From positions 38,879 to 102,878 of the forward strand of contig CAWBXN010000003.1 of the NCBI GenBank assembly GCA_963792805.1: DNA of 64,000 nucleotides. The letters run 5' to 3'. Under the pieces are notes generated by a model. That model was not told the origin of the DNA. It did no database searches and worked only from the letters and a program-made list of their open reading frames with translations. The translations under genes and the position numbers were made by a program. This DNA is from an uncultured Actinomycetota bacterium (lineage in GTDB: Bacteria; Actinomycetota; Actinomycetes; Jiangellales; Jiangellaceae). This document shows, piece after piece, positions 1 through 64,000 of this stretch (positions are counted from its first letter, which is position 1; each line of letters begins with the position of its first letter).

Positions 1-1428
1 CGCATCGTGGCCGCGGCCTGCCGGCTGACCGGTGCCCGCTACGGCGCGCTCGGCGTGCTCTCGGCCGATCGCACCCTCGCCGACTTCGTCGTCCACGGGA
101 TGACCGAGGAGCAGGTCGCCGGGATCAGTCACTGGCCGAAGGGGCGAGGCCTGCTCGGGCTCCTCACCGAACGCCCCCGGGTGCTGCGCCTTGACGAGCT
201 GTCAGCGCACCCTCGCTCGGTCGGGTTCCCCGACGGCCATCCGCCCATGGCGTCGTTCCTCGGCGCCCCCCTCAGGGTCCGCGGGGCCGTGTTCGGCAAC
301 CTCTACCTGACCGAGAAGCCAGGCGGGTTCACCGTCGCCGACGAACAGGTCGTCAAGGCGCTCTCGGTGGCCGCCGGAGCCTCGATCGCCAACGCGCGGC
401 TGTTCGAGGAGTCCGAGCACCGGCGGCGGTGGGTGCAGGCCAGTGCCGAGATCACCACCGCCCTGCTCGGCCCCTCCTCGCCGCAGCACGCCCTCGGGCT
501 CGTCGTCCGCAAGGCCCGGGAGATGGCCCGCGCCGACATCGCCGCCATCGCCGTGGAGGACGACGAGGGCCACCTGAGGGTCGCGGTCCGCGACGGGGAG
601 CTGTCCGGCCTGGACGTCGGGACGATCCTGCCGGCGCACGGAACCCCAGGCGGGCAGCCCTCGGTGTCGGTGCCGTTCACCGCCCCGGCCGGCGCCGAGG
701 GACGCCTCGTGGTGGCGTGGCGCCACCAGAGGGCCCGCGACGACGCCGGCATCAACGAGCGCGCGATCCGAGGATTCGCCGACCAGGCCGCCCTGGCCCT
801 CGACCGGGTGCAGGCCCAGGAGGACCGGGCGTCGTTGGCGGTCTTCGCCGACCGGGACCGGATCGCCCGCGACCTGCACGACCTGGTGATCCAGCGGTTG
901 TTCGCCACCGGGCTGGGGTTGCAGGGCGCCGCCCGGATGGCCGAGCGGCCGGCGGTGGCCGAACGGCTCGAAGCAGCCGTCGACGACCTCGACGTCACCA
1001 TCCGCGACATCCGCGCAACGATCTTCGCCCTGCACCACCGGCACGACCAGGACGACATCCGCGGGCAGGTGCTCGAGCTGGTCGAGGAGGCAGCGGCCAA
1101 GCTCGGGGTGGTCCCCGCGCTGGCCGTCGAAGGCCCCGTCGACACCCTCGTGCCCGAGCAGGTGCGCCCGCACGTGGTCGCGGTGGTTCGCGAGGCCTTG
1201 TCCAACGCGGCTCGGCACGGGCAGGCCAACCGGGTCGACGTCTATCTGGCGGTTCGGGACGGCTGGTGCGAGATCCGGGTCCGCGACGACGGCAGCGGGA
1301 TGGCGGGCTCGGTGCACGAGAGCGGCCTGCGCAACCTGCGAGATCGGGCCGAGGAGGTCGGCGGGGCGATGGACGTGCGCGCGGTGGAGTCAGGTGGGAC
1401 CGAGCTGCGCTGGCGGGCGCCCCTGTAG
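1..1428 (+). CDS. GAF-domain sensor histidine kinase, DevS/DosS-like (5' end runs off the window)
   Basis: ORF 7..1428; the frame is open back to base 1. GAF-type segment FPDGHPPMASFLGAPLRVRGAVFGNLYLTEK and a second GAF-like block. HisKA_3 H-box DRDRIARDLHDLVIQRLF. HATPase_c motifs REALSNAARHG and DDGSGM. Confidence 0.85.
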   Translation, partial: RIVAAACRLTGARYGALGVLSADRTLADFVVHGMTEEQVAGISHWPKGRGLLGLLTERPRVLRLDELSAHPRSVGFPDGHPPMASFLGAPLRVRGAVFGNLYLTEKPGGFTVADEQVVKALSVAAGASIANARLFEESEHRRRWVQASAEITTALLGPSSPQHALGLVVRKAREMARADIAAIAVEDDEGHLRVAVRDGELSGLDVGTILPAHGTPGGQPSVSVPFTAPAGAEGRLVVAWRHQRARDDAGINERAIRGFADQAALALDRVQAQEDRASLAVFADRDRIARDLHDLVIQRLFATGLGLQGAARMAERPAVAERLEAAVDDLDVTIRDIRATIFALHHRHDQDDIRGQVLELVEEAAAKLGVVPALAVEGPVDTLVPEQVRPHVVAVVREALSNAARHGQANRVDVYLAVRDGWCEIRVRDDGSGMAGSVHESGLRNLRDRAEEVGGAMDVRAVESGGTELRWRAPL

Positions 1429-1431
1429 CCC

Positions 1432-2112
1432 TCAGCTGCTCCCGAGCAGCTTGCTGGCAAGCACGGCAGCCTGCGTGCGCCGCTCCAGGCCGAGCTTGGC
1501 AAGCAGGCTGGACACGTAGTTCTTCACCGTCTTCTCGGCCAGGAACATCCGCTCGGCGATCTGCCGGTTCGTCAGGCCTTCGGCGATGAGCGCGAGGATG
1601 CGACGCTCCTGCTCGGTGAGGCTCTCCAGCTCTGGCGGCATCGTGCGACCGTGGCGCACTCGGTCGAGCACTCGGGCGGTGACTGCCGGGTCGAGCAGGC
1701 TGTGCCCGGATGCGACCGTCCGGACGGCCTCCACCAGGTCTGCCCCGCGGACCTGCTTGAGGATGTAGCCGGACGCCCCGGCCAGGATTGCCGCGAACAG
1801 CGCCTCGTCGTCGTCGTAGGACGTGAGGATCAGCGCCCGGATGCTTGGGTCGACCGAACGGACCTCCCGGCACACGTCGATGCCGCTGCCGTCGGGAAGG
1901 CGGGCGTCGAGGATGGCCACCTGCGGACGCAGGGCCGGGATCCGCCGGATCGCCTCGTCGGCCAGCCCGGACTCCCCCACCACGGAGATGTCGTCCTCGG
2001 CTTCCAGCAGGTCGTGCAGACCGCGGCGCACCACCTCGTGGTCATCGAGGAGGAACACCCCGATCACCGACTCGTCAGTCGTCTTCTCGCCGGCCGTCGC
2101 AGTCTCGTCCAC
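1432..2112 (-). CDS. NarL/LuxR-family response regulator, DevR/DosR-like
   Basis: C-terminal part of ORF 1432..3294. Receiver domain (VFLLDDHEVVRRGL, AILDARLPDGSG) plus LuxR HTH (LTEQERRILALIAEGLTNRQIAERMFLAEKTVKNYV). Start is GTG at 2112 or GTG at 2067. The rest of the 620-aa ORF is an upstream overprint. Confidence 0.9.
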   Translation of the reverse strand: MDETATAGEKTTDESVIGVFLLDDHEVVRRGLHDLLEAEDDISVVGESGLADEAIRRIPALRPQVAILDARLPDGSGIDVCREVRSVDPSIRALILTSYDDDEALFAAILAGASGYILKQVRGADLVEAVRTVASGHSLLDPAVTARVLDRVRHGRTMPPELESLTEQERRILALIAEGLTNRQIAERMFLAEKTVKNYVSSLLAKLGLERRTQAAVLASKLLGSS

Positions 2113-2191
2113 GGGCTCACTCTGCCTGCACCGCGCGCGCGATGCACGCACGGGGTCCGCCGACGACCGTGGCCACCGGCCGACCCGGTCA

Positions 2192-2205
2192 GGGACCTTC
2201 GACCC
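2192..2205. promoter_or_regulatory. DosR/DevR-box-like near-palindrome GGGACCTTCGACCC in the divergent devR / nitroreductase intergenic region
   Basis: Half-sites GGGAC and GACCC (one mismatch from GTCCC) separated by 4 nt, 37 nt upstream of the GTG at 2242. An almost identical copy lies at 13243..13256. Resembles the core of the mycobacterial DosR motif (GGGAC-N4-GTCCC), recalled from memory. Confidence 0.4.
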
Positions 2206-2241
2206 TCGCCGGGGTGCAGGGACCACCGGATCGTTCTTGGT

Positions 2242-3234
2242 GTGTCCACGCTGATCTCCGAGCGCGCCGCCCGAGACGTCGTCGAAGCGGCCACTCGGGC
2301 GCCGAGCGTGCTGAACACGCAGCCGTGGCGCTGGGTGGTGCAGCCGCCGGACGAGGGTGCGGGTGCCGAGCACGGCAGCGTGCTCGAGCTCGTCGCCGAC
2401 TCCGCGCGCGTGCTGCGCCTGACCGACCCGATGGGCCGGTTCATGGTGATCTCCTGCGGGGCCGCGCTGCTGAACGCCCGGCTGGCGCTGCGCGCCCACG
2501 CGCTGGAGCCCACGGTGCGGATGCTGCCGGACACCGAGGACCCGCGAGTCCTCGCCCGCGTGACGGTGCGGCCCGGTCCCGAGCCCAGTGCGGACGTGCG
2601 GGAGCTGGTGGACGCCATCCCCCGTCGACGCACGAACCGCGGCCCCTTCCAGGCCCGAGCGATCGACGCGGCCACGCGTGCCAGCCTGGTCGACGCCGCC
2701 GCGGCCGAGGGCGCACTGCTGGCCGCGCTGGACACGGCGGCCGCCCGGCGCGTGCTCGAGATCGCCGAGGAGGCCGCCGCCGCCATCGGCCGAGACCCGC
2801 GACGCACCGCGGAGGTCTCCCAGTGGGTGGGTGAGGTCGGCGGACCCACCACGCCCGAGACGGGGCCCTGGCCGCACCTCGGCCGGGACTACCGCCCAGG
2901 CGGGCCCGGCAGCAGTCAGAGCGCGAGCACGCAGCACACCGACGAGCCGGACCCGACCATCGCGGTGCTGCTCACCTACGGCGACACCCGGTCGGACTGG
3001 TTGCGGGCCGGCCAGGCGCTGGAGCGCGTCCTGCTCAGCGCGACCGTCCTGGGGTTGTCGGCGTCGTTCCGCAACGAGCCGCTGGAGATGCTCGAGCACC
3101 GCTGGCGCATCCGAGATGCCACCACGGGGCACGGCCACCCGCAGATGGTCCTGCGACTCGGGTACGGCACGACGACCGAGCAGACACCGCGACGACCGAT
3201 CGACGAGGTCCTGCGGCAGGGCCGAGCCAGGTGA
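2242..3234 (+). CDS. Acg-family (Rv2032/Rv3131-like) putative NAD(P)H nitroreductase
   Basis: In-frame GTG at 2242 within ORF 1651..3234. N-terminus VSTLISERAARDVVEAATRAPSVLNTQPWRWVV is the typical nitroreductase opening. About 330 aa, as in Acg-type proteins. Adjacent to the DevSR-like pair. Confidence 0.8.
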   Translation: MSTLISERAARDVVEAATRAPSVLNTQPWRWVVQPPDEGAGAEHGSVLELVADSARVLRLTDPMGRFMVISCGAALLNARLALRAHALEPTVRMLPDTEDPRVLARVTVRPGPEPSADVRELVDAIPRRRTNRGPFQARAIDAATRASLVDAAAAEGALLAALDTAAARRVLEIAEEAAAAIGRDPRRTAEVSQWVGEVGGPTTPETGPWPHLGRDYRPGGPGSSQSASTQHTDEPDPTIAVLLTYGDTRSDWLRAGQALERVLLSATVLGLSASFRNEPLEMLEHRWRIRDATTGHGHPQMVLRLGYGTTTEQTPRRPIDEVLRQGRAR

Positions 3235-3743
3235 GCGAGGCATCCAGGCCCCTGCATGTGCGCATGGTGTGCCTCGGCAACATCTGCCGCTCACCGATGG
3301 CCGAGGTGGTGCTGAGCCGGCGCGTGCGCGAGGCCGGGCTGGCCGAGCGCGTCCGGGTCACCTCGGCCGGGACGGGCGACTGGCACCGGGGGGAGCCGGC
3401 CGACCACCGCGCCCGGGCTGCCCTGCGCCGTCGTGGCTACGACGGGGAGGCCCACCGGGCCGAGCAGTTCCAGGCCACGGACTTCGACACGAGCGACCTC
3501 GTGCTGGCGATGGACGAGCAGAACCTGGCCACGTTGCGTCGGCTGCAGGGCGCCCGCGGTGCGACGACCGAGCTTCGCCTGCTCGGCGAGTACGCGAGGC
3601 GGGCAGACCCGAGCGACCCGCGATCGCTGAACGTCCCAGACCCCTACTACGGCACCGATGCCGACTTCGACCACGCGCTCACCCTGGTGGAGCTGGCGGT
3701 CGACGGCCTGCTCGAACGCCTGCAGCAGCAGCTGGGCCGGTGA
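3231..3743 (+). CDS. ptpA: low-molecular-weight protein-tyrosine phosphatase
   Basis: ORF 3231..3743. P-loop VCLGNICRSPMAE (CX5R-S) and DPYYG Asp loop. 170 aa. The GTG start overlaps the upstream stop codon. Confidence 0.9.
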   Translation: MSEASRPLHVRMVCLGNICRSPMAEVVLSRRVREAGLAERVRVTSAGTGDWHRGEPADHRARAALRRRGYDGEAHRAEQFQATDFDTSDLVLAMDEQNLATLRRLQGARGATTELRLLGEYARRADPSDPRSLNVPDPYYGTDADFDHALTLVELAVDGLLERLQQQLGR

Positions 3744-4513
3744 GCGCGACGCCGCGCGAGACGTTCGGCAAGTCCGACCCCCGCGCCCCGGCAGGCTTCT
3801 TCGAGCGCGAGGCCGAAGGCCTGGCGTGGCTCGGCGAGGCGACAGCGCACGGGGGAGTCCCGGTGGCCGAGGTGCTCGACGTCGGGCCCGGCTTCCTGAA
3901 CCTCGTCCGGCTCACCCGCACCCGCCCGGACGCCCAGTCGGCCGACGAGCTCGGCCGGCGGTTGGCGCGCACCCACGCCTTGGGCACGGACTGCTGGGGT
4001 CGACGCGACGGCGACGGCTTCATCGGCCCGCTGCCGCTGCCGAACGGGCCGTTCAGCGACTGGCCGACCCTGTGGTGGGAAGGACGCGTCGAGCCCTACC
4101 TGAGGGCTGCACAGCAGGCGGGCACGCTGATCGACGGCGACGCGCGCCTGATGGAGCGAGCGGTCTCCCAGGCCGCGCCGCATGTGCCCGAGACCGACCG
4201 CCCGGCTCGCATCCACGGGGACCTGTGGTCGGGCAACGTGCTGTGGACCCCGGAGGGGGCGGTGCTGATCGATGCCGCGGCGGCCCATGGTGGGCACCGC
4301 GAGAGTGACCTGGCGATGCTGGAGCTCTTCGGGCTACCCATGCTCGATGTGGCGCTGGCGGCCTACGACGAGGCGAGTCCGTTGGCACCGGGGTGGCGGG
4401 AGCGGATCCCCCTGCACCAGCTGCACCCCGTCCTCGTCCATGCCGTGCTCTTCGGCGGCGGGTACGTGCAGCAGGCTCGACGGCTGGCAGCGCGAGTGCT
4501 CGCCGAGCACTGA
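3740..4513 (+). CDS. fructosamine/ketosamine-3-kinase family protein
   Basis: GTG at 3740 overlaps the ptpA stop (GTGA). In frame with ORF 2588..4513. FFEREAEGLAWL and catalytic HGDLWSGNVLW motifs. Confidence 0.85.
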   Translation: MSATPRETFGKSDPRAPAGFFEREAEGLAWLGEATAHGGVPVAEVLDVGPGFLNLVRLTRTRPDAQSADELGRRLARTHALGTDCWGRRDGDGFIGPLPLPNGPFSDWPTLWWEGRVEPYLRAAQQAGTLIDGDARLMERAVSQAAPHVPETDRPARIHGDLWSGNVLWTPEGAVLIDAAAAHGGHRESDLAMLELFGLPMLDVALAAYDEASPLAPGWRERIPLHQLHPVLVHAVLFGGGYVQQARRLAARVLAEH

Positions 4514-4526
4514 GAGTGCCGCGGCC

Positions 4527-5171
4527 TCAGATGCGCACGACCCCTTCGGGGGTCTGGAACTGCACCGCGACGATGCCAGGCGTGCCGTGCGGCGCGATCC
4601 AGTCGACCTCCACGTCGTCGAGCGGGTGCGAGGCCGGCTCGCCGAGCCAGTCCGCGACCCGCTGGGGGTCGCCGGCGATCTCGATGCGCGCCAGGTCGAC
4701 CGCTCCGTTGCCACCCCGGCTGGGGTGCTCCTCCGGCGGGCTGATCCAGCGGATGAAGAACGGCAGCTGCGGGTCGCTCTGCATCCCGGTGACGCCGATC
4801 TGCTGCCACCGCAGCGTGGTGCCGTCCGGTCGGGTCCGGTGGCCTTCGTAGGCCTCACGCCCGAGCCGATCCTCCACCCCAGACAGGTTCTCGACGGCGA
4901 CGACCCAGCCGAGCCATCCGCCTCCAGCGACCGTACGAGCCCGCACGGCCTGACCGAACGGCATCTTGTCAGCCGCCGGGTGGTCCAGGACCCCGACGAC
5001 CTCGAGGTAGTGGCCGCCGCTCATGGCCAGCACGCGATTGCGGGTGCCGAACTGGGGGTGGACCCCACCGGGTGCAAGCTCGATGCCGAGGAGCTTGCCC
5101 AGCCGATCAGCCGTGGCGTCGAGCCCGTCGTGCTCGGCTGCGTAGACGAGGTGGTCCAGACGCATGGCCAC
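4527..5171 (-). CDS. VOC/glyoxalase-like domain protein
   Basis: ORF 4527..5171. N-terminus MRLDHLVYAAEHDGLDATADRLGKLLGIELAPGGVHPQFGTRN resembles Glyoxalase_3-type VOC proteins. Family call is from memory only. Confidence 0.6.
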   Translation of the reverse strand: MAMRLDHLVYAAEHDGLDATADRLGKLLGIELAPGGVHPQFGTRNRVLAMSGGHYLEVVGVLDHPAADKMPFGQAVRARTVAGGGWLGWVVAVENLSGVEDRLGREAYEGHRTRPDGTTLRWQQIGVTGMQSDPQLPFFIRWISPPEEHPSRGGNGAVDLARIEIAGDPQRVADWLGEPASHPLDDVEVDWIAPHGTPGIVAVQFQTPEGVVRI

Positions 5172-5215
5172 ATCGTGGCACTCGTCACTTGGGACGAGGC
5201 CACCGGGGTCGGCCC

Positions 5216-6433
5216 TCAGGACAGCGCCGCCGCCAGCCGGTCGACGAGCCAGTGGATCTCGTCCTCGGTGATGACGAGGGGCGGCGCCAGCCGCAACGTC
5301 TGGCCGTGGGTGTCCTTGGCCAGAACTCCCTGCTCGGCCAGGCGTTCGCAGACCGCGCGCCCGGTACCCACACTCGGGTCGACGTCGAGGCCTGCCCAGA
5401 GCCCTGCCGTCCGCAGCCCGACGACCCCGTGACCACGCAGCCCGAGGAGCCGTTCCCGCAGTACCGCCCCGAGCGTGCCGGCCCGCTCCTGGTACTCCCC
5501 GGTGGCCAGCAGGTCGACCACGGCCTCGCCGATCGCGCAGGCCAAGGCGTTGCCGCCGAAGGTGCTCCCATGCTGCCCGGGGCGCAGCACGCCGATCACG
5601 TCAGCGCGCCCCACCACGGCGGAGACCGGCAGCAGCCCGCCGCCGAGTGCCTTGCCGAGCGTGACCAGGTCGGGCTGGACACCGACGAGGTCACAGGCCA
5701 GCGTCGCGCCCGCCCGGCCGAGTCCGGACTGGATCTCGTCGGCCACCAGCAGCACGCCATGACGGTCGCACGTCGCGCGCACCGCCGGGAGGTAGTCGAC
5801 CGGTGGTACGACGACGCCGGCCTCTCCCTGGATCGGTTCGAGCAGTACCGCCACGGTGGACTCGTCGATCGCCGACGCGACCGCCGCCGCATCGCCGTAC
5901 GGGACGGTTCGGAAGCCGGGCGTGTACGGGCCGAAGCCGTCGCGTGCGTCAGGGTCGTCGGAGAAGGACACCACCGTGATCGTCCGGCCATGGAAGTTGC
6001 CACCCGCGACGATGACGGTGGCCTGCCCCGCAGGCACCCCCTTCACCTCGTAGCCCCACTTGCGCGCCACCTTCAGGGCCGACTCGACGGCCTCTGCACC
6101 GGAGTTCATCGGCAGCACCAGCCCGGCCGGGAAGCCGGTGAGGTCGAGCAGGCCCGCCGCGAACGGCTGCAGGCGGTCGTGGTGGAAGGCGCGGCTGGTG
6201 AGCGTCAGCCGGTCGAGCTGGGCCTTGGCTGCGGCCACCAGAGCGGGATGGCGGTGGCCGAAGTTGAGCGCGGAGTAGCCAGCGAGCGCATCGAGGTAGC
6301 GCCGCCCCTCAACGTCGGTGACCCAGACGCCATCCCCCTCGGTCAGCACCACGGGCAGCGGCCGGTAGTTGTGGGCCAGCACCGCGTCCTCGGCGGCGAT
6401 CAGACCGGCTGCGCTCAGGACGGCGTCGGTCAC
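5216..6433 (-). CDS. rocD: ornithine--oxo-acid aminotransferase (class III PLP aminotransferase)
   Basis: ORF 5216..6523 with a likely GTG start at 6433 (VTDAVLSAAGLIAAEDAVLAHNYRPLPVVL). ADEIQSGLGRAG motif and PLP-lysine region TLGKALGGG. Confidence 0.85.
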   Translation of the reverse strand: MTDAVLSAAGLIAAEDAVLAHNYRPLPVVLTEGDGVWVTDVEGRRYLDALAGYSALNFGHRHPALVAAAKAQLDRLTLTSRAFHHDRLQPFAAGLLDLTGFPAGLVLPMNSGAEAVESALKVARKWGYEVKGVPAGQATVIVAGGNFHGRTITVVSFSDDPDARDGFGPYTPGFRTVPYGDAAAVASAIDESTVAVLLEPIQGEAGVVVPPVDYLPAVRATCDRHGVLLVADEIQSGLGRAGATLACDLVGVQPDLVTLGKALGGGLLPVSAVVGRADVIGVLRPGQHGSTFGGNALACAIGEAVVDLLATGEYQERAGTLGAVLRERLLGLRGHGVVGLRTAGLWAGLDVDPSVGTGRAVCERLAEQGVLAKDTHGQTLRLAPPLVITEDEIHWLVDRLAAALS

Positions 6434-6516
6434 GGGGCTGAACCTACGCTGGGAGCGGGGCCTCGGCGCGCATGCTCGTCCGGGGGCACGATCTACCCTG
6501 ACCACATGAGGCGAGC

Positions 6517-8382
6517 ATGACACGGGTGGGCGGGCCGTCCACGTGGCGGCAACGCGAGGGCGGCGCCGGCAGCACTGGCGCCTTCGTCGCGGCAGCGCTG
6601 GCAGCAGTCCTGGTGGTGGCCGCCATCTGGCTGGTGCTGCGCCCCGGGGCCGGCGACGAGCAAGCCGCCGGGCAGGGCGCGGAGTCGGCCGGCACTCCCG
6701 TCGACGTCGGCGACTGCACCGAGGTCGCGGTCGCGGCCTCCCCGGAGAAGGCCGGTGTGCTCGAGGCGGTGGCCGAGCGCTACAACGCGACCGGGCCCGA
6801 GGCCGACGGTGGGTGCGTCGTGGTGACCGTCAGCCGCAAGGGCTCCGGCACCGCAGCCCAGGCACTCGTCGAGGGCTGGGACCCCACGACCGACGGTCCG
6901 GCGCCGGTGATCTGGAGCCCGGCCTCCTCCGCCTGGGGTGAGCTGGCCACCGTGCGGGCACAGGCCCTCGACCGCGACGCCGGCGTACCCGGCACGTTCA
7001 CCTCGGTGGCCAACAGCCCGCTGGTCATCGCCATGCCCCGACCGATGGCCGAGGCACTTGGTTGGCCCCAGGACCAGATCGGGTGGGACGACGTCATCGC
7101 CCTGTCGCAGGACCCGCAGGGCTGGGCACGTGCGGGTCACCCGGAGTGGGGTCGCTTCAAGCTCGGCAAGACGAACCCCAACCTGTCCACCAGCGGCCTC
7201 AATGCCACGGTGGGCAGCTACTTCGCCGCCACCGGCGTCGCCAGCGACCTGACCGTCGCCCAGGTGGAGTCCCCCAAGGCACAGCGTTACGTCTCGCGGG
7301 TCGAGGACGCCGTCGTGCACTACGGCGACACGACGCTGACCTTCCTGGAGAACCTGCTGCGTGCTGACGCCGACGGGGTCGCCCTCTCCTACATCTCCGC
7401 CGTCACCGTCGAGGAGAAGAGCGTCCTGGACTACAACGCCGGGAACCCCGCGGCCGACCCGACCCTGACCAGCCCGAGCCCACCGAACGTCCCGCTGGTG
7501 GCCGTCTACCCGAGCCAGGGAACGTTGGCCTCGGACAACCCCTTCTTCGTCCTCGAGGCCGACTGGGTGAGCCCCACGCAGCGCACCGCCGCCGAGGGCT
7601 TCACCGCGTTCGCGCTGGAGCCTCAGGCCCAGGAGCTGTTCCTGGCCGAGGGCTTCCGCGGTGCCGACGGGAGTGTCGGCGAGGTGATCACCGAGGCCAA
7701 CGGGGTCCTGCCCGAGGAGCCGAGCACAGTGCTCGGGGCCCCCAGCGGCACCGTGCTCGAGGCGATCACCGCCGCTTGGGAAGAAGTCCGCAAGCCCGCG
7801 GACGTCCTCATGGTGCTCGACGTCTCCGGGTCGATGGCCGAGTTCGCCGGCGACTCCGGGCAGAGCCGTCTCGAGCTCGCGCAGCAGGCCGTGGTCACCG
7901 CCGTCGACGAGCTGGCTCCGCAGGACGAGGTCGGCCTCTGGGCCTTCTCCGACGAGTCCGCACAGCTCGGCAGCGACCCGTGGACCCCGCTGGTGGAGAT
8001 CGGGCCGGTGCAACGCGCGGTGCCGCAGATCCAGGACGTGGTCCCACGTCTCGTGCCCGGCGGTGGGACCGCGCTCTACGCGACGACCAAGGGCGCGCAC
8101 GCCGAGATGTCCGCGCGGGAGTCCGAGGACACGATCGTCGGCGTCGTCCTGCTCACCGACGGCATGAACGAGCACCCGGACAACGACTTGTCCACGGTGC
8201 TGGACCAGCTCTCCGTCGAGGGCACCGCGACGGGCGTCCGGGTGTTCACCATCGGCTACGGCGAGGACGCCGACCAGCAGACGTTGAGCGCGATCGCCGA
8301 AGCCTCCCGAGCCCGCTCCTACGACGTCACCGACCCCACGACCATCGACGCGGTGATGGTGGACGTGCTGAGCAACTTCTGA
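6517..8382 (+). CDS. membrane-anchored substrate-binding-like plus von Willebrand factor A domain protein
   Basis: ORF 6517..8382. N-terminal TM or signal anchor AFVAAALAAVLVVAAIWLVL. C-terminal VWA with MIDAS motif VLDVSGSM and GGGTALY. Confidence 0.75.
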   Translation: MTRVGGPSTWRQREGGAGSTGAFVAAALAAVLVVAAIWLVLRPGAGDEQAAGQGAESAGTPVDVGDCTEVAVAASPEKAGVLEAVAERYNATGPEADGGCVVVTVSRKGSGTAAQALVEGWDPTTDGPAPVIWSPASSAWGELATVRAQALDRDAGVPGTFTSVANSPLVIAMPRPMAEALGWPQDQIGWDDVIALSQDPQGWARAGHPEWGRFKLGKTNPNLSTSGLNATVGSYFAATGVASDLTVAQVESPKAQRYVSRVEDAVVHYGDTTLTFLENLLRADADGVALSYISAVTVEEKSVLDYNAGNPAADPTLTSPSPPNVPLVAVYPSQGTLASDNPFFVLEADWVSPTQRTAAEGFTAFALEPQAQELFLAEGFRGADGSVGEVITEANGVLPEEPSTVLGAPSGTVLEAITAAWEEVRKPADVLMVLDVSGSMAEFAGDSGQSRLELAQQAVVTAVDELAPQDEVGLWAFSDESAQLGSDPWTPLVEIGPVQRAVPQIQDVVPRLVPGGGTALYATTKGAHAEMSARESEDTIVGVVLLTDGMNEHPDNDLSTVLDQLSVEGTATGVRVFTIGYGEDADQQTLSAIAEASRARSYDVTDPTTIDAVMVDVLSNF

Positions 8383-8403
8383 GCCGACCCGTAGGGTCCA
8401 GCC

Positions 8404-9198
8404 ATGTGGTGGATGGTCCTGGCGGCGCTGGGGAACCGCTGGATCTGGCTCTTCAGCGCCTTCGCCGCCGTGGCCCTGCTCGCCCTCGGCCAGCCTGCGG
8501 CGCTGGCGGTCGGCGCCGGCGCGACCGTGCTGCTGGGCGGGGCGTTCGCCCAGGGTGCCTCGGACTGGCACTCGGCCAAGCAGGCCCGGGGGATCACCGA
8601 TGGCGCCAGGCGCGGGCAGCCGCTGTCCGGGAAGGTGCGCGACCCGGACGCGCTGCGCCAGATCGCCCGGGCCGACGCAGCCGTTGCTCGCCAGCAGCAG
8701 GCACCGGCGAACGGCCTGAGCGGCGAGCTGGACATCGGGGTGCGCTCGGAGCAGACGCTGGCCGAGCTGCACCACACCGGCCTGCAGGTCGACCGGCTGA
8801 GCGCGGCGCTCGCCAGCGTCGACCTCGAGCGGCTGCAGCACGAGCTCACCGAGGTCCGCCGCGCGCTCGGCCAACCCGACGCAGCCGAGGACCTCGTCCA
8901 CGAACGCCGGCGCACCGAGGCCGGCCTGGCCGGGCAGCTCGCCACGGTCAACCGGATCGTCCAGCAGCGAGCCGTGCTCCTCGAGCGCATGCGCGCCACC
9001 GCCGTGGGCCTGGAGAGCGTCTCGGTGCGCTGGGGTGAGATCGCCGCGCTCTCAGCAAGCCAGGGCGAGGTGAGCACCGCCGCAGAGGACCTCGGCGCGC
9101 TGAGCGTGGAGCTGGACGACCTGCGGCAGGGCCTGGTGGAGGCCGCGGTCCAGGTTCGCCGCGCCTTGGCCGAGGACCCGATCGACCTCGAGGACTGA
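8404..9198 (+). CDS. hypothetical membrane protein with a long helical cytoplasmic region
   Basis: ORF 8404..9198. Two N-terminal hydrophobic helices (MWWMVLAALGNRWIWLFSAFAAVALLALG..., AVGAGATVLLGGAF), then a Leu/Glu/Arg-rich helical sequence. No family recognised. Confidence 0.5.
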   Translation: MWWMVLAALGNRWIWLFSAFAAVALLALGQPAALAVGAGATVLLGGAFAQGASDWHSAKQARGITDGARRGQPLSGKVRDPDALRQIARADAAVARQQQAPANGLSGELDIGVRSEQTLAELHHTGLQVDRLSAALASVDLERLQHELTEVRRALGQPDAAEDLVHERRRTEAGLAGQLATVNRIVQQRAVLLERMRATAVGLESVSVRWGEIAALSASQGEVSTAAEDLGALSVELDDLRQGLVEAAVQVRRALAEDPIDLED

Positions 9199-9223
9199 AG
9201 CCGCTCCTCGCTGTGCGCGGCGC

Positions 9224-10468
9224 TCAGCCCAGCAGGGCCTCGGCGAAGTAGCTGCCCTCCGCCACCCCAGGAAGGATCGCAAAGACCGCGGAGCCAACTG
9301 GAGTGGTCCACTGGTTGAGCAGGTCCACCTCGGCCAGCCGGCGCTGCATGGGGACGAACTGCCGATCCAGGTCGGCGGCGTACGCGGTGAAGAGCAGCCC
9401 CGTGTCGGACCTGCCGTCGGCCAGCACGCCGTCGTCGTAGTTGTACGGGCGGCGGAGGATCTGTCCGGACGGGGCTTCTGCGTGGGCCTGGCGGATGTGG
9501 GCGAACTCGGGGATGACGAGCAGACCGTCGGGTCCGGTGGCGGCCAGGTCCGGCACATCCTGCTCGGTGCTCCCGGTCAGTGGTGCACCGGAGTCGAGGC
9601 GTCGACCGATCACCTGCTCCTTGGCCGAGCGGTCCAGCGCGTCCCAGGTGTCCAGCTCCATCCGGATCCGCCGAAACGCCAGCCCGGTCCCGCCGATCAT
9701 CCACTCAGGTCCATCGCTCACCCACACCGCCTCGGCGAAGGCGGGGGTGCCCGGTTGCGGGTTGACCGTCCCGTCCACCTGGCCCATGAGGTTGCGTCCG
9801 GTCGTCCCGCTCGGCGTCGTCCCGGCGGCTCGGTGGAAGCCGGACTGGATCCACCGGACGTCGGCGAAGGCCCGGGCGTCCTTGACCATCATGCGCTGGG
9901 CGTGCGCCAGCGTCACCGGGTCGTCGCCGGCCAGCGCCAGCAGCACGTCGCCGTCGCTGTGGCTCGGCTGCAGACGGTCGATCGGGAACGCCGGCAGCGG
10001 CGCGAGCCAGTCCGGGCGCTGATCGGGCAGCCCAGCAGCGTCCAGGACCTTCGGGCCGAACCCGACGGTGGCCGAGAGCCTCGCCGGGATCTCGGCGAGC
10101 TCGGGCTCGGTGTCGGCCAGGGCCGCCCTGCCCTGGGTGAGCCGCGCGGCGTCATCGGTCCACAGACGCATCCAGCCGACGAGGCCGTCCCGATCGGTGT
10201 CGTCTCGCAGGTCGAAGGCCAAGAAAGCGGCGACGGCCTGCGGGGGCTGCTCCAGCCCGCTCTGGTGCACGCCGAAGAAGGGCAGCCTGGCCTGCCCGAG
10301 GTCCGCCGGAGCGCTCGCCGGGGACGCCGGGGCCTGGCCCGCCGATGCCCGCCCGAGGACCAAGCCGCCCGCGGCGGCTGCCCCGCCCAGGGCGGCACTC
10401 CCGGTGAGGAAGCGCCGCCGGGACAGCCCATCCGCACGAGTACCGCTCACCGGATCAGGCGTCCTCAC
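9224..10468 (-). CDS. Tat-exported Dyp-type peroxidase (EfeB/DtpA-like)
   Basis: ORF 9224..10468. Twin-arginine signal SRRRFLTGSAALGGAAAAG. DyP GXXDG motif (GQVDG). About 414 aa. Confidence 0.85.
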   Translation of the reverse strand: MRTPDPVSGTRADGLSRRRFLTGSAALGGAAAAGGLVLGRASAGQAPASPASAPADLGQARLPFFGVHQSGLEQPPQAVAAFLAFDLRDDTDRDGLVGWMRLWTDDAARLTQGRAALADTEPELAEIPARLSATVGFGPKVLDAAGLPDQRPDWLAPLPAFPIDRLQPSHSDGDVLLALAGDDPVTLAHAQRMMVKDARAFADVRWIQSGFHRAAGTTPSGTTGRNLMGQVDGTVNPQPGTPAFAEAVWVSDGPEWMIGGTGLAFRRIRMELDTWDALDRSAKEQVIGRRLDSGAPLTGSTEQDVPDLAATGPDGLLVIPEFAHIRQAHAEAPSGQILRRPYNYDDGVLADGRSDTGLLFTAYAADLDRQFVPMQRRLAEVDLLNQWTTPVGSAVFAILPGVAEGSYFAEALLG

Positions 10469-10988
10469 CGTCCATGCCGGGCTGGTACTCCTCCTCGCCG
10501 CCGGCGAAGTCCTTGGCCTGCGCCGTGAACTGCGTGGTCGAGCCGTCGGAGCACTCGAGCGTGACGGTGACGTCGTCGCCAGCGGCGATCGGGGCGGGGA
10601 TCTCCATCATCATGAGGTGGTCAGCACCTGGCTCCAGCATGGCCGCACCCCCAGCCGGGATGACGAAGCCGCCTTCCTTCGCCTGCATGACCATCTCGCC
10701 GTCGCTGTCGACGACCTCGTGCAGCTCCATGAAGGCGGCCGAGTCCGAGCTGGCAGCGACCACGTTGACCTCGGCATCGCTGCTGTTCTTGAGCATGCCG
10801 AAGGTCGCCGTCATCCCTTCCTCGGCTGCCTTGGTCCAGGCGTCCTCGGCAGCGATGGCCTCGCACGCGGTGCCGGTGCCGTCGGGAGCGGCACCGGCCG
10901 GCTCGGAGTCCTGGCTCCCGCAGGCGCTCACAGGAGCAGCCAGCAGGAGACCGGCTGACAGGGTCAGAATCGTTCGGTTGATACGCAT
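10455..10988 (-). CDS. copper chaperone PCu(A)C (DUF461) lipoprotein
   Basis: ATG at 10988 inside ORF 10455..11276. Lipobox LLLAAPVSACGS. Met/His copper motifs (FMELHEVV, GEMVMQ, GADHLMMMEI). Its 3' end overlaps the DyP start by 14 nt. Confidence 0.8.
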   Translation of the reverse strand: MRINRTILTLSAGLLLAAPVSACGSQDSEPAGAAPDGTGTACEAIAAEDAWTKAAEEGMTATFGMLKNSSDAEVNVVAASSDSAAFMELHEVVDSDGEMVMQAKEGGFVIPAGGAAMLEPGADHLMMMEIPAPIAAGDDVTVTLECSDGSTTQFTAQAKDFAGGEEEYQPGMDGEDA

Positions 10989-11095
10989 CGCAGGGTGCCT
11001 CTCGTGAAGGCGAGGTCTCACCGGTTCGGCGAGTCGGCCTCGTCGGTCGGGGGTTGGTCCCAGCGCGCGCAGACGGCGCCGAGACGTGCGGACGC

Positions 11096-11692
11096 TCAGT
11101 GCGCCGGAAGCCCCACCGGAGGCCCACGCCGGAAGGGGACGTGGTGACCTGCCCAGGCCAGACGCATCGGCCGGGGCTCGTGACGAGGATGCAGCACCGT
11201 GGCCGCAGGTACCGGCCTCGGTGGGTACCACGGCCTCAGGACCAGTCGCCAGGCCAGGCTGCGCAGTGTCCACCACACCCGCTCGCCCTCAGCCAGGACG
11301 ACGCTGACGAGGACCGCGCCGACCAGGTGGCCGGCCAGCATCGTGACGTCGAGGAAGCCCGCTGCCGTCGGCTCGAGCACGGCGAGGGCGGGCGCCGTGG
11401 AGCGGCCGTGGCCGGTGTGCCCGTGGCCGCCGAGGGAGGCCAGCAGGTGGAAGGCCGGCTGCGCCAGGAGCACCGTCACGAGCACCGTCGGCAGGTCTCG
11501 ACGGCTCTCCGCGATCGCGACGCAGATCCCGGCGAGCACGAGCCCGCCCAGCACCAACCCGCCGGAGACGTGGACCGAGCCGCCACCGAGCACATGCCCG
11601 GCAACCGAGACGACCAGCGCCGACAGCGCCAGCAGTGCGCCCCGCAGCCAGCGCGCTGCCCCGGAGGCGGGGCGGGGGTGGTGCTCGTCCAC
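11096..11692 (-). CDS. hypothetical polytopic membrane protein with a His-rich loop (GGHGHTGHG)
   Basis: ORF 11096..11692. About 4 predicted TM helices. Same strand as PCu(A)C and immediately upstream of it. No family recognised. Confidence 0.5.
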   Translation of the reverse strand: MDEHHPRPASGAARWLRGALLALSALVVSVAGHVLGGGSVHVSGGLVLGGLVLAGICVAIAESRRDLPTVLVTVLLAQPAFHLLASLGGHGHTGHGRSTAPALAVLEPTAAGFLDVTMLAGHLVGAVLVSVVLAEGERVWWTLRSLAWRLVLRPWYPPRPVPAATVLHPRHEPRPMRLAWAGHHVPFRRGPPVGLPAH

Positions 11693-11758
11693 GGCGCAGA
11701 GGATACGCCTCCCGAGGCAAGGGCCAGGGTCTGAGCCCCGGGGTGGCCGCTCGGTGGC

Positions 11759-13204
11759 TCAGGCGGCGCGAGCGATCCGCACCAGCTCCGCCACCTCTGC
11801 CTCGAACGCCTCGACGAGGAGCGCCGGCTTGGCGATGACGGTCTTGTCGGTCTTGAAGCCGACCCGCACCGTGCCGTCGTAGCTGAAGATCGCCGACACC
11901 AGGGTCTGGTCTCCTGAGCACGGCGCCCAGCCGAGGACGCCGGCCAACGGCGTGCCGGCGATGTAGCGGACCTGCCTGGGCCCTGGCACGTTCGTGGTCA
12001 CCCCGATGGCCTTGCCGCCGAAGAAGTCCACCATCCGCCGTTCGACCTCAGCGGCCGTCAGGCCCAGCCCGGTGATGAGGCCCAGGGCGATCATCGCCTC
12101 CGGGGTGTGCTTGATGTGGTCCATCCGCCGCTTGCTCTCGGCCAGTCGGTCCAGCGGCGCCGCGTGCCCGGAGGGCAGCTCGAGCATCACGAGCGCGAAG
12201 TAGTTGCCCAGGTGCCGGGGAAGCGGCTTGGCCGGGTCGCGCAGATTCACCGGCACCATCGTCATGAGGTCTCGGGGGTCGGCGTCGAAGGCCCGGTGGT
12301 ACTCGTAGATCCCCGCCGACAGCGCGGCCACCAGGACGTCGTTGACGGTGGCGTCGCTGAGGCGGGCAACCTGCTTGATCCCGTCCAGCGGCAACGCCTG
12401 GGACCAGACCAGCTGCTTGGGTACCCCTGGGGTTCCGGACAGCGGCCCGGCCGGGTGCTCTCCGAGGAACTGCTTGTCGAGGATCTTCACCGTCTCCGCC
12501 GCCTGCCGCATGGCCTCGGTGACGTGGCTCGGGTCAGCCATCGCCGGCAGATGGCTCATGAGGTGCAGCCCGCCTCGAACGGTTGCGCCGGCGGCATGCC
12601 CAGCCGCCTGACCCAGGTGCACCGCGCTGCCGAGCAGGCCGGTTCTGCCCCGAGCGTCGGGGACCTCGTGGACGTCGTGGTCGAGGTCGCGCAGGTCGTC
12701 CTCGGGGGCTTCGTCGGTCAAGGAGAGGAGCAGGTGTGCCAGGGCGATCCCGTCCGCGATCGCGTGGTGCATCCGCGTGACGATGGCGCTGCCGCTGGCG
12801 TAGCCGTCGATGAGGTGCAGCTCCCACATCGGTCGCTCGTGCGAGATCGGCACGGACGCCTGGGCGGCCGCGTACGCCTGGAGCTCGGCCTCCCCTCCGG
12901 GCGCGGGGAGCGTGGCCCGCACGACGTGCCGGTCGAAGTCGTAGTCAGGGTCGTCCTCCCAGTAGGACTGCGTCATCGGCATCAGCGGTGTGACCGGCCG
13001 GCGACGGAACACCGGGAACTGCTCCGTCACGCGCCGGCGGTAGACGGCGAGGAGACGCTCCCAGTCGACCGGCTCGTCGAACCACATCACCGACTCGACG
13101 ACCATGAGGTTGTTCGGCCGGTCCATCCGCAGCCAGAGGGTGTCCACCGGCCCGATCGGGTGCCGCCCGAGATCATGGTGCACGCGCGCTCCTCCTCCGA
13201 TCAC
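11759..13204 (-). CDS. wax ester synthase/diacylglycerol acyltransferase (WS/DGAT, Tgs-like)
   Basis: ORF 11759..13204. Catalytic HHxxxDG motif (MHHAIADGIAL). About 480 aa. The exact start is uncertain. Confidence 0.85.
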   Translation of the reverse strand: MIGGGARVHHDLGRHPIGPVDTLWLRMDRPNNLMVVESVMWFDEPVDWERLLAVYRRRVTEQFPVFRRRPVTPLMPMTQSYWEDDPDYDFDRHVVRATLPAPGGEAELQAYAAAQASVPISHERPMWELHLIDGYASGSAIVTRMHHAIADGIALAHLLLSLTDEAPEDDLRDLDHDVHEVPDARGRTGLLGSAVHLGQAAGHAAGATVRGGLHLMSHLPAMADPSHVTEAMRQAAETVKILDKQFLGEHPAGPLSGTPGVPKQLVWSQALPLDGIKQVARLSDATVNDVLVAALSAGIYEYHRAFDADPRDLMTMVPVNLRDPAKPLPRHLGNYFALVMLELPSGHAAPLDRLAESKRRMDHIKHTPEAMIALGLITGLGLTAAEVERRMVDFFGGKAIGVTTNVPGPRQVRYIAGTPLAGVLGWAPCSGDQTLVSAIFSYDGTVRVGFKTDKTVIAKPALLVEAFEAEVAELVRIARAA

Positions 13205-13242
13205 GTGGAGGGCAGCCTGGCGGGCCGCGCGGCGGACCGCCA

Positions 13243-13256
13243 GGGACGTTCGACCC
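13243..13256. promoter_or_regulatory. second DosR-box-like site GGGACGTTCGACCC upstream of the WS/DGAT gene
   Basis: Lies in the 69-nt gap between the WS/DGAT start (13204) and the ABC-F stop (13274), 39 nt from the annotated start. 13 of 14 nt identical to the site at 2192..2205. Confidence 0.35.
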
Positions 13257-13273
13257 GCCGCGGTGAGCAGCGC

Positions 13274-14872
13274 TCAGGCCAGCGAGACCAGATCCAGGTA
13301 GTCCGCGCCCCAGAGGTCCTCGTCGCCGTCCGGCAGCAGCAGCACCCGCTCGGGCGCCAGCGCCTGGACCGCGCCCTCGTCGTGGGTGACCATCACGATC
13401 GCGCCCCGGTAGCGGTGCAGCGCGTCGAGCACCTCCACGCGCGAGGCTGGGTCGAGGTTGTTCGTCGGCTCGTCGAGGAGCAGGACGTTCGCGCTGGAGA
13501 CCACGAGCGTGGCCAACGCGAGCCTGGCCCGTTCCCCGCCGGAGAGGACGCTGGCCGGCTTGTGCACGTCGTCTCCGACGAAGAGGAACGACCCCAAGAC
13601 GGTACGCACGCCCGTGTCGTCGAGGTCCGGGGCCGCCGAACGCAGGTTCTCCAGCACCGTGCGGCCCATGTCCAGCGTCTCGTGCTCCTGGGCGAAGTAG
13701 CCGAGCTTGAGCCCGTGCCCAGGCTCGACCTGCCCGGTGTCGGTCGGCTCCAGGCCGGCCAGCAGGCGTAGCAGCGTCGTCTTCCCAGCACCGTTGAGGC
13801 CGAGCACCACCACTCTGGACCCGCGGTCGATCGCGAGGTCCACGTCGGTGAAGACCTCCTCCGAGCCGTAGGACTTCGACAGCTCGTGGGCCATCAGCGG
13901 CGTCTTCCCGCAGGGGGCCGGCTCGGGCAGGCGCAGCTTCGCCACTCGGTCGGCCTTGCGTGTCTCCTCCAGCCCGGCCAGCAGTCGTTGGGCGCGCTTG
14001 TCCATGCTCTGCGCTGCCGAGGCCTTGGTCGCCTTGGCGCGCATCCGGTCAGCCTGGGACTTCAGAGCCGCCGCCTTGCGCTCGGCGCCCACCCGCTCGC
14101 GCCGGCGACGGCGCTCGTCCGTCTCCCGCTGCTGCAGGTAGCGCGTCCACCCCATCGCGTACACGTCGAGCGTGGTCCGGGTGGCGTCCAGGTGGAACAC
14201 GCCGTTGACGGTTCGCTCCAGCAGCGCGGTGTCGTGGCTGATGACCACCAGCCCACCGCGGAAGCCTCGCAGGAAGTCCCGCAGCCAGAGGATCGAGTCG
14301 GCGTCGAGGTGGTTCGTGGGCTCGTCGAGCAGCAGGACATCGGCCTGGGAGAACAGGATGCGCGCCAGCTCCACCCGGCGACGCTGCCCCCCCGACAGCG
14401 TGCCCAACGGCTGCTCCAGCACGCGGCTGGCCAGCCCGAGGCTCGCCGCGATCGAGGCGGCCTCGCTCTCGGCGGCGTAGCCCCCGCGAGCGAGGAACTC
14501 ACCCTCCAGGCGGGCGTATCGGCGCATCTCACGCTCCTGCTCCGCGCCGTCCAGCATCCCCAGCCGTTCCTCGGTGCTGTGCATGTCGGCCACCACCTCG
14601 TGCAGTCCGCGGGCGGCCAGGATCCGGTCGCGGGCCAGCAGCTCAGGGTCCGACGTCCGGGGGTCCTGCGGGAGGTAGCCGATCGTGCCCGTTCGGGTCA
14701 CTGTGCCCGCGGCCGGCTGAGCCTGGCCGGCGAGGATGCGCGTCATCGTGGTCTTCCCCGCACCGTTTCGCCCGACCAGGCCGATCTTGTCCCCGGGTCC
14801 GATGCGGAAGCTGGCGTCGACGAGCAACAGCTGGCTGCCGGCTCGAACCTCGAGGTCGGCGGCAGTGATCAC
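13274..14872 (-). CDS. ABC-F family ATPase (two ABC domains, no TM domain)
   Basis: ORF 13274..14872. Walker A motifs GRNGAGKTT and GLNGAGKTT. Signatures LSGGQRRR and LSGGERAR. Arg/Glu-rich interdomain linker. Confidence 0.9.
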   Translation of the reverse strand: MITAADLEVRAGSQLLLVDASFRIGPGDKIGLVGRNGAGKTTMTRILAGQAQPAAGTVTRTGTIGYLPQDPRTSDPELLARDRILAARGLHEVVADMHSTEERLGMLDGAEQEREMRRYARLEGEFLARGGYAAESEAASIAASLGLASRVLEQPLGTLSGGQRRRVELARILFSQADVLLLDEPTNHLDADSILWLRDFLRGFRGGLVVISHDTALLERTVNGVFHLDATRTTLDVYAMGWTRYLQQRETDERRRRRERVGAERKAAALKSQADRMRAKATKASAAQSMDKRAQRLLAGLEETRKADRVAKLRLPEPAPCGKTPLMAHELSKSYGSEEVFTDVDLAIDRGSRVVVLGLNGAGKTTLLRLLAGLEPTDTGQVEPGHGLKLGYFAQEHETLDMGRTVLENLRSAAPDLDDTGVRTVLGSFLFVGDDVHKPASVLSGGERARLALATLVVSSANVLLLDEPTNNLDPASRVEVLDALHRYRGAIVMVTHDEGAVQALAPERVLLLPDGDEDLWGADYLDLVSLA

Positions 14873-14983
14873 GCCCCCAGGATGCCCGAGGAGGCGGTCA
14901 GGTCCGAATCGGGCGCAGTCCCGAGTGGCGCAGCCGGCGGAGCTCCCCGCGAGGCTGCCGAGCCGTCACCGCGGATCGCGCGA

Positions 14984-15469
14984 TCACGTGCGCAGGATTC
15001 CCTCGACCACCACGGACTTCGCGTCGGCGTACTCCTGCGCGCTGGCCCAGTCCCGGGCCGCGAGCTCACGCTTGGTCTGGGCGTAGCGCGCCCGCGCGGG
15101 TGGGCTGGAACGCAGACGGTCAGCGAAGCGCACCATCCGGTCGGTCTCGAGGCAGCCGTGCGGGAAGACGTGCAGGTGCACGTCGGGGGAGGTCCGGCGC
15201 AGCAGCCGATGCTCGTACCACTCAGGCTCGCGGATCGACACGGAGTAGCCGAGCACAGCCAGTCTCGGGACATAGGCACCCTCGAGCGCCGGGTCAGCCA
15301 CCTCCACCACGAGGTCGAGCACCGGCTTCGCCGCGAGCCCCGGCACGCTGGTAGAGCCGACGTGCTCGAGCCGACCGACAGCAGGCCCGAGGGCCTCCGC
15401 CAGCCCGGCCAGCTCTGCGGCCGCCAGCGCGGGCCAGCGCGGGTCGGGCGTCGCCAGCTCGACGCGGAT
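14984..15469 (-). CDS. GrpB (UPF0157) family protein, apparently starting at a non-canonical codon
   Basis: ORF track gives 14984..15346, but the same frame stays open to 15511. It encodes the GrpB N-terminal region (IRVELATPDPRWPALAAAELAGLAEALGPAVGRLEHVGSTSVPGLAAKP). There is no ATG/GTG/TTG upstream of 15346. ATC at 15467-15469 sits 6 nt after CAGGAGAGGAG. Confidence 0.65.
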   Translation of the reverse strand: MRVELATPDPRWPALAAAELAGLAEALGPAVGRLEHVGSTSVPGLAAKPVLDLVVEVADPALEGAYVPRLAVLGYSVSIREPEWYEHRLLRRTSPDVHLHVFPHGCLETDRMVRFADRLRSSPPARARYAQTKRELAARDWASAQEYADAKSVVVEGILRT

Positions 15470-15500
15470 CGGTGGCTCCTCTCCTGGGCCCGTCGCCGGG

Positions 15501-16067
15501 TCAGGCGGCGATCAGGACGTCCCCGGTCTGGGTCGGCGGGGCACTCGCCGCGTGCTGCAGGGCCGCGTCGAGAAGCGTCTGGTACGTGGCGCCGCCCCAG
15601 ATGTTGCCGCCGTAGATGGACGCCCCGTCAGCCCCCTTGAAGGTCATCATCTGCACGTTCGCGCTCGTTGGTCCGCTTCGGTCCTTCCACTTGATGTGCA
15701 CGACCGCCCACGGACGCCCGTCGGCCAGTACCCGCATCTCGATGTTGTGGTGGGGGAAGTTGGCGGAGCGCCACCACTTGACCGGCTGGAGGACCACACG
15801 ACCGGCCGTGTGCAGCTCCTGGAACCCCGCTTCCCCGATGGCCGGGAGCACAGGTACCGCCCGGACGGCCCCGCCCGGGACGAAGGCCGGTGCGTTCGGA
15901 TCGAAGCCGCGCTGCACCTTCAGCAGGCCCGCCACGGCTCGGTTGCCGGCCTGCTGCTGCAGGCGCTGCAGCTGGTGCATCGGCGCTGGACCTGGGACGG
16001 AGGCGTGAGGGTGCAACGTGGTCGCACCTGCAAGGACCTCGTCATCTCGCCGCCGCGGCTGGCGCAT
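15501..16067 (-). CDS. hypothetical protein with N-terminal LQRLQQQAGNRAVAGLL leader and an unknown C-terminal domain
   Basis: ORF 15501..16067. ATG preceded by GGGAGG with 6-nt spacing. The leader motif is shared with ORF 26945..27946. The C-terminal ~130 aa (WWRSANFPHHNIEMRVLADGRPWAVVHIKWKD...) has no recognisable family or HExxH motif. Confidence 0.6.
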   Translation of the reverse strand: MRQPRRRDDEVLAGATTLHPHASVPGPAPMHQLQRLQQQAGNRAVAGLLKVQRGFDPNAPAFVPGGAVRAVPVLPAIGEAGFQELHTAGRVVLQPVKWWRSANFPHHNIEMRVLADGRPWAVVHIKWKDRSGPTSANVQMMTFKGADGASIYGGNIWGGATYQTLLDAALQHAASAPPTQTGDVLIAA

Positions 16068-16143
16068 CGGGTACCTCCCTACCGACTCATGAGCCTATTC
16101 CGGCAAGCGGGCGGGAGGTCAGGGAATCCTCCATGATGGGCCC

Positions 16144-16626
16144 ATGGAGAGGATCGCAGGGCTCCGGCCCGGGGCGCGCGCGGTCGCGCTGGCGTTCCTG
16201 GCCAGTGGCACCGTCCACCTCGTCCGTCCTTCGGTGTTCCGCCCGCTCGTCCCCCCGGCCCTGCCGGCCAAGGACGAGCTCATCCTGGTCACCGGCGTCG
16301 CCGAGCTCGCCTGCGCCATCGGCCTCGGGCGTGGTGCCCGCTGGGCCCCGGCGGCCAGCGTTGCCACCCTGCTCGCGGTCTGGCCGGGCAACTGGTGGAT
16401 GGCCATCGAGCTGCAGCGCCAGCCCACGTCTCCGCCGATGCTGCGGGCCGCGGCCTGGCTGCGGGTCCCCCTGCAGATCCCGATGATCCTGGCGGCACTC
16501 GACCCGGTGGCGCGCCGCGAGCCTTCGCTCACTGGTAGACCGTCATGGCGACACGAGCCGCATTGGGGATCGTCCCGTCGGAGACCAGTGCGACCCAACC
16601 GCCCCGCGAGAGCACCTGCTCGATGA
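16144..16626 (+). CDS. DoxX-like small membrane protein
   Basis: ORF 16144..16626. Hydrophobic helices with LASGTVHLVRPSVFRPLVPPALP and VWPGNWWMA, reminiscent of DoxX-like proteins. The C-terminal ~30 codons overlap the convergent gene and may not be conserved. Confidence 0.5.
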   Translation: MERIAGLRPGARAVALAFLASGTVHLVRPSVFRPLVPPALPAKDELILVTGVAELACAIGLGRGARWAPAASVATLLAVWPGNWWMAIELQRQPTSPPMLRAAAWLRVPLQIPMILAALDPVARREPSLTGRPSWRHEPHWGSSRRRPVRPNRPARAPAR

Positions 16627-17626
16627 GCTCGTCGACGGCGTCGTCGATCACGCCCGGCTCGGCCGGGTCTGCCGCCGGTTCGAGCGCCTCGGTCTGCGGG
16701 TCCAGGCGCGCCGGGTAGAAGAACCCCTCTTCCACCGCCAGCATCTCCGGTCGATCCCACGCTGCAGCCCGCCAGCAGTCGTCGATCCCCAGCACGGCGC
16801 GACGCTGGCCCGCTCGCTCCTCCACCAGTGCCAGGGCCTCTCTCTCACGGCCCCGCAGGTACTCCTCCAGGAGGGGGGCGCAGCGCCGGGACAGCTCGCT
16901 CAGCGGCGCCTCCGGGTGGTTGACGTGGATGGTCCCGGCAAGGCGCCGCAGGTTGTTCGACAGGCCGAGGAACGTCGACAACGTCGGGTCGGCAGCAGCC
17001 ACCACGAGTGGCGCGGGACGCAGCCGAGCGTAGGTCCCGAGCGACGTGTCGACCGTCCGCAGGAACGTCTCCGCGCTGCTGCCCCCGTCCGAGGCCAACG
17101 GGAAACCCGCGGTCCGCACCGGCGTCAGGTGGCCGAGGGCCGCATCGAAGAGCTTCGCCTCATCGGCGGCGAGGACGAGCAGCAGATGACGAGGGGTCCG
17201 GTGCAGGGCACGGACGAGGTCGCGGGTCGCGAAGGTCGGGTCCACCACGCACCGGGCCCGAACCAGGATCGGCAGATCCACCACGTCGCTGACATCACGG
17301 TTCACGAAGACCGCCAGCCCGTCGCGAACCGGGCGGTCGGCGAGCTCGGCGAGGGCCGCGTCGAGCCGGGCCAGCGTCTGCTCGAGATGCTCGGTCGGTT
17401 CCTGGCGCAGCCTGGTCGCGGCTTCGGCAGCGAGGGTCTCGAGCATCGCCCGGTCATCCTCGGTGAGCCGGTCCCCTGGTGTGGTGGGAAGCAGCAGGCT
17501 GACGCAGGGGTAGCCGCGGACGGACTGCAGCTGCATGACCGCTGCGGGGTCGAGCGGATGGACACGAAGCTGGGGCACGGGTTCCTCCTCGAGGACAAGT
17601 GGACGGGCCTCGAGGTCTCCTCCCAT
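16529..17626 (-). CDS. bacterial archaeo-eukaryotic release-factor-like (baeRF family) protein, tentative
   Basis: ORF 16529..17626. N-terminal pattern GYPCVSLLLPTTPGDRLTEDDRAMLETLAAEAATRL and the mid-region LAVFVNRD resemble baeRF3-type proteins as I recall them. An alternative GTG start at 17578 follows GAGGAGG. Confidence 0.45.
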   Translation of the reverse strand: MGGDLEARPLVLEEEPVPQLRVHPLDPAAVMQLQSVRGYPCVSLLLPTTPGDRLTEDDRAMLETLAAEAATRLRQEPTEHLEQTLARLDAALAELADRPVRDGLAVFVNRDVSDVVDLPILVRARCVVDPTFATRDLVRALHRTPRHLLLVLAADEAKLFDAALGHLTPVRTAGFPLASDGGSSAETFLRTVDTSLGTYARLRPAPLVVAAADPTLSTFLGLSNNLRRLAGTIHVNHPEAPLSELSRRCAPLLEEYLRGREREALALVEERAGQRRAVLGIDDCWRAAAWDRPEMLAVEEGFFYPARLDPQTEALEPAADPAEPGVIDDAVDELIEQVLSRGGWVALVSDGTIPNAARVAMTVYQ

Positions 17627-17805
17627 GCCATCCGGTGGCGGGCTCGGACCGAGTGCCGGGGCACTGTGCTGACGACCCGAGCGAGGGCCGCCACGGCGGC
17701 CCCGGAGTACTCCCCTCGTCCGAGGACGCTAGCGGAGCGGCCCGGCGCCGGCACCTTGGCGATGGCTCCGGTGGGCGCCCCCGACGGCCGGAGCACGATG
17801 GCATC

Positions 17806-18648
17806 GTGCTCATCCTGCTGCCGCCGTCGCAGGCCAAGGCTTCGCCCAGCCGCGGCCGTCCGCTGGACCTCGACCGGCTGCGCCTGCCCGCGCTGCACGA
17901 GCACCGCACCGCCGTCCTCGCCGCCCTCGTGCAGCTCTCACTGGGACCCGCGGCCGAGGCACGCCGCGTCCTAGGCCCTGGCCCGACGCAGCACGACGCC
18001 CTGCTTGGCAACGCCGGGCTGCCCTCGGCGCCGACCCGACCGGCTCGCGAGGTCGACCGCGGAGTGCTCGACGAGGCGTTGGGGCTGACTCGCCTCCCAG
18101 CTACCGCTGCTCGCCGGGCCTCCGCCTGGCTCCTGGTCTGCTCGGGCCTGTGGGGGGCGGTCCGTCCGGCTGACCGCATCCCGGCCCACCGGCTCCCCGG
18201 CTCGACGGTCCTGCCGGGCATCGGCCCGCTCGCGCGGTCCTGGCAGGGTCCACCGGCCCGGGCGTTCAGCACCTTGCCGCACTCCACGCGGTCGGGGCTG
18301 GTCCTCGACCTCCGCTCCAGCGCCTATGCCCCGATGCGGCGGCCGAGCCAGTCGATGGCTGAGCGCACGGTGACGGTGCGGGTCGTGCACGACCTGTCCT
18401 CCGGGGCAGGCAGCGCCGTGAGCCACCAGAACAAGGCGACCAAGGGCCGGCTGGCTCGGGGCCTCCTGCTCGATGGCGGAACCCCCCGGACAGGAGGCGA
18501 GCTGCGGGAACACCTGACCAGGTTGGGATGGACCGTCGCCGAGGGGCCACGACCCAACACCCTGGACGTGGCGCAGTGCCTGGCAGCGCAGTCAGGCAGG
18601 CTCGGTCCCTTCACGCGTTCCGTCGGAGGGTTCCGCCATCATTCGAAC
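17806..18648 (+). CDS. yaaA: YaaA (DUF328/UPF0246) peroxide-stress protein homologous segment, with no stop codon of its own
   Basis: GTG at 17806 gives VLILLPPSQAKASPSRG (YaaA opening LLPPSEGK). Similarity runs to about 18570 (NTLDV). The frame then continues without a stop into the HNH gene (single ORF 17599..20064). Confidence 0.7.
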
Positions 18649-20064
18649 ATGAGTTCGATCAGCCGTCCGGACGCCGTCCTCCACGGCGACCCGGGGGTCA
18701 GGTGCCCGGCGTCGGACATCGTCGACGGGCTCATTGGGGAGCTGCACACCACGCTGGGCCGCTTGTTGGCTGCACCGGCGGCCGCGACGGAATCGCGAGG
18801 CGATGTCGTGGCGAGACTGCTCCGAGCGCAGGCTCGCCTCGAGGCGGTGACGTTGACGGCGCTGGCGGCATTCGATGCGGTCGACGGTGCGACGGCGTCC
18901 GGGGACGGGTCGACCGCGGTCTGGCTGTCGCGTGCCACGACCACGTCCCCGGCGCAGGCCGCCGGCATGGTCCGCTCAGCCCGGGTACTCCACGAGCATC
19001 TGCCCGCTACCCGAGCCGCCCTCGCTGCTGGCGACATCTCGGGTCGGCATGCCAACGCCGTCGTCGCCGTCGTGGGGCGGGTCGGCGCACGTCACGCTCA
19101 AGCAGCCGAGCCTCTGCTCCTGGATCTGGCGCGGCGGGCGGAGCCCGGCGCGGTGCGGGCAGCCGGCCGCTACCTGCATGAGGTCTTGGATCCTGCCGGA
19201 GCGGAGCGGGCCTGCTCGCGTGAGTACGAGCGCCGCGGGGTCTCCTTCTCCATCTCTGGCTCCGGCTCTGGAGGCCGCGGGTACCTGGAGGGCGTGCTGG
19301 ACCCGGAGTCGGCTGAGCAGCTGCAGGCAGCATTGATGCCGCTCATGGCTCCGACGCCCGGTGACACCCGCACGGCCACGCAGCGTCGGGCCGATGCCCT
19401 GGTCGACCTGGCCAGGCGTGCCCTGGATGTGGGAGACCTGCCAGCCGTGACGGGAACCGGACAACGTCCGCACGTCTCGGTGGTCGTCGAGGCCTCGACC
19501 TTGGCCGGCGGGGGCGGGGTTGGTGTGCTGCCGTGGACGTCGGCTGCGATCGGATGGGGGTCGCTGCGAAGGCTGTCCTGCGACGCGCGGCTGACCCCGG
19601 TCCTCACCCGGCTCCACGGCTCCGGGACCGGCGGCGCGGGCGCGTGGCTGCCGATCGCCGTGGGTCGTTCCAGTCGAACGGTGACGCCGTCGCAGGCAGC
19701 GGCCCTCCGCGTGCGTGACGGTGGCTGCGTGATCCCCGGATGCAGCCGGACCTATGCCTTCACCCACGCCCACCACGTGCAGCACTGGGCGGACGGTGGG
19801 CCGACAGACCTGAACAACCTCGTGCTGCTGTGTGGCCACCATCACCGAGCCCTGCATCAGGGCCACTGGGTGGTGAGGCCGGTCGCCGACGGCGAGGGCT
19901 TCGAGGTCACCGATCGCCACGGACGCACGCAGCCGGCCCAGCACGCCGGTAATCGCGCTCCTCCGGCCGGGTTGGCGGCATCGCCGGATCCTGCGAGACC
20001 AGATCGCGGTCCGGGGAGCCCCGATCCTGGTGGGGCCCCCGCGACTGGCTTCCGCACGAGCTGA
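18649..20064 (+). CDS. DUF222-domain HNH endonuclease (REP13E12-type element protein)
   Basis: ATG at 18649 in the same frame as yaaA. DUF222-like N-terminal region. HNH motif CSRTYAFTHAHHVQHWADGGPTDLNNLVLLCGHHHRALH. Confidence 0.85.
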   Translation: MSSISRPDAVLHGDPGVRCPASDIVDGLIGELHTTLGRLLAAPAAATESRGDVVARLLRAQARLEAVTLTALAAFDAVDGATASGDGSTAVWLSRATTTSPAQAAGMVRSARVLHEHLPATRAALAAGDISGRHANAVVAVVGRVGARHAQAAEPLLLDLARRAEPGAVRAAGRYLHEVLDPAGAERACSREYERRGVSFSISGSGSGGRGYLEGVLDPESAEQLQAALMPLMAPTPGDTRTATQRRADALVDLARRALDVGDLPAVTGTGQRPHVSVVVEASTLAGGGGVGVLPWTSAAIGWGSLRRLSCDARLTPVLTRLHGSGTGGAGAWLPIAVGRSSRTVTPSQAAALRVRDGGCVIPGCSRTYAFTHAHHVQHWADGGPTDLNNLVLLCGHHHRALHQGHWVVRPVADGEGFEVTDRHGRTQPAQHAGNRAPPAGLAASPDPARPDRGPGSPDPGGAPATGFRTS

Positions 20065-20302
20065 GCGCCACGGCGAGAGCCGTCGTCGGGCGGGCCGTCC
20101 AGTGGCGCTCGCGCGGTCCCGCGCAGTCCGTCCCGCCACACCCGCCGGACCCGCCGGACCGGCCGCACCCGAACGAACGGTTCGGTCTGCAGCCGGTGAG
20201 CGCCGGTACCGTGCCAGCGGTCCACCATCACTGGATACCCCTACTGCCTGGGAGACACGATTCGGCGGCTGCCCCCTCCCGTCAGGCCCGTCCGAGGTGC
20301 CC

Positions 20303-20992
20303 TCAGGAGTCGCGGTAGCGTCGCGCGGCGATGAGCGCCCGCTCCAGGTCGTCCACCCCAGCCGGACGAGCGCCGGCGGACCAGTTCTCCGGATCCGCGG
20401 CGTATGGGCTGCCGTAGGCAGCTGTGTCGCGCTGGAACCGCCAGCCTTCGGCGAGCGGACCCACGTCCAGGACGTCGTAGCCGATCGAGTCGAGCAGGGC
20501 CCCTACGGTTGCCTTGGCGGCGGCATGGTCACCGGCGATCGGCAGAGCGCTGCGGTCCTCAGCACCGGCAGCCCGGGGCAGCGCCGCCAGGTGCTGGAAG
20601 AAGATGTTGTTGAAGGCCTTCACCACGGAAGAGTCCGGGAGCCGTGCCTGCAGCAGCTCCGACGTGGTGGTGGACTCGTCCTCGAGCGCGTCGATGGTGC
20701 CGTCGCGGGCCGGGTAGTAGTTCATGGTGTCGATGATCACCGCGCCAGTCAGTTCCTCGAACGGCAGGTCGGCCACACGACCCAGCGGGATGGTCACCAC
20801 GACGACGTCCCCGGCCGACGCCGCCTTGGCCGGTGTTGCCGCGCGGGCACGGGCGCCGAGCTCGGCGACCAAACCGACGAGCGTGTCGGGACCGCGGCTG
20901 TTGCTCAGGACCACCTCGTGCCCGGCGGTCACCGCCAGCCGTGCGACCGTTGCCCCGATGTTGCCGCTGCCGATGAGCCCCACCGTCGTCAT
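20303..20992 (-). CDS. NADP oxidoreductase, F420-dependent reductase-like (NpdG/F420_oxidored fold)
   Basis: ATG at 20992 within ORF 20303..21241. Rossmann motif MTTVGLIGSGNIGATVARLAV, then VVVVTIP and KAFNN. Confidence 0.75.
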   Translation of the reverse strand: MTTVGLIGSGNIGATVARLAVTAGHEVVLSNSRGPDTLVGLVAELGARARAATPAKAASAGDVVVVTIPLGRVADLPFEELTGAVIIDTMNYYPARDGTIDALEDESTTTSELLQARLPDSSVVKAFNNIFFQHLAALPRAAGAEDRSALPIAGDHAAAKATVGALLDSIGYDVLDVGPLAEGWRFQRDTAAYGSPYAADPENWSAGARPAGVDDLERALIAARRYRDS

Positions 20993-21512
20993 GACAGCGG
21001 CAACCCCTGGCCCCTGCCGGGCATTCCGTGCCGGGCTGGCGGATACGCGTTGGCCTGCAAGCATGGGCCACCAGGCACTCTCACTGCACCCGACGCCCTC
21101 GCAAGACCAGCGACGAGGTCGAGCGGGGGGTCCTCGTGCCAGCGGGCGGCCAGCAGCCAGTCCTGCCACGTGCCCGCGAAGACTGCGCACCTGATCACCG
21201 ACTGCACCCTCTCGAGCACCCCAGCATGGCCACGACGCCACGTGTGCTTACCCACGCCTGGGGCCGATCGTCCTCGAGGAAGGAGCCCGCGATCGAACCC
21301 GCCAACGCGTCCTGAACGTCTATCGCCGGCCCAGGCGCGGACGAAGGGGGCACATTGGCGAGCGGCAACCTGGTACCAGCTCAGCCCGGTGGATGTCCCG
21401 CAAGTGGCTGCCGGCCACGTCGGTGCATGGTGCCGGGTGGCGCGCTGTTGGACCATCATGAGTCCGTGCGGACCCGTGTGCTGGGCCCCATGGTTGCCGC
21501 GGCCTCCAACGT

Positions 21513-21650
21513 CTACTCGGGGCGGCCCCAGGGGTTGACGATGCTGACACCGAGGCGTTCGAAGTGTCTGATGTTGCGGGTGGCGATGGTCATTCCGGTG
21601 CTCTGGGCGATGGCTGCGATGAGCGCGTCATCCAGTGGCGCCTGCCACCA
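21513..21650 (-). pseudogene. 3' remnant of a PIN-domain (VapC-like) toxin gene
   Basis: Minus-strand translation ...PLDDALIAAIAQSTGMTIATRNIRHFERLGVSIVNPWGRPE* (stop at 21513-21515) matches the C-terminal third of VapC toxins. The frame closes about 50 codons upstream, with no start and no N-terminal PIN region. Confidence 0.5.
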
Positions 21651-21820
21651 CCTACAGCGTCCCCTTGCTCGGTGTCGGGGAGTTCGACGCCAGTGGGCAG
21701 ATCACCCGCTGGGTCAGGAGCTCTGACAGGTGGTCGATGACCAAGGGCATGCCAACACCGGTGCCCTCGCCCCGATCATTGCCGGTGCAGGGGCCTGTTC
21801 CGGACGCCCCACTCGCGGCG

Positions 21821-22210
21821 CTAGGACGCGGTGGCTGAGTGAGCAACGATCCACGCAGCGATCTGTGGCACGTCGAGTTGGCCGGACGCCGCACTGAGCA
21901 TCAGGTCCTCGGCCTCGTCGACGGTGTAGGTCAGGTCCCGTCCGTTGAGCAGGCAGAAGACGCGTGCTGCCGACCATGCCAGTCGCTTGTTCCCATCCAC
22001 GAGCGCGCGATTGCGGACCGATGAGTGCAGCAGGGCCGCGGCCTTGTCCTCGAAGGTCGGGTAGGCGTCGTCACCGAAGACGGTGATCTGGGGGCGGGCC
22101 GTGGCTGCCTCCAGAAGGCCGGCGTCCCTGACCACCACGTGCTCGATCACTCCGGCGGCGATCTCGAGGAGGTCCTCGACCGAGAGGTAGTCGATCTCCG
22201 CAGCGTTCAC
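21821..22210 (-). CDS. death-on-curing (Doc/Fic-fold) family toxin
   Basis: ORF 21821..22210. Doc motif region HSSVRNRALVDGNKRLAW (GNKR core present, but the position of the conserved His is Arg). 129 aa. Overlaps the upstream antitoxin stop by 4 nt. Confidence 0.85.
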   Translation of the reverse strand: MNAAEIDYLSVEDLLEIAAGVIEHVVVRDAGLLEAATARPQITVFGDDAYPTFEDKAAALLHSSVRNRALVDGNKRLAWSAARVFCLLNGRDLTYTVDEAEDLMLSAASGQLDVPQIAAWIVAHSATAS

Positions 22211-22404
22211 TCGCTCAGGCGCTCAAGCAGCTCGCGATCCTCGGTGCGGACACGCTGGATGGCACCCAGCAGTCGCTGCGGGCGGTCCGAGACGTACTGG
22301 GCGATGGCGGTGCGGGCGACCTCCTGCATCGAGCGCCCTTCCTGCTCGGCCTTCGCGCGCAGGGCGTCGCTCTCGGCGTCGGTGAGTCGGAGATTCATCG
22401 CCAT
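22207..22404 (-). CDS. ribbon-helix-helix antitoxin (Phd/CopG-like) paired with Doc
   Basis: ATG at 22404 inside ORF 22207..22764: MAMNLRLTDAESDALRAKAEQEGRSMQEVARTAIAQYV. 65 aa. Translationally coupled to doc. Confidence 0.8.
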   Translation of the reverse strand: MAMNLRLTDAESDALRAKAEQEGRSMQEVARTAIAQYVSDRPQRLLGAIQRVRTEDRELLERLSE

Positions 22405-22531
22405 GGGACCAACGGTACTACCGCGGTACCGACCTGGCCGAGTCGCCAGGATGCCCATTGAGAGGTGCCCCACAGTGGGGGCCAGAAGGACGCTGGGAAC
22501 CGCGGGTCCGATCGCGGCTGAGTGGGGCAGG

Positions 22532-22795
22532 TTAGGCGGATCGTTCGTGGTCGAGTCGTTCCAGGATCCAGGCACGGACGAGCGTCGAGGCGGGCAGGTG
22601 CTTGGCGGCGGCAACCCTTTGCACCTCGGCCTCTTCGTCGGCGCTGAGTCGGACGGAGTACACCTTCTGGCGGTTCGGTCGGCGGCCGGTCGTGCCGGCC
22701 GGGTAGGCCGCGTCCTTGGTCTGTTCGGATTCGCGGCGGAGCTGCTCGGCACGTGCTGGGTCAATCGTCTTGGCCATCGTCGTCTCCTTGCTCAT
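22532..22795 (-). CDS. RHH antitoxin, BrnA-like
   Basis: ORF 22532..22795. RHH core KVYSVRLSADEEAEVQRVAAAKHLPASTLVRAWILERL. Lies downstream of the putative toxin and overlaps it. Confidence 0.6.
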   Translation of the reverse strand: MSKETTMAKTIDPARAEQLRRESEQTKDAAYPAGTTGRRPNRQKVYSVRLSADEEAEVQRVAAAKHLPASTLVRAWILERLDHERSA

Positions 22796-23084
22796 ACAGT
22801 CTGATGTCCGCTCCGGTCGCGGACCAGGCGTTGATGCCGTGCAAGTCGCCGTCGAGGTCGCGGTAGGCGATCACGACCAGCACCCGACCGGCGGATCGGG
22901 AGTGGCCGATGAACCGTGACGCTCCCATCCGAGACTTGGGGTCGGGTTCGAACGCGAGGAGGTCCATGTCGTCCATCACCTCCTGAGCCCATGTCGGTTC
23001 GATGCCGACGCCGTCGGGGTACCGGTCGCCGCGGGAGCGGATGTAGGCGATGGCGTCGTTGCTCCACTGCATCGATTCGCCCAC
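22761..23084 (-). CDS. BrnT-like (DUF497-like) toxin, tentative
   Basis: ORF 22761..23084. Layout W..DAIAYI...(acidic linker)...IGHSRSAGRVLVVIAYRD....INAWSATGADIRLY resembles BrnT. Toxin-first gene order, as in BrnTA modules. Confidence 0.45.
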   Translation of the reverse strand: MGESMQWSNDAIAYIRSRGDRYPDGVGIEPTWAQEVMDDMDLLAFEPDPKSRMGASRFIGHSRSAGRVLVVIAYRDLDGDLHGINAWSATGADIRLYEQGDDDGQDD

Positions 23085-23152
23085 ACTCGCAGCCTACTCC
23101 GCGTCGGACGATGTAGTACACGATCCTGGACATGCGTCCCGGCCGTTCTCGC

Positions 23153-24067
23153 TCACACGCCGGCGACGTAGGCGGTGAGGAAGTGGACGCCGTGCCGGTC
23201 CAGGTTCCCGCGGGCGCGGTCGTCGTGCTCGGTGGTACGGGGGTCGGCGTGTCGGGCCAGGATCTGCGCATCACGCTGGGGGACGCCCGCGTCCAAGGCG
23301 TTGGTGACCGCGGCATGGCGCAGCGAGTGAGGACTGATGTGCCGCGGGATACCCGCGGTCGTCGCGATCGGGGTGACCATGCGGTAGGCGTCACGGCGGG
23401 TGATCGGCTTCCCGGACACCGGTCGAAGCACCAGCGGCCCGGAGGTGCGCTGGCCCCGGCAGGCTTCCAGGACCCGCAGCACCGGCACGGTGAGGGGCAT
23501 GGTGGCCGGCTTGTTGCCCTTGCCGACCAGAAGGAGCACCCGGTGCCCGCGCAGGGTGTCGGCGTCGTGCTCGATGTGGACGGCGGCGGCCTCCGACGCG
23601 CGCAAGGCATTGATCCCGAGCAGGAAGGCCAGGGCGCCGTGGTGCACGCTCACCGTCTGGGCTACCTGCAGGAAGCGGATCAGCTCGAGTCGGTCCAGTC
23701 CCTGGGTGCGCGACTCGTCCCGCTGCACCCTCGGCAGCCGCGCCTACACAACCGGGTCGGCGGTGATCAGCCCGTCGACGTGGGCGAAGCGGAAGAACCC
23801 CCGCACCCCGTGCAACATCGTCACCACGGAGGAGTCCATCAGCCCCCGCTCTCCCAGGCCACGGATGTACAGCTCGACGTGGGCACGTTGGATCCCGACC
23901 AGCGGGTCCAGCCCATGGCGCTCGCACCAGGCGAACCACTCCCGCAGCTGGAAGGCGTACAAGGCGTGGGTCCGCCCGGAGTAGCGGGCCAAGAACGACT
24001 CCGCCGCCAACTGGGCGGTCGACATCCGCGACGGCTGGAACGGCAGCAAGGTCGTCGCACCGGACAT
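23153..24067 (-). pseudogene. tyrosine recombinase/phage integrase interrupted by one in-frame TAG
   Basis: ORFs 23744..24067 (SAM-like N-domain) and 23153..23728 (catalytic domain with ALRASE, HSLRHA, terminal Tyr in LTAYVAGV) are in the same frame. They are separated only by TAG at 23744-23746 (...ITADPVV*ARLPRVQRDESRTQGL). Confidence 0.8.
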
Positions 24068-24366
24068 GGGTCACCTCACGTGGCGACCTCACACAAGGCC
24101 CACACCGAGCCCGCCGCCGACACGGCCAGGCACCCGGACCCACCGACGCTAGCCCCGGTCCGCATCCCCGTGAACTGCGTCCGCAGGCGGCGGTAGGACT
24201 CACAGGAGAACGCCCGACTCGCCGCATTCCGTGCGAGTGTTGATCGGAAGCCCGTCGTCGGCGATGGTGCCCCTGATCCGGTAGTCACCGGCGAGTACTC
24301 GCTGTGCTGGGCGTTCCTGGGGTGAGGGCGACGCCGACGTCGTGGATATCGGAGAACCCGGGTCGC

Positions 24367-25188
24367 TCAGCTTTGAGTCTGCGCGAGTCCTGTCTGCGGA
24401 TCGGGGGCAAGGTCAGGCCGCTGCAGGTGCCACCCGCTGAGGGCGGCCGCCGCGGCCATCACTACCTGCACCGCCGGCCAGGCTGGTGACACACCGACGA
24501 GCACAACCACAGCCGGGACGAGCGCTGAGGCGACCGCAACGATCCACGACCGTCGACGCTCGACGCCTGCCACCGATGCCAGCACCAGCCCGGTCAGCAG
24601 ACCCGCGAACATCGTCGGGACTACCCAACCGAGCGCGTCATCGACGGGGCCCAGCAGGTCGACCCCGACGATGCCGGACACCAGCATCGACGCCGCCACC
24701 GACACCGGGATCCCCAGCAGAAGCACCAGGTCGAGCCGCCTTGTCGCAGGATTTGGTGGCTCCAGCGAGCCTGCGCCCCACACACCAAGCACCGTCGCCG
24801 CCGCGACGATCAGCACCTGCAGCCACACGGCGGTGACCATCACCGCCCCAGCCGCTGCTACACCGACCAGCAGCATCACCGGCCAGGCCCGCACTCCGGC
24901 TACTCGAGCGACTGCCAGGCCCGCAACGACGCCGACCGGCGCCACCCACATCCATCCGAGGACACTGTCGGGGTACGTCAGCACCGTTCCCGGCTCGGCG
25001 ACGAACGTCCAGCCTGCTGCGCCCTCCTCCCACCCCCCTTGTGCCACATAGGGCTCCCGCCATATCGCGTACGCCATTCCCGCCGTGTACGCGACTGCCG
25101 CCGCGACGACCGGACTGATCGCCACAGCGAACCAGCATCGCCGCCGTGAGGTCCGTGACACCTCACAGCCACGGGTCGCAGGCGTCAT
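24367..25188 (-). CDS. hypothetical polytopic membrane protein (island cargo)
   Basis: ORF 24367..25188. About 7 hydrophobic helices rich in Ala/Val/Gly. No family recognised. Confidence 0.45.
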   Translation of the reverse strand: MTPATRGCEVSRTSRRRCWFAVAISPVVAAAVAYTAGMAYAIWREPYVAQGGWEEGAAGWTFVAEPGTVLTYPDSVLGWMWVAPVGVVAGLAVARVAGVRAWPVMLLVGVAAAGAVMVTAVWLQVLIVAAATVLGVWGAGSLEPPNPATRRLDLVLLLGIPVSVAASMLVSGIVGVDLLGPVDDALGWVVPTMFAGLLTGLVLASVAGVERRRSWIVAVASALVPAVVVLVGVSPAWPAVQVVMAAAAALSGWHLQRPDLAPDPQTGLAQTQS

Positions 25189-25295
25189 CCCGCTACCCCC
25201 GATTCCTCCACATCCTCACCGGTACGCCGACGAGTCGAGGCGGACCAGGGGCGAACGACTCGCTAGTCGGGCGCAGCCAACCGGTCGAGTTCGTC

Positions 25296-26725
25296 ACGGC
25301 CGAGACTGTCCGGAACAACGGTGTAACTGGCCCAACTCGCCGACCGGTGGTCGGCAGGAAGGTCGGTTGTGATGACCGAGACACTGGCGGGCATGAGCTC
25401 GCTGAAGAAGGCCATGACGAAGACGGCCACGCCGGCGGATGCTGAGCGTGCCGCGGTGCGGGAGCTGGTCAGGTCGGCCCGCGCGCGTGGTGAGGATCTG
25501 ACCGGGCCTGACGGCCTGTTGAAGGGGATCACCAAACAGGTCTTGGAGGCCGCGCTCGAGGAGGAGATGACCGAGCACGTCGGGTATGACAAGCATGCCG
25601 TTCAGGGACACAACAGCGGCAACTCCCGCAACGGCACGAGGACCAAGACGGTGCTGACCGACAACGCCGGCGAGGTGCAGGTGCAGGTGCCGCGGGACCG
25701 TGACGGCACCTTCGCACCGGTGATCGTCAGGAAACGGCAGCGTCGGTTGTCCGACGTCGACGCGGTGGTGCTGTCGCTGTACGCCCGTGGGCTCACCACG
25801 GGGGAGATCTCGGCGCACTTCGCCGAGGTGTACGGGGCGTCGGTGTGCAAAGACACGGTCTCGCGGATCACCGACCGGGTGATCGAGGACATGCAGGTCT
25901 GGTCCTCGCGGCCGCTGCAGGGCGTGTACGCGGTGATCTTCATCGACGCAATCATGGTGAAGGTCCGCGACGGCCAGGTCGGCAACCAGCCGTTCTACGC
26001 CGCCATCGGGGTCGATCTGCGTGGTCACCGCGACGTGCTCGGCCTGTGGTCCGGAAATGGTGGCGGAGAGTCGGCAAAGTTCTGGATGAACGTGCTCACC
26101 GACATCAAGAACCGCGGCGTGCACGACGTGTTCTTCATCGTGTGCGACGGGCTGAAGGGCCTGCCCGACAGCGTGAGCGCCGTCTTCCCGGCAGCGATCG
26201 TGCAGGCATGCATCATCCACCTGATCCGCGGGACGTTCCGCTACGCCTCCAAGCGCTACTGGGACCAGCTCGCCAAGGACCTGCGACCCATCTACACCGC
26301 CCCGAACGCTGAGGCCGCGTGGGCGGCGTTCGAGGAGCTGGAGGAGAAATGGGGCAAGGCCTACCCGGCCATCCCCAAGCTGTGGCGCAACGCCTGGAAC
26401 GAGTTCATTCCCTTCCTCGACTACGACGTGGAGATCAGACGCGTGCTGTGCTCGACGAACGCGATCGAGTCGCTCAACGCCCGCTACCGGCGGGCCGTGA
26501 ACACCAAAGGACACTTCCCCACCGAGCAGGCCGCACTCAAGACCCTGTACCTGGTCACCCGATCCCTGGACCCAAAGGGCCTCGGACAGGCACGATGGGT
26601 TACCCGGTGGAAGCCAGCACTCAACGCCTTCGCCATCACCTTCGCCGACCGCATGCCGGCCGCGGAGACCCTGTAATGATCAACACCGGTTACACCGTTC
26701 GTCGGACAGACCCGATTTCGGCCGT
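25296..26725 (+). mobile_element. IS256-family insertion sequence
   Basis: Single transposase gene flanked by imperfect inverted repeats: GACTGTCCGGAACAACGGTGTAACTGG (25304..25330) and the reverse complement of 26686..26711 (GTCTGTCCGACGAACGGTGTAACCGG). An outer ACGGCCGA/TCGGCCGT pair lies at 25296 and 26725. Exact ends and target duplication are not resolved. Confidence 0.8.
25369..26676 (+). CDS. IS256-family (Mutator-type) transposase
   Basis: ORF 25369..26676, 435 aa. Typical IS256 transposase sequence (LKGITKQVLEAALEEEMTEHVGYDKH, RNGTRTKTV, FIDAIMVKVRDG, CDGLKGLPD, NAIESLNARYRR). Confidence 0.95.
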   Translation: MMTETLAGMSSLKKAMTKTATPADAERAAVRELVRSARARGEDLTGPDGLLKGITKQVLEAALEEEMTEHVGYDKHAVQGHNSGNSRNGTRTKTVLTDNAGEVQVQVPRDRDGTFAPVIVRKRQRRLSDVDAVVLSLYARGLTTGEISAHFAEVYGASVCKDTVSRITDRVIEDMQVWSSRPLQGVYAVIFIDAIMVKVRDGQVGNQPFYAAIGVDLRGHRDVLGLWSGNGGGESAKFWMNVLTDIKNRGVHDVFFIVCDGLKGLPDSVSAVFPAAIVQACIIHLIRGTFRYASKRYWDQLAKDLRPIYTAPNAEAAWAAFEELEEKWGKAYPAIPKLWRNAWNEFIPFLDYDVEIRRVLCSTNAIESLNARYRRAVNTKGHFPTEQAALKTLYLVTRSLDPKGLGQARWVTRWKPALNAFAITFADRMPAAETL

Positions 26726-26944
26726 CGTTGACAGAAGGAACGGTCGTGATCGGCTTTGCGATATCCAGGCAGAGCCACTCGAGTGGGCGTTGGTCCGTTC
26801 GGGCACGCCCCAGTACTCGATTGGGCACAAATGACTCCGGCCGACCACATCCCGCGGCCTTGAGGCTAGGCTTCGGCACACGAATGCGCGGCTATCGCGA
26901 GCGTCAGGCGGCGACGCAATCGATGCTGACGATCAGAGGTTTGA

Positions 26945-27946
26945 GTGACGTCGGGCACGAATAGAGTGGAGATGGTGAGATTGCGCACATTTGCGCATGA
27001 CCCTGCCGACACCCCGGAGGCTGCTCGCCCTCGGGTGCTTCCGACTCACCCGGAGCGCGTCGACAACAATGCTCTGGTGGCCGCGTCCATCGTGTCGATG
27101 CAGCGCCTGGCCGGCAACCGGGCGGTGGCGAGTCTGCTGAGAACCGAGTCGACCGACGAGCGAGGGCGGCCGGATGCGGACGCCCAGCCGTCACCAGCGC
27201 CGCGAGATGTTGGTGTGGAAACCGGTCGCGCGGCATCGGCTGCCCGCCGCGCCGTTTCAACTGACGGGCGCGGCGTGGACGACGAGATCGCGGACAGTCG
27301 TCAGCTTGTTCAGCGCCAGGGCGGTGGCGCGCCTGCCGGACCAACGACTCCGATTGCGGTACGCAACGGCCCAGGCCACGTGCCGATCGACACCGCGGCC
27401 GCTGCCGGGATGGCGATCGACATCACCTTGACCTCCTCGACCGGCGTGGATGCGGACATGGCCGCCATCCTCGACAGCGAGCAGGTCAGTTCGTCGGTCA
27501 ATCACACGGGTTCGTATTCCAAGGTCCCGTCCCGTCGCAGCAACAACAGCGGGTATATGCCCGGCCACCCCATCCCCGCCGACCGCCACAGTGAGTCCAA
27601 AGCCGATATCATCGACACTGCGGACAATCACGGCGGGAACGGGAGCTTCGAACGGCTCCAGCTCGACACCTGGAAACCGAACGCAGCGGGCGCAGAGGCC
27701 GCAATTCCGAATTCCGGATATTTCATCAAGCGGAGCATCATCACGAACGGCACGGGAATCCGATACCGGACCGAGAAGGGTCCTCGCGCGGTCTCTGCGA
27801 ACGGGTTCAGCAGCACCGCGGGGCCTTCGCCGGTGCAGGCGGAGGAGGTCGAGGTCAGGCCACCCGCAGCCGCCCCGGCACCGGCTGCGCCGAAAGCCGC
27901 CAGCCCCGGCAAGTGGAAGAGGTTCCTGAAGTGGCTCGGACTCTGA
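26945..27946 (+). CDS. hypothetical protein with LQRLAGNRAVASLL-type N-terminal leader, unknown central domain and Ala/Pro-rich basic tail
   Basis: ORF 26945..27946 in a visibly lower-GC stretch. Leader MQRLAGNRAVASLL at about residues 52-65. Start uncertain (GTG 26945, ATG 26972 or TTG 26981). No catalytic motif recognised. Tail PPAAAPAPAAPKAASPGKWKRFLKWLGL. Confidence 0.6.
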   Translation: MTSGTNRVEMVRLRTFAHDPADTPEAARPRVLPTHPERVDNNALVAASIVSMQRLAGNRAVASLLRTESTDERGRPDADAQPSPAPRDVGVETGRAASAARRAVSTDGRGVDDEIADSRQLVQRQGGGAPAGPTTPIAVRNGPGHVPIDTAAAAGMAIDITLTSSTGVDADMAAILDSEQVSSSVNHTGSYSKVPSRRSNNSGYMPGHPIPADRHSESKADIIDTADNHGGNGSFERLQLDTWKPNAAGAEAAIPNSGYFIKRSIITNGTGIRYRTEKGPRAVSANGFSSTAGPSPVQAEEVEVRPPAAAPAPAAPKAASPGKWKRFLKWLGL

Positions 27947-27956
27947 GGAGGGCACG

Positions 27957-28415
27957 ATGCAGGACGGAGCCTCATTTCGCAAGGTCGCCCCGTTGCTGTC
28001 ACTACGACCAGAGGACGAGCAGCTGCTCGCGACGTACGACTCGTTCGACGACAGGGGAGTACCCGCGAACGGGTATCGCATCACGCTGTTGACCGCGACG
28101 CCCTCGATCGCGGTCAACGAGGTGGTCGGGATCGTGCATGTGTGCGAGTCGGTCTCGGACGATGCACCTTTGTATGTGATGGGCCCGAAGCCGGTCTGGG
28201 GTGAGTACGTCGACGGCGTGCTGGCCACCGATCCGTCGCCGACGCCGAGCAATCCGTTCGAGCTGGCCTCCTACGACGGACGCGTGCTGCCCGGACCGGG
28301 AATTGATGGCAACTACGAGGTCACCCAGTACCAATTCAGTGAGCCAGGTGTGCACACAGTTCAGTGGCGGCTGGAGCCCACCGTCTCGAACATGCTGCGG
28401 TTCACGGTATCTTGA
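27957..28415 (+). CDS. hypothetical 152-aa protein translationally coupled to 26945..27946
   Basis: ORF 27957..28415. The ATG lies 10 nt after the upstream stop, and the SD GAGGAGG overlaps that stop. Same low-GC composition. No signal peptide, TM segment or known motif. Confidence 0.55.
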   Translation: MQDGASFRKVAPLLSLRPEDEQLLATYDSFDDRGVPANGYRITLLTATPSIAVNEVVGIVHVCESVSDDAPLYVMGPKPVWGEYVDGVLATDPSPTPSNPFELASYDGRVLPGPGIDGNYEVTQYQFSEPGVHTVQWRLEPTVSNMLRFTVS

Positions 28416-28601
28416 CAGGCCGGGAGTGACAATTCTGTCCTGCCGGCCACGGGCGCCTTTTGGCGTGTTTCTTCATCGCCAATTGGTATACCGACCAAGC
28501 GGTACAAGCCGAACCAGGTCGCATCGTTGAATCGCATGCCAACATTCAGTGGGACCTTCGCCTATCCGCTCAAGGCAACAGTGGGTCACCTGGCTTCCAT
28601 G

Positions 28602-28634
28602 GCAGTGCAACCGCACTGCTTGCAGTTGCACTGC
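28602..28634. repeat. compact inverted/direct heptamer cluster GCAGTGC-N4-GCACTGC-N8-GCACTGC
   Basis: GCAGTGCAAC (28602..28611) pairs with GTTGCACTGC (28625..28634). The inner GCACTGC (28613..28619) can pair alternatively with the first heptamer. Lies in a 470-nt non-coding, lower-GC gap before the dnaB 3' end. Confidence 0.4.
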
Positions 28635-28887
28635 ATCCTCGTGACCCGCACGGTCAAGGCCTCCTAGTCCGCCAACTCGGGACGTCAAGGAATGTCGCGG
28701 ACGCTCCCGGGAGGCGTAGCCCCTTCTGGGCGAAAGGACTCACATCGAGGAGCCCGGTCCGGACCAGCACGCACGTCTCGTCATAGGTACATGGCGCGAC
28801 TGACCAGGGTCGAGAAGCCCGCCTAATGAGAGCTGCTCGCAGGAGCGATTCCAGCCATGCTCCGTGCATCTCGACAACAGCAGCTGC

Positions 28888-30372
28888 TCAGTCTCTCGCC
28901 ATATTCACGAATCGGCTGTAGTGCCCCTGGAAGGCGACCGTCACGGTGCTCGTCGGGCCGTTGCGGTGCTTGGCGACGATGAAGTCCGCCTCGCCGGCCC
29001 GGGGAGACTCCCGCTCGTAGGCGTCCTCACGGTGGAGAAGGATGACCATGTCGGCGTCCTGCTCCAGCGAGCCCGACTCGCGGAGGTCCGAGAGCATCGG
29101 CTTCTTGTCGGTGCGTTGCTCCGGGCCACGGTTGAGCTGCGAGAGCGCCACCACCGGCACCTGGAGCTCCTTGGCCAACAGCTTCAGCGACCGCGAGAAC
29201 TCGCTCACCTCGACCTGGCGGGACTCCACCCGCTTACCCGAGGTCATGAGCTGCAGGTAGTCGATGATGACAAGGCGGAGCTCGTTGCGCTGCTTGAGCC
29301 GGCGGCACTTCGCCCGAATCTCCATCATGGTCATGTTCGGTGAGTCGTCGACGAAGAACGGCGCGCTCTCGACTCTGCCGACCGTGCGCGCGATGCGATC
29401 CCAGTCAGCCTCGCTCATCGTGCCGCTACGCATGTGGTGCAGCGGCACCTTCGACTCCGCCGAGAGCATCCGCATGGTGATCTCCGAGCGGCCCATCTCC
29501 AAGGAGAACATCACCGAGGTCTGACCGGCCGTGATGGCGGCGGCCCGAGCGATGTCGAGTGCGAGCGTGGACTTCCCGATGGCCGGGCGGGCGGCGATGA
29601 TCACGAGCTGGCCGGGGTGCAGGCCGTTGGTCAGGGAGTCCAGGTCGTCGAAGCCGGTGGGCACGCCCACCATCTCGCCACCGCGCGAGCCGATGAGCTC
29701 GATCTCGTTGAGCGTGCCCTCAATGATCTCCGCGATCGGCAAGTAGTCCTCGGCCGTGCGACGCTCGGTGACGGCGTACACCTCGGCCTGGGCCCGGTCG
29801 ACCACGGCATCGACCTCCCCCTCCCCGGAGTAGCCCATCTGGGTGATCCGGGTACCGGCCTCGACGAGGCGTCGCAGCACCGCCTGGTCGTGGACGATCT
29901 CGGCGTAGTAGGCAGCGTTGGCGGCGGTCGGTACGCCGGACACCAGGGTGTGGACGTAGGGAGCTCCGCCGATTCGCGTCAGCTCACCGAGCTTGGTGAG
30001 CTCGGCGCACAGGGTCACCGGGTCAGCCGGCTCGCCGCGGCCGTAGAGCTCGAGGACGGTGTCGTAGATCGTCTCGTGCGCCGGTCGGTAGAAGTCCCCC
30101 CCTCGCAAGACCTCGACCACGTCGGCAATGGCGTCCTTCGACAGCAGCATCGCCCCAAGCACGGACTGCTCAGCGGCGACGTCCTGCGGCGGCATCCGGT
30201 CAAAGGTGGGCCCACCCGTAGGCCCACCAGTCGGACCGGTCGCACCCGCCGGTGACTGCCGCTGCGACGAGAGCTCGGCAAGGCTGATGGCGTCCACCCC
30301 CTCTCGTCGGTTCGTCCACGAACGCGGGCCGCGCTGCACGCTCCGTAGCCGACTCTGCTCGCGTGCCGTCAT
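28888..30372 (-). CDS. dnaB: replicative DNA helicase DnaB
   Basis: ORF 28888..30372. PPQDVAAEQSVLGAMLLSKDAI N-domain and Walker A IIAARPAIGKSTLALD. 494 aa, contiguous, no intein. Confidence 0.95.
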   Translation of the reverse strand: MTAREQSRLRSVQRGPRSWTNRREGVDAISLAELSSQRQSPAGATGPTGGPTGGPTFDRMPPQDVAAEQSVLGAMLLSKDAIADVVEVLRGGDFYRPAHETIYDTVLELYGRGEPADPVTLCAELTKLGELTRIGGAPYVHTLVSGVPTAANAAYYAEIVHDQAVLRRLVEAGTRITQMGYSGEGEVDAVVDRAQAEVYAVTERRTAEDYLPIAEIIEGTLNEIELIGSRGGEMVGVPTGFDDLDSLTNGLHPGQLVIIAARPAIGKSTLALDIARAAAITAGQTSVMFSLEMGRSEITMRMLSAESKVPLHHMRSGTMSEADWDRIARTVGRVESAPFFVDDSPNMTMMEIRAKCRRLKQRNELRLVIIDYLQLMTSGKRVESRQVEVSEFSRSLKLLAKELQVPVVALSQLNRGPEQRTDKKPMLSDLRESGSLEQDADMVILLHREDAYERESPRAGEADFIVAKHRNGPTSTVTVAFQGHYSRFVNMARD

Positions 30373-30991
30373 CGGTCATCGTGCCCAGCGGGTCCGACAC
30401 AACCGTGGACGAGAAGCGAGGGTGAGGCTATGGCGACGCTCGCCTGCAGGCGAGGACGTCGTCCACAGCAGGTGTGGACGACATGGGGAAAACGCGGTGT
30501 CGGCCCAGGTCAGCCATCCACAGGGACTGGGGACGACGCGCCGACGGCCGCCGACGACGACCGCCGTGTGGCCGACAGACCAGCGAGGACGTGGCCGCTC
30601 GGTGTGGACAACTGCCCGGTCAAGGCCATCTCAGGATGCGAGAAGCCCGAGTCGTCGCCTCCGCAGGGGCGCCTCGGGCCTCTCGCCTCCGGCCGTGCCC
30701 TTGGCGAGGACGATCTGCTCGCGGCGGCCCTCGACATGGCCCCGCCGGCCCGCGGGCAGACCCGGTGCTCCACCGGTTGTTCCCCGACGCCTACGGGGAC
30801 GACCTCGACGCCGCGGCCGACTTCAGCCGCTACACCGAGCGCGGGCTGCGCGAGCCAAAGCGCCGCACCGCCGAGGTGGTCCTGGCCACGCTCACCGCTG
30901 CCGAAGAAGGGTCTCGCCGAGGGTCGCGCGAGGTCACCCTGAGCGAAGACCTTCGACTGGTTGGGCTGGCTGCAGCAGACGCTCGTCGAGC

Positions 30992-31837
30992 TCAGGCGAC
31001 GGGCTGGTCCTGACGCTGACCTGCCGGTGCCGGGTCGACAGCCGAACCCATCTCCGAGGCTTCGAACGCCGCGTCGTAGAAGAAGCTCTTCTTACGCGCG
31101 ATCTTGTAGATGAGCAGGCCGAACACGGCCTTGGCGACGACGTCCGCGATGGCGTAGCCAACGTTGCGCAGGACGAACGCGTCCGCCCCGTCGAACCCGA
31201 CCATCGGGAACAGGTAGGCGATCGGGTAGACGCCCCACGTGGCCACGAGCACCCAGCGCAGGTTCTTGATGTTGCGCACGACCGGGGCGGGCTGGCGCTC
31301 GATCGACCGGGTGAGCTCGCCGAAGAGGACCCAGAGGATGTAGAGGAAGGGAATGGTGGACAGGGCCCCCCAGATGCCGCGGGTGAGGTTGTCGGTGGCG
31401 ATCTCGCCCGGGTAGCCCAGCGCGATCATCAGCGCCGAGGCGGGGACGAGCCGGATCAAGAGTCGGTTGGCGTCCTGGCGGGCGAGTGCGAGGATGGCGA
31501 CGGTCTCGACGAGCAGCAGCGGGACCGTCAGGAACCAGTCGACGTAGCGGTAGAGCTCGTTGAATGCCACCCCCTCCGCCAGGCGATAGCTGCCCTGCCC
31601 ACCGACGGCGTCGGTGACGTACGCCTCCTGGAAGTTGGCGAAGATCCGCAGGTAGTGGTAGGCGGCGATGCCGGTCACCATGGCCGAGATCGCGACTGCC
31701 TGGCGGTAGCGGGGAAGGACCCTGGGCAGGGAGACGAGCAGGAAGAGCGTCGCGAACAGCATGCTCGCGACGACGAACGAGAACGAGTTGTAGACGAGGT
31801 CGAACTGACCCTTGGTCAGTTCTTCTACTCCCACCAT
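30992..31837 (-). CDS. type-1 microbial rhodopsin, proteorhodopsin/xanthorhodopsin/actinorhodopsin-like (DTE motif, predicted outward proton pump)
   Basis: ORF 30992..31837. ATG preceded by AACAGGAGGCATC. Seven hydrophobic helices. Helix B AAYHYLRIF. Helix C RYVDWFLTVPLLLVE gives D/T/E at the PR D97/T101/E108 positions and Leu at the PR-105 position. Helix G YAIADVVAKAVFG carries the Schiff-base Lys four residues after the Asp. Confidence 0.9.
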   Translation of the reverse strand: MVGVEELTKGQFDLVYNSFSFVVASMLFATLFLLVSLPRVLPRYRQAVAISAMVTGIAAYHYLRIFANFQEAYVTDAVGGQGSYRLAEGVAFNELYRYVDWFLTVPLLLVETVAILALARQDANRLLIRLVPASALMIALGYPGEIATDNLTRGIWGALSTIPFLYILWVLFGELTRSIERQPAPVVRNIKNLRWVLVATWGVYPIAYLFPMVGFDGADAFVLRNVGYAIADVVAKAVFGLLIYKIARKKSFFYDAAFEASEMGSAVDPAPAGQRQDQPVA

Positions 31838-32070
31838 GATGCCTCCTGTTGAACGTGAGGGTGCGCCCGAAGCTGTACGTGACTATCCGCCGCACAGCCC
31901 TGAACCGCCCCTTGAGTCGGTTCTGAATCGGTTTTCGAGGAACCCTCGGCGCCCGCGGATGCCCCGGGCGTCGGTGCTGCCGGATGCGGCGCCTACGCTG
32001 GGCCATCCGTGCTCCGGCTCTCCGGCGACCTGGTCGACGCGATGCTGGCGCACGCTTGGGAGAACGACCT

Positions 32071-32517
32071 CTAGGCGGGCTGGACGTCCAGGGTGATCGT
32101 CGCCGAGAGCTCGGGGTGCAGGCGCACCGAGACGGTGTGCACGCCGACGGCCTTGATCGGCGCCGAGACCTCGACCTTGCGCTTGTCGATCGCCGGTCCA
32201 CCGGCGGACGCAAGGGCGGCGGTGATGTCCGCGGGGGTGACCGCACCGAACAGCCGGCCCCCGTCGCCGGCCCGAGCGGTGAGCACCACGGGCGTGCCCT
32301 CGATGCGTGCGGCCACCTCCTCGGCGGTCTCGAGGTCTCGGATCTCGCGCACCTCACGCCTCTTGCGCAACGAGTCGATCTGACGCTCAGCGCCCTTGGT
32401 CCAGCGCATGCCGAGGCCGCGCGGGACGAGGTAGTTGCGCGCGTAGCCGTCCTTGACCTCGACCACGTCGCCGGCCGAGCCGACGCCACTGACCTCCTGC
32501 GTCAGGATGATCTTCAC
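32071..32517 (-). CDS. rplI: 50S ribosomal protein L9
   Basis: ORF 32071..32517. MKIILTQEVSGVGSAGDVVEVKDGYARNYLVPRG. Confidence 0.97.
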   Translation of the reverse strand: MKIILTQEVSGVGSAGDVVEVKDGYARNYLVPRGLGMRWTKGAERQIDSLRKRREVREIRDLETAEEVAARIEGTPVVLTARAGDGGRLFGAVTPADITAALASAGGPAIDKRKVEVSAPIKAVGVHTVSVRLHPELSATITLDVQPA

Positions 32518-32527
32518 GTCACCCTCC

Positions 32528-32764
32528 TCAGCGGCTAGTCGAGATGTAGGGCAGCAGCGCCATCTCGCGGGCGTTCTTCACCGCGCGAGCGATCTGGCGC
32601 TGCTGCTGGACGGTCACGCCCGTCACCCGCCGGGCCCGGATCTTCCCCCGGTCGGAGATGAACTTGCGCAGCAGGGCGACGTCCTTGTAGTCGATGTACT
32701 CGACCTTGGCGGCCTTGAGCGGGTTGGGCTTCTTCTTGATCTTGCGAACAGGTGGCTTGGCCAT
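32528..32764 (-). CDS. rpsR: 30S ribosomal protein S18
   Basis: ORF 32528..32764. [51 protein letters not shown]. Confidence 0.97.
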
Positions 32765-32818
32765 GGGGTGCTCCAGTGATGGGAAATGAAGGTCGGCAGC
32801 TCGAGGGCGAGCGCGCGA

Positions 32819-33340
32819 TCAGAACGGGGGTTCGTCGGCAGGGGGCGCAGCCCACGGGTCGGCGGCGCCGCCACCGGCGTTGCCGCCGGATCCGGTCGAG
32901 GACCCCCACGAGTCCCCGCCCTGGCCGCCACCGGAACCGCCGCTCTGGCCGCCCCCGGAGGCGCCGGGACCGGAGCGCTGGGTGCGCTGGACCTTGGCAG
33001 TGGCATAGCGCAGCGAAGCGCCGACCTCGTCCACGTCGAGCTCGACAACCGTGCGCTGCTGACCCTCACGGGTCTCGTAGGAGCGCTGCTTGAGTCGACC
33101 GGTCACCACGACGCGGTTGCCGCGGTGCAGCGACTCGGCGATGTTCTCGGCAACGTTGCGCCATGCCGAGCAGCGCATGAACAAGGTGTCGCCGTCCTCC
33201 CACTGCTGGGTCTGACGGTTCATGATCCGCGGCGTTGACGCCACGGTGAAGTTGGCCACGGCCGCTCCGCTGGGCGTGAACCGAAGCTCTGGGTCGTCGG
33301 TCAGGTTTCCGACGATCGTGATCGTGGTCTCACCGGCCAT
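32819..33340 (-). CDS. ssb: single-stranded DNA-binding protein
   Basis: ORF 32819..33340. OB-fold [35 protein letters not shown], Gly-rich linker and acidic tail DEPPF. Confidence 0.97.
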
Positions 33341-33370
33341 CTGCAGGTCTCCTCGCTACTCGTGGGCTTC

Positions 33371-33661
33371 TCAGCGGATCTCGGGCCGCAGCACCTTCGT
33401 GCGCAGCACGGACTCGTTGAGGGAGAGCTGGCGATCGAGCTCGGCCACCGCATCAGGGTCGCACTGCACGTCGAGGACGGCATAGATGCCCTCGCTGCGC
33501 TTGGCGATCTCATAGGCGAGCCGGCGGCGTCCCCAGACGTCGACCTTCTCCACGGAACCACCGGACTGGCGGATGACGTTGAGGAAGGTGTCGAGGCTTG
33601 GCGCGACAGTGCGCTCTTCCAGGTCGGGATCGAGGATCACCATGACCTCGTAGTGACGCAT
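33371..33661 (-). CDS. rpsF: 30S ribosomal protein S6
   Basis: ATG at 33661 inside ORF 33371..34075. [32 protein letters not shown] upstream. Confidence 0.97.
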
Positions 33662-33815
33662 GCTGAATTCCACCTCCTGTGGACTCAGGCGGCCGCGGGC
33701 GATCCGCAGCAGGAGGGCTGCCCCCGGTGACGAACGACCGTGGCAGGGCGAGGCCGCCGACGTCTTGCCGGCGGCGCTCCGGGGAGGATACCAGCGAGAG
33801 CGATGGCCACACGCG

Positions 33816-34283
33816 TCAGGCGCCGGCGAGGGACTCCGGGCGGACGGCGTCTCGCACGACCCGCAGCGCGTCGGTGAGCGCGCGCAGCTGCTCTGGGCTG
33901 AGCCGCCCGGTGAACCACTCGTCGAGCAGCGCGACGTGCCCGTCGAGGACGTCGGTGATCTTGGCCTCGCCGGCCACAGAGAGCGCGGCCCAGTAGCCGC
34001 GCCGATCGCTCTGGCACACCTCGCGCTGCACGAGACCGTCGGCCTCGAGCCGGTCGATGAGGCGGGTGACCCCACTGGTCGACAGCCCGGTCTGCAGCGC
34101 CAGGTCGGACATCCGGAGCCGGTGGCCGTCGCTGCGCACCAGCCGGATCAGCACCTCGAACTCGCTGCCGGTGAGTCCGTGCTCGGCGATCTGCGGGGCC
34201 GTCACCGCCAGCAGGCCGGCTGTCGTCTCGGCGAGTAGCCCCATGGCGGTGAGCCTGGGGTCGTCGAAGCGGACATCAGCCAT
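33816..34283 (-). CDS. MarR-family transcriptional regulator
   Basis: ORF 33816..34283. Winged-helix region [47 protein letters not shown]. Confidence 0.85.
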
Positions 34284-34303
34284 GAGCCAAGCATATCAGG
34301 TAG

Positions 34304-34333
34304 TTGACAGCGCAACTGTCTTTGCGTACAAAT
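34304..34333 (+). promoter_or_regulatory. sigma-70-like promoter (TTGACA-17 nt-TACAAAT) with a small GACAG-N5-CTGTC palindrome, in the MarR/YceI divergent region
   Basis: AT-rich island in a high-GC genome. -35 TTGACA at 34304..34309 and -10 TACAAA at 34327..34332. Palindrome arms at 34306..34310 and 34316..34320. The arms are only 5 bp, so the operator call is weak. Confidence 0.4.
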
Positions 34334-34374
34334 ATCCCAAGCGCAAGCAAACACTTCTCCTAGGAGGTCCCGAC

Positions 34375-34995
34375 TTGACCATCACCGACAACACCCACGA
34401 CAGCGAGCAGGAGAGCGGCCGAGAGGGCAGCCCGATGACGCGCACCTGGGATGGCGTTGCCCTGCCCCGACCGGGCACCTACGTGATCGACGCGTCGCAC
34501 ACCACGGTCGGCTTCGTCGCCAGGCACCTCATGGTCACGAAGGTGCGAGGCCGCTTCGCCGAGCTCACCGGCTCGATCACGGTTGCCGAGGACGCCCTGG
34601 CCACCACGGCGGAGGCAACCATGCAGGCGGCCTCCATCACGACCGGCTCGCAGGACCGCGACGCGCACCTGCGCTCCGGTGACTTCCTGCTCATCGACGA
34701 GCACCCGACCGTGGACTTCCGCACCGTGAGGATCACCGGGCACTCGGGCTCCACGTTCACCGTGCTCGGCGAGCTGAGCATCCGCGGGGTCACCCGCGAG
34801 ATCGAGCTCCAGGTGGAGATCGACGGCGTCACCCCAGACCCGTGGGGTGGGGAGCGGCTGGCCGTCTCTGCCTACGGCGAGATCGACCGCGAGGACTACG
34901 GTCTGACCTGGAACGTCGCCGTCGAGGGCGGCGGGGTGCTCGTCAGCAAGAAGGTCAGGCTGGAGATCGAGGCACAGGCCGTCCGCCAGGACTAG
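34375..34995 (+). CDS. YceI-family polyisoprenoid-binding protein
   Basis: In frame with ORF 34057..34995. TTG at 34375 lies 7 nt after TAGGAGG (alternative ATG at 34435). YVIDASHTTVGFVARHLMVTKVRGRF is the YceI signature. Confidence 0.85.
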   Translation: MTITDNTHDSEQESGREGSPMTRTWDGVALPRPGTYVIDASHTTVGFVARHLMVTKVRGRFAELTGSITVAEDALATTAEATMQAASITTGSQDRDAHLRSGDFLLIDEHPTVDFRTVRITGHSGSTFTVLGELSIRGVTREIELQVEIDGVTPDPWGGERLAVSAYGEIDREDYGLTWNVAVEGGGVLVSKKVRLEIEAQAVRQD

Positions 34996-35088
34996 TCTGC
35001 CCGCGTCGCGACCCCCGGCCTCGTCCCCCTTCGATGCCGGGGGTCGCATCGCGCTCACGTCCCGACCGAGGCCACTACCCTGCCCGAC

Positions 35089-36234
35089 GTGCCCATCGTG
35101 CGGAAGATCTCCGACTCAGACCATCTGGCCTACATCGGCAGCCGGCCGTCGGTGAGCTTCCTGCAGACCCCCGCATGGGGGAAGGTGAAGTCCGACTGGC
35201 GCAGCGAGTCCGTCGGCTGGTTCGACACCCCCGGCGACACCGAGGTCCGGGGCGCCGGGCTCGTGCTCTACCGCAAGGTGCCGCGGGTACGTCGCTACCT
35301 GGCCTACCTGCCCGAGGGGCCCGACCTGCCGTGGGCCAAGCTGGCCGAGGCCGGCGAGCTCGAGCGGTGGCTGGAGGCCCTGCGCGAGTACCTCGCCTCT
35401 CGGGGCGCCTTCGCCATCCGGCTTGGGCCGACGGCGGTCGCGCGACGTTGGTCGGCGGCGACGGTGAAGGCCGCGCTGGCCGACGCCTCGGTGGATCACC
35501 TCGGGGCAGTGCCGCCCGACACCGAGGACCCGGCGGTTCTCGCGGTCGGCGAGGTCCTCGCCGACCAGGGCTGGCAGCCCCCCACTCTCGCCACTGGCTT
35601 CGCCGTCGGGCAGCCTCAGCACGTGTTCTGGGTGGACCTCGCCGAGCGCACCGAGGCCGAGCTCATGGCCGGGTTCAACCAGCTGTGGCGGCGGAACATC
35701 CGCCGCGCGGAACGAGAGGGCGTGAGCGTCGAGAGAGGGACGACTGCGGACCTCCCCGAGTTCCACTCGCTCTACGTCGAGACTGCCGCGCGGGACGGTT
35801 TCGCTCCACGCCCGCTGTCCTACTTCGAGCAGATGTTCGCCGCGATGCAGTCCGAGGCCCCCGAACGGCTCGCCCTCTACCTGGCTCGACACGAGGGCGA
35901 TCTGGTCGCGGCGACCACGATGACGCGGGTGGGCGAGCACGCCTGGTACTCCTACGGCGCGTCCTCGACGGCCAAGCGCGACGTCCGCGGCTCCAACGCC
36001 GTCCAGTGGCAGATGATGCGCGACGCCCGTGGCGCCGGGTGCCGGCGCTACGACCTCCGGGGGATCACCGACACCCTCTCGGCCAGCGACCCCCACGTCG
36101 GCCTGCTGCAGTTCAAGGTCGGCACCGGCGGGGAGGCCGTGGAGTACCTCGGCGAGTGGACGCTGCCGGTCAACCCTCTGCTGTACCGCGCATTCGAGTT
36201 CTACCTGTCCCGTCGCGGTTCGAGCTCGGCGTGA
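35089..36234 (+). CDS. FemAB-family peptidoglycan interpeptide-bridge aminoacyl transferase
   Basis: ORF 35089..36234. N-terminus HLAYIGSRPSVSFLQTPAWGKVKSDW and overall length (381 aa) are typical of FemX/lipid II:glycine glycyltransferase-like proteins. Confidence 0.8.
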   Translation: MPIVRKISDSDHLAYIGSRPSVSFLQTPAWGKVKSDWRSESVGWFDTPGDTEVRGAGLVLYRKVPRVRRYLAYLPEGPDLPWAKLAEAGELERWLEALREYLASRGAFAIRLGPTAVARRWSAATVKAALADASVDHLGAVPPDTEDPAVLAVGEVLADQGWQPPTLATGFAVGQPQHVFWVDLAERTEAELMAGFNQLWRRNIRRAEREGVSVERGTTADLPEFHSLYVETAARDGFAPRPLSYFEQMFAAMQSEAPERLALYLARHEGDLVAATTMTRVGEHAWYSYGASSTAKRDVRGSNAVQWQMMRDARGAGCRRYDLRGITDTLSASDPHVGLLQFKVGTGGEAVEYLGEWTLPVNPLLYRAFEFYLSRRGSSSA

Positions 36235-37241
36235 GCGTCCGCCTGCGCGTCGACGCTGCCCGCTGGCGGACGCACGTGGCCGAGGCGCTTGCCGCCGCTC
36301 CGGCGACGATCCCGGTGGTGAAGGGCAACGGCTACGGCTTCGGTCGCACGCTGCTGGCCGAGCAGGCCCAGCAGCACGGCGCCGACCTGCTGGCCGTCGG
36401 CACCTACCCCGAGCTGAGGAGTGTGGCTGAGGTGTTCGCCGGCTCGCTGCTGGTCCTCACGCCCTGGCGGCCCTTCCTGAGCGCCCCCTTGGACGACCGG
36501 CGCGTCGTGCACACCGTGAGCCGGCTGTCGGACCTGAGGCTCCTGGCGGCGCACAGCGGACCGATCCGGGTGGTCGTCGAGGTGCAGACGGAGATGCGCC
36601 GGCACGGCATCCCGGTGGAGGACCTCCCGGCCACGGCCGACCTGCTCGACCGGGTGACCTTCGAGGGCTGGTCCTTGCACCTGCCGCTCGCCGGGGAGAC
36701 CACCGCGATGGCCTCGTTGCTGACCGCCGAGGCCGAGCACGTCCGGCCCGCACCGGTCCTCCTCAGCCACGTCCCTCCGGAACGCGTCTGGGAGGTGAGC
36801 CCGCGGGCCCGGCTCCGCGCCGGGACCCGTCCCTGGCTGGGTGACCCTGGCGCGATGGAGGTCCAGGCCCAGGTGCTCGACGCACACCCCCTGGCCCGAG
36901 GGGACCGGTTCGGGTACCGACAACGGCGCGCACGGAGCGCGGGGACGCTGCTGGTGGTCGCCGGAGGCACGTCCCACGGGATCGCCCTCAGCGCCCCCAG
37001 CCCCAGTGTCGGCCTGCGGCAACGGGGCGTCGCCTTGGCCCGAGGCGGCCTGGACGCGGTTGGGCTCGCCCGCTCGCCGTTCGTCGTCGACGGCCGGCAC
37101 GCTTGGTTCGCCGAGCCACCACACATGCAGTGCTCGATGGTCTGGCTGCCCCACGCCTCCAGGCCCCCGAAGGTCGGGGACTGGCTGCGTGCCCAGGTGC
37201 GCTACACCACCGTCCTCGTGGACGAGGTCCAGCTGCTCTAG
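36231..37241 (+). CDS. alanine-racemase-fold PLP enzyme (alr-like)
   Basis: GTG at 36231 overlaps the FemAB stop (GTGA). In frame with ORF 34842..37241. PLP-lysine motif IPVVKGNGYGFG. 336 aa. Confidence 0.7.
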   Translation: MSVRLRVDAARWRTHVAEALAAAPATIPVVKGNGYGFGRTLLAEQAQQHGADLLAVGTYPELRSVAEVFAGSLLVLTPWRPFLSAPLDDRRVVHTVSRLSDLRLLAAHSGPIRVVVEVQTEMRRHGIPVEDLPATADLLDRVTFEGWSLHLPLAGETTAMASLLTAEAEHVRPAPVLLSHVPPERVWEVSPRARLRAGTRPWLGDPGAMEVQAQVLDAHPLARGDRFGYRQRRARSAGTLLVVAGGTSHGIALSAPSPSVGLRQRGVALARGGLDAVGLARSPFVVDGRHAWFAEPPHMQCSMVWLPHASRPPKVGDWLRAQVRYTTVLVDEVQLL

Positions 37242-39475
37242 GCCCCCGGCCCGGCCCTGGCGAAACCCGTGGCCTGGGCCTGCTGCTCACCCGTGGACGG
37301 TCCATCGCTGCCGGTGCCGCCGGGAACAACGGCATCGCCGTCACCCGGCGCTTGCGCCGGCGGGTCCTCGGGCCCGTCGGTCGGCGGCGGGGTATCGGTC
37401 GGCTCGGGGGTCTGTGTCGGCTCGGGGGTCTGTGTCGGCTCGGGGGTCTGTGTCGGCTCGGGGGTCTGCGTCGGCTCAGGGGTCTCGGTGAAGGTCGGGC
37501 TGGGCGTGCTCGTCGGCGTGACCGACGGGCTCGTCGTCGTCCCGACCCCGGCCGGGGGAGCGAACTGCTCGATGGGCTCGTCGGCCAGCGCCGCGAGCAT
37601 GAACGCCGTCCACGTCCGGGTCGGGTACTCGCCGCCGAAGAACGTCGAGAGGCCACCGACGCCGTCGAGGTCATCGCTCGGGGTGCACTCGTACCGGCAG
37701 AAGCCGACTGCGGTCGAGAGCTGGGGGGTGAAGCCGACGAACCAGCTGGACCCGGTGACCCCGTCCTCGCCCGCAGTCCCGGTCTTGCCGGCGGCGGGTC
37801 GACCGAGCGCCAGCGCCGCGCCACCGGTCCCGTTCGTGACCACGCCCTGCAGCGCGCTGGTGACGTCGGCGGCCACGTCGGCCTCGAAAGCCTGCTCGGT
37901 GTCCGGTCGAGCCCGGAGCAGCACCTTGCCGCCGGAGTCGGCGACGCGGCTCACGGTGTAGGGCTGAGCAAGCACCCCACCGGCCGGGAACGCCGCGTAG
38001 GAGCCGGCCATGACCGTCGGAGTGACGACCGAGGTCCCCAGCGTGATGCGCACGTCGGGGTACAAGCCCGTCGGCTGACCATCGGGGCGCTTGGTCGGGA
38101 TGCCGGAGTCGATGGCAGCCCGGCGTACCTGGTCCGGCCCCACCGTCATCGCGAGGTCGGCGAAGGCGGTGTTGATCGACTGGGCGGTGGCGTAGCGCAT
38201 GTCGACGATCGCGCCGTAGCTCTGCCCGAACTCGTTGCGAATGGTGTTCGTCTCTGGGTTGGTGTCGCCGGGGACGACGTAGGGCGAGTTGCCCTGGAAG
38301 CCACTGCTGAGACTGATGCCGTCCTGCAGCCCGGCGACCAGGGTGAACGCCTTCATCGTGGAGCCCGCCTGCATCCATCCCTGGGTGGCGTAGTTGAAGG
38401 GCTGCTTGACGTAGTTCGGCCCCCCGTACATCGCCACGACCTCGCCGGTGCCCGGGCGGACCGAGGACAGCCCGACGTGAACGCCGTCGGTGTCGATGGT
38501 CGGGAACTGGTCCCGCACCGCCTGCACAGCGGCTCGCTGGGCGGCCCGCTCGAATGTCGACTCGACCCGCAGCCCGCCGGAGTCGATCTCGGCGTCGGTG
38601 AAGCCGAGCGCGAGGAGCTCCTCTCGCACGGTGGCCAGCAGGTAGCCGTCGGTGCCCCCGAGGGTGTTGCCGGTTGGCGGGTCGGCCAGCTTCGGCAAGC
38701 GCATCGTCGCGGCCTTGTCCGAATCCAGCTCACCGATCTCGACCATCCCGTCCAGGACGTACTCGAACCGGTCCTGAAGACGCTGCTTGGCCTCCTTGCC
38801 ACCAGTGGCGGGGTCGTAGCTGGTCGGGCTCTGGATCACGGCAGCCAAGACAGCGCCCTCACGGACCGAGATGTCCTCGATGTCCTCGTCGAACCAGGCC
38901 TGAGCGCCGGTCTGGACCCCGTAGGCGCCGCGACCGAAGTAGATGGTGTTCAGGTAGTCCTCGAGGATCTGGTCCTTGCTCACCGTCGCGTCGATCTTGA
39001 TGGCCAGCACGATCTCGCGGACCTTGCGGACGACGGTCTGGTCCTGGGTGAGGTAGTAGTTCTTGACGTACTGCTGGGTGATGGTCGAGCCACCCTGGGT
39101 CGCACCACCGGTCAGGTTGTTCCAGGCAGCACGGGCGATCCCGGTGACGGAGACCCCGGCGTTCTCGTAGAAGCTGCGGTCCTCCGCAGCGACGACCGCG
39201 GCCTCGACGTGGTCGGGAATCTGGTCGATCGTGACGGGGATGCGGTTCTCGGTGCTGAACTGGCCGAGCTCGCTCCTCCCGCCGGCGAAGGTGACGATCG
39301 TCGTCTCGCTGGTCGCGAAGTCGTTGGCCTCGGGAACGTCGATGGTGAACCAGAAGTAGGCCATCAGGCCCGCGCCGAGCAACACGAGCGCACCGAGGAA
39401 CCACCCGAACCAGCGCAGCGCACGGCGGGTGCGCGACGGCTTTGCCTTCGCCGGAGCGCCAGAACGGCTTGCCAC
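37238..39475 (-). CDS. ponA: class A penicillin-binding protein (transglycosylase/transpeptidase, PBP1A)
   Basis: ORF 37238..39778 with a likely GTG at 39475, 9 nt after GAGGAGG. Glycosyltransferase motifs EDRSFYENAGV and RKVREIVLAIK. Transpeptidase motifs STMK, SIN and KTGT. Pro/Thr-rich C-terminal tail. Confidence 0.9.
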   Translation of the reverse strand: MASRSGAPAKAKPSRTRRALRWFGWFLGALVLLGAGLMAYFWFTIDVPEANDFATSETTIVTFAGGRSELGQFSTENRIPVTIDQIPDHVEAAVVAAEDRSFYENAGVSVTGIARAAWNNLTGGATQGGSTITQQYVKNYYLTQDQTVVRKVREIVLAIKIDATVSKDQILEDYLNTIYFGRGAYGVQTGAQAWFDEDIEDISVREGAVLAAVIQSPTSYDPATGGKEAKQRLQDRFEYVLDGMVEIGELDSDKAATMRLPKLADPPTGNTLGGTDGYLLATVREELLALGFTDAEIDSGGLRVESTFERAAQRAAVQAVRDQFPTIDTDGVHVGLSSVRPGTGEVVAMYGGPNYVKQPFNYATQGWMQAGSTMKAFTLVAGLQDGISLSSGFQGNSPYVVPGDTNPETNTIRNEFGQSYGAIVDMRYATAQSINTAFADLAMTVGPDQVRRAAIDSGIPTKRPDGQPTGLYPDVRITLGTSVVTPTVMAGSYAAFPAGGVLAQPYTVSRVADSGGKVLLRARPDTEQAFEADVAADVTSALQGVVTNGTGGAALALGRPAAGKTGTAGEDGVTGSSWFVGFTPQLSTAVGFCRYECTPSDDLDGVGGLSTFFGGEYPTRTWTAFMLAALADEPIEQFAPPAGVGTTTSPSVTPTSTPSPTFTETPEPTQTPEPTQTPEPTQTPEPTQTPEPTDTPPPTDGPEDPPAQAPGDGDAVVPGGTGSDGPSTGEQQAQATGFARAGPGA
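37398..37487. repeat. 18-bp tandem repeat (3 perfect plus 2 degenerate copies of GTCGGCTCGGGGGTCTGT) encoding PEPTQT units in the PBP tail
   Basis: Units at 37398, 37416 and 37434 are identical. Units at 37452 and 37470 carry 1 and 3 mismatches. Translation on the minus strand is TPEPTQTPEPTQTPEPTQTPEPTQTPEPTDT. Confidence 0.9.
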
Positions 39476-39686
39476 GGTAGAGATCCTCCTCGAGGGCGCC
39501 GGTCGGTCGGCCCGAAGCCCAGTGTGGCGTATCCGTCCCGGTGGGGAGTGGGGGCGAACCGCCGTGTCTCGTTGCGATGTATCGTGATGATACATCTTGG
39601 TGCTACACTTCGGGTCGGCCCGCAGGTGGCCGCCGGGCACGCTCGTCGTGGCCCGGAGCCCGATCGATGCGGAGGGAACGTCGCCG

Positions 39687-40358
39687 ATGTCCAAGCGCTC
39701 GGACGTCCTGGAGCTGGCCGTGCTCGGCCTGCTCCACGACTCCCCGATGCACGGATACGAGCTTCGCAAGCGCCTCAACGCGATGCTCGGCTGGGGTCGG
39801 GCCTTCTCCTACGGGACGCTCTATCCCTGCCTGCGCGGCCTCACCGACCGTGGGCTCATCGTCCAGGCCGCACCGGGTGGGCCGGTCTCGGCCCCGGGGA
39901 ACCGAGCCGGGAAGCGGGCGCGCATCGTGTACGAGCTGACCGCCGACGGCAAGGACCACTTCGCCGAGCTCATCGCCGACGCGGGCCCCGCGGCCTGGGA
40001 GGACGACCAGTTCGGCGTGCACTTCGCGTTCTTCTCCCGCACCGACGCTGCCACCCGGATGGCCATCCTGCAGGGCAGGCGGACCCGGCTCCAGGAGCGC
40101 CTGGACCTCTTCCGGGCCTCCCTGGCTCGGACTCGTGAACGAGTGGACAGCTACACCCTGGAGCTGCACCGCCACGGGCTGGAGTCGGTGGAGCGAGAGG
40201 TCCGCTGGCTCGAGGAGCTCATCGACCACGAGCAAGCCGGCACGACCGCGAGCACGACCCCCTGGGCCGAGGGCCCACGGGGCACGACCCCCCAGAGCAC
40301 CGCCGGAGACGCCGGCGAGCACCACCAGGTGGCCGGGCCTTCCGGCACCGACCACTAG
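39687..40358 (+). CDS. PadR-family transcriptional regulator
   Basis: ATG at 39687 in ORF 39597..40358. [23 protein letters not shown]...[17 protein letters not shown]. Conserved position between ponA and ino1. Confidence 0.85.
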
Positions 40359-40369
40359 AGGAGGAACCA

Positions 40370-41464
40370 ATGGGCAGCACGACGGACCGCCGGGTCCGAG
40401 TCGCCGTCGTCGGCGTCGGGAACTGTGCAGCGTCGCTCGTTCAGGGCGTGCACTACTACCGCGACGCCGACGCCAGCGAGACCGTCCCCGGCCTGATGCA
40501 CGTCCAGTTCGGCGAGTACCACGTCGGCGACATCGACTTCGTGGCCGCCTTCGACGTCGACGCGAAGAAGGTCGGACAGGACCTCGCCGAGGCCATCGGA
40601 GCCAGCGAGAACAACACCATCAAGATCTGCGACGTGCCGCCGACCGGCGTCTCCGTGCAGCGCGGCCACACCTACGACGGCCTCGGCAAGTACTACCGCG
40701 ACATGATCGTGGAGTCCGACGACGAGCCGGTCGACATCGTCGCCGAGCTCAAGGCCTCCCGCGCCGACGTCCTCGTGTGCTACCTGCCGGTGGGCTCCGA
40801 GAACGCAGCGAAGTTCTACGCCCAGTGCGCCATCGACGCCGGTGTCGCCTTCGTCAACGCGCTCCCGGTCTTCATCGCCGGCACCCCCGAGTGGGCGCAG
40901 AAGTTCACCGACGCGGGGGTGCCGATCGTGGGCGACGACATCAAGTCACAGGTCGGCGCGACCATCACCCACCGGGTGCTGGCGAAGCTGTTCGAGGACC
41001 GGGGCGTCACCGTCGACCGGACCTACCAGCTCAACGTCGGCGGCAACATGGACTTCATGAACATGCTGGAGCGCGAGCGTCTGGAGTCGAAGAAGATCTC
41101 CAAGACGCAGTCGGTGACGTCCCAGCTCACCCGAGACATCGGTGCGCGCAACGTGCACATCGGGCCGAGCGACTACGTGGCCTGGCTGGATGACCGCAAG
41201 TGGGCGTTCGTCCGCCTGGAAGGTCGCGCCTTCGGCGACGTGCCGCTGAGCCTGGAGTACAAGCTCGAGGTCTGGGACTCACCGAACTCGGCCGGCGTCA
41301 TCATCGACGCCCTGCGTGCGGCCAAGATCGCCAAGGACCGTGGGATCGGCGGGCCCATCCTGTCGGCCTCGTCCTACTTCATGAAGTCCCCGCCGGTGCA
41401 GTACAGCGACGGTGAGGCCTACCAGGCCGTCGAGGACTTCATCGCTGGTACGACCGAGCGCTGA
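40370..41464 (+). CDS. ino1: inositol-3-phosphate synthase
   Basis: ORF 40370..41464. [22 protein letters not shown] and the rest are typical actinobacterial Ino1. 364 aa. Confidence 0.95.
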
Positions 41465-41652
41465 GGGGCGCCTCACGCGGGTCAGCTGGCACGCCCGGCC
41501 CACGGCCGCCTGGAGGGGAGACCCCGCCGGGCGGCCGTTGTCGTGTGCGGGCGGCAAGCGGTGGGCGGGCGGCATGCGGTGGGGAGGCGCCGTGAGCCGT
41601 CGCCAGCAGTCGGACGCGTCGTGAGCAGTCGACCCGACGGGGTGCTCGACGA

Positions 41653-41704
41653 GGTGAGTGGGGGCTCTGCAAGGCCTGGAAGCCTCGCAAAGCCCCCACT
41701 CACC
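41653..41704. terminator. strong hairpin (14-bp perfect stem) between convergent ino1 and the 724-aa envelope protein gene
   Basis: GGTGAGTGGGGGCT (41653..41666) pairs perfectly with AGCCCCCACTCACC (41691..41704), with a 24-nt loop. No U-tract, which fits a bidirectional intrinsic terminator of the actinobacterial type. Confidence 0.55.
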
Positions 41705-41732
41705 TACTTGACGTGATCGTTCGCCGGTGGTG

Positions 41733-43907
41733 CTAGCCGGTGCTGGTGGGTGCGACCTCCTCGGCGCCGCTGCCACCCTCGCCGCCCTCTCCGCTCTGGT
41801 CACCCTCGCCGCCCTCGTCGCCCTCGTCACGGCGAGCGGCAACGACGCCGATCACCCCGGCGACGACGATCAGGGCGATGCCGATGAGCACCCGCGGCAG
41901 CGTCTGCGGCAGGTTGCCGTCGGCGGCGTCGACCCGGAACTCGTAGGCACCGGCGAGGACGGTCCCCTCAGGAGCGTCCTGCGGGTCACCGCCGTAGGGC
42001 AACGGCGAGGTGTGCGCCATCTCCACGAGGCCCACCACGCTTGCCTTGACCTTGATCAACGCCTCGTCGGCGTTCTTGATGGCCTTCTTGCCCTTCTCCG
42101 CCGCAGCGGTGACAGACACGACCACCTCGGCCAGGAAGTCACCGAGGACGCTCTTGGCATCACCGATGCCGGCCCCGATCTGGTCCAGGCCCCCCGTGAT
42201 GTTCTGCCCGCCGGGTGACTCCAGCACCGCCGTCACCACCGCCGAGATCACTTCGTCCAAGGTCGGCAGCTCCACGTTGCTGTCCGCCAGTCCCTTCCCG
42301 ATGATCTTGAGCTCGGCCGACAGCCCCTCCAGTGCGCCGGAGAGCGAGTCCAGCACGCCGACGAGGCTGTTGGTCACCGGGATCAGCGTGGTGATCACCC
42401 CTGGCAGCTGCCGGTTGAGGGTCGCCAACGCCTCCGCTGCGGGGACCAGCTGCTCCGCATACTGGTTCAGCTGCCCGATGGCGTCCTGGATCTGCGGGTC
42501 CTGGAACAGCTGGACCACCTGCTTGACCTGATTGCACTCCGCGTTCGTCAGCGGGCGGCCCAACGGCGGCGGGAGTGACGGCCTGAGTTTCTCCGGGATC
42601 GCGCAGTAGGTGTTGATCGCGCCCGAGAGGATCACGATGTTGTCCACGATGCGCTGCAGGTAGGGGGCCAGCTCGGCCAGCTGAGCCGCCTGCTCTGGCG
42701 TGAACCTCTTGGCGGCCGCGTCGAGCCTGTCCAGGGCGTCGCTGTCCTGGATCGTCTGCAGCTCCGTGTTCAGGTCGCTGAGCAGCTTGGACAACTCGTT
42801 GACCAGTGCCGTGGCGCCTTCGGGGTTGTTCGGGTCCACGAGCTCGGCCGTCGTCTGGAGGTTGGTCCCGAACTCGTTGAAGAAGTCGTTGATGTTGCCC
42901 TGGAGCACCGTGAGCGGATCGGGTGAGCCGTCATCGGCCGTCAGCTGCTCGATGCCCTGGATCAGCTGCGCAACTCCGGCCTGGATCTGTGCGACCGCGG
43001 GGTCCAGGTTCGGACCTTGAACCCCGAGCCCGGTACCCCCCTCTTCCTGCTTCTCCTTGTTCTTGTCATCTGGCTTGGGGATGTAGATCGGCGCGACCTG
43101 CATGAGCATGCTCGGGACGATCGCGTCCTGGACGCGGGCCGCCCAGCCGAATGTCGCCGTCCCGTCTGCGGACAGTGGCCGGAAGGGCAGGGTGATGAAC
43201 TGGATCTGGGTGTTCCCACGACCGTCGGCGCCGATGGCGCCGCCCTTGACGCTCAGGCCGCCCCACGACTGGGGGACGAGCTGCTTGCCGAGCCCCACCA
43301 TCGGGACGTCGGCCTCGACCTTCGTCTTGACCTTCTTGCCCGCCAGGTTCTCGACCTTGACCGTCTTCTCCTCGGTGGAGAGGTTCGTCAAGGTGTACGT
43401 GGCGGTGACCACGCCCGACTTGCCCACCAGGTCGTCCGCGCTGATGGGCTCGCCGTCCAGGGTGAACTCGGCATCGAGCGTGACCGGCGGCTCCCCGTCC
43501 TGAGGGAACAGCGACACGGTCCGAGCCACCCCGACGCCGTCCTGGACGTCCGCCGTGAGCGTGGCGATGCCGTCCTCCTGCGGCGGTTGGTCGAAGGTGA
43601 TGAGGCTGCGCAGAAGGTCGCCGTCCTCCGGGATCGGGACCTCAGCATCGCCGTCCTCGGGGCCCTGCACGACCAGCTGATTCACCGTCCAGCGGAAGTC
43701 GGCCAGCTCGGAGTTCGGCTCCGCGTCCGCGTTCACGCGGATCTGCATGCTCTGACCGAGGGAGAACTCCCGGTCGCTCGGCTCCGGCAGCGGGGCGTCA
43801 CCGTCGTTGGCGAACGCGGCGAGCGGGGCAGCAGCAAGGCCGAGTGCGGTGATGCTCGCAACGGCTGCCTGAGTGCCCCGGCGGCGTGTGAAGAGGTTGC
43901 TGCTCAC
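41733..43907 (-). CDS. hypothetical large secreted, C-terminally membrane-anchored protein with a helical L-x-x-G repeat region
   Basis: GTG at 43907 (GTGA overlap with the upstream stop; GGAGG 8 nt upstream), within ORF 41733..44201. Signal peptide AVASITALGLAAAPLAAFA. Beta-rich N-terminal half. Helical repeats (LSGALEGLSAELKIIGKGL...). TM helix VLIGIALIVVAGVIGVVAA. Acidic Gly/Glu tail. Confidence 0.6.
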   Translation of the reverse strand: MSSNLFTRRRGTQAAVASITALGLAAAPLAAFANDGDAPLPEPSDREFSLGQSMQIRVNADAEPNSELADFRWTVNQLVVQGPEDGDAEVPIPEDGDLLRSLITFDQPPQEDGIATLTADVQDGVGVARTVSLFPQDGEPPVTLDAEFTLDGEPISADDLVGKSGVVTATYTLTNLSTEEKTVKVENLAGKKVKTKVEADVPMVGLGKQLVPQSWGGLSVKGGAIGADGRGNTQIQFITLPFRPLSADGTATFGWAARVQDAIVPSMLMQVAPIYIPKPDDKNKEKQEEGGTGLGVQGPNLDPAVAQIQAGVAQLIQGIEQLTADDGSPDPLTVLQGNINDFFNEFGTNLQTTAELVDPNNPEGATALVNELSKLLSDLNTELQTIQDSDALDRLDAAAKRFTPEQAAQLAELAPYLQRIVDNIVILSGAINTYCAIPEKLRPSLPPPLGRPLTNAECNQVKQVVQLFQDPQIQDAIGQLNQYAEQLVPAAEALATLNRQLPGVITTLIPVTNSLVGVLDSLSGALEGLSAELKIIGKGLADSNVELPTLDEVISAVVTAVLESPGGQNITGGLDQIGAGIGDAKSVLGDFLAEVVVSVTAAAEKGKKAIKNADEALIKVKASVVGLVEMAHTSPLPYGGDPQDAPEGTVLAGAYEFRVDAADGNLPQTLPRVLIGIALIVVAGVIGVVAARRDEGDEGGEGDQSGEGGEGGSGAEEVAPTSTG

Positions 43908-44497
43908 TGGGAGGCCTCCATCTGCTCGGTGCCGGCATCGGTATCGGCCTCTTTGGCGGCCTTCTTGGCCGCCTTCTTGGCGGCCTTCTTCTCCGCCGCT
44001 TCCTCGTCGCTGGCCAGGAAGGTCTTCATGAGCACGCCGACGAGGAACCCGAAGCCAAGCGGCAGCAGCGACTGGCCGATCGCGATCGGGGCGCTGATGT
44101 TGATGCCCTGTGGGTCCAGGTTGAAGACGTTGGCGTAGACGCCACCCATGGTCCCGGCGCCGATGACCGCAGCGAGGAAGTCCGAGGTCCGCCCTGTCCA
44201 CATGGTGGCGAGCGCGATCAGGATGGTGGGGACGACCGCACCGAGCATCAGGCCGAAGTTGTTGTCGGTGAACGCCGCTGCGCCCAGGACGAATCCGAGG
44301 GCACCGATCAGGACGCCGGCCACGATGTACAAGCCCCGCCCCACGAGCTTCGTCCCGGGCAGGTAGGCAGCCGCCGCACCCCCTCCGACGCCGATGCTCA
44401 TCGTCAGCAACGTCCCTGCCTGGACAAGGTCCTGCAGGGCGAAGATGACGAGATAGGCGACGACGAGGGCCCCGGTCAAGGCCCAGATTCTCCCCAT
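43904..44497 (-). CDS. hypothetical polytopic membrane protein with Lys/Ala-rich tail
   Basis: ATG at 44497 (AAGGAG upstream) inside ORF 43904..45448. About 5 TM helices. Tail EEAAEKKAAKKAAKKAAKEA. Translationally coupled to 41733..43907. Confidence 0.6.
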   Translation of the reverse strand: MGRIWALTGALVVAYLVIFALQDLVQAGTLLTMSIGVGGGAAAAYLPGTKLVGRGLYIVAGVLIGALGFVLGAAAFTDNNFGLMLGAVVPTILIALATMWTGRTSDFLAAVIGAGTMGGVYANVFNLDPQGINISAPIAIGQSLLPLGFGFLVGVLMKTFLASDEEAAEKKAAKKAAKKAAKEADTDAGTEQMEASQ

Positions 44498-44665
44498 GAC
44501 GTGCTCCTTCCGTGGCGCGACGGTGCGCTGCTCGGGAGAAGATAGCGAGAGTGTGGACCGATTCGCCGGACTTCGGGTCAAGTCACCGACTCGTGACACG
44601 CCCCCGACCGGGACGTCCGCCGCGCCACGCCCTGACCCCCGGCCACCACGGTTGCGTAACCTGGC

Positions 44666-46024
44666 GTGATGGCCGAGGCGGTGACGCCCCAGATCGAGCC
44701 TCGGGGGTTCGTCGCCGGGCTCCGGGTGGTGCTGCGCGGGCAGTCCTACCGGCGGTTGCTGGCGGGTCGTCTCACCAGCCAGACCGGCGACGGCGTGCTC
44801 AACGTCGCGCTGGCCTCCTACGTCTTCTTCTCCCCGGAACGGCAAGCCACGGCCGCCGGCGCAGCCGTCGCGTTCGCGGTGCTGCTGCTGCCGTACTCGC
44901 TGATCGGCCCCTTCGCCGGCATCGTCCTGGACCGGTTCCCGCGCCGCCAGGTGCTGCTCGCCGCCGCCGTCACCCGAGCGACCGTCACCGGTCTGCTGGC
45001 GTCCCTGGTGGCCGGTGGCTTGGGCGACGGCGGGTTCGCCGTCATGGTCCTCACGGTGGTCGGGCTCAACCGCTTCTTCCTCGCCGGCCAGGGGGCAAGC
45101 CTGCCTCGGGTCGTCCCGGGCGACGAGCTGGTGATGGCCAACGCCGTGACTCCAACGCTGGGGACCGTGGCCGCGATGGTCGGCGGTGTGCTGGCCTTCG
45201 GGCTGGCCCGCCTGGTCAGCGCGGGGCAGTCGCCGGCACTCGCCCTGGCAGCGGCCCTGTTCGCGCTGGCGGGGCTGCTCACCCTCCGACTGGACCGGGA
45301 CCGCCTCGGACCGGACCCAGACGAGGTCGCCGCCCAGCCACCGCTCGGCGGCGCCGCCCGAACCGTGGTGCTCGGGCTGCTCGCCGCCCTGACCCACCTT
45401 CGGGATCGGCCTGCCGCGGCTCGAGGGCTGGCGGTGATGGCCGCCCACCGCGCCGCCTTCGGCTTCGTGTCGGTGACCACCATCGTGCTCTACCGCAACG
45501 TCTTCCTCCCCGGGTCCGCCGAGGCGCAGGTAGGTGCAGCGCTGGCGGGGCTGGCCGTCGCCTTCACCGCGTCTGGGGTGGGCTTCGGGCTGGCCGCCGT
45601 GCTCACCCCCGTCGCCACGCGCAGGTTGCCGGTCCGAACCTGGATGGTCTCTCTGCTGCTGCTGGGAGGTGCCGCGGTGGCCATCCCGGCGGCCAGTCTG
45701 GCTCAGACCACCGTCGCCCTGGCGGCCTTCCTCCTCGGCGTTTCGGTCCAGGGAGTGAAGATCTGCGTGGACGCGATCGTGCAGCGATGGGTCGACGACG
45801 GCTACCGCGGCCGGGTGTTCGCCATCTACGACATGCTGTTCAACCTGGCGATCGTGGCCAGCGCCGGCGTCGCAGCGGCCGTCCTGCCCACCGGGGAACG
45901 CCTGGCCGAGGTCGCGCCAGCAGCACTGGCCGGCGTCAGCGTCCTGCTCGTGGTCACCGCCGTGGTCTACCGACGCCGCGAGCCGTCGGCCACGCTCTCA
46001 CTGTCCCCGGGCGTCATCGGCTGA
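44666..46024 (+). CDS. MFS transporter
   Basis: ORF 44666..46024. About 12 hydrophobic helices. N-terminal YRRLLAGRLTSQTGDGV and the loop DRFPRRQVL are typical of MFS proteins. Confidence 0.85.
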   Translation: MMAEAVTPQIEPRGFVAGLRVVLRGQSYRRLLAGRLTSQTGDGVLNVALASYVFFSPERQATAAGAAVAFAVLLLPYSLIGPFAGIVLDRFPRRQVLLAAAVTRATVTGLLASLVAGGLGDGGFAVMVLTVVGLNRFFLAGQGASLPRVVPGDELVMANAVTPTLGTVAAMVGGVLAFGLARLVSAGQSPALALAAALFALAGLLTLRLDRDRLGPDPDEVAAQPPLGGAARTVVLGLLAALTHLRDRPAAARGLAVMAAHRAAFGFVSVTTIVLYRNVFLPGSAEAQVGAALAGLAVAFTASGVGFGLAAVLTPVATRRLPVRTWMVSLLLLGGAAVAIPAASLAQTTVALAAFLLGVSVQGVKICVDAIVQRWVDDGYRGRVFAIYDMLFNLAIVASAGVAAAVLPTGERLAEVAPAALAGVSVLLVVTAVVYRRREPSATLSLSPGVIG

Positions 46025-47482
46025 GCGGGCCTGCGCGGCCCACCACGCCCGCAGCGCCTGCTCGGCTGCCCCCGGCTCCATCGGCCCGGCCTCCAGCCGC
46101 AGCTCCATGAGGTATCGATAGGCCCGGCCCACCTCCGGGCCCGGGCCGATCCCCAGGATCGCCATGATGGCGTTGCCGTCCAGCGCCGGGCGCAGGGCGG
46201 CGAGCTCTTCGCGTCCCTGCAGCTCGGCGATGCGCAGCTCGAGGCCGTCGTACGAGCGCTGGAGCGCTGCGGCCTTGCGCACGTTTCGCGTCGTGCTGTC
46301 GGCGCGGGTGAGCACATGAAGCCGGGACAGCAGCGGGCCGGCGTCGCGGACGTAGCGTCGGACCGCCGAGTCCGTCCACTCCCCGCTGCCGTAGCCGTGG
46401 AAGCGCAGGTGGAGCTCGACCAGGGTGGCCACGTCGTCGACGACCTTGGTCGGGAACCGCAGCTCGCTGAGCCGCTTGCGCACCATCCTGGCGCCCACGA
46501 CCTCGTGGTGGTGGAACGTCACGCGCCCGCCATCGGCGAACCGCCTGGTCCGGGGCTTGCCGACGTCGTGCAGCAGCGCCGCGAGCCGGGTCACGAGATC
46601 CGGGCCGCCGGTCCCGACGCGCCCCTCAAGCGCGATGGCCTGCTCCAGCACCGTGAGGCTGTGCTGATAGACGTCCTTGTGCCGATGGTGCTCGTCGATC
46701 TCCAGCCGAAGGGCAGGGAGCTCGGGCAGCACCACGGCAGCCAGTCCGCTCTCGACGAGCAGATCGATCGCCGCCCGGGGATGGCGGCCCATAAGCAGCC
46801 GGGACAGCTCGTCGCGGACGCGCTCGGCCGAGACGATCTCCAGCCGCGAGGCCATCGACACCATGGCCTGCACCGCCGCCGGGTCGACGTCGAATCCCAG
46901 CTGCGAGACGAATCTCGCCGCACGCAGCATGCGGAGCGGGTCGTCGCTGAAGGACTCCTGGGCAGGAGCGGGTGGCCGAAGCAGGCCGGCGGCCAGGTCG
47001 CGGAGCCCGTCGAACGGGTCGACGAACACCGCGTCGGGCATGGTGATCGCCATCGCGTTCACACTGAAGTCACGGCGGTGGAGATCGCCGTGCAGCGACT
47101 CGCCGAACACCACCTCCGGCTTGCGGGAGGTGGGGTGGTAGCGATCGGCCCGGTAAGTCGTCACCTCCAGGACCAGGCTGTCCTTGCGGGCCCCGATCGT
47201 GCCGAAGGCCTGCCCCACGTCCCACGTGGCATCGGCCCACTCACTCAGCACGGCCTCGGTCTGCGCCGGGCGAGCAGAGGTCGTGAGGTCGATGTCGCGC
47301 TCCGGGTGCACCGGGTCGACCTCGACGCGGTCCAGCAGCATGTCCCGTACGGACCCGCCCACGATGGCCAGCTCGTGACCGGCATCACCGAAGCGGCGCG
47401 CGAGCGGGCCCAGCACCGGCTCGAGCGCCAGCAGGTGGCCCACGGCGCGCTCGCGGGCCCGACGGACAGCGACATCACTCAC
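45998..47482 (-). CDS. cca: CCA tRNA nucleotidyltransferase / poly(A) polymerase family
   Basis: ORF 45998..47482. LAIVGGSVRDMLL nucleotidyltransferase motif, RAARFVSQLGF, and HD region LLHDVGKP. Confidence 0.9.
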   Translation of the reverse strand: MSDVAVRRARERAVGHLLALEPVLGPLARRFGDAGHELAIVGGSVRDMLLDRVEVDPVHPERDIDLTTSARPAQTEAVLSEWADATWDVGQAFGTIGARKDSLVLEVTTYRADRYHPTSRKPEVVFGESLHGDLHRRDFSVNAMAITMPDAVFVDPFDGLRDLAAGLLRPPAPAQESFSDDPLRMLRAARFVSQLGFDVDPAAVQAMVSMASRLEIVSAERVRDELSRLLMGRHPRAAIDLLVESGLAAVVLPELPALRLEIDEHHRHKDVYQHSLTVLEQAIALEGRVGTGGPDLVTRLAALLHDVGKPRTRRFADGGRVTFHHHEVVGARMVRKRLSELRFPTKVVDDVATLVELHLRFHGYGSGEWTDSAVRRYVRDAGPLLSRLHVLTRADSTTRNVRKAAALQRSYDGLELRIAELQGREELAALRPALDGNAIMAILGIGPGPEVGRAYRYLMELRLEAGPMEPGAAEQALRAWWAAQARSADDARGQ

Positions 47483-47541
47483 AGGCGAGAAGGGTAGAGC
47501 GCAACCGCGCAGGGCCGGAGAAGCGCACTACCCTGGCCGCC

Positions 47542-48000
47542 ATGGCTGGCCCGGCACGGCGCCTCCCCGTGCGGCGGGAGACCTCGGCCGGTGGTCTGGT
47601 GGTCGACCGCCTGGACTCCCCGACAGCGGGTCTGCTCATCGGTCGACTCGACCGAGCGGGAGCGCTGTCGTGGACCCTGCCCAAGGGCCACCTCGAGGAG
47701 GCCGAGCACGCCGAGGACGCTGCCGTGCGAGAGGTCCGCGAAGAGACCGGCGTGCGGGCGCGGGTCATGGCGCCGCTCGGTGGGATCGACTACTGGTTCG
47801 TCGCCGGTGGCGTGCGGGTCCGCAAGCACGTGCAGCACTTCCTGCTCACCTACATCGGTGGCGAGCTGTCCACCGACGACGTCGAGGTGCACGAGGTCGC
47901 CTGGGTGCCGCTGGCGGACCTGGACGCCCGGATGAGCTATCGGAACGAACGCACCCTGCTGGCCCGGCTCCCCGAGGTGCTCCATGGGGTGGCGCCATGA
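47542..48000 (+). CDS. NUDIX hydrolase (MutT4-position)
   Basis: ORF 47542..48000. Nudix box GHLEEAEHAEDAAVREVREETGV. Confidence 0.85.
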   Translation: MAGPARRLPVRRETSAGGLVVDRLDSPTAGLLIGRLDRAGALSWTLPKGHLEEAEHAEDAAVREVREETGVRARVMAPLGGIDYWFVAGGVRVRKHVQHFLLTYIGGELSTDDVEVHEVAWVPLADLDARMSYRNERTLLARLPEVLHGVAP

Positions 48001-50108
48001 AGGCCCCCACCCGGACCGTGCTGGCCTTCCTCGCCGCCTTCCTCGGGACCTGCCTCGTCCAGCCCTGGCCGGTGACGGCACTGGAGCCCTCGCAGGACCC
48101 TTCCGGTGACCCCACTGCGGCCCGCGTGCTCCTGCAGGACGTCGCCCCGGCCTCGCCTCGGCCCGGACAGGCGGTGGTGCTGTCGGGCAAGGTCCGCATG
48201 CTCCCGGGCGTCGCCTCCGAGCTCGGGACCGACGAGCTCCTCGACCCGTTGCTCGTGCTCCGCACGAGTGGCGACCCGTTGGAGCTTCGCGCCGACGTCG
48301 CCAGGGTCGCCGAGGAACCGCTGTTCCGGTACGGGGTGGCCGGCTTCGACATCACCGCCGCGGTGAAGGACCCCCTGCGCCTGGGCGAGGCCCAGGACTT
48401 CCGCCTTCGGGTCCCGATGAAGGACCTCGGCCTGGTGGCCCCGGGCGTCTACGTCATAGGCGTGGACCTGCTGGCGACCTTGCCCAGCGGCGTCCGCACC
48501 TTCGTCGGCTCGGCCCGCACCACCGTGCCGGTCATCGACAAGGACCAGGAGCCGGCCAGGCTGGCACTCATGTGGCCCCTGAGCGCCGCCCCGTCACTGC
48601 TCATCGGCGACGAGCTCGCCGATGACCGGCTCGCGCGGGCACTGGAAGAGGGCCGACGCCTGCAGCGGCTGGTCACCGCTCCCGGCGGGTCCCCGGTCTC
48701 CTGGCTCATCGACCCGGACCTGCTCGCGACCGCCCAGGTCATGGCAGCGGGCTACCAGGTGCGGCTCCCGCCCGGCCCGGGGACCGGGACCGAGGACGCG
48801 CAGCGATTCCTGACCGAGCTGGGCAGCGCGGTGGGCCGAGGCGACGTCTGGCGCCTGCCGACCGCTGACCCCGACCTGGCCGGCCTGGTGGCTGCAGACA
48901 CCTCCCCACGAGCCGCCGGGGACCTGCTCGAGCAGGCGCTGACCTCACCGGAGGACCCTCTCCTGGACCTCAGCCCGGCGCTGGTCGCACCCGCCTCGGG
49001 CAGCCTGACCCCGAGGGTGGTTCGAGCGATCGAGCAGAGCGGTGCGCCCCTGGTGATGGGCTCGGCCGACGGCGTCGACCCGGCCCTGCCGGGGGTCTCC
49101 GGCACGCTGCTCAGTCGGAGTGGTGCCGTGGCCGGCGACCTCGTCCGCACCGATCCCGGTCTCTCGAGCGCCGTGACGGCGAAGTCGAGGGATGCCACCC
49201 GCGCGCTGTCCATGCGGCAGCGGCTGCTCGCCGAGGCGGCGATGCTGGCCCTGGCCGAGGACGACCCACGCGCTGTGATCGCCCCGCCGCTGCGGTGGTC
49301 ACCGCGGACCTCCATCACCGACGAGGTGCTGAGGACCTGGCAGGAGACCCCGTGGATCGAGCCGGAGCCGCTGACGGCGCTGCGCAGCGGTGACGAGAGC
49401 GCTGCGCCGACGTTCTCGCCGATCGGTGGTGGGCCCCCACCGGATCGCCTCGATGCCACGGTCGCCGCCACCAGCAAGGCGGTCACCCTCGACGCGCAAC
49501 GGCTGAGCACGCTCTTCCCGGATCCCGCCGGCCTGGCCGCGGGCTACCTCGCGTTGGGCTGGCGAGCGGGTTCGACCGCGTGGATCGACGCGCCCGGGGC
49601 CGGCCGGCGGTTCGGGGCGGCCGCCGACGCCGTCCTTGCCGAGCAGGAGGCACGCGTGCGAGTCGTGCTGCCGGCCTCGATCACGTTGTCGGGACGCACG
49701 GGCCGACTTCCGCTCACCGTCGTCAACGACCTCACCGAACCCGTGCAGGTCACGGTGCGGCTCGACTCAGCCAACGCCGACCGACTCAGCATCATCAGCA
49801 CTGGGCCCCTGAACCTCGATGCCGGGGAGAAGCGCACGGTCACGGTGCGGGCCGAGGCGGCCGCCGGTGGGCGGGTGCCCGTCCAGGCTCAGCTCGTCAC
49901 CGCCAGCGGTGTGCTGATCGGGAGCCCGGTGCCGACCACCGTCGACGTCACCGATGCCGGCTTCATCGGCTGGGCACTGGTCGGCTCGGCTGGCCTGCTC
50001 CTGCTGGTGGCCGGGGTCCGGTTCCGCGCGAAGAGCAGCCGCGGCCACGACGCCGACGAGCTGGCTCCGGTCCCCACCGGTTCATCGCGGCGCGCTTCGG
50101 GCGACTGA
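47997..50108 (+). CDS. large secreted conserved hypothetical protein (Rv3909-position, DUF6049-like) with C-terminal TM anchor
   Basis: ATG at 47997 overlaps the NUDIX stop (ATGA). In frame with ORF 47670..50108. Signal peptide VLAFLAAFLGTCLV. C-terminal TM helix GWALVGSAGLLLLVAGV. Family name assigned by synteny and memory. Confidence 0.6.
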   Translation: MKAPTRTVLAFLAAFLGTCLVQPWPVTALEPSQDPSGDPTAARVLLQDVAPASPRPGQAVVLSGKVRMLPGVASELGTDELLDPLLVLRTSGDPLELRADVARVAEEPLFRYGVAGFDITAAVKDPLRLGEAQDFRLRVPMKDLGLVAPGVYVIGVDLLATLPSGVRTFVGSARTTVPVIDKDQEPARLALMWPLSAAPSLLIGDELADDRLARALEEGRRLQRLVTAPGGSPVSWLIDPDLLATAQVMAAGYQVRLPPGPGTGTEDAQRFLTELGSAVGRGDVWRLPTADPDLAGLVAADTSPRAAGDLLEQALTSPEDPLLDLSPALVAPASGSLTPRVVRAIEQSGAPLVMGSADGVDPALPGVSGTLLSRSGAVAGDLVRTDPGLSSAVTAKSRDATRALSMRQRLLAEAAMLALAEDDPRAVIAPPLRWSPRTSITDEVLRTWQETPWIEPEPLTALRSGDESAAPTFSPIGGGPPPDRLDATVAATSKAVTLDAQRLSTLFPDPAGLAAGYLALGWRAGSTAWIDAPGAGRRFGAAADAVLAEQEARVRVVLPASITLSGRTGRLPLTVVNDLTEPVQVTVRLDSANADRLSIISTGPLNLDAGEKRTVTVRAEAAAGGRVPVQAQLVTASGVLIGSPVPTTVDVTDAGFIGWALVGSAGLLLLVAGVRFRAKSSRGHDADELAPVPTGSSRRASGD

Positions 50109-50109
50109 C

Positions 50110-51804
50110 ATGGAGGAGAACGCCGAGACGCCCGACGGCGAGCGCGCCGGCCGACTGGGTCGCGCGACGCTGGTGATGGCGGTGGGCACGGTCATCTCGC
50201 GTGGGACGGGATTCGTCCGGGCCGCGGTGATCGCCGCCACCTTGGGTGTCGGGCTCACCGCCGACCTGTTCAACATCGCCAACGGCATCCCCACCACGAT
50301 CTACCTGCTGGTGGCCGGCGGCGTCCTGAACGCGGTCCTGGTGCCTCAGCTAGTGCGATCGATCCGCAACGACGCAGACGGCGGGCGGGCCTACGCCCAG
50401 CGGTTGTCCACGGCCGTGCTGCTCGTGCTGTTCGTGGCGACGATCGCGCTGGTCATCGCCGCGCCATTGGTGGTCCGCCTCTTCCTGGACCCACGTTTCC
50501 TGGAACCCGACCTGGCCGACCAGTACCAGGCCACGGTGGACTTCGCCCGCTACTGCCTCCCGCAGGTGTTCTTCTACGGGCTCTACACCCTGCTCGGGCA
50601 GATCCTCAACGCTCACCACCGCTTCGGGCCGATGATGTTCGCCCCGATCGTGAACAACCTCATCGCCATCGCCATCTTCGGCGGCTACTTCTTCGTCTAC
50701 GGCCCGTTGGACCCGTACTCGGGCGAGTACAGCGACGCACAGATCGCCTGGTTCGGCCTCGGTTCGACCGTCGGGATCATCGCCCAGGCTCTCGTCCTGC
50801 TGCCGGTGCTGCGCCGTGTCGGCGTGCGGCTCCGGCTGCGTCGCGACCTGCGCGGGGTCGGGCTGGGCAAGGCCGCGCGCCTGGGTGCCTGGACGCTGGG
50901 GCTGATCGCGGTCCTGCAGGTCACGAACATCGTGGTGACCCGCCTGGCCACGAGCGCCGTGGCCCAGGACCCGGAGGGAGCCGGCTTCTCGGTCTACACC
51001 AACGCGTTCCTCGTGGTGATGGTTCCGCACTCGATCATCACGGTGTCGGTGGCGACGGCGGTGCTGCCGGACCTGTCCGAGCTGGCGTCGCAGGACCGGC
51101 GGTGGGAGGCCAACGCCACCGTGGTGCGCGCGCTGCGTCTTGCCCTGGCGCTCATCGTCCCGTGCGCCGCGCTGCTGGTAGCGCTCGGCCCGACGGCCAT
51201 GGCGGCGCTCTTCGGCTACGGCGCAGCCGCCGCCGACCAGGACCTGCTCGTGGTGGCGCTGTGGCTGTTCGCCCCCGGGCTGATCGGGCTGACGATCCAC
51301 TACGTGCTGCAACGGGGGTTCTACGCCTACGAGGACACCCGGACGCCGGTCTTCATCCAGCTCGCCATCGCCGCCGTGCAGATCCTGCTTGCCTGGGCGG
51401 TCGTGCCGACGGTGGAGACGACGTTCGTCGCAGGTGCCCTCGCAGCCGCCTGGTCGGTGGCCTACCTTGCCGGAGCCGGGGTGAGCGTCGCAGTGGTGTC
51501 CAGGCGGATCGGGCGCCTGCCCGTCGGCTCGCTCCTGTGGCTGCTGGCCAGAAGCCTGCTGGCCGCCGGACTCAGCGCGTTGGTCGCCTGGCAGGTCAGC
51601 GTGTTCGTGCTCGTGCTGCTCGGGAGCACGACCCTGCAGGAGGCCGGCGGCGTCGACGCGATCGTGTCGTTGACCATCGCCGGCATGGTCAGCGCCGCGG
51701 TGTACGCCGGCGCGGCGATGCTGCTGCGGATCGAGGAGATCCGCCGGTTGGCCGACGGGGTGCTCCACCGTCTCGGCGCGTCCAGCGGCAGCGGCGAGGT
51801 CTGA
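50110..51804 (+). CDS. murJ: lipid II flippase MurJ (MviN)
   Basis: ATG at 50110 in ORF 49954..51804. LVMAVGTVISRGTGFVRAAVIAATLGV...FNIANGIPT is the MurJ opening. About 14 TM helices. Confidence 0.9.
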   Translation: MEENAETPDGERAGRLGRATLVMAVGTVISRGTGFVRAAVIAATLGVGLTADLFNIANGIPTTIYLLVAGGVLNAVLVPQLVRSIRNDADGGRAYAQRLSTAVLLVLFVATIALVIAAPLVVRLFLDPRFLEPDLADQYQATVDFARYCLPQVFFYGLYTLLGQILNAHHRFGPMMFAPIVNNLIAIAIFGGYFFVYGPLDPYSGEYSDAQIAWFGLGSTVGIIAQALVLLPVLRRVGVRLRLRRDLRGVGLGKAARLGAWTLGLIAVLQVTNIVVTRLATSAVAQDPEGAGFSVYTNAFLVVMVPHSIITVSVATAVLPDLSELASQDRRWEANATVVRALRLALALIVPCAALLVALGPTAMAALFGYGAAAADQDLLVVALWLFAPGLIGLTIHYVLQRGFYAYEDTRTPVFIQLAIAAVQILLAWAVVPTVETTFVAGALAAAWSVAYLAGAGVSVAVVSRRIGRLPVGSLLWLLARSLLAAGLSALVAWQVSVFVLVLLGSTTLQEAGGVDAIVSLTIAGMVSAAVYAGAAMLLRIEEIRRLADGVLHRLGASSGSGEV

Positions 51805-51866
51805 ACCAGAAGCCACTTACCATAGAGCCTCGGGTCGAACCTCGCTCGAGGCTCGGCGCAGGAGGA

Positions 51867-53483
51867 GTGACGACGTCGGTGCGCGTGGAGCCAGGCCACC
51901 TCGTCGTCGACCGGTACCAGGTCGGGGTACAGGTCGACGACAACTGGGGGGTGCGTGGCTGGCGGGCGCGCGACGAGCTGCTGGCTCGCGACGTCCTGCT
52001 CACCACGTGCCACCCCAACGACCCACGAGCCCCCGCGCTGGTGGAAGCGGCCCGCGCCGCGGCCCGGGTGGACGACCACCGCCTCATGCGCGTGCTGGAC
52101 GCCCATCTGGACGGCGACTCCTGCTACATCGTGCGGGAGTGGGTCGGCTCCCGGACGCTCACGGACCTCCTGAGCTCCGGTCCTCTTCCGGAGCAGACGG
52201 TGCTCTCCCTGGGTACCGACATCGCCGAGGTGGTGGCCAAGGTCCACGAGCACGGGCTCTCGCACCTGTGCCTGGATCCCTCCTGCGTGCTGTTCAGTGA
52301 CGACGGTGCCCTGCACCTGCGGGGCACGGGAACCTCGCAGGTACTTCGCGGCGTGGTGGCCTCGCCGGAAGGACCGGCCAAGGACGACGCCGTAGGGCTC
52401 GGTCGGCTCCTGTTCGCCATGCTCACCGGGCTCCTGCCCGACCAGGTCGGAAGCGGGCTGCCACAGGCGCCGGGGACGGCTCGGATGGCCCCACGCCAGG
52501 TCAAGGCCGGCGTGGACCCGCTCCTGGACGGGGTGACGGTGCGCGCGCTCGGGACGGCCCGCTCACGACGGATCGGCGCGTTCACGAGCCCGGAGCAGGT
52601 CGCCACCGCACTGGTGAGCCTGCGCCGGCGCGATGGGCTGCGCCGCGTCGCCACCCAGAGTCGCCCCGAGGTCGGGCACCGGTCGATCACCGCCCAGCCC
52701 GCCCGCACAGCTGCCATCCTGCGCCCCGCTCTGGACCCGGACGCCTTGACCGACACCCAGACCCGCGTCGCCGGGTCGGCGCCGACGCCGACGAGTGCCG
52801 GCCCGAAGGACCCGCCCGGTTCGCTGACGGGTCCGGAGCTCGGTGCCCCCGGTGGACCTACCGCCCCGGTTGCCGTGGGGCAGGCACGTCTGCCCTGGAC
52901 GGTGAAGGTCGTCGCCGTCGGCGCCGCGGCGCTCGTGGTCGCCGGGCTCGCACTGCTGGCGTGGCAGCTGCTGGACCCGCCGGAACCGCAGACCCGAGTG
53001 GGCGGACCTGGCGCCGGGCTGGAGCCGGGGATCGGTGACCCGGTGTCGCCGGTCGACGCCCTGGACTTCGACCCGTTGGGCGACGGCCGCGAGAACCTCG
53101 CCCGCGTCGAGGACGCCATCGACGGCGACGTGAGCACCGCCTGGCCCACGCAGACCTACTTCGACCCGATGGAGCTCCAGAAGGACGGCGTCGGCCTCAT
53201 CGCTGACCTCGGCTCCGTCACCCAGGTCTCCGAGGTCGACCTCTCCCTGCTCGGCGACGGCAGCGACGTGCAGGTCTACGTCGGCTCACCGACGCAGGTG
53301 CGGCTGCCGGCGAGCCTGAGCGTGCTGAGCCCCTTCGGGAAGACCCAGGAGGACGCGCCAGAGGAGGTCGCCGTCCTCGGGGATTCGGTCCAGACCCGGT
53401 ACGTCCTGGTCTGGTTCACCCGACTCCCGGCGGTGGAAGCCGGCTGGCAGGGCGGTGTCCGCGAGCTGGTGGTCCGACCCTGA
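51867..53483 (+). CDS. protein-kinase-like pseudokinase, single TM helix, extracellular carbohydrate-binding-like domain (equivalent of the C-terminal half of mycobacterial MviN)
   Basis: In frame with ORF 51102..53483. Start is GTG at 51867 or 51879. Kinase-fold sequence present, but the catalytic loop reads HGLSHLCLDPSCVLF (no HRD Asp) and there is no DFG. TM helix VKVVAVGAAALVVAGLALLAW. C-terminal DGDVSTAWPTQTY... domain. Confidence 0.7.
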   Translation: MTTSVRVEPGHLVVDRYQVGVQVDDNWGVRGWRARDELLARDVLLTTCHPNDPRAPALVEAARAAARVDDHRLMRVLDAHLDGDSCYIVREWVGSRTLTDLLSSGPLPEQTVLSLGTDIAEVVAKVHEHGLSHLCLDPSCVLFSDDGALHLRGTGTSQVLRGVVASPEGPAKDDAVGLGRLLFAMLTGLLPDQVGSGLPQAPGTARMAPRQVKAGVDPLLDGVTVRALGTARSRRIGAFTSPEQVATALVSLRRRDGLRRVATQSRPEVGHRSITAQPARTAAILRPALDPDALTDTQTRVAGSAPTPTSAGPKDPPGSLTGPELGAPGGPTAPVAVGQARLPWTVKVVAVGAAALVVAGLALLAWQLLDPPEPQTRVGGPGAGLEPGIGDPVSPVDALDFDPLGDGRENLARVEDAIDGDVSTAWPTQTYFDPMELQKDGVGLIADLGSVTQVSEVDLSLLGDGSDVQVYVGSPTQVRLPASLSVLSPFGKTQEDAPEEVAVLGDSVQTRYVLVWFTRLPAVEAGWQGGVRELVVRP

Positions 53484-54136
53484 GCCGGCAGCGCGTCGAG
53501 TCGCTCGACGACGCCGACCTGCTGGCGGCGCACGTCGCCGGTGACCGCGACGCGTTCGGCCTGCTGGTCCAACGCCACCGTGACCGGCTGTGGGCCGTGG
53601 CGCTCCAGACGTTGGGCAACCCCGAGGACGCCGCCGATGCCCTGCAGGACGGGCTGCTCAACGCGATGCGCAGGGCGGCGGGCTTCCGGGGCGAGGCGGC
53701 GGTGACCACCTGGCTGCACCGAGTGGTGGTCAATGCCTGCCTGGACCGGGTCCGCCGCGAAGGCAGCCGACCGCGAGCGCTCCTGGACCCCGAGGTGGCC
53801 CAGGCGGTAGCCGACCCGCGGGACGCCATCAGCGACGGGGCTCGAGCGATCGACGTGCAGCAAGCGCTGTCGGCCCTGCCGCCCGAGCAGCAGGCCGCCT
53901 TGGTCCTCGTGGACCTGCAGGGCTTCTCGGTCCAGGATGCCGCGACGATCCTGGAGTGCCCACCCGGCACGGTGAAGAGCCGCTGCGCGCGTGGCCGTGC
54001 CGCGCTGCGGCCCATGCTGGCCGCCTACGGCCCGGCGCAGGCGTCCGACGGGCCGCGCGCTCGGAACCGATCCGCGGCTTCGGACGTCGAAGGTGAAGAG
54101 GGTCCATCGCCGCAGCCGGAGAGGAGGAACCGGTGA
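53480..54136 (+). CDS. sigM: ECF sigma factor, SigM-like
   Basis: ORF track starts at GTG 53597. The same frame upstream encodes conserved region 2.1 (DDADLLAAHVAGDRDAFGLLVQRHRDRLWAVAL). The only candidate start there is CTG at 53480, overlapping the upstream TGA. Region 4 is QQAALVLVDLQGFSVQDAATILECPPGTVKSRCARGR. Confidence 0.8.
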   Translation: MSRQRVESLDDADLLAAHVAGDRDAFGLLVQRHRDRLWAVALQTLGNPEDAADALQDGLLNAMRRAAGFRGEAAVTTWLHRVVVNACLDRVRREGSRPRALLDPEVAQAVADPRDAISDGARAIDVQQALSALPPEQQAALVLVDLQGFSVQDAATILECPPGTVKSRCARGRAALRPMLAAYGPAQASDGPRARNRSAASDVEGEEGPSPQPERRNR

Positions 54137-54954
54137 ACCGTGCCGACAGCGGCGAGGAAGAGCCGCTCAACCACCTCTCCGACGAGGCGCTGCTGGACTC
54201 CTGCCTCGACTGGCCGGAACGACCGGGAGACGCGGTCCTCGCCCAGCACCTCCTCGCCTGCGAGTCGTGCCGCTCCCGGCTCACCCGCCTGCGGGAGCAG
54301 GACCGCGCCGTGTCCGAGCTGCTGCGCGGGTTGCCTCCGGCGCCGCCGATGCCCGATGCACTGGCCGCTCGGTTGGACGCGGCACTCGAGGAGGCACGGA
54401 ACCCAGGCTCGCCGCAGGAGCAGGAGGGGCGGCCGGACGCCGACGTGATCCCGTTGCGGAGTGCGCGCTGGCGGGCCATGACGCTCCCGGTCGCCGCGAG
54501 CGTCGCCCTCCTCGCCGGCCTCGGGCTGCTCGTGGGCCCCCAGCTCGGTCGTCTGTACCCCGCCACCCAGGGTCAGGCCGAGTCCAGCTCCGGCGGGACC
54601 GTCGGGACCACCGCAGCCGATGCACTGGCCGCCCCGCCGGCCGCGACGGCCCTGCCGCCGGCGGTCCAGCAGCGCGCCGACGACCTCGGGTCGTTCACCG
54701 CCTCCGGTAAGGACTCGGAGGGGGCGGCAGCACAAGCAGAGGCAGCCACCACGACGAAGCGCGCCGGAACCTGCGGCGCTCCCCTGGCCGAAGAGCTGGA
54801 TGCCACGGTGATGCTGGTCGAGGCCGTCCCGGCCGCCGACGGTGGCGGGATACTGGTCCTGCTGGCGTCCCCGGACGAGCCGAGGACGCCTGGTGAGGTC
54901 TGGTGGCTGCCGAGCTGTACGTCCGGGACCACCGAGGCGCTGGGCCGGGGCTGA
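54133..54954 (+). CDS. zinc-binding (ZAS-type) anti-sigma factor, single TM helix
   Basis: ORF 54133..54954. GTG overlaps the sigM stop (GTGA). HxxxCxxC motif AQHLLACESCRSR. TM helix LPVAASVALLAGLGLLVG. Confidence 0.75.
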   Translation: MNRADSGEEEPLNHLSDEALLDSCLDWPERPGDAVLAQHLLACESCRSRLTRLREQDRAVSELLRGLPPAPPMPDALAARLDAALEEARNPGSPQEQEGRPDADVIPLRSARWRAMTLPVAASVALLAGLGLLVGPQLGRLYPATQGQAESSSGGTVGTTAADALAAPPAATALPPAVQQRADDLGSFTASGKDSEGAAAQAEAATTTKRAGTCGAPLAEELDATVMLVEAVPAADGGGILVLLASPDEPRTPGEVWWLPSCTSGTTEALGRG

Positions 54955-55035
54955 TGCGGGAATCAGCGGCTGCTCGCATGGGTTGACCTGGCGACCACGA
55001 GAACGAACGAGCGAGCGACACCCTGCGGAGGAACC

Positions 55036-56088
55036 GTGCCCGAGCTGAACGCCGGCAACATCGTCCTGCCCGGCTCCCTGATCGCCACGAGCTCGGCCCC
55101 GGCGGAGCTGGACGCGGGCGCACCCCAGGACGACGCCGTGCACGAGGTGGTCATCGTCGGCTCCGGCCCAGCGGGCTACACCGCCGCGGTCTACGCCGCG
55201 CGAGCTCGGCTGGCACCGGTGCTGCTCGAGGGCAGCGTCACCGCGGGCGGCGCCTTGATGAACACCACCGAGGTGGAGAACTTCCCCGGGTTCGCCGAGG
55301 GCATCATGGGACCGCAGCTCATGGACGCCATGCGCGAGCAGGCCGAGCGCTTCGGCGCCCAGCTCGTCACCGACGACGCGGTCGAGGTCGATCTCACCGG
55401 AGCGGTCAAGGTGGTCCGCGACGGGTCCGGGCACACCTACAGAGCCAGGTCGGTCATCCTGGCCATGGGGTCCGGCTACCGCGAGCTGGGACTGGCCGAC
55501 GAGAAGCGCCTGTCCGGGCATGGCGTGTCCTGGTGCGCCACCTGCGACGGCTTCTTCTTCCGGGAGCAGGAGATCGCCGTGGTCGGAGGCGGGGACTCCG
55601 CGATCGAGGAGGCCACCTTCCTGACCCGCTTCGCCAGCCGGGTCCACCTCATCCACCGGCGCGAGGAGCTTCGGGCCTCGAAGGTCATGCAGGAACGTGC
55701 CTTCAACGACCCGAAGATCCAGATGCACTGGAACACCGCGGTGGCCGCGATCCAGGGTGAGGACGCCGTGACCGGCCTACGCCTCCTCGACACCACCACC
55801 GGGGCCGAGCGCGACCTGGCGGTCACCGGCCTGTTCGTCGCGATCGGCCACGACCCCCGTTCCGAGCTCGTCCGCGGGCAGGTCGACCTGGACGCCGAGG
55901 GCTACGTGCTCGTGCAGGCCGGGTCGACGCGAACGAACGTCCCCGGGGTGTTCGCCGCCGGTGACCTGGTGGACCACACCTACCGCCAGGCGGTCACGGC
56001 CGCCGGCACTGGCTGCCAGGCTGCCCTGGATGCCGAGCGGTATCTTGCCGCCCAGACCGACGCCGCGCTCGTCGCCACGCACGCCTGA
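55036..56088 (+). CDS. trxB: thioredoxin-disulfide reductase
   Basis: ORF 55036..56088. FAD motif [14 protein letters not shown]. Redox centre [15 protein letters not shown] motif [12 protein letters not shown]. Confidence 0.95.
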
Positions 56089-56150
56089 CACGTCCCTTCG
56101 ACACCACGCCTGTTCGATCGCCTGCCACGCCTGACCCGAGGAGCCATCGC

Positions 56151-56474
56151 ATGACCGTGAACGCCGTCACCGACCAGGACTTCACCAACGTCGTCCTGCA
56201 GAGCGACAAGCCCGTGCTCGTCGACTTCTGGGCCGAGTGGTGCGCGCCCTGTCGGATGGTGTCCCCAGTGCTCGACGAGCTGTCGAACAGCCACGGCGAG
56301 AAGATGGCGTTCGTCAAGCTGAACGTGGACGAGAACCCGCAGACGGCCGCGGCCTACCGCGTCACCTCGATCCCAACGCTCAACGTCTACCAGGCCGGAC
56401 AGGTGGTCAAGCAGATCGTCGGTGCCCGACCGAAGGCCGCGATCCTGGCCGAGCTCCAGCCCTACCTGGGCTGA
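56151..56474 (+). CDS. trxA: thioredoxin
   Basis: ORF 56151..56474, 107 aa. Active site WCAPC (56238..56252) in VLVDFWAEWCAPCRMVSP. Confidence 0.95.
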   Translation: MTVNAVTDQDFTNVVLQSDKPVLVDFWAEWCAPCRMVSPVLDELSNSHGEKMAFVKLNVDENPQTAAAYRVTSIPTLNVYQAGQVVKQIVGARPKAAILAELQPYLG

Positions 56475-56586
56475 GTGAACCGTGGCCCTACGATGAGGCC
56501 ACTGTCCTCGGCCGCCCGCAGGGTCGGCCACCCGGTCGGGCGCACGAGACCCGGTCGCTGAGCAGACCTGTTGAGGTGCCGCCCGC

Positions 56587-57738
56587 ATGTCATCCCCTCG
56601 CCCCGCCTTCCGGTTGGGTGACCGCGGCGCGGCAGTTGCCGAGATCCGCCGCAAGCTGGTCATCATCGGGCTCCTGGGTGCCGACCAGGACGCCCCCGCG
56701 GCGCTGGACGAGTTCACCGCGGCCACCGAGCGCGCTGTGCGGCAGTTTCAGCAGGAACGAGGCCTGACCGCGGACGGCATCGTCGGACCGGCCACCTACC
56801 GAGTCCTCGACGAGGCACGCTGGCGACTCGGAGACCGGCTGCTCTACCACGACGCCACCCGACGACTCGTCGGCGACGACATCCTCGACCTGCAGCGACG
56901 TCTCGCCGAGCTCGGGTTCGACGTGAACCGCGTGGACGGGGTCTTCGGGCCGACCACCGAGGCAGCCGTCCGGGAGTTCCAGCGCAACGTGGGGCTCCCG
57001 CCGGACGGCACCTGCGGGCCCGGCACATTCAAGGCCCTGCGCCGGCTCGCGCCGATGGTGACAGGGGGGTCCTCGGACTCGCTGCGCGCGGCCGAGGAGC
57101 TTCGCAAGGCTGGGCCGAGGCTCAGCGGCAAGGGGCTCGTGCTGGACCCTGGCCACGGGGGGCCGGATCGCGGGGTCGAGGCGAACGGCCTGGTCGAGGC
57201 CGACATCGTGGCTGACATCGCCAACCGGGTGGAGGGTCGGCTGGCCGCCACCGGGGTCCGGGTCTGGCTGACGCGGGGGCCGGGGCTGGACCATGTGGTC
57301 GACGAACGCAGCCGGGCAACCTTCGCCAATGCCACCAACGCCGACCTGGTCCTGTCCCTGCACTGCGAGAGCCATCCCAGTCCACGCGCCAACGGCGCCG
57401 CCACCTTCTACTTCGGGCGCAACGAGCAGATGGGCAGTGCCCTCGGCGCCATGGCTGCATCACTCGTCCAGCGCGAGATCGCTGCCCGTACCGACCTGGT
57501 CGACTGCCGCACGTCTCCGAAGACGTGGGACCTGCTGCGCTACACCAGGATGCCCGCGATCCGAGTCGAGGCTGGGTACCTGACCAACCCGCACGACGCC
57601 GCGCGGCTGGGCGACCCGGCGTTCCGCGATGCCGTCGCCGAGTCGATCGCGATCGGCTTCCAGCGCCTCTACCTGCCGGCCGACGTCGACCCGGACACCG
57701 GGACGCTGCGCTGGGAGGACGTGCTGGCGGCCGAGTGA
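56587..57738 (+). CDS. cwlM: N-acetylmuramoyl-L-alanine amidase family protein with two PG-binding domains (CwlM-like)
   Basis: ORF 56587..57738. Two PG_binding_1 repeats (VRQFQQERGLTADGIVGPATYRVL and VREFQRNVGLPPDGTCGPGTFKAL). Amidase_3 domain (LDPGHGGPDRG). Confidence 0.9.
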   Translation: MSSPRPAFRLGDRGAAVAEIRRKLVIIGLLGADQDAPAALDEFTAATERAVRQFQQERGLTADGIVGPATYRVLDEARWRLGDRLLYHDATRRLVGDDILDLQRRLAELGFDVNRVDGVFGPTTEAAVREFQRNVGLPPDGTCGPGTFKALRRLAPMVTGGSSDSLRAAEELRKAGPRLSGKGLVLDPGHGGPDRGVEANGLVEADIVADIANRVEGRLAATGVRVWLTRGPGLDHVVDERSRATFANATNADLVLSLHCESHPSPRANGAATFYFGRNEQMGSALGAMAASLVQREIAARTDLVDCRTSPKTWDLLRYTRMPAIRVEAGYLTNPHDAARLGDPAFRDAVAESIAIGFQRLYLPADVDPDTGTLRWEDVLAAE

Positions 57739-57745
57739 GTGGCCC

Positions 57746-57940
57746 TCAGTGCGCTGCCGGCGGTGCGAGCCGTCCACGGTGCGGGCCCACGGCCCTCGGT
57801 GAGCTCGCCGGTTCCGGGGCGACGTACACCGACTGCTCGGGGGTGACCCGTCGTCGGAGCAGCCCGATGAGGATGCCGAGCAGCATCCCGATGCCAAGCG
57901 CGAGCAACCCGAGCGCCGCCAGCCGCAGCCAATGCCCCAT
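57746..57940 (-). CDS. small hypothetical membrane protein (64 aa)
   Basis: ORF 57746..57940. ATG preceded by AGGAGG with 4-nt spacing. One TM helix LRLAALGLLALGIGMLLGILIGLL followed by RRR. Confidence 0.45.
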   Translation of the reverse strand: MGHWLRLAALGLLALGIGMLLGILIGLLRRRVTPEQSVYVAPEPASSPRAVGPHRGRLAPPAAH

Positions 57941-58032
57941 GTCGCCTCCTGTCAGCGCCGGGTGATCGCGGTGCCGTCCTCGAGCCGCGCCACCCGGCCG
58001 ATTCCCCAGTCCGGGGTCGCATCAGGCATCGT

Positions 58033-59385
58033 ATGCGGATGACCGAGCCACCAGAGGACGCGTCCGCCCGAGGGTCGCAGCCTGCGGTCCTCGCCGCCGG
58101 CCAAGGTTCCCGCCTGGACTCCTCGGTCCACCGCTACGCCGCGCGGACCGCGGGGATGAGCGCCTCGGAGATCCGATCGCTGTTCGCGGTGGCGTCCCGC
58201 CCTGAGGTGGTCTCGCTCGCCGGGGGCATGCCCGGCCTGGACCAGCTCCCGCTGGACGTCGTCAGCAGCCTGGCCGCTCGGATGGTGCTGGAGCAGGGTC
58301 ACGTGGCGCTGCAGTACGGCTCCGGGCAGGGGGAGGAGCGGCTTCGCGAGCAGATCGTCGAGGTGATGCGGCCGGTGGGGGTCGTCGCCCACCCCGACGA
58401 CGTCGTCGTCACCGTGGGCTCCCAGCACGCCCTCGACCTGGTGACCCGTGTGTTCATCGACCCTGGCGACGTCGTGGTGGCCGAAGCGCCGTCGTACGTC
58501 GGCGCGCTCGGGACATTCAGGGCATATCAGGCTGAGGTCGTCCACGTCGCCCTCGACGACGACGGGTTGGACCCCGACGCGCTGGACGTCGCGCTGACGT
58601 CCCTGGCAGCCGAGGGTCGGCGGGTGAAGCTGCTGTACACGATCCCGAACTTCCAGAACCCCTCCGGTGTGACGCTGAGCGCTCCACGCCGCGCGCGTGT
58701 GCTCGAGGTGTGTCGACGCCACGACGTCCTGATCCTCGAGGACGACCCCTACGGTCTGCTCGGCTTCGACGTCGACCCGCCGAGAGCCCTGCGCGCAGAC
58801 GAGGAACAGGTCATCTACCTGGGGTCCTTCTCCAAGACGTTCGCCCCCGGCCTCCGGGTGGGCTGGGCGCTGGCCCCGCACGCGGTCCGCGAGAAGCTCG
58901 TGCTGGCGGCGGAGGCGAGCGTCCTGTGCCCGCCCGCCTTCAGTCAGCGGCTGGTCTCCACCTACTTGGAGCACCACGACTGGCTCGGGCAGGTCAAGAC
59001 GTTTCGGCAGATGTACCGGGAGCGCCGCGACGCGATGCTCGAAGGCCTGGCGGACCTGTTCCCACCCGGGAGCCGCTGGACCCATCCGGACGGCGGCTTC
59101 TACGTCTGGCTGACGCTGCCCGAAGGCGTCGACGCCCGGGCGATGCTTCCGCGCGCGGTCACCGAACGCGTGGCCTATGTCCCCGGCACGGCGTTCTACG
59201 CCGACGGCCTCGGCAGCCGGGCGATGCGTCTGTCCTACTGCCACCCGACACCAGAGCGCATCCGCGAAGGCGTGCGCCGACTGGCCGGTGTGGTCGAGGC
59301 GGAGCTGGACCTGCTGGCCACGTTCGGACCCATGCACGCCGCCGGGCGCCCGGGCCTGGGCACGCCGGCCCCGGACCTCACATGA
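58033..59385 (+). CDS. PLP-dependent aminotransferase, class I/II fold (LysN/Aro8-like)
   Basis: ORF 58033..59385. SASEIRSLFAVASRPEVVSLAGGMP opening and PLP-lysine motif SFSKTFAPGLRVGW. Confidence 0.85.
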   Translation: MRMTEPPEDASARGSQPAVLAAGQGSRLDSSVHRYAARTAGMSASEIRSLFAVASRPEVVSLAGGMPGLDQLPLDVVSSLAARMVLEQGHVALQYGSGQGEERLREQIVEVMRPVGVVAHPDDVVVTVGSQHALDLVTRVFIDPGDVVVAEAPSYVGALGTFRAYQAEVVHVALDDDGLDPDALDVALTSLAAEGRRVKLLYTIPNFQNPSGVTLSAPRRARVLEVCRRHDVLILEDDPYGLLGFDVDPPRALRADEEQVIYLGSFSKTFAPGLRVGWALAPHAVREKLVLAAEASVLCPPAFSQRLVSTYLEHHDWLGQVKTFRQMYRERRDAMLEGLADLFPPGSRWTHPDGGFYVWLTLPEGVDARAMLPRAVTERVAYVPGTAFYADGLGSRAMRLSYCHPTPERIREGVRRLAGVVEAELDLLATFGPMHAAGRPGLGTPAPDLT

Positions 59386-59440
59386 GCCCGGGTCCGTGCC
59401 CTCGCCCGCTCGTTCCGCACGCCACCGTGGAGGTCCTGCG

Positions 59441-60442
59441 ATGAGTTCGCTGCCGGAGAGTCTGCAACCGGTGCTGGTGCTGGCGGGAGGGTTGTCCCAC
59501 GAGCGCGACGTGTCCCTGCGCTCCGGGCGCCGGGCCGCCGAGGCGCTGCGCGCGGCCGGTCTCGAGGTGGAGCTGCGCGACGTCGATGCCAGCCTGCTCC
59601 CCGCGATGATGGCCGCCGCCCCGGGCGCGGTGATCCCGCTGCTGCACGGGGGGCCGGGAGAGGACGGATCCTTGCGGGCGGTGCTCGAGCTGCTGCACCT
59701 GCCGTACGTCGGGACCCGCCCGACGCCGAGTCGGCTCGCTTACGACAAGCCGACCGCGAACGCCCTGGTCGCAGCCACCGGCGTCGCCGTCCCCGAGACG
59801 ATCACCCTGCCGGAGAGCACCTTCCGTGACCTCGGCGCCGACCGCCTGCTGCGCGCGGTCGCCGACCGCCTGGGCTTCCCGCTCGTGGTCCAGCCCGCGC
59901 GCGGCGGCTCCTCCCTGGGCTGCACCGTGGTTCGCGAGCCGGCCGAGCTGCCCTCGGCCATGGTCTCGTGCTTCGCCTACGGCGACGACGCGATGCTCCA
60001 GCAGTTCATCACCGGGACCGAGGTCGCCGTGTCGCTGGTCGAGCGGGTGACCCCGGAAGAGTCGCCGGACGTGCAGGCCCTGCCGGTGGTGGAGATCGTG
60101 GCCGACGGCGGCACCTACGACTACACCGCCCGGTACACCGCGGGCACGACCGAGTTCTTCGTCCCGGCACGACTGGCCGAGGACACGCTGGCCGAGGCAG
60201 TCGCGGCCGGGACCACCGCGCACCGGGCCCTGCGCCTGCGTGATCTGTCCCGCATCGACCTGCTCGTGGACGGGCGAGGGGTCCCATGGTTCCTCGAGGC
60301 CAACGTGGCCCCCGGCCTGACCGAGACCTCGACGTTCCCGCAGGCCGTCGAGGCCGCGGGGTTGGACCTCGGCCGACTGCTGGCCGGCCTCGTGGCCGGC
60401 GCCGTCACTCGGGCCGCGGCAGACGATCCATCGTCGCGATGA
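59441..60442 (+). CDS. ddl: D-alanine--D-alanine ligase
   Basis: ATG at 59441 (GGAGG 8 nt upstream) in ORF 59177..60442. VLVLAGGLSHERDVSLRSG opening. ATP-grasp body with HGGPGEDGSLRAVLELL and EANVAPGLTETS. Confidence 0.9.
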   Translation: MSSLPESLQPVLVLAGGLSHERDVSLRSGRRAAEALRAAGLEVELRDVDASLLPAMMAAAPGAVIPLLHGGPGEDGSLRAVLELLHLPYVGTRPTPSRLAYDKPTANALVAATGVAVPETITLPESTFRDLGADRLLRAVADRLGFPLVVQPARGGSSLGCTVVREPAELPSAMVSCFAYGDDAMLQQFITGTEVAVSLVERVTPEESPDVQALPVVEIVADGGTYDYTARYTAGTTEFFVPARLAEDTLAEAVAAGTTAHRALRLRDLSRIDLLVDGRGVPWFLEANVAPGLTETSTFPQAVEAAGLDLGRLLAGLVAGAVTRAAADDPSSR

Positions 60443-61421
60443 TCCGTCGCAGGTCGTCGATCCCGGCGAACTCGATCGTCATCCGGCCCTTGCGCTTGCC
60501 CAGATCGACGCAGACGCGAGTGTCCAGGCGATCCCCCAGCGCCCTCACCAACGCTGACACCTCACCGGGCACCTCGGCCCGGGAACGGGGACGCCTGGCC
60601 GGCCTGGTCGTGGTGCCCAAGGACACCAGCTCCTCCACCGCTCGGACCGACAGCCCCTCGGCCACGACTCGCTGGGCCAGCAGCTCTTGCTCCAGTGGGT
60701 CAGACACCCCGAGGAGGGCTCGCGCATGCCCGGCCGACAGGACGCCGGCAGCCACCCGCCGCTGCACGAGCGGAGGCAGCCGCAGCAGCCGCAGGGTGTT
60801 GGACACCTGGGGGCGAGAGCGACGTACCCGCTCGGCGAGCTCGTCCTGGGTGCAGTCGAAGTCGTTCATGAGCTGCTGGTAGGCCGCCGCCTCCTCCAGC
60901 GGGTTCAGCTGGCTGCGGTGCAGGTTCTCCAGCAGAGCGTCTCGCAGCATGGCGTCGTCGTCGGTCTCCCGGACGATCGCCGGGATCAGCTGGAGGCCCG
61001 CGTCGCGGCACGCCCGCCAGCGACGCTCCCCCACGACCAGCTCGAAGCCCACCGGGTCCGCCGATCCCAGGGGTCGCACCACCACCGGCTGCAGCAAGCC
61101 GATCTCGGTGATCGAGGCGACCAGCTCGGCGTGCTCGTCCTCGTCGAAGACCTGCCGCGGCTGGCGCGGGTTCGCCCGGATGGCCTGGATCGGGATCTCC
61201 CGGAAGGTCACCCCGACGACCTCGACCAGGTCCGGCGACACCACCGGGTCGACCCCCACCGGTGGCTCCACCGGTGCAGTCGGCTCGAAGTAGACGTCCA
61301 TCGGCGAGGGCCCGTCGACGTCGCGCGGTCCGCTGGGGATGAGCGCCCCCAGGCCGCGGCCCAGCCGGCGGCGCTCCGGGCGCTCGGTGCGCTCCGTGCG
61401 AGTCGGCTCCTCGATCCTCAT
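60405..61421 (-). CDS. parB: chromosome partitioning protein ParB
   Basis: ORF 60405..61421. RANPRQPRQVFDE, LQPVVVRP and GERRWRA motifs plus HTH region. Confidence 0.95.
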   Translation of the reverse strand: MRIEEPTRTERTERPERRRLGRGLGALIPSGPRDVDGPSPMDVYFEPTAPVEPPVGVDPVVSPDLVEVVGVTFREIPIQAIRANPRQPRQVFDEDEHAELVASITEIGLLQPVVVRPLGSADPVGFELVVGERRWRACRDAGLQLIPAIVRETDDDAMLRDALLENLHRSQLNPLEEAAAYQQLMNDFDCTQDELAERVRRSRPQVSNTLRLLRLPPLVQRRVAAGVLSAGHARALLGVSDPLEQELLAQRVVAEGLSVRAVEELVSLGTTTRPARRPRSRAEVPGEVSALVRALGDRLDTRVCVDLGKRKGRMTIEFAGIDDLRRIIATMDRLPRPE

Positions 61422-62437
61422 GCAGTACTCCTCCCTGCCAGCGCCGGGTCCCGGCGGGCGATCTCGACGGCGGCATCGTGGTAGGACATGGCCCCCGGGG
61501 AGCCGGGGTCGTAGGTCATCACCGAACGTCCGAAGCTCGGCGCCTCGCTGACGCGCACGTTCCTGGGCACCGGCGTCCGCAGCACCAAGGGGCCGAAGTG
61601 CTCGCGGACCTCATGGGCCACCTGGGACGACAGGCGGGTCCGGGCGTCGTACATGGTGAGCAGGACCGCGGCCACGTGCAGCCGCGGGTTGAGCGAGTCC
61701 GACACCAGGTCGAGGGTCTGCAGCAGGGCCGAGAGCCCCTCCAACGCGTAGTACTCGCACTGCACCGGGACGACCACCTCGTGCGCGGCCACCAGGGCGT
61801 TCAGCGTGAGCAGGCCCAGCGACGGCGGGCTGTCGACGAGCACGTAGTCCGGTCTGGACGCGGTCGCGCCGGCCAGCAGGGCGGACACGGCCTCGGCCAG
61901 CCGGTACTCGCGCCGGGTTGCCGTGACGAGCTCGATCTCCGCCCCGGCCAGGTCGAGGCTGGCGGGGACGACGTCCAGCCGGCCCGGACCCGGCGCACCG
62001 CCGGCAGGTGCCGACCCAGGTCCCAGCTCAGGCGAGGCAACCGCCAGCGCGGCGAGGGGCACGCCGTCCACCAGAGCGTCGTAGACGTCGGGCCGACGCG
62101 GATCCGGCTCGATCCCGAGCGCGCTGGAGGCGTTCGCCTGCGGGTCGACATCGACCACGAGCACTCGTTGGCCGTGACCAGCCAGCGCGACCGCCAGGTT
62201 GACGACGGTGGTGGTCTTCGCCACGCCGCCCTTCTGGTTCGCCACGGTGATGACACGTGGCTCCGAGGGTCGAGGCCAAGGCTCCTGCCAGGCGCGACGC
62301 AGCCGTGCCGCGGCAAGGGAGGCCTTCGCCAGCGGGAGATCGGCGCCGGGCCCGGTGTCGCCGGCGTCGGCAGGCACCCCCACCGCCTGGTTCAGTGCCC
62401 GGAACGGGTTCGTTTCACGTGAAACATTCGTCATCAC
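61418..62437 (-). CDS. parA: chromosome partitioning ATPase ParA (Soj)
   Basis: ORF 61418..62437. Deviant Walker A NQKGGVAKTTT. The exact start is uncertain. 4-nt overlaps with both parB and rsmG. Confidence 0.95.
   Translation of the reverse strand: MMTNVSRETNPFRALNQAVGVPADAGDTGPGADLPLAKASLAAARLRRAWQEPWPRPSEPRVITVANQKGGVAKTTTVVNLAVALAGHGQRVLVVDVDPQANASSALGIEPDPRRPDVYDALVDGVPLAALAVASPELGPGSAPAGGAPGPGRLDVVPASLDLAGAEIELVTATRREYRLAEAVSALLAGATASRPDYVLVDSPPSLGLLTLNALVAAHEVVVPVQCEYYALEGLSALLQTLDLVSDSLNPRLHVAAVLLTMYDARTRLSSQVAHEVREHFGPLVLRTPVPRNVRVSEAPSFGRSVMTYDPGSPGAMSYHDAAVEIARRDPALAGRSTA
62412..62426. promoter_or_regulatory. parS centromere-like site GTTTCACGTGAAACA
   Basis: Matches the palindromic core of the consensus tGTTTCACGTGAAACa. 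Lies in the first codons of the parA ORF (encodes VSRET). Confidence 0.8.
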
Positions 62438-63060
62438 CGAGCAGCATCCACGACGACCACCGTGCTGGCCGGGACCACCACGCCGAGATCGACCAGCTGT
62501 ACCCGCACCTGCGGGTCACCCAGCCGCCGCAGGACCTCGGCCGCCTCCTCGACCTCGCGCTGCGCCGAGCTCCCCTTCAACGCGACGAGGCGTCCACCCG
62601 GCCGCAGCAGCGGCAGCGTCAACGGGAGCAGCCGCCTCAGCGGTGCCACGGCCCGCGCCACGACGACGTCGACCGAGGACGGCAGCTCCTGCTCGGCGCG
62701 TCCACGTCGGACCTGCAGACGACTCGGCGAGAGCTCAACGATCACGTCCTCGAGGAATGTGGTTCGTCGCAGCAGCGGCTCGAGCAGCGTGACGGACAGG
62801 TCCGGGCGGGCCAGCGCCAGCGGGATCCCGGGCAGACCGGCACCGGCACCGACGTCGAGGACGTCGGCGTCCGTCGGCACCACCTCGGCAACGGCAGCGC
62901 TGTTGAGCAGGTGCCGGTCCCAGAGCCGCTCGACCTCACGCGGGCCGATGACGCCCCGCAGCACCCCCTGGTCAGCCAGCAGCTCGGCATAGCGGAGGGC
63001 GGCCCGCAGCCGGGTACCGAAGACCTGCTCGGCGACCGCCGGCGGCGGGGGGGCAGCCAC
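62434..63060 (-). CDS. rsmG: 16S rRNA (guanine527-N7)-methyltransferase
   Basis: ORF 62434..63060. SAM motif VLDVGAGAGLPGIPLA. Conserved position between jag and parA. Confidence 0.95.
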   Translation of the reverse strand: MAAPPPPAVAEQVFGTRLRAALRYAELLADQGVLRGVIGPREVERLWDRHLLNSAAVAEVVPTDADVLDVGAGAGLPGIPLALARPDLSVTLLEPLLRRTTFLEDVIVELSPSRLQVRRGRAEQELPSSVDVVVARAVAPLRRLLPLTLPLLRPGGRLVALKGSSAQREVEEAAEVLRRLGDPQVRVQLVDLGVVVPASTVVVVDAAR

Positions 63061-63092
63061 GGCGGGGATGTCGATGACCGTCCCGACGTGGG

Positions 63093-63665
63093 TCAGGCGA
63101 GGTGAACGACGACGTGGCGCGTCGGCCCAGCGCCTTCGGACGCACTGCGCAGCCCTTCGGCGGCGACGGCGTCGTGCACGACCTTGCGCTCGAACGGGCT
63201 CATGGGGGCCAGTGCGACCGGTGCTCCGTCGGCCTTCACCTGCTCCACGGTTCGCCGCGCCTGCTCGGCGAGCTCGGCCCGACGGGCGAGCCGGAACCCG
63301 GCGACGTCCAGCATCAGTCGGCTGCGCTCGCCGGTCTCCCGCGCAACCGCCAGACGCGTGAGGTCCTGCAGGGCCTCCAGCACGGACCCGTCACCCCCGA
63401 CGAGGGCGTCCAACGACCGTGGGTCCTCTGGGTCTGGGACGACGGCCACCTGAGCACGGTCGCCCTCGACGTCCAGGTCGATGTCCCCGTCGAGGTCCAG
63501 GATGTCGAGCAGACCCTCGAGGTAGTCCGCGGCGACATCGCCCTCGTGCTCGAGGTCGGCGACCGGAGCATCCGGACCCTCAGGTGGCGCAGGGGCCTCT
63601 CCCGAAGCCTCCAGCGTGTCGCCAGCCTCACTCGCCTCCATGGCGTCCTCCATCACATCGCACAT
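63093..63665 (-). CDS. Jag/KhpB-like R3H RNA-binding protein
   Basis: ORF 63093..63665. Acidic N-terminus, KH-like region and C-terminal R3H segment ERKVVHDAVAAEGLRSASEGAGPTRHVVV. Confidence 0.85.
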   Translation of the reverse strand: MCDVMEDAMEASEAGDTLEASGEAPAPPEGPDAPVADLEHEGDVAADYLEGLLDILDLDGDIDLDVEGDRAQVAVVPDPEDPRSLDALVGGDGSVLEALQDLTRLAVARETGERSRLMLDVAGFRLARRAELAEQARRTVEQVKADGAPVALAPMSPFERKVVHDAVAAEGLRSASEGAGPTRHVVVHLA

Positions 63666-63686
63666 CCCAACACTGGTCGTCGGCCT

Positions 63687-64000
63687 CTAGGTCCCGGTCT
63701 TCTTGCGCTGGCTGCGCGTGGTCCGCTTCGGCTGCTGGCGCGCCGGGGCCGGCGGCGGGGTCATCTCGGTGGTCGCCACCCCCGTCGACGAGCCCCCGCC
63801 GGGCTCGCCTGGGTCCGGCAGCCCCTTGCGCTTGGCCTTCTCCTGCTGACGCCGCAGGTGGTCCCGCTCGGCCTGCGACCCGGGGGCCGGCATTCGCCGG
63901 ATGACGTAGAACTGCTGACCCATGGTCCAGACGTTCGACACGAGCCAGTAGAGGACCACGCCCAGCGGGAAGATGTAGCCGCTGAAGAGGAACATCAGTG
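63687..64000 (-). CDS. yidC: membrane protein insertase YidC (3' part only; gene continues beyond the window)
   Basis: ORF 63687..63995, frame open to the window edge. FPLGVVLYWLVSNVWTMGQQFYVIRRMP is the conserved YidC C-terminal helix, followed by a basic tail. Confidence 0.9.
   Translation of the reverse strand, partial: LMFLFSGYIFPLGVVLYWLVSNVWTMGQQFYVIRRMPAPGSQAERDHLRRQQEKAKRKGLPDPGEPGGGSSTGVATTEMTPPPAPARQQPKRTTRSQRKKTGT

Follow-up and report, generated by a model that had tools for sequence, protein, structure and literature searches.

A shared N-terminal leader suggests an orphan cargo protein of contractile injection systems in an uncultured actinobacterium

Introduction

Effectors of contractile injection systems (CIS) have been described as PVC polymorphic toxins or eCIS-associated toxins (EATs; DUF4157, PF13699; Zhang et al. 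2012, Geller et al. 2021, Danov et al. 2024), in which a constant N-terminal part is joined to a variable C-terminal cassette. DUF4157 is a core marker of eCIS (PMC8213781) and is found N-terminal to toxins or beside them (PMC8213781; PMC11297309), and many PVC-type toxins have no immunity genes (PMC3482391). Several components have been linked to cargo loading. A Cdc48/p97-like clade of AAA ATPases was assigned to the PVC secretory system by Zhang et al. (PMC3482391), and Pvc15 links payloads to the particle via their N-terminal signals (PMC11495950; PMC9054023). Cargo loading in AlgoCIS depends on a disordered stretch on the N-terminal side of DUF4157 and can do without DUF4157 itself (10.64898/2026.05.27.728243); according to this preprint, different systems do not share conserved loading sequences. 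In Streptomyces lividans, spike-complex proteins and the N-terminus of a cargo are both bound by a small DUF4157 protein (PMC13277306). DUF4157 also occurs in non-CIS settings, such as the mycobacterial Rv2189c, which is encoded next to ripC (PMC12067865).

We analyzed a 64-kb stretch of DNA from an uncultured Actinomycetota bacterium (hereafter the window), in which two predicted proteins, protein 1 and protein 2, carry the same short leader near their N-termini. Like the EATs, protein 1 combines a constant N-terminal part with a variable C-terminal cassette, has a non-globular N-terminus and lacks an adjacent immunity gene, and the families of both window proteins include members with eCIS_core between the leader and their own C-terminal domain. 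In contrast to the EATs, proteins 1 and 2 have no DUF4157 and contain only the short motif that is normally upstream of it, no CIS operon is within their reach in the window, and no toxin family described so far includes their C-terminal domains.

The leader also resembles the signal peptides of the PVC cargos Pdp1 and Pnf, which act via Pvc15, and the N-termini of the AlgoCIS cargos Cgo1 and Cgo2, as all are disordered N-termini of about 50 residues that are separable from the payload; like the PVC and AlgoCIS loading sequences, it is genetically tied to a Cdc48-like AAA+ ATPase. Unlike the published loading sequences, which are described as system-specific, it forms a defined recurring signature, with Cgo1 and Cgo2 compared by description only. 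Two further proteins for comparison, Sle2/SLIV_17110 of Streptomyces lividans and the DUF4157 N-terminus of Tme (S. davawensis), are actinobacterial, as is protein 1. Sle2 lies beside structural genes and binds spike proteins; comparably, a small leader-plus-DUF4157 protein lies beside the ATPase in loci L036, L076, L109, L115 and L119. Protein 1 differs from Sle2 and Tme by the absence of DUF4157 and the presence of a distinct globular C-terminal domain, which would place it closer to a cargo than to an adaptor.

The protein 1 gene

An open reading frame (ORF) at 15501-16067 preceded by a good Shine-Dalgarno sequence (GGGAGG, 6 nt, ATG) had been reported in the initial annotation and is present; its strand, which had been omitted, is minus, and in the ORF listing the ATG at 16067 opens a frame of 188 amino acids. 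The features of the gene are as follows:

15501-16067, minus strand: protein 1 gene, 188 amino acids plus stop codon; N-terminal leader region and C-terminal KWW domain
16074-16079, minus strand: Shine-Dalgarno sequence GGGAGG, 6-nt spacer to the ATG at 16067, read in the sequence
15861-16067, minus strand: N-terminal region, residues 1-69; rich in Pro, Ala, Gln and Arg, contains the leader, no hydrophobic signal or transmembrane segment
15909-15977, minus strand: leader core, residues 31-53, HQLQRLQQQAGNRAVAGLLKVQR; LQR/GN-x-AV/LL motif with trailing VQR, leader HMM E-value 2e-4
15504-15860, minus strand: C-terminal KWW domain, residues 70-188 (119 residues), from alignment A1 and AlphaFold2

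The codon-position GC content of the gene (GC1 0.73, GC2 0.52, GC3 0.85) is the same as that of its neighbors and fits that of a genuine gene. GC content around it is 71-72%, equal to the flanks, and that of the island with protein 2 is 60-68%. The public gene call for this protein (P0001) is 159 amino acids long and begins at M30; we prefer the 188-amino-acid start because of its ribosome-binding site and because it places the GN of the leader at residues 41-42, with relatives having it at 40-50. This agrees with the motif position of about 30 to 60 residues from the N-terminus that had been claimed for the leader. A scan of 14800-16700 for promoters and terminators found nothing.

No known export signal was detected in protein 1. 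A Sec/Tat h-region and segments of transmembrane grade are absent (top 12-residue hydropathy 0.81 within the first 60 residues; peak Kyte-Doolittle 19-residue average of the N-terminal region 1.33). Type VII substrate features were searched as well, with no match of protein 1 to WXG100 or LXG in Pfam at E ≤ 1 and no YxxxD/E; the sole WxG tripeptide, at residue 157, lies inside the KWW domain and not in an N-terminal helical domain. The N-terminal region has no match in Pfam and NCBIfam. Protein 1 also has no match to the DUF4157/PVC-metallopeptidase model PF13699 at E ≤ 1 and no HExxH motif, and no DUF4157 is encoded within two genes of it; the homologues P0069, P0036 and P0041 carry this domain.

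A leader shared by two proteins of the window

The second leader protein and its neighbor lie on the opposite strand:

26945-27946, plus strand: protein 2; leader SMQRLAGNRAVASLL at 27098-27139, LVQRQ at about 27305-27319, beta-rich C-terminal domain at 27344-27862
27957-28415, plus strand: partner gene, 152 amino acids, directly downstream of protein 2, conserved

Six-frame translation of the window yields exactly two occurrences of the string AGNRAV, one in each of the two ORFs. BLASTP of protein 1 against protein 2 returns a single alignment, with 10 of 17 residues identical (residues 36-52 of protein 1 and 52-68 of protein 2). An LQRxAGNRAV leader common to both proteins, with no similarity beyond it, had been noted before; BLASTP, motif search and HMM all find the shared N-terminal motif of about 20 residues, and BLASTP aligns nothing else. 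In protein 1 the leader reads LQR-LQQ-QAGN against the canonical LQRxAGN, a slight variant that could reflect an R to Q change or a three-codon repeat. A trailing h-Q-R follows in both proteins, as VQR at residues 51-53 of protein 1 and as LVQRQ at residues 121-125 of protein 2, the latter about 12 residues ahead of the C-terminal domain.

For a profile independent of the window, we built a leader HMM from 27 leaders taken from relatives of protein 2 outside the window; these relatives had been retrieved via their C-terminal domain. Among the 910 six-frame ORF fragments of the window, it matches only protein 2 (E 2e-9) and protein 1 (E 2e-4), with the next fragment at E 0.29. The frequency of the motif in random high-GC ORFs, which had been put forward as a check, was estimated with second-order Markov random windows: a random window contains 0.0 copies of the extended motif, against two in the real window. 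As for 7-mers shared by distant loci, the window has 261 and random windows have about 197, and we dropped the shared 7-mer as evidence of kinship because random high-GC sequence yields about 200 such pairs. On this sequence evidence, the leader motif is genuine, and the two proteins share it irrespective of their C-terminal domains.

A Pfam scan of all sizeable ORFs assigns the rest of the window to origin-proximal actinobacterial housekeeping functions. Genes for parA, parB, an R3H/Jag-type protein, murJ, a CCA-adding enzyme and ino1 are seen, along with PBP1, FemAB, rpsF, dnaB, a rhodopsin, an ABC-F ATPase, WS/DGAT and a Dyp peroxidase. The island at about 21.8-28.8 kb has genes for Fic, a split integrase and an IS256-type transposase in addition to protein 2 and its partner. 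The same scan finds no sheath, tube, baseplate, Pvc15/16, PAAR or DUF4157 genes within the 64-kb window, in keeping with the initial statement that secretion or injection machinery is absent from it.

The leader in metagenomes

We searched metagenome contigs with a degenerate nucleotide pattern that encodes L-Q-R-x-x-G-N-[RQHP]-A-[VIM]-x-x-h-h, which recovered at least 120 loci. Among the first 80 pattern matches listed, 78 are in-frame leaders in long ORFs, mostly 30 to 60 residues past the first possible start. Positions that the pattern leaves free are conserved in the matches listed (position -8 is V, L or I in 84%, position -7 is L in 64%, and position -1 is A, I, V or L in 94%), and we therefore regard the matches as homologous and not as artefacts. 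The motif consensus in these sequences is hh-x-LQR-x-h-GN-x-AV-xx-LL, usually followed by h-Q-R. In the 122 leader ORFs listed, [VLIM]-Q-R is about 19-fold enriched 8 to 40 residues after GN (median +19), with a density in this interval of 1.54 per 100 amino acids against a background of 0.08 among the matches listed.

Pfam analysis of the 78 listed leader ORFs identifies eCIS_core in 16, about a fifth, and most of the 78 have no Pfam match. The leader thus stands ahead of many unrelated C-termini, known toxin or enzyme domains among them; other domains found in this set are EndoU_bacteria, Endonuclea_NS_2, Peptidase_M15_4 (three ORFs), YkuD, OmpA (two), PG_binding_1 and F-box; the ORF with EndoU_bacteria (L028) is without DUF4157. 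ORFs with HExxHxxQ hold 34 of the 138 listed leader matches, with several ORFs ending at contig edges, and around three quarters of the listed leader ORFs are without the DUF4157 signature, several of them cut by contig ends. Tandem leader genes are present in nine loci among the matches listed. The leader loci are both GC-rich and GC-poor and come from many environments.

In viral contigs, the short leader DNA pattern gave 20 matches, nearly all of them by chance in non-coding frames, and only L021 is real. A longer pattern gave three matches there, of which L148 is spurious. The LQR..GN.AV motif has no description in the literature searched and we found no database entry for it; matches to the string were author names.

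The leader beside CIS genes

Among 142 neighboring ORFs from 24 leader loci, three combine WHD (PF22977) with AAA, and the AAA part of this ATPase is Cdc48/p97-like. Used as phmmer queries, these three sequences detected the ATPase (E ≤ 1e-74) in 9 of 120 listed leader loci. By length of the listed locus, it is present in 1 of 30 below 2 kb, 1 of 45 at 2-4 kb, 3 of 27 at 4-8 kb and 4 of 18 at 8 kb or more. We found no CIS ATPase in the other loci examined; 14 of the 18 listed loci of at least 8 kb are without it in reach.

In six loci (L076, L109, L115, L119, L131 and L135), a leader ORF opens at or just past the stop codon of the ATPase gene on the same strand, and in L088 the ATPase-adjacent leader is present as an overlapping ORF fragment. 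The ATPase-adjacent leader ORF is a small leader-plus-DUF4157 protein in L076, L088, L109, L115 and L119, and such a protein is also found near the ATPase in L036, on the opposite strand. L088 additionally encodes Pvc16_N (E 4e-44), DUF4280/PAAR and a GerE regulator, and has four leader ORFs, three of which lack the metallopeptidase motif HExxH and one of which has a calpain-like domain. In L109, an ORF located upstream of the ATPase region is similar to the PDB chain 9gtp, ‘Baseplate protein J-like’ (E 5e-34), and weakly to AlgoCIS Alg12. The small leader-plus-DUF4157 protein and the 851-amino-acid ORF in L109 have no relative in PDB. From the synteny of the leader loci, it follows that leader-only proteins occur within CIS loci and that leader and CIS ATPase are genetically linked. 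The leader adjoins CIS genes in other genomes far above chance.

The KWW domain

Residues 70-188 of protein 1 form a compact domain that we call KWW. In alignment A1 (18 sequences; 188-amino-acid numbering), W98, W99, N108, E110, W120, H124 and K144 are invariant, and at least 90% of the sequences have K126 and W127; protein 1 keeps every residue that is invariant in the family. Structure prediction, one of the checks proposed for this region, gave a confident AlphaFold2 model of the C-terminal domain (pLDDT 94.9, pTM 0.88) that consists of a helix, five strands and a helix, with a short strand added at the extreme C-terminus. N108 and E110, and likewise H124 and K126, are spaced i, i+2 on neighboring predicted strands, so each pair would lie on one side of its own strand, and K144 is on the next strand. 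The predicted secondary structure thus suggests that N108, E110, H124, K126 and K144 may share one face of the sheet.

The earlier description of this domain as one without a recognizable family is borne out. The best match of the domain to PDB by sequence profile has E 0.57, Foldseek against PDB gives a best E of 0.59 with TM ≤ 0.35, and Foldseek against BFVD gives a best E of 0.27, none amounting to a fold match. NCBIfam has no match, and Pfam searches of 18 members have no consistent one. From the sequence we infer that the domain could be an enzyme or a toxin, and the predicted fold gives no hint of its activity. A BECR-type RNase fold was considered, the helix followed by an antiparallel sheet and the invariant or nearly invariant His, Glu and Lys residues being suggestive; it is without Foldseek support and is not claimed.

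Swapping of C-terminal domains

A word-indexed homology search of a 5.8-billion-sequence collection with protein 1 finds only itself. An exhaustive HMMER search over 1.84 billion representatives identifies 23 KWW proteins, all matching residues ~70-185 and all with the domain at the C-terminus; the closest homologue of protein 1 in the database has no more than 58% identity. A profile search with A1 adds four short fragments. Scanning genome contigs with the KWW profile (a species-representative set without the source genome) found one metagenome-assembled genome, of Solirubrobacteraceae (L025), and the domain is absent from viral contigs.

The KWW domain follows at least four different N-terminal architectures, with the leader in P0079/L002, L001, L025 and P0066. 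P0079 (L002) has the architecture of protein 1, with ...LHETAGNGAVASLFVQRML..APAFVPG.. followed by the KWW domain, and the leader of P0066 reads LSLQSTAGNQAVAGLVQRR. L001 and L025 have HGVLALQRS[LV]GN..., followed by a coiled coil, proline-rich repeats and the KWW domain; their reading frame is interrupted by frameshifts, which we think are putative assembly errors. P0069 consists of eCIS_core (E 2.3e-32), a helical linker and the KWW domain, and this helical middle region is common to several other KWW relatives.

Protein 2 presents a similar picture. Its C-terminal domain (RNGPxHxPID...DSEQV...NHTGS...) has 55 relatives with four types of N-terminus: the leader; the leader with a glycine zipper (PF13441); the leader with eCIS_core/DUF4157 (PF13699), as in P0036 and P0041; and unrelated membrane or coiled-coil sequences. 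Judged by these architectures, the C-terminal domains of both window proteins behave as swappable cassettes. The AlphaFold2 model of the protein 2 domain is beta-rich with pLDDT 96.9, and no match among PDB folds was found. A LAS/VanX-type peptidase assignment was rejected for it, with a single NCBIfam match at E 0.028, far below the cut-off, and no fold support.

The partner gene at 27957-28415 is 46% identical (E 9e-42) to a gene that overlaps the 3' end of the protein 2 homologue in L003/L004. It has no match in Pfam and NCBIfam and may encode an immunity or accessory protein. Downstream of protein 1 on the same strand lies GrpB; its other neighbors are a divergent gene with weak similarity to DoxX and baeRF_family3. 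None of these recurs next to KWW relatives, where L002, L025 and L027 have unrelated genes; hence there is no immunity candidate for protein 1. As far as the contigs extend, the nearest KWW relatives lie among housekeeping genes, and relatives of protein 2 are likewise found in such surroundings.

Protein 1 as a probable orphan cargo

We consider it probable, though well short of certain, that protein 1 belongs as an orphan cargo to the polymorphic effectors of PVC/eCIS-type CIS, where orphan means encoded away from any machinery, within the scope of the 64-kb window. The initial annotation had read a common leader on different C-terminal modules as the architecture of polymorphic effectors, and this is supported by the cassette behavior of the domains and by the leader beside CIS genes elsewhere. 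In the mechanism that we propose, the non-globular N-terminus of about 55 residues would carry the leader as a conserved linear motif, and the leader would recruit protein 1 into or onto the particle via a loading apparatus. This apparatus could be a Pvc15-type ATPase, a small leader-plus-DUF4157 protein that binds the spike complex, or both, and the 119-residue KWW domain would be the delivered payload. On this reading, the leader would be a loading signal and a CIS would be present in this genome.

Set against this reading are the absence of DUF4157 from protein 1 and a leader that is slightly off-consensus (LQQ for LQR beside GN). The lack of CIS genes in the 64-kb window also weighs against it, as do the 14 of 18 listed long leader loci with no CIS ATPase in reach, the CIS-free occurrences of DUF4157, the missing immunity-like neighbor in the KWW family, a predicted fold that says nothing about activity, and the housekeeping surroundings of the nearest relatives. 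Two features customarily identify an eCIS-associated toxin, a DUF4157 domain and proximity to the operon (about ten genes), and protein 1 has neither within the window; we therefore file it as working like, and evolutionarily linked to, the eCIS effector class. Most likely, it adds a new cargo module to a known class and does not represent a new kind of system. More tentatively, the leader could be a sequence-defined, cross-phylum cargo tag of DUF4157-type CIS that works without DUF4157, a broader proposal that we regard as possible rather than probable.

Alternative explanations

Outside the orphan-cargo reading, most of the remaining weight goes to two explanations, a leader that works without a CIS here and a motif for DUF4157 docking or processing. 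In the first, which is rather unlikely, the leader proteins of this genome act without any CIS and the motif is a generic pre-toxin or partner-binding peptide, used on another route or inside the cell; lysis-dependent release and an unrecognized export path are CIS-free routes that can be named. The machinery is indeed absent from the window, most of the long leader loci listed have no nearby CIS ATPase, relatives of both families sit amid housekeeping genes, and mycobacterial DUF4157 occurs where no injection system has been described (PMC12067865). What speaks against it is the ATPase in 9 of 120 listed leader loci, in most of which the leader follows the ATPase, together with a protein 1 that has no Sec/Tat-like hydrophobic segment, no YxxxD/E, no T7SS-type Pfam domain and a WxG only inside KWW. 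Moreover, the effector genes of injection systems are frequently encoded apart from the operon. Marginally less probable again is that the leader is a docking or cleavage element for a DUF4157 zincin, acting in cis or in trans, which releases the C-terminal module; its role would then be in maturation and not in recruitment, and it would still be CIS-linked. The roughly 19-fold enrichment of h-Q-R after the leader in the 122 ORFs listed, the h-Q-R at the border of the C-terminal domain in both proteins (residues 51-53 of protein 1 and 122-124 of protein 2) and the small leader-plus-DUF4157 protein adjoining the ATPase in most ATPase-bearing loci would all suit such putative cleavage at the leader motif, and the PVC-metallopeptidase was proposed as a releasing peptidase by Zhang et al. 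(PMC3482391). However, DUF4157 is dispensable for AlgoCIS loading, which needs the region preceding that domain (10.64898/2026.05.27.728243), and Cgo1 toxicity is independent of the metalloprotease motif according to work cited in PMC11297309.

Two further explanations carry little weight. The protein 1 gene could be a decaying relic of a former effector cassette that is no longer functional, as its orphan position, its off-consensus leader (LQQ) and the lack of a database homologue above 58% identity might indicate; an intact ORF with a strong Shine-Dalgarno sequence and native codon-position GC, the retention of all family-invariant residues and a confident AlphaFold model make this very improbable. 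A chance resemblance of two unrelated high-GC ORFs could be entertained given how commonly 7-mers are shared in six-frame translations of 71% GC DNA, yet the leader HMM built without window sequences matches only these two ORFs, the count of the extended motif per random window is 0.0, and its N-terminal position is kept both among the relatives of the two families and across at least 120 metagenome loci. Given the independent HMM and the metagenome occurrences, we count chance as already refuted, with a likelihood close to nil.

Implications

Current eCIS effector predictors use operon proximity, DUF4157 and physico-chemical features of the N-terminus. If the orphan-cargo reading is true, a short motif would mark cargo wherever it is encoded, including genes remote from the operon and proteins that lack DUF4157, which would lead to larger predicted effector repertoires. 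Engineered injection systems could then draw on the motif as a candidate portable tag for loading, and two unannotated payload domains with confident models, KWW and the beta-rich domain of protein 2, would join the effector catalogue. Under the more tentative proposal of a general cargo tag, orphan genes such as that at 15501-16067 could be assigned to a CIS effector repertoire by sequence alone, foreign cargo could be loaded with the tag, and KWW would represent a new effector fold. In the window, a lineage without close sequenced relatives keeps at least two leader proteins near its replication origin; conserved proteins of the source genome, too, are singletons at 90% identity.

Leader-bearing genes in injection system and phage-like loci

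In L076, L109, L115, L119, L131 and L135, and likewise in L088, an ORF bearing the N-terminal LQR-x-h-GN-x-AV-xx-LL leader shares its strand with a contractile injection system (CIS) AAA+ ATPase gene and begins where that gene stops or very shortly behind it; this ORF often encodes a small protein made up of the leader plus DUF4157 (eCIS_core). This recurrent synteny suggests co-translation or a core partnership. The L088 locus (3292-11518) covers part of a CIS from a metagenome and includes DUF4280/PAAR, Pvc16_N, a WHD+AAA ATPase and a GerE regulator. On its flanks lie four ORFs that bear the leader but differ in their C-termini (one calpain-like, one DUF4157 and two unannotated). L021, a phage-like IMG/VR contig with a small terminase subunit, Phage_tail_X and a ParB-methylase, carries two tandem leader ORFs at 1821-4400, one of them with eCIS_core, so that what looks like a real phage harbours the leader/DUF4157 module too.

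Among the leader ORFs listed (L028-L147), a second short motif, [VLIM]-Q-R, is enriched about 19-fold between 8 and 40 residues past the leader GN, with a median position of +19. Both window proteins with the leader have this motif at the border of the C-terminal domain, where it could serve as a processing or docking site:

15909-15917 (-), [VLIM]-Q-R of protein 1, the product of ORF 15501-16067
27308-27316 (+), [VLIM]-Q-R of the island protein

Interrupted relatives of protein 1

Two genes of the KWW family, named for the C-terminal domain of protein 1, combine the leader with a coiled coil, proline-rich repeats and KWW:

L001, 4540-5492
L025, 9277-10348

Frameshifts break both genes, each in a different position, and probably reflect misassembly of long-read metagenomes. 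P0058 and P0063, their entries in the protein database, are therefore probably truncated versions.

The island protein and its partner

The following features accompany the island protein:

21821-22222, Fic/Doc gene, near the split integrase
23153-23743 (-), integrase catalytic domain
23744-24070 (-), integrase N-terminal SAM-like domain
25369-26676, IS256-type transposase, near the split integrase
27957-28415 (+), 152-aa partner gene, directly 3' of the island protein gene

Split into two adjacent ORFs (23153-24070, -), the island integrase is probably inactivated. The partner had no match in Pfam and NCBIfam scans, and shows 46% identity (E 9e-42) to a gene in L003/L004 that overlaps the homologue of the island protein at the homologue's 3' end. 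The island protein gene and its partner are a conserved two-gene module, possibly a toxin plus immunity pair.

Other genes of the window

Near protein 1 lie:

14984-15511 (-), GrpB, Pfam match
16529-17626 (-), baeRF_family3 protein (bacterial release-factor-like), E 2e-22

Read from stop to stop, the frame matches GrpB from residue 17 onwards, but its first ATG/GTG/TTG comes only after 55 codons. What looks like a non-canonical start is an in-frame ATC (15469-15467) that follows GGAGAGGAG and lies 32 nt past the protein 1 stop. The baeRF_family3 gene, one gene upstream of protein 1 past a divergent DoxX-like gene, showed no connection to the protein 1 finding. An 821-aa ORF (17599-20064, +) joins a YaaA peroxide-stress domain (residues 71-290) to DUF222 plus an HNH endonuclease (residues 404-759); either a mobile HNH element has become fused in frame to the 3' side of yaaA, or a pair of genes has been read as one. 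A bacteriorhodopsin-like gene (30992-31837, -; E 5e-42) has dnaB on one side and the ribosomal-protein (rpsF) cluster on the other, near the replication origin region.

Follow-up and report, generated by a model that had tools for sequence, protein, structure and literature searches.

What are the two closely spaced genes, denoted here by A and B, that lie between an IS256 element and dnaB, and what would their products do? The original prediction had regarded them as a horizontally acquired effector/partner pair, and the checks on protein families, co-localisation, leader and composition described below all support this view. A and B are probably an orphan polymorphic effector of the type linked to extracellular contractile injection systems (eCIS), together with its immunity protein; judging from the sequences, the kind of system is known and both protein families are new. 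The whole 64-kb stretch of DNA that was analysed is referred to as the window.

A two-gene cassette adjacent to an IS256 element

Both ORFs are found in the ORF list where the original prediction had placed them, and they encode the protein strings quoted there (Table 1). The NCBI call for A (P0001, 188 aa), the start of which falls within the conserved domain of the protein, is almost certainly too short, as judged by sequence comparison, because homologues keep the leader upstream of that start. An ATG at 26972 is a possible alternative start of A.

Table 1 Features of the A-B cassette and its surroundings (window coordinates)
Feature	Position	Strand	Remarks
IS256 inverted repeats	25317-25330 and 26686-26699		
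IS256 transposase ORF	25369-26676		
Shine-Dalgarno-like AGAGG	26934..26938	+	5 nt before the GTG start of A; read from sequence
Gene A	26945..27946	+	333 aa, GTG start; ORF list; also 333 aa by a second, independent gene caller
Leader motif VSMQRLAGNRAV	27092..27127	+	A residues 50-61, in low-complexity N-terminal region
DGRG ... DSR motif	27263..27301	+	A residues 107-119, between leader and domain; A-family-specific
Conserved C-terminal A domain	27344..27862	+	Residues ~134-306, beta-rich; alignments A1, A2 and A4
Ala/Pro linker and basic tail GKWKRFLKWLGL	27863..27943	+	Closest relatives only; alignment A1
GAGGAGG Shine-Dalgarno of B	27945..27951	+	Overlaps the A stop; read from sequence
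Gene B	27957..28415	+	152 aa, ATG start; ORF list; Ig-like beta-sandwich partner, putative immunity protein
Weak terminator-like hairpin with T-run	28453..28476	+	38 nt past the B stop; consensus scan
dnaB	28888-30372	-	ORF list

The coupling that had been claimed for the two genes can be read directly from the sequence, with the TGA stop of A (27944-27946) separated by a gap of 10 nt from the ATG of B (27957) and overlapped by the Shine-Dalgarno site of the latter. At other loci, A and B abut or overlap by 4 nt, and an overlap of stop and start is frequent.

The GC content was 0.709 in the 64-kb window, 0.668 in A, 0.625 in B and 0.61-0.62 in the non-coding flanks, and the low-GC run of DNA quoted in the original prediction was located at 27710-27750. 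GC3 values of A and B were 0.766 and 0.791, respectively, versus 0.889 ± 0.031 in 35 neighbouring background genes, which corresponds to deviations of z = -3.9 and -3.1. The predicted drop in composition was thus borne out once GC and GC3 were computed, though it is modest in size. The resemblance of the locus to its closest relative, L003, stops at the cassette borders, and the neighbours of the cassette are the IS256 element, a split integrase, Fic/Doc and a DUF222-HNH gene. Since GC3 deviates, the similarity to L003 is limited to the cassette and the neighbours are of the mobile type, the cassette is a horizontally acquired two-gene unit, adjacent to IS256 and within an islet of mobile-element genes.

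It begins ~230 nt past the end of the IS256 element, as the inverted repeat ends at 26699. The 64-kb window contains no second IS256 copy and no Rfam family, a scan of the upstream DNA gave no sigma-70-like promoter, and no homologue turned up in plasmid records. Behind B, the terminator consensus scan gave one site, versus a shuffle mean of 1.1, which alone is not significant.

Searches against known families

Neither A nor B gave a credible match to Pfam, NCBIfam, PHROGs or PADLOC profiles, and no match to PDB sequences was obtained in single-sequence or profile searches. The original prediction had called for a check against housekeeping families; in the profile searches neither protein matched any known family at all.

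Several identities were considered for A and rejected. The weak NCBIfam match to LAS or VanX-type D-Ala-D-Ala peptidases (NF007557), whose Zn ligands are those of an SxHxxGxAxD motif and a distal His, reached E = 0.028 and 14 bits, compared with a cut-off of 176; the corresponding Asp, D158 of 'GMAIDITL', is not conserved (the family consensus being I-A-I-T) and no His precedes it. As the residues that would bind the metal lack conservation, this identity was rejected; the Foldseek matches of the A domain contained no LAS structure. For an aerolysin/ETX-MTX2-like beta-pore-forming toxin, the sole such entry was Cry51Aa2, with E = 4.0 and TM = 0.13. For an ADP-ribosyltransferase (R-S-E or H-Y-E motif) or a PD-(D/E)xK nuclease, the motif spacing is wrong, the candidate residues E277 and K244 lack conservation, and the structural matches of the domain include neither ART nor nuclease folds. 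An anti-phage or phage family was also dismissed, with no PADLOC match and a sole PHROG match (E = 0.039) over 29 linker residues.

The leader region of A

Residues 1-133 of A form a low-complexity region, rich in Pro, Arg, Ala and acidic residues and devoid of any hydrophobic segment, in which the leader is embedded. A has the LQRxxGNxAV-type leader and lacks a Sec/Tat signal, a combination sought in eCIS cargo, the disorder of the region being judged from composition only. The leader is found around residue 35-45 in 40 of the 41 A-family members that match the motif, and its core is 95% identical at the DNA level to that of L003, with diverged flanks. According to the original prediction, the leader was present in A with neither HExxH nor a known toxin domain, and both the Pfam and regex searches agree: A gave no Pfam match at all at E ≤ 1, eCIS_core (PF13699) included, and the sole match of a leader/HExxH regex across the window was A's own leader, without HExxH.

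Metagenome ORFs were picked by the leader DNA pattern alone in order to take a census, in which 61 ORFs were complete. The pattern lay near the N-terminus of long ORFs in 100 of 120 matches, and its conservation reached past the positions searched. The C-termini of the 61 complete ORFs were hypervariable and formed 54 unrelated clusters; eCIS_core was detected in 13, and others carried EndoU, Endonuclea_NS_2, Tlde1, Peptidase_M15_4 or YkuD. With eCIS_core on some and nuclease or cell-wall effector domains on others, the leader is found preferentially on toxin-like proteins, as had been supposed. A conserved N-terminal element is thereby joined to interchangeable C-terminal domains, as in toxin-immunity systems. 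In viral contigs the leader DNA pattern gave chance matches only. A leader-only profile search of a large database scored only 84 candidates of 64-81 aa.

The motif between leader and domain has a different distribution: D[GA]RG occurs in 22 of 41 leader-bearing and 18 of 45 leaderless A-family members, and in none of the 61 other leader-bearing ORFs.

The C-terminal domain of A

The A domain was modelled by AF2 with a pLDDT of 96.9. We found 55 homologues of A, and the family of the domain comprises ~174 representative clusters from at least four phyla. Its conserved residues are E179, D213, H215, Q239, S257, G258 and K278. Since the polar ones (E179, D213, H215, Q239, S257 and K278) are kept superfamily-wide, this constellation, as far as alignments can tell, suggests a site for catalysis or ligand/metal binding, not a scaffold. 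What the domain does cannot be deduced from its fold: Foldseek searches of the domain against PDB and BFVD returned no match with E ≤ 0.001, the best (TM of about 0.33-0.40) being FXIIIa beta-barrel domains and LEA14.

The domain is strictly C-terminal, with 15 aa or less after it, in 153 of 189 members (81%), while only a short tail follows it in a further 25 (13%), and it is found behind at least four different N-terminal architectures. Because it is mostly strictly C-terminal and its N-terminal partners vary, we regard it as a modular payload. Its commonest fusion partner is eCIS_core (PF13699), present in 23 of the 96 longer members, and one member bears the PAAR-like DUF4280. Some members have a short leader only and some an added Gly-zipper; A-type proteins of Nitrosospira (~1200 aa) are made of leader, eCIS_core, a long helical region, a TM hairpin and poly-Pro, and in Kofleriaceae eCIS_core is double. 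Gly-zipper/TM segments lie beside the domain in 54 of 160 members, and protein A of the window has neither. On the other hand, more than 70 aa follow an A-like domain in 11 of the 189 members, so that it is not the terminal warhead there, which argues against the effector reading; an Amidase_6, calpain-like (Peptidase_C2) or M35-like enzymatic domain stands behind it in some of these, and Ig-like repeats continue after it in others.

The tail of A had been described as amphipathic and basic. It is basic (net charge +4), but its amphipathicity is weakly supported and not significant, as its helical hydrophobic moment of 0.46 was reached by 26% of shuffles.

The partner protein B

B was modelled as a generic Ig-like beta-sandwich (AF2, pLDDT 93.1), and Foldseek gave generic CARDB/Ig-like matches only. 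We found 52 homologues of B, in which H61, E64, M75-G-P-K78, E83 and D86 are invariant (alignment A3), with a near-invariant YDGR at positions 106-109. Polar residues as invariant as these are unusual for an immunity protein, which speaks against the effector-immunity reading, and so does the inconsistent compartment of B: an export signal is missing from most B proteins, whereas a few delta-/myxobacterial versions have signal or lipoprotein-like N-termini. B of the lipoprotein type was also found as an orphan without an A gene. Orphan immunity genes occur in polymorphic toxin-immunity systems. No A-B fusion proteins were found. Homology between A and B was considered and rejected (hhalign probability 0.1%).

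Perhaps B is a dedicated chaperone or loading adaptor, and the A domain a non-toxic accessory module of eCIS cargo that serves for binding, membrane association or pre-toxin/processing, though we consider this rather unlikely. Some distant members have the order eCIS_core, A-like domain and then Amidase_6, Peptidase_C2 or M35-like, where the A-like domain could be a pre-toxin or adaptor-binding module. Both proteins are beta-sandwich-like with no catalytic fold recognised; B, mostly devoid of an export signal, would be cytoplasmic, at the site of loading; and the Gly-zipper/TM segments (54/160) resemble elements shielded by T6SS chaperones. However, with nothing behind the domain in 81% and a short tail in 13% of members, there is mostly no alternative payload to be loaded, and A of the window keeps its B though it has no TM or Gly-zipper segment. 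In addition, exported, lipoprotein-type and orphan B genes would be senseless for a cytoplasmic loading chaperone, and the superfamily-wide polar residues of A indicate an active or ligand site. B is thus more probably an immunity protein than a chaperone.

Linkage of A and B and eCIS operons in relatives

Among 15 genome loci, drawn from Actinomycetota, Nitrosospira, Myxococcota/delta-proteobacteria and Terriglobia, 12 have B directly 3' of A, and this linkage spans four phyla. The pair is also present on several metagenome contigs, and pairs of A and B homologues are apparently on shared contigs in 11 cases. The expected co-localisation of the two genes in other genomes was therefore confirmed, and a cognate small downstream gene co-occurs with the C-terminal domain across taxa, as it does in toxin-immunity systems. 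In Nitrosospira, a second gene with leader and eCIS_core, at which the C-terminus is different, has no B behind it. Against the effector-immunity reading, A is without B in three acidobacterial-type loci. Two relatives, L015 and L017, appear frameshifted, possibly through assembly errors in these MAGs.

The link to eCIS suggested in the original prediction holds for relatives: in Nitrosospira, in Arthrobacter wenxiniae and in an actinomycete MAG, the pair abuts eCIS structural genes. In Nitrosospira L011, Baseplate_J, a Tail_P2_I-like gene and a WHD-AAA+ ATPase are followed by the A-type gene, B, a second eCIS_core protein and DUF4280, and the same gene order is seen in L007 and L009. In A. 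wenxiniae (L006), sheath, gp19 tube, Pvc16_N and WHD-AAA+ genes come 365 nt after A-B, while in the actinomycete MAG (L015) Baseplate_J and DUF4157-like genes are upstream of the pair. An eCIS operon is thus within ~10 genes of the pair in L006, L007, L009, L011 and L015. At the window locus, eCIS_core is found neither in the protein nor in an adjacent gene, and no structural operon lies within about 10 genes; homologues of the Nitrosospira/Arthrobacter sheath, tube, baseplate, terminator and ATPase were sought in the 64-kb window and none was found. Within 10 kb of most actinobacterial relatives, no eCIS genes were detected.

These 64 kb without eCIS genes could mean that the cassette is a non-functional remnant, which arrived with mobile DNA, has no cognate injection system or delivery route and is decaying. 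The islet location with IS256 and a split integrase, a codon usage that is not ameliorated to the host, the missing sigma-70-like promoter and the frameshifted look of L015 and L017 would all be in line with decay. We consider this quite improbable, since neither ORF is disrupted, the Shine-Dalgarno sites are good, the coupling is preserved and every invariant residue of both families is kept; moreover, the source genome, in which this contig alone measures at least 139 kb, may encode a CIS beyond the window, and the frameshifts may be errors of MAG assembly.

The neighbourhood of A. wenxiniae, in which the pair adjoins a CIS operon, could also be understood in another way, with A as the membrane-acting cargo of a cytoplasmic actinobacterial CIS and B as its regulator, so that, as in Streptomyces, the contractile system would work within the producer, in regulated cell death or differentiation. 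Those actinobacterial CIS effectors that have been studied are linked to DUF4157 proteins and attack the cell that makes them, at its membrane or its DNA (PMC11126660, PMC13277306); Gly-zipper membrane segments are present in many A proteins of actinobacteria, and an export signal is absent from actinobacterial B. Such a self-directed role has a low probability in our opinion, as A-B is also found in Nitrosospira, Myxococcota-type and Terriglobia loci and in orphan cassettes of unrelated context, which fits inter-cellular conflict and horizontal spread, and orphan B genes suggest a defence against incoming A.

Proposed function and significance

As an effector with its immunity protein, the pair could function as follows. 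A consists of a leader region, a short family-specific DGRG...DxR element and a beta-rich domain of ~170 residues that would be the payload. By analogy with AlgoCIS cargo, A would be loaded through its N-terminal region with the LQRxxGNRAV leader, the eCIS AAA+ ATPase assisting in the recognition of this region. B, translationally coupled to A, would bind the A domain and thereby neutralise it, both in the cell that makes A and in kin cells injected with it. The pair was gained horizontally here and lies away from eCIS structural genes in the visible 64 kb. We infer the toxicity of A, its neutralisation by B, its loading into particles and its target, which is possibly the cell envelope or membrane; the latter is suggested because Gly-zipper/TM segments recur and B is occasionally exported.

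An extension of this proposal, which we regard as unlikely, is that the A domain represents a new enzymatic or ligand-binding effector fold, with a mode of action new to contractile-injection cargo, acting at the membrane or envelope and controlled in cis and in trans by a DGR-containing peptide. In cis, this peptide would be the DGRG element preceding the domain; in trans, it would be the invariant YDGR loop of B, immunity then being a form of pro-peptide mimicry.

What eCIS deliver is largely unknown, because about half of the predicted toxins have an unannotated C-terminus (PMC11297309). The cassette clearly defines one eCIS payload family, with a confident model, polar residues that can be mutated and a dedicated partner, and natural examples of A-B exist both within eCIS operons and free-standing. 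A and B thereby lend themselves to experiments in search of a new toxin activity, and the leader of A is a minimal, DUF4157-less candidate loading tag for engineered injection systems.

Comparison with known systems

At their 3' ends, eCIS operons are known to encode diverse toxins with DUF4157 on the N-terminal side, sometimes across a linker of more than 1000 aa (Geller et al. 2021, PMC8213781), and about half of the predicted eCIS toxins have DUF4157, with a C-terminus that is mostly unannotated (Danov et al. 2024, PMC11297309). In the literature, eCIS_core is treated as optional for cargo; AlgoCIS cargo can do without DUF4157, needs a disordered N-terminal region in order to be loaded and has its effector in the C-terminal domain (bioRxiv 10.64898/2026.05.27.728243). 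The eCIS-associated toxins (EATs) and the AlgoCIS cargo Cgo1/Cgo2 share with A the N-terminal LQRxxGNxAV leader and the variable C-terminal module, and relatives of the A domain, like EATs, carry eCIS_core and sit 3' in eCIS operons after the AAA+ ATPase. Unlike EATs, A has no eCIS_core (HExxH) and is not beside an eCIS operon, and its C-terminal domain, for which neither PDB nor BFVD gave a structural match, falls outside the described toxin families. Many EATs are without a conserved downstream partner gene, whereas A has one.

In the tape-measure-related effectors of the Tme type, DUF4157 is joined to a coiled coil, TM helices and a toxin at the C-terminus (PMC11126660). The long Nitrosospira relatives of A resemble these Streptomyces CIS effectors in their N-terminal DUF4157, helical region, TM helices and C-terminal functional domain; however, they end in the A domain instead of an EndA-like nuclease, and A of the window is a short form of 333 aa without tape-measure-like parts. 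The periplasm-acting PT6 (Nachmias et al., bioRxiv 10.1101/2021.10.19.465003) is, like the A domain, C-terminal, fused to DUF4157 and present in Actinobacteria and Proteobacteria. The two are unlikely to be the same, PT6 being an 85-aa domain from a Moraxella Rhs protein and the A domain about 170 aa, though only length sets them apart.

Compared with polymorphic toxin-immunity systems of the Zhang/Aravind type (PMC4436062), A has no RHS, filamentous-haemagglutinin, LXG or PAAR carrier and no known Tox/Ntox domain, and B is a putative immunity protein. What A and B have in common with these systems is an N-terminal trafficking element before hypervariable C-terminal domains, a small gene, tightly coupled downstream, that changes together with the C-terminal domain and also exists in orphan copies, and the horizontal spread of the cassette.

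Cassette, composition and neighbourhood

The original prediction placed a low-GC effector/partner pair, genes A and B, between an IS256 element and dnaB. Both ORFs were found where it had put them, the protein strings it quoted match, and its low-GC run was located at 27710-27750. The GAGGAGG over the stop codon of A was also verified, with the ATG of B 5 nt downstream, and A has an AGAGG Shine-Dalgarno 5 nt 5′ of its GTG, an alternative start being possible at ATG 26972. When GC and GC3 were computed against the window, the drop proved real though modest: GC was 0.668 in A, 0.625 in B and 0.61–0.62 in the non-coding flanks vs 0.709 for the window, and GC3 was 0.766 (z = −3.9) and 0.791 (z = −3.1) in A and B, respectively, vs 0.889 ± 0.031 for 35 other window genes. 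The two-gene cassette thus stands in its ORFs, junction and composition. The C-terminal tail of A, described as amphipathic and basic, is indeed basic, but its amphipathicity was not significant.

The cassette neighbours a baeRF protein, a DUF222-HNH gene, a Fic/Doc toxin, a split integrase, a membrane protein and IS256. The split recombinase, probably an integrase that has been disrupted, would mark one edge of a mobile islet that holds IS256 and A-B, and within this islet the Fic/Doc protein with the small ORFs may form a toxin-antitoxin module of the Doc type. The long ORF adjoining the baeRF gene probably represents two genes that mechanical ORF calling has fused; the 17.6–21.8 kb stretch failed the GC3 filter of gene calling. 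The bacteriorhodopsin-like protein of this high-GC actinobacterium is probably an actinorhodopsin-type light-driven pump.

Coordinates of the cassette and of neighbouring features in the window
Feature	Position	Strand	Details
baeRF family-3 protein	16529-17626	-	bacterial eRF1-like; adjoins long ORF
Long ORF	17599-20064	+	YaaA-like, DUF222 and HNH endonuclease matches combined
Fic/Doc-family protein	21821-22210	-	129 aa; PF02661, E = 4e-11
Small ORFs	22532-23084	-	unannotated
Split tyrosine recombinase	23153-23728, 23744-24067	-	two adjacent ORFs; catalytic Phage_integrase domain, N-terminal SAM-like domain
Putative multi-pass membrane protein	24367-25188	-	273 aa, many hydrophobic segments; no Pfam match; directly upstream of IS256
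IS256 transposase	25369-26676		inverted repeats 25317-25330 and 26686-26699
Gene A	26945-27946	+	333 aa, GTG start; stop TGA 27944-27946
DGRG...DxR element	27263-27301		A residues 107-119, upstream of A domain
Gene B	27957-28415	+	152 aa, ATG start
YDGR motif	28272-28283		B residues 106-109; near-invariant in B
dnaB	28888-30372		convergent with cassette
Bacteriorhodopsin-like protein	30992-31837	-	281 aa; PF01036, E = 4.5e-42; between dnaB and rplI/rpsR/ssb-like genes

Protein families and predicted structures

Single-sequence and profile searches of Pfam, NCBIfam, PHROGs, PADLOC and PDB sequences gave no match to A or B, and their named relatives are all annotated as 'hypothetical protein'. 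Close homologues (55 of A and 52 of B) came nearly all from soil-type metagenomes and MAGs. Alignment of the A homologues revealed four parts: a variable N-terminal region, an LxLQRxAGNRAV motif (the leader) at a fixed position around residue 35-45, the DGRG...DxR element and a highly conserved ~170-residue domain (the A domain, window residues ~134-306). Its invariant residues are D177-S-E179, H187-T-G, D213-x-H215, D227, Q239-x-D241, S257-G-Y, R263 and K278. A profile of the domain retrieved 174 clusters from 1.84 billion cluster representatives, and E179, D213, H215, Q239, S257, G258 and K278 are retained throughout this wider superfamily. The D[GA]RG element is A-family-specific, being present in 22/41 leader-bearing and 18/45 leaderless members and in 0/61 other leader-bearing ORFs among the matches listed. 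A and B were unrelated when compared directly; the DGR peptide common to both might be a coincidence or cis/trans mimicry at the same A-domain site.

AlphaFold2 modelled the A domain very confidently (pLDDT 96.9, pTM 0.90) as a beta-rich fold with long hairpins and three short helices, for which Foldseek found no significant neighbour in PDB (best E = 0.066, TM ~0.33) or BFVD. B was modelled, likewise very confidently, as a beta-sandwich (pLDDT 93.1), with generic CARDB/Ig-like domains as its only Foldseek matches.

Architecture of A-family proteins

The A domain sits at the C-terminus as a module: by local HMM, no more than 15 residues follow it in 153 of 189 members, while the tail measures 16-70 aa in 25 further members and is longer in 11. 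This strong bias weakens the main rival reading, in which B would be the adaptor of an A domain of accessory or pre-toxin type; that reading draws on the minority of proteins with another enzymatic domain after an A-like domain, and exported and orphan B genes also speak against it.

The N-terminal context varies between lineages. Actinobacterial proteins carry the short leader alone or with a Gly-zipper, and acidobacterial ones have (GS)n linkers. In some members a degenerate DUF4157 N-terminus persists as 'FGxDFSxIPVH'; a Kofleriaceae MAG protein has a double eCIS_core, and the Nitrosospira proteins (~1200 aa) combine leader, eCIS_core, a long helical region, a TM hairpin and poly-Pro. Among 96 longer members, eCIS_core (PF13699) was by far the commonest Pfam partner (n = 23), with DUF4280, PG_binding_1, OmpA, Amidase_6 or peptidases in single members. 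About one third of the family has a hydrophobic/Gly-zipper segment, mostly just upstream of the A domain. In two MAG loci (L015, 10001-10520; L017, 10001-10515) the A gene is apparently frameshifted within the A domain, as two tblastn segments lie in different frames; decay to pseudogenes or errors in long-read assembly could account for this.

Linkage and mobility of A and B

Of 15 loci from the species-representative genome collection, 12 have B directly downstream of A, including Jatrophihabitantaceae, Paractinoplanes, Cellulomonas, Arthrobacter, three Nitrosospira, Kofleriaceae, a delta-proteobacterial MAG and Terriglobia, and the stop codon of A and the start codon of B frequently overlap or abut. 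The pairing recurs in Georgenia and on metagenome contigs. Since neighbourhoods are otherwise unrelated between loci, and the likeness of the closest relative (L003) to the window is confined to the cassette (27090-28408), it is the two-gene unit that is conserved and mobile.

Three acidobacterial-type loci encode A but no B, and an orphan B that lacks an A gene carries a lipoprotein-like signal. Few B proteins bear export signals (~2/52 database homologues and two delta-/myxobacterial loci). Two Acidobacteriaceae loci without B share a conserved helical ORF of ~100 aa 3′ of A (L013, 10616-11059; L017, 10745-11062), containing …RRLQMVVNMV…LFWPRLQRLMRERYRMQ. The two genomes are syntenic, so that this ORF may be an alternative partner or an unrelated neighbour.

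Leader and contractile injection systems

A strict leader regex, run in six frames over the window and 22 loci (436 kb), had no match outside the A family and the second Nitrosospira eCIS_core gene. LQRxxGNRAV was also back-translated to a DNA pattern, which gave chance matches only in 2.9 million viral contigs and at least 120 matches in metagenomes, where flanking residues extend the motif past the searched positions. Of the 120 matches listed, 100 fell close to the N-terminal end of long ORFs. In the 61 complete ORFs among them, the C-terminal 160 residues formed 54 unrelated clusters, none with the A domain. The tie of the leader to eCIS/DUF4157 given in the original prediction holds, as 13 of these 61 listed ORFs carry eCIS_core and others EndoU, Endonuclea_NS_2, Tlde1, Peptidase_M15_4, YkuD or PG-binding domains. 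Because the C-termini are diverse and accompanied by eCIS_core and effector domains, the leader is the N-terminal mark of an eCIS-linked class of polymorphic effectors.

The A-B module adjoins eCIS structural genes in three independent lineages, namely Nitrosospira, Arthrobacter wenxiniae and an actinomycete MAG (L015); the literature places eCIS-associated toxins in the same position (PMC8213781). At L011 (Nitrosospira sp. Nl5), the genes run in the order Baseplate_J, a 429-aa gene, a Tail_P2_I-like gene, a 342-aa gene and a WHD-AAA+ ATPase, then an A-type protein of 1174 aa (leader, eCIS_core, TM, A domain), B, a second leader+eCIS_core protein (957 aa) whose C-terminus differs from the A domain, and DUF4280; L007 and L009 have the same arrangement. 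In A. wenxiniae, sheath, gp19-type tube, baseplate-like, Pvc16_N and WHD-AAA+ genes start 365 nt after A-B, and in L015 Baseplate_J and DUF4157-like genes lie upstream. No such structural genes were found within the 64-kb window.

The 3′ end of the Nitrosospira eCIS operon holds a tandem effector array (L011, 11164-15135; L009, 11187-14030; L007, from ~11116), at which the C-terminus of the second protein (~950 aa) is unrelated and unannotated, followed by DUF4280 (PAAR-like) and a 140-aa ORF.

Proposed function and comparison with known systems

The best-supported reading is that A-B is an effector-immunity cassette, in which the leader would serve loading, the A domain would be the payload and B the neutraliser; the predicted effector/partner pair is supported by the A-B linkage, the leader census and the eCIS adjacency of relatives. 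In AlgoCIS, a disordered N-terminal region is needed for loading, DUF4157 is dispensable and an AAA+ ATPase mediates loading (bioRxiv 10.64898/2026.05.27.728243); by this analogy, the short, leader-only A of the window is plausible as eCIS cargo.

The E/D/H/Q/S/K residues conserved in the A domain suggest that it has a catalytic or metal/ligand site, but no fold or motif match identifies a chemistry. PT6, a published DUF4157-linked novel toxin domain, was set apart by its length (85 aa). An envelope or membrane target is hinted at by the membrane-inserting segments that recur across the A family, by PG-binding/OmpA domains that are occasionally fused or adjacent, and by occasional export of B, whereas the mostly signal-less B argues for cytoplasmic neutralisation.

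Polymorphic effectors of the eCIS type that are paired with a downstream gene are an already known kind of system. The protein families of A and B are new, being described in no library searched, and the modelled payload stands without structural neighbour in the PDB and BFVD libraries. The long Nitrosospira proteins share the layout of the Tme-type, with DUF4157, coiled coil, TM helices and a C-terminal toxin (PMC11126660).

Follow-up and report, generated by a model that had tools for sequence, protein, structure and literature searches.

Probable relocation of an actinorhodopsin-type gene, together with its upstream region and relics of its former neighbours, into the rplI-dnaB spacer of an uncultured actinobacterium

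An uncultured actinobacterium of 71% GC, whose nearest named relatives as judged by DUF2017 and rhodopsin are the Jiangellales, carries an actinorhodopsin-type gene in the spacer between rplI and dnaB. In the stretch of DNA analysed here (64 kb, 70.9% GC, referred to below as the window), the gene is accompanied by the remains of mec on one side and of a DUF2017 gene on the other, and we propose that it very probably came to lie there through relocation of a block of about 1.4 kb from the mec/DUF2017-clpS site, the source being this genome or that of a close relative. Such a relocation would be a clean and datable example of rhodopsin gene movement, in which a small block travelled with its own regulatory region and with fossils of both former neighbours, and the relics identify the mec/DUF2017-clpS site as a deep ancestral home of actinobacterial rhodopsins. 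To rhodopsin biology the protein itself contributes nothing new.

The block and its probable source

The original prediction described a rhodopsin ORF of 281 aa with a strong Shine-Dalgarno sequence and a 233-nt upstream region, and all are present as described, the spacer from the rplI stop (32071) to the rhodopsin gene being exactly 233 nt. The protein matches the Bac_rhodopsin family of Pfam (PF01036) with E=4.5e-42 and 144.5 bits against a cut-off of 24.6, over profile positions 7-222 of 224; no NCBIfam model matches it. Its dN/dS of 0.17 relative to the nearest homologue, that of locus L087, indicates that the gene is intact and subject to purifying selection, and excludes a chance ORF. 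By Pfam, its upstream neighbours are rplI, rpsR and ssb, and dnaB follows it downstream. The gene and the features found with it in the insert are:

30704..30950, plus strand: DUF2017 pseudogene, central fragment, codons ~45/61-127 (partial Pfam match, profile positions 53-131 of 179)
30952..31005, plus strand: DUF2017 pseudogene, C-terminal fragment, codons 173-190 in another frame, convergent with and overlapping the rhodopsin 3' end
30992..31837, minus strand: rhodopsin coding sequence, 281 aa, ATG start, xanthorhodopsin/actinorhodopsin type (from Pfam, alignment to structures and dN/dS)
31838..32008, minus strand: native rhodopsin-mec intergenic region, 171 nt, moved along with the gene (the L003 spacer is 170 nt)
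31842..31846, minus strand: Shine-Dalgarno sequence GGAGG, 4 nt before the rhodopsin ATG (from sequence)
31912..31930, minus strand: conserved cis-element CGATTCAGAACCGACTCAA, two (A/G)TTCA repeats with 11 bp spacing
32009..32059, plus strand: relic of the 5' end of mec (Prok-JAB deubiquitinase-like), GTG and 16 codons, VLRLSGDLVDAMLAHAW (tblastn, and blastn against L087)

On the rplI side, positions 32007-32059 match the start of mec in L087 together with the bases upstream of it (blastn, 85% nucleotide identity, E=5e-12); this relic is divergent from the rhodopsin gene, as at the canonical locus, and its homology stops at most 12 nt from the rplI stop. On the dnaB side, positions 30704-30896 match the middle of the L087 DUF2017 gene (blastn 77%, E=4e-38; tblastn 69%, E=1e-25) and positions 30947-30990 its end (91% nucleotide identity, E=1e-12), and the L087 rhodopsin gene is matched over 31063-31851 with 86% nucleotide identity. 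The first ~43-60 codons of DUF2017 are missing or unrecognisable and codons 128-172 are deleted (~135 nt); with its N-terminus and these codons lost and its frame changed, the remnant is a pseudogene. The relics are colinear with the canonical locus as it stands in L087, and the closest known DUF2017 to the pseudogene is from the L087 lineage, as it is for the rhodopsin. Searches for an intact DUF2017 of the same organism did not find one: the 67-aa translation of the pseudogene returned one weak match, and the L087 DUF2017 returned none above 69% to the relic among the 120 matches listed.

The canonical order, mec (Prok-JAB)-cysO (ThiS)-cysM (PALP), rhodopsin, DUF2017 (AosR-like)-clpS, occurs in seven distinct relatives at 68-88% identity (L087, 88%; L003, 79%; L005, 74%; L092 and L117, 72%; L089, 70%; and L118, a Jiangellales MAG, 68%), and in it the rhodopsin gene is divergent from mec-cysO-cysM and convergent with DUF2017-clpS. 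Low-GC contigs (41%; L093-L096), with rhodopsins 62-63% identical, retain the rhodopsin/DUF2017/clpS part of it. A rhodopsin phylogeny had been suggested as a check with the original prediction, and the NJ tree, (L001,(L003,(window,L087))) with bootstraps of 100/82/92, places the window protein as sister to L087; both L087 and L003, and the outgroups as well, are at the canonical site. Together with the flanking relics, these sister and outgroup copies indicate that the canonical site is ancestral and the rplI-dnaB position derived, which bears out the insertion that had been predicted. That the rplI-dnaB position is itself ancestral, or that the arrangement is an assembly chimera, would have nothing but the bare arrangement of the window in its favour, and we consider it so improbable that it can be set aside: it is opposed by the mec and DUF2017 relics on the flanks, by the sister and outgroup copies at the canonical site, by the empty rplI-dnaB spacers of relatives (see below) and by two independent public assemblies (Logan), in which the rplI-rhodopsin-dnaB order recurs with an identical protein. 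This recurrence establishes the arrangement as real and excludes a chimeric assembly.

We propose that a ~1.4-kb block (approximately 30691-32060/32070) left the standard locus, by excision or as a copy, from the gene order and orientations given above and entered the rplI-dnaB spacer, where it would have been inserted directly after the rplI stop and ahead of the probable terminator hairpin of rplI. Its cargo would have comprised the rhodopsin gene, the native upstream region with the cis-element, codons 1-17 of mec and the 3' two-thirds of the DUF2017 gene, the last of which would have degraded later. The block may have arisen by duplication, by cut-and-paste or by transfer from a relative. 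No target-site duplication, inverted or terminal repeats or recombinase were found flanking it in a search for direct and inverted repeats, which returned only short chance repeats, and the mechanism of insertion looks like illegitimate recombination.

The gene had been predicted to be acquired, and of this claim the insertion stands; foreign DNA is unsupported, the composition being that of the host and the donor locus being standard in the same actinobacterial clade. A foreign origin on grounds of composition was rejected, as the GC3 of the rhodopsin gene (0.92) equals that of host genes and the GC profile shows nothing remarkable over the insert.

Lateral transfer of rhodopsins is frequent, and the block might be foreign DNA from an actinobacterium of the same clade, joined by illegitimate recombination to a genome that never had this rhodopsin or that keeps an intact mec/aosR-like locus of its own. 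Such an origin would suit the two ends of the block, which are arbitrary breaks within genes as a random fragment would have, and the mobile-element-rich island that lies just beyond dnaB (17.6-28.9 kb). The host-like GC3 of the gene speaks against it, however, as do the mobile replicons, among which plasmids gave only weak rhodopsin matches on Polymorphobacter megaplasmids and phages gave none. The dS of 0.56 between the rhodopsin and the nearest known donor-type copy likewise identifies no recent donor, and relocation within the genome needs one step less to account for these data. We regard a foreign origin as possible though rather unlikely, and an origin of the block within the same genome, or in a close relative, is no less likely than foreign acquisition.

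The landing site and the upstream element

On the two sides of the proposed relocated block, the landing site has the following features:

28888..30297, minus strand: dnaB, downstream flank (likely start GTG 30297 by comparison with homologues; longest ORF to 30372)
30459..30611, no strand assigned: four DnaA-box-like sites, TCGTCCACA, TGTGGACGA, CCATCCACA and TGTGGACAA, in the native dnaB upstream region
30634..30690, minus strand: strong GC-rich hairpin bordering the insert on its left (-44.4 kcal/mol, z=-3.5, none of 200 shuffles as good)
32071..32517, minus strand: rplI (ribosomal protein L9), upstream flank (Pfam)

The hairpin is similar to one found directly after rplI in L016, a partial similarity to one relative, and from this likeness and its position it is probably the terminator that originally followed rplI, which the insert would have shifted 1.4 kb further downstream. 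The cluster of DnaA-box-like sites comprises four of the six matches in the whole window, and similar boxes are located upstream of dnaB in L001, L076 and L083; together with the hairpin, these boxes show that the DNA left of the insert is native spacer. With dnaB starting at GTG 30297, this spacer would be ~390 nt long, near the 354 nt of L001 and the 439 nt of L016, close relatives in which the empty rplI-dnaB spacer is 0.35-0.45 kb. Of the relatives with data, the nearest are L001/L002 (dnaB 79% identical), whose empty 354-nt spacer agrees with a lineage-specific insertion in the window; the junction in L001/L002 and L016, compared as had been suggested with the original prediction, argues against an ancestral position of the gene.

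The rpsF-ssb-rpsR-rplI-dnaB block had been called invariant, and this description does not hold. A DnaB-based scan of genome contigs returned 80 actinobacterial loci, saturated with Streptomyces (at most 76% identity), of which 78 include both rplI and dnaB. The rplI-dnaB junction is at least 1.7 kb in 75 of these 78 loci, ~70 of which are from Streptomyces and so are not independent samples; it is about 0.5 kb in the other three and, by the same measure, 1.9 kb in the window. Filled junctions are also found in Kitasatospora, Nocardioides and Planotetraspora, and both loci tested (Streptomyces iranensis and a Nocardioides MAG) have an antisense MatE transporter gene there. Thus only rpsF-ssb-rpsR-rplI is tight, and the rplI-dnaB junction is commonly occupied. 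The predicted proximity to oriC is confirmed by parA, parB, rsmG and jag at 60-64 kb of the window. Beyond dnaB, the island at 17.6-28.9 kb contains a DUF222-HNH ORF, Fic, a split integrase and an IS256/Mutator transposase, and its GC falls to 0.62. In the L001 lineage, a rhodopsin gene (82% identical) is located just ahead of rpsF, within the same syntenic region, and by the NJ tree it is an independent second relocation.

Upstream of the rhodopsin start, at a distance of 70-115 nt, a 20-nt element is found in every related locus whatever its genomic position, i.e., at the canonical site, upstream of rpsF (L001), elsewhere (L088 and L116) and in the window. The degenerate pattern of this element has one match in the window against 0.12 expected and only four matches in 1.3 Mb of unrelated actinobacterial DNA; each high-GC locus has one match upstream of its rhodopsin gene, these being the same loci from which the pattern was derived. 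Among the loci fetched after the pattern had been derived, L116 matches exactly and L117 and L118 match with 1-2 mismatches. The element is apparently previously undescribed. No RNA family of Rfam was matched in the whole window, so the element is no known riboswitch or leader, and it may be speculated that its geometry is that of a winged-helix response-regulator site.

The relocated gene has the same orientation as the rpsF-ssb-rpsR-rplI transcription unit and is probably inside it, and it could be transcribed by read-through from this unit as well as from its own promoter. A consensus scan found no sigma-70-like promoter and no U-tract terminator, by a method that is blind to the GC-rich hairpin terminators of actinobacteria. 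One could propose that the relocation was an adaptive re-wiring as opposed to a neutral accident, in which the position of the block between the rplI stop and its probable terminator would lead to co-transcription with an oriC-proximal ribosomal-protein operon and so couple the pump to growth rate and gene dosage, to which the separate move of the L001 rhodopsin to the other side of rpsF could be added, and in which the element would provide a dedicated control of the response-regulator type common to actinobacterial rhodopsins from low-GC freshwater lineages to those of 72% GC; we consider this proposal unlikely. The regulation of actinorhodopsins is poorly understood, and both the upstream element that moves with the gene and the position of the gene inside a ribosomal-protein transcription unit provide leads.

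The rhodopsin and its predicted function

The protein is an ordinary member of the actinobacterial xanthorhodopsin/actinorhodopsin clade, for which thousands of homologues and several solved structures are available. More than 7,000 database proteins match it at E<=1e-20, the named ones belonging to the Actinomycetota (Jiangellales, Friedmanniella, Cryobacterium and Pseudonocardia), and a metagenome search with the rhodopsin returned 26 loci only. The best matches among solved structures are Gloeobacter rhodopsin (GR, 6nwd, 1e-78), psXR (9wfa, 5e-77), 9hfk (2e-74), xanthorhodopsin (XR, 3ddl, 6e-62) and Kin4B8 (7ytb, 2e-57), with E-values for these and TR ranging from 1e-78 to 1e-54 and with 5azd also among the best solved relatives, while proteorhodopsins (~1e-26) and bacteriorhodopsin (BR, ~1e-17) are more distant. 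Across the aligned region, the identity is 56% to GR, 56% to 9hfk and 48% to XR, and the alignment with 6nwd is almost gapless over residues 5-267. A Kyte-Doolittle scan gave six strong hydrophobic segments and a weaker helix B. In the NJ tree, the protein is placed among actinobacterial copies, with GR and XR outside.

The key residues were placed by HMMER alignments to solved structures, which confirm the DTE motif, the Leu at position 105, the helix-B His, the Asp/Lys pair and the antenna-site Gly of the original prediction with no misalignment to GR or XR. The segment RYVDWFLTVPLLLVE carries D100/T104/E111, the DTE motif, which is aligned with D121/T125/E132 of GR and D96/T100/E107 of XR and takes the positions of BR 85/89/96. 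L108 is aligned with GR L129, the position-105 tuning site of proteorhodopsin, and H61 of helix B with GR H87. The Schiff-base Lys, K236 in helix G, and the counter-ion D232 four residues earlier are aligned with GR K257/D253, and K236 also with the XR Lys. G157, located in IWGALS of helix E, is aligned with GR G178 and XR G156 and replaces BR Trp138, and the retinal-pocket residues R97, W101, W201, Y204 and P205 are all kept. P132 of helix D lies within RLVPASA, where the aligned place is occupied by Thr in GR and Gly/Phe in XR; a Pro in the middle of helix D is the criterion that splits ActR from xantho-opsins (Dwulit-Smith et al., 10.1101/367102).

Characterised ActRs with the DTE motif and the helix-E Gly absorb green light and pump protons outward (10.1101/367102; PMC8113403), with absorption at 541 nm (10.1101/367102) or at 550-570 nm (PMC8113403). 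As these proteins pump protons with the same residues, the window rhodopsin is taken, by homology only, to be an outward proton pump, presumably of green colour, and the motif residues support the pump type originally predicted. In the proposed mechanism, all-trans retinal would be bound to K236 and green light would drive outward proton transport, with D100 as the acceptor and E111 as the donor, aided by the H61-D100 pair; the transport would contribute to the proton-motive force. Since G157 would keep the helix-E window open, the protein may also accommodate a carotenoid antenna. ActR-13023 has the same Gly, yet it bound no canthaxanthin in vitro (PMC8113403); the antenna-site Gly is necessary and, alone, insufficient for carotenoid binding.

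As originally predicted, no crt or blh families were found by Pfam among the ~55 ORFs of the 64-kb window. This result is uninformative on its own, because self-sufficient genomes, too, usually have actR at a distance from blh and crt, and some opsin-bearing Actinobacteria lack blh and some depend on external retinal (10.1101/367102). The lack of blh/crt in the window and of blh in some opsin-bearing Actinobacteria could also be taken to mean that the opsin is no light-driven pump in this organism, serving, without a retinal source, in a light-independent membrane role or else as a sensor or regulator, and a scramblase function that needs no light has been proposed for opsins (PMC12393363). 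We hold this to be very unlikely, as the DTE motif is complete, the Schiff-base Lys, counter-ions and His are conserved, the dN/dS points to constraint, proton pumping is documented for ActRs that have these residues (10.1101/367102; PMC8113403) and the usual distance of actR from blh/crt applies here as well.

Comparison with known systems

The mec-cysO-cysM/AosR/clpS locus of M. tuberculosis, in which AosR (Rv1332, DUF2017) together with SigH activates mec-cysO-cysM, is of the same type as the donor locus, and the window relics are homologous to its mec and its DUF2017 regulator (PMC8280819). It differs in that it has no rhodopsin, whereas the window has broken pieces only, and the DUF2017 proteins described here score 91.6 bits, below the NCBIfam AosR equivalog cut-off of 260.

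Among solved structures, GR (6nwd) is the closest relative; it pumps protons outward, its Gly is competent for a carotenoid, and its D121/T125/E132, H87, G178 and D253/K257 are all conserved in the window protein; in contrast, GR is cyanobacterial, is without the helix-D Pro and has another genomic context. XR of Salinibacter ruber (3ddl) and Kin4B8 (7ytb) belong to the same clade, and G157 corresponds to the antenna-opening G156 of XR, but the identity to XR is only 48% and carotenoid binding by the window protein is at most predicted.

The window host, with its 71% GC, differs from the freshwater Actinobacteria in which ActRs are found; its gene is gone from the canonical locus, and its subclade is known from sequence alone. 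Nevertheless, ActR-L06 (acI) and ActR-13023 have in common with the window protein the DTE motif, the tuning-site Leu, the helix-B His, the Schiff-base Lys, the helix-E Gly and the helix-D Pro (10.1101/367102; PMC8113403), and the low-GC contigs L093-L096, which are presumed to be of acI type, have in common with it not only rhodopsins of 62-63% identity but also the rhodopsin/DUF2017/clpS neighbourhood from which the window copy is proposed to have come.

An element upstream of actinobacterial rhodopsin genes

Among the loci compared, which include the window and the contig loci of relatives and homologues (L-numbers), actinobacterial rhodopsin genes are preceded, at a distance of 70-115 nt, by a conserved 20-nt element with the consensus CGATyCA-N4-(C/T)(G/T)(G/A)yTCAr; this element accompanies the rhodopsin gene at every genomic location. 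The element contains two (A/G)TTCA repeats with a spacing of 11 bp, and a related element, ATTCA-N6-GTTGTCCAG, is found in the low-GC loci L093-L096. No description of the 20-nt element was found in the literature searched.

Positions of the 20-nt element
window 31912-31930, minus strand
L087 1316-1334
L003 7904-7922
L005 7920-7938
L089 5920-5938
L092 2191-2209
L001 4008-4026
L088 5875-5893
L116 4921-4939

Locations of the rhodopsin gene

The L093-L096 loci (GC 40-41%; rhodopsins with 62-63% identity), which are freshwater contigs, probably of the acI type, keep the order rhodopsin -> <- DUF2017 <- ClpS (e.g., L094 4001-5694), and the linkage of these three genes looks ancient within Actinobacteria. 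At L001 3108-4952, and also in L002 and L090, an 82% identical rhodopsin is located ~700 nt upstream of rpsF in divergent orientation, within a syntenic rpsF-dnaB/FemAB/PBP neighbourhood as in the window. No mec or DUF2017 relics were found at the L001 rhodopsin locus, whose relocation is, as judged from the protein tree, independent of that in the window.

Surroundings of dnaB

In the window and several relatives, dnaB is preceded by clusters of DnaA-box-like sites, (T/C)(T/C)(G/A)TCCACA, which hints that dnaB expression is under DnaA control. In Streptomyces, Kitasatospora, Nocardioides and Planotetraspora (L007-L086), the rplI-dnaB gap is 1.7-4.5 kb and is occupied by a MatE efflux gene in antisense orientation; Pfam confirms the MatE assignment for L032 and L081.

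DnaA-box-like sites upstream of dnaB and antisense MatE genes
window 30459-30611, DnaA-box-like cluster
L001 1690 and 1754, DnaA-box-like sites
L076 7738 and 7791, DnaA-box-like sites
L083 7746 and 7811, DnaA-box-like sites
L032 6035-7441, minus strand, MatE (Pfam)
L081 5964-7310, minus strand, MatE (Pfam)
L072 6315-7712, minus strand, example of a MatE-type occupant

Directly downstream of dnaB, window 17599-28887 is rich in mobile elements; GC drops to 0.62 at 26.4-28.8 kb, and the ORFs at 26945-27946 and 27957-28415 had no Pfam match.

Features downstream of dnaB in the window
17599-20064, 821-aa ORF combining YaaA, DUF222 and HNH domains
21821-22210, Fic/DOC
23153-23728 and 23744-24067, integrase split in two ORFs
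25369-26676, IS256/Mutator transposase

The right end of the window (60405-63995) carries parB, parA, rsmG (gidB) and an R3H/jag gene; therefore, oriC and dnaA should be located just past the window edge, ~30 kb from the rhodopsin gene.

The mec relic beside rplI

The mec relic, which retains the first mec codons, is still an open frame of 21 codons (window 32009-32074, plus strand), and its TAG overlaps the rplI stop codon in a palindromic CTAG. If still active, the relic mec promoter would drive transcription antisense into rplI and, by analogy with Mycobacterium tuberculosis, would be SigH/AosR-dependent.
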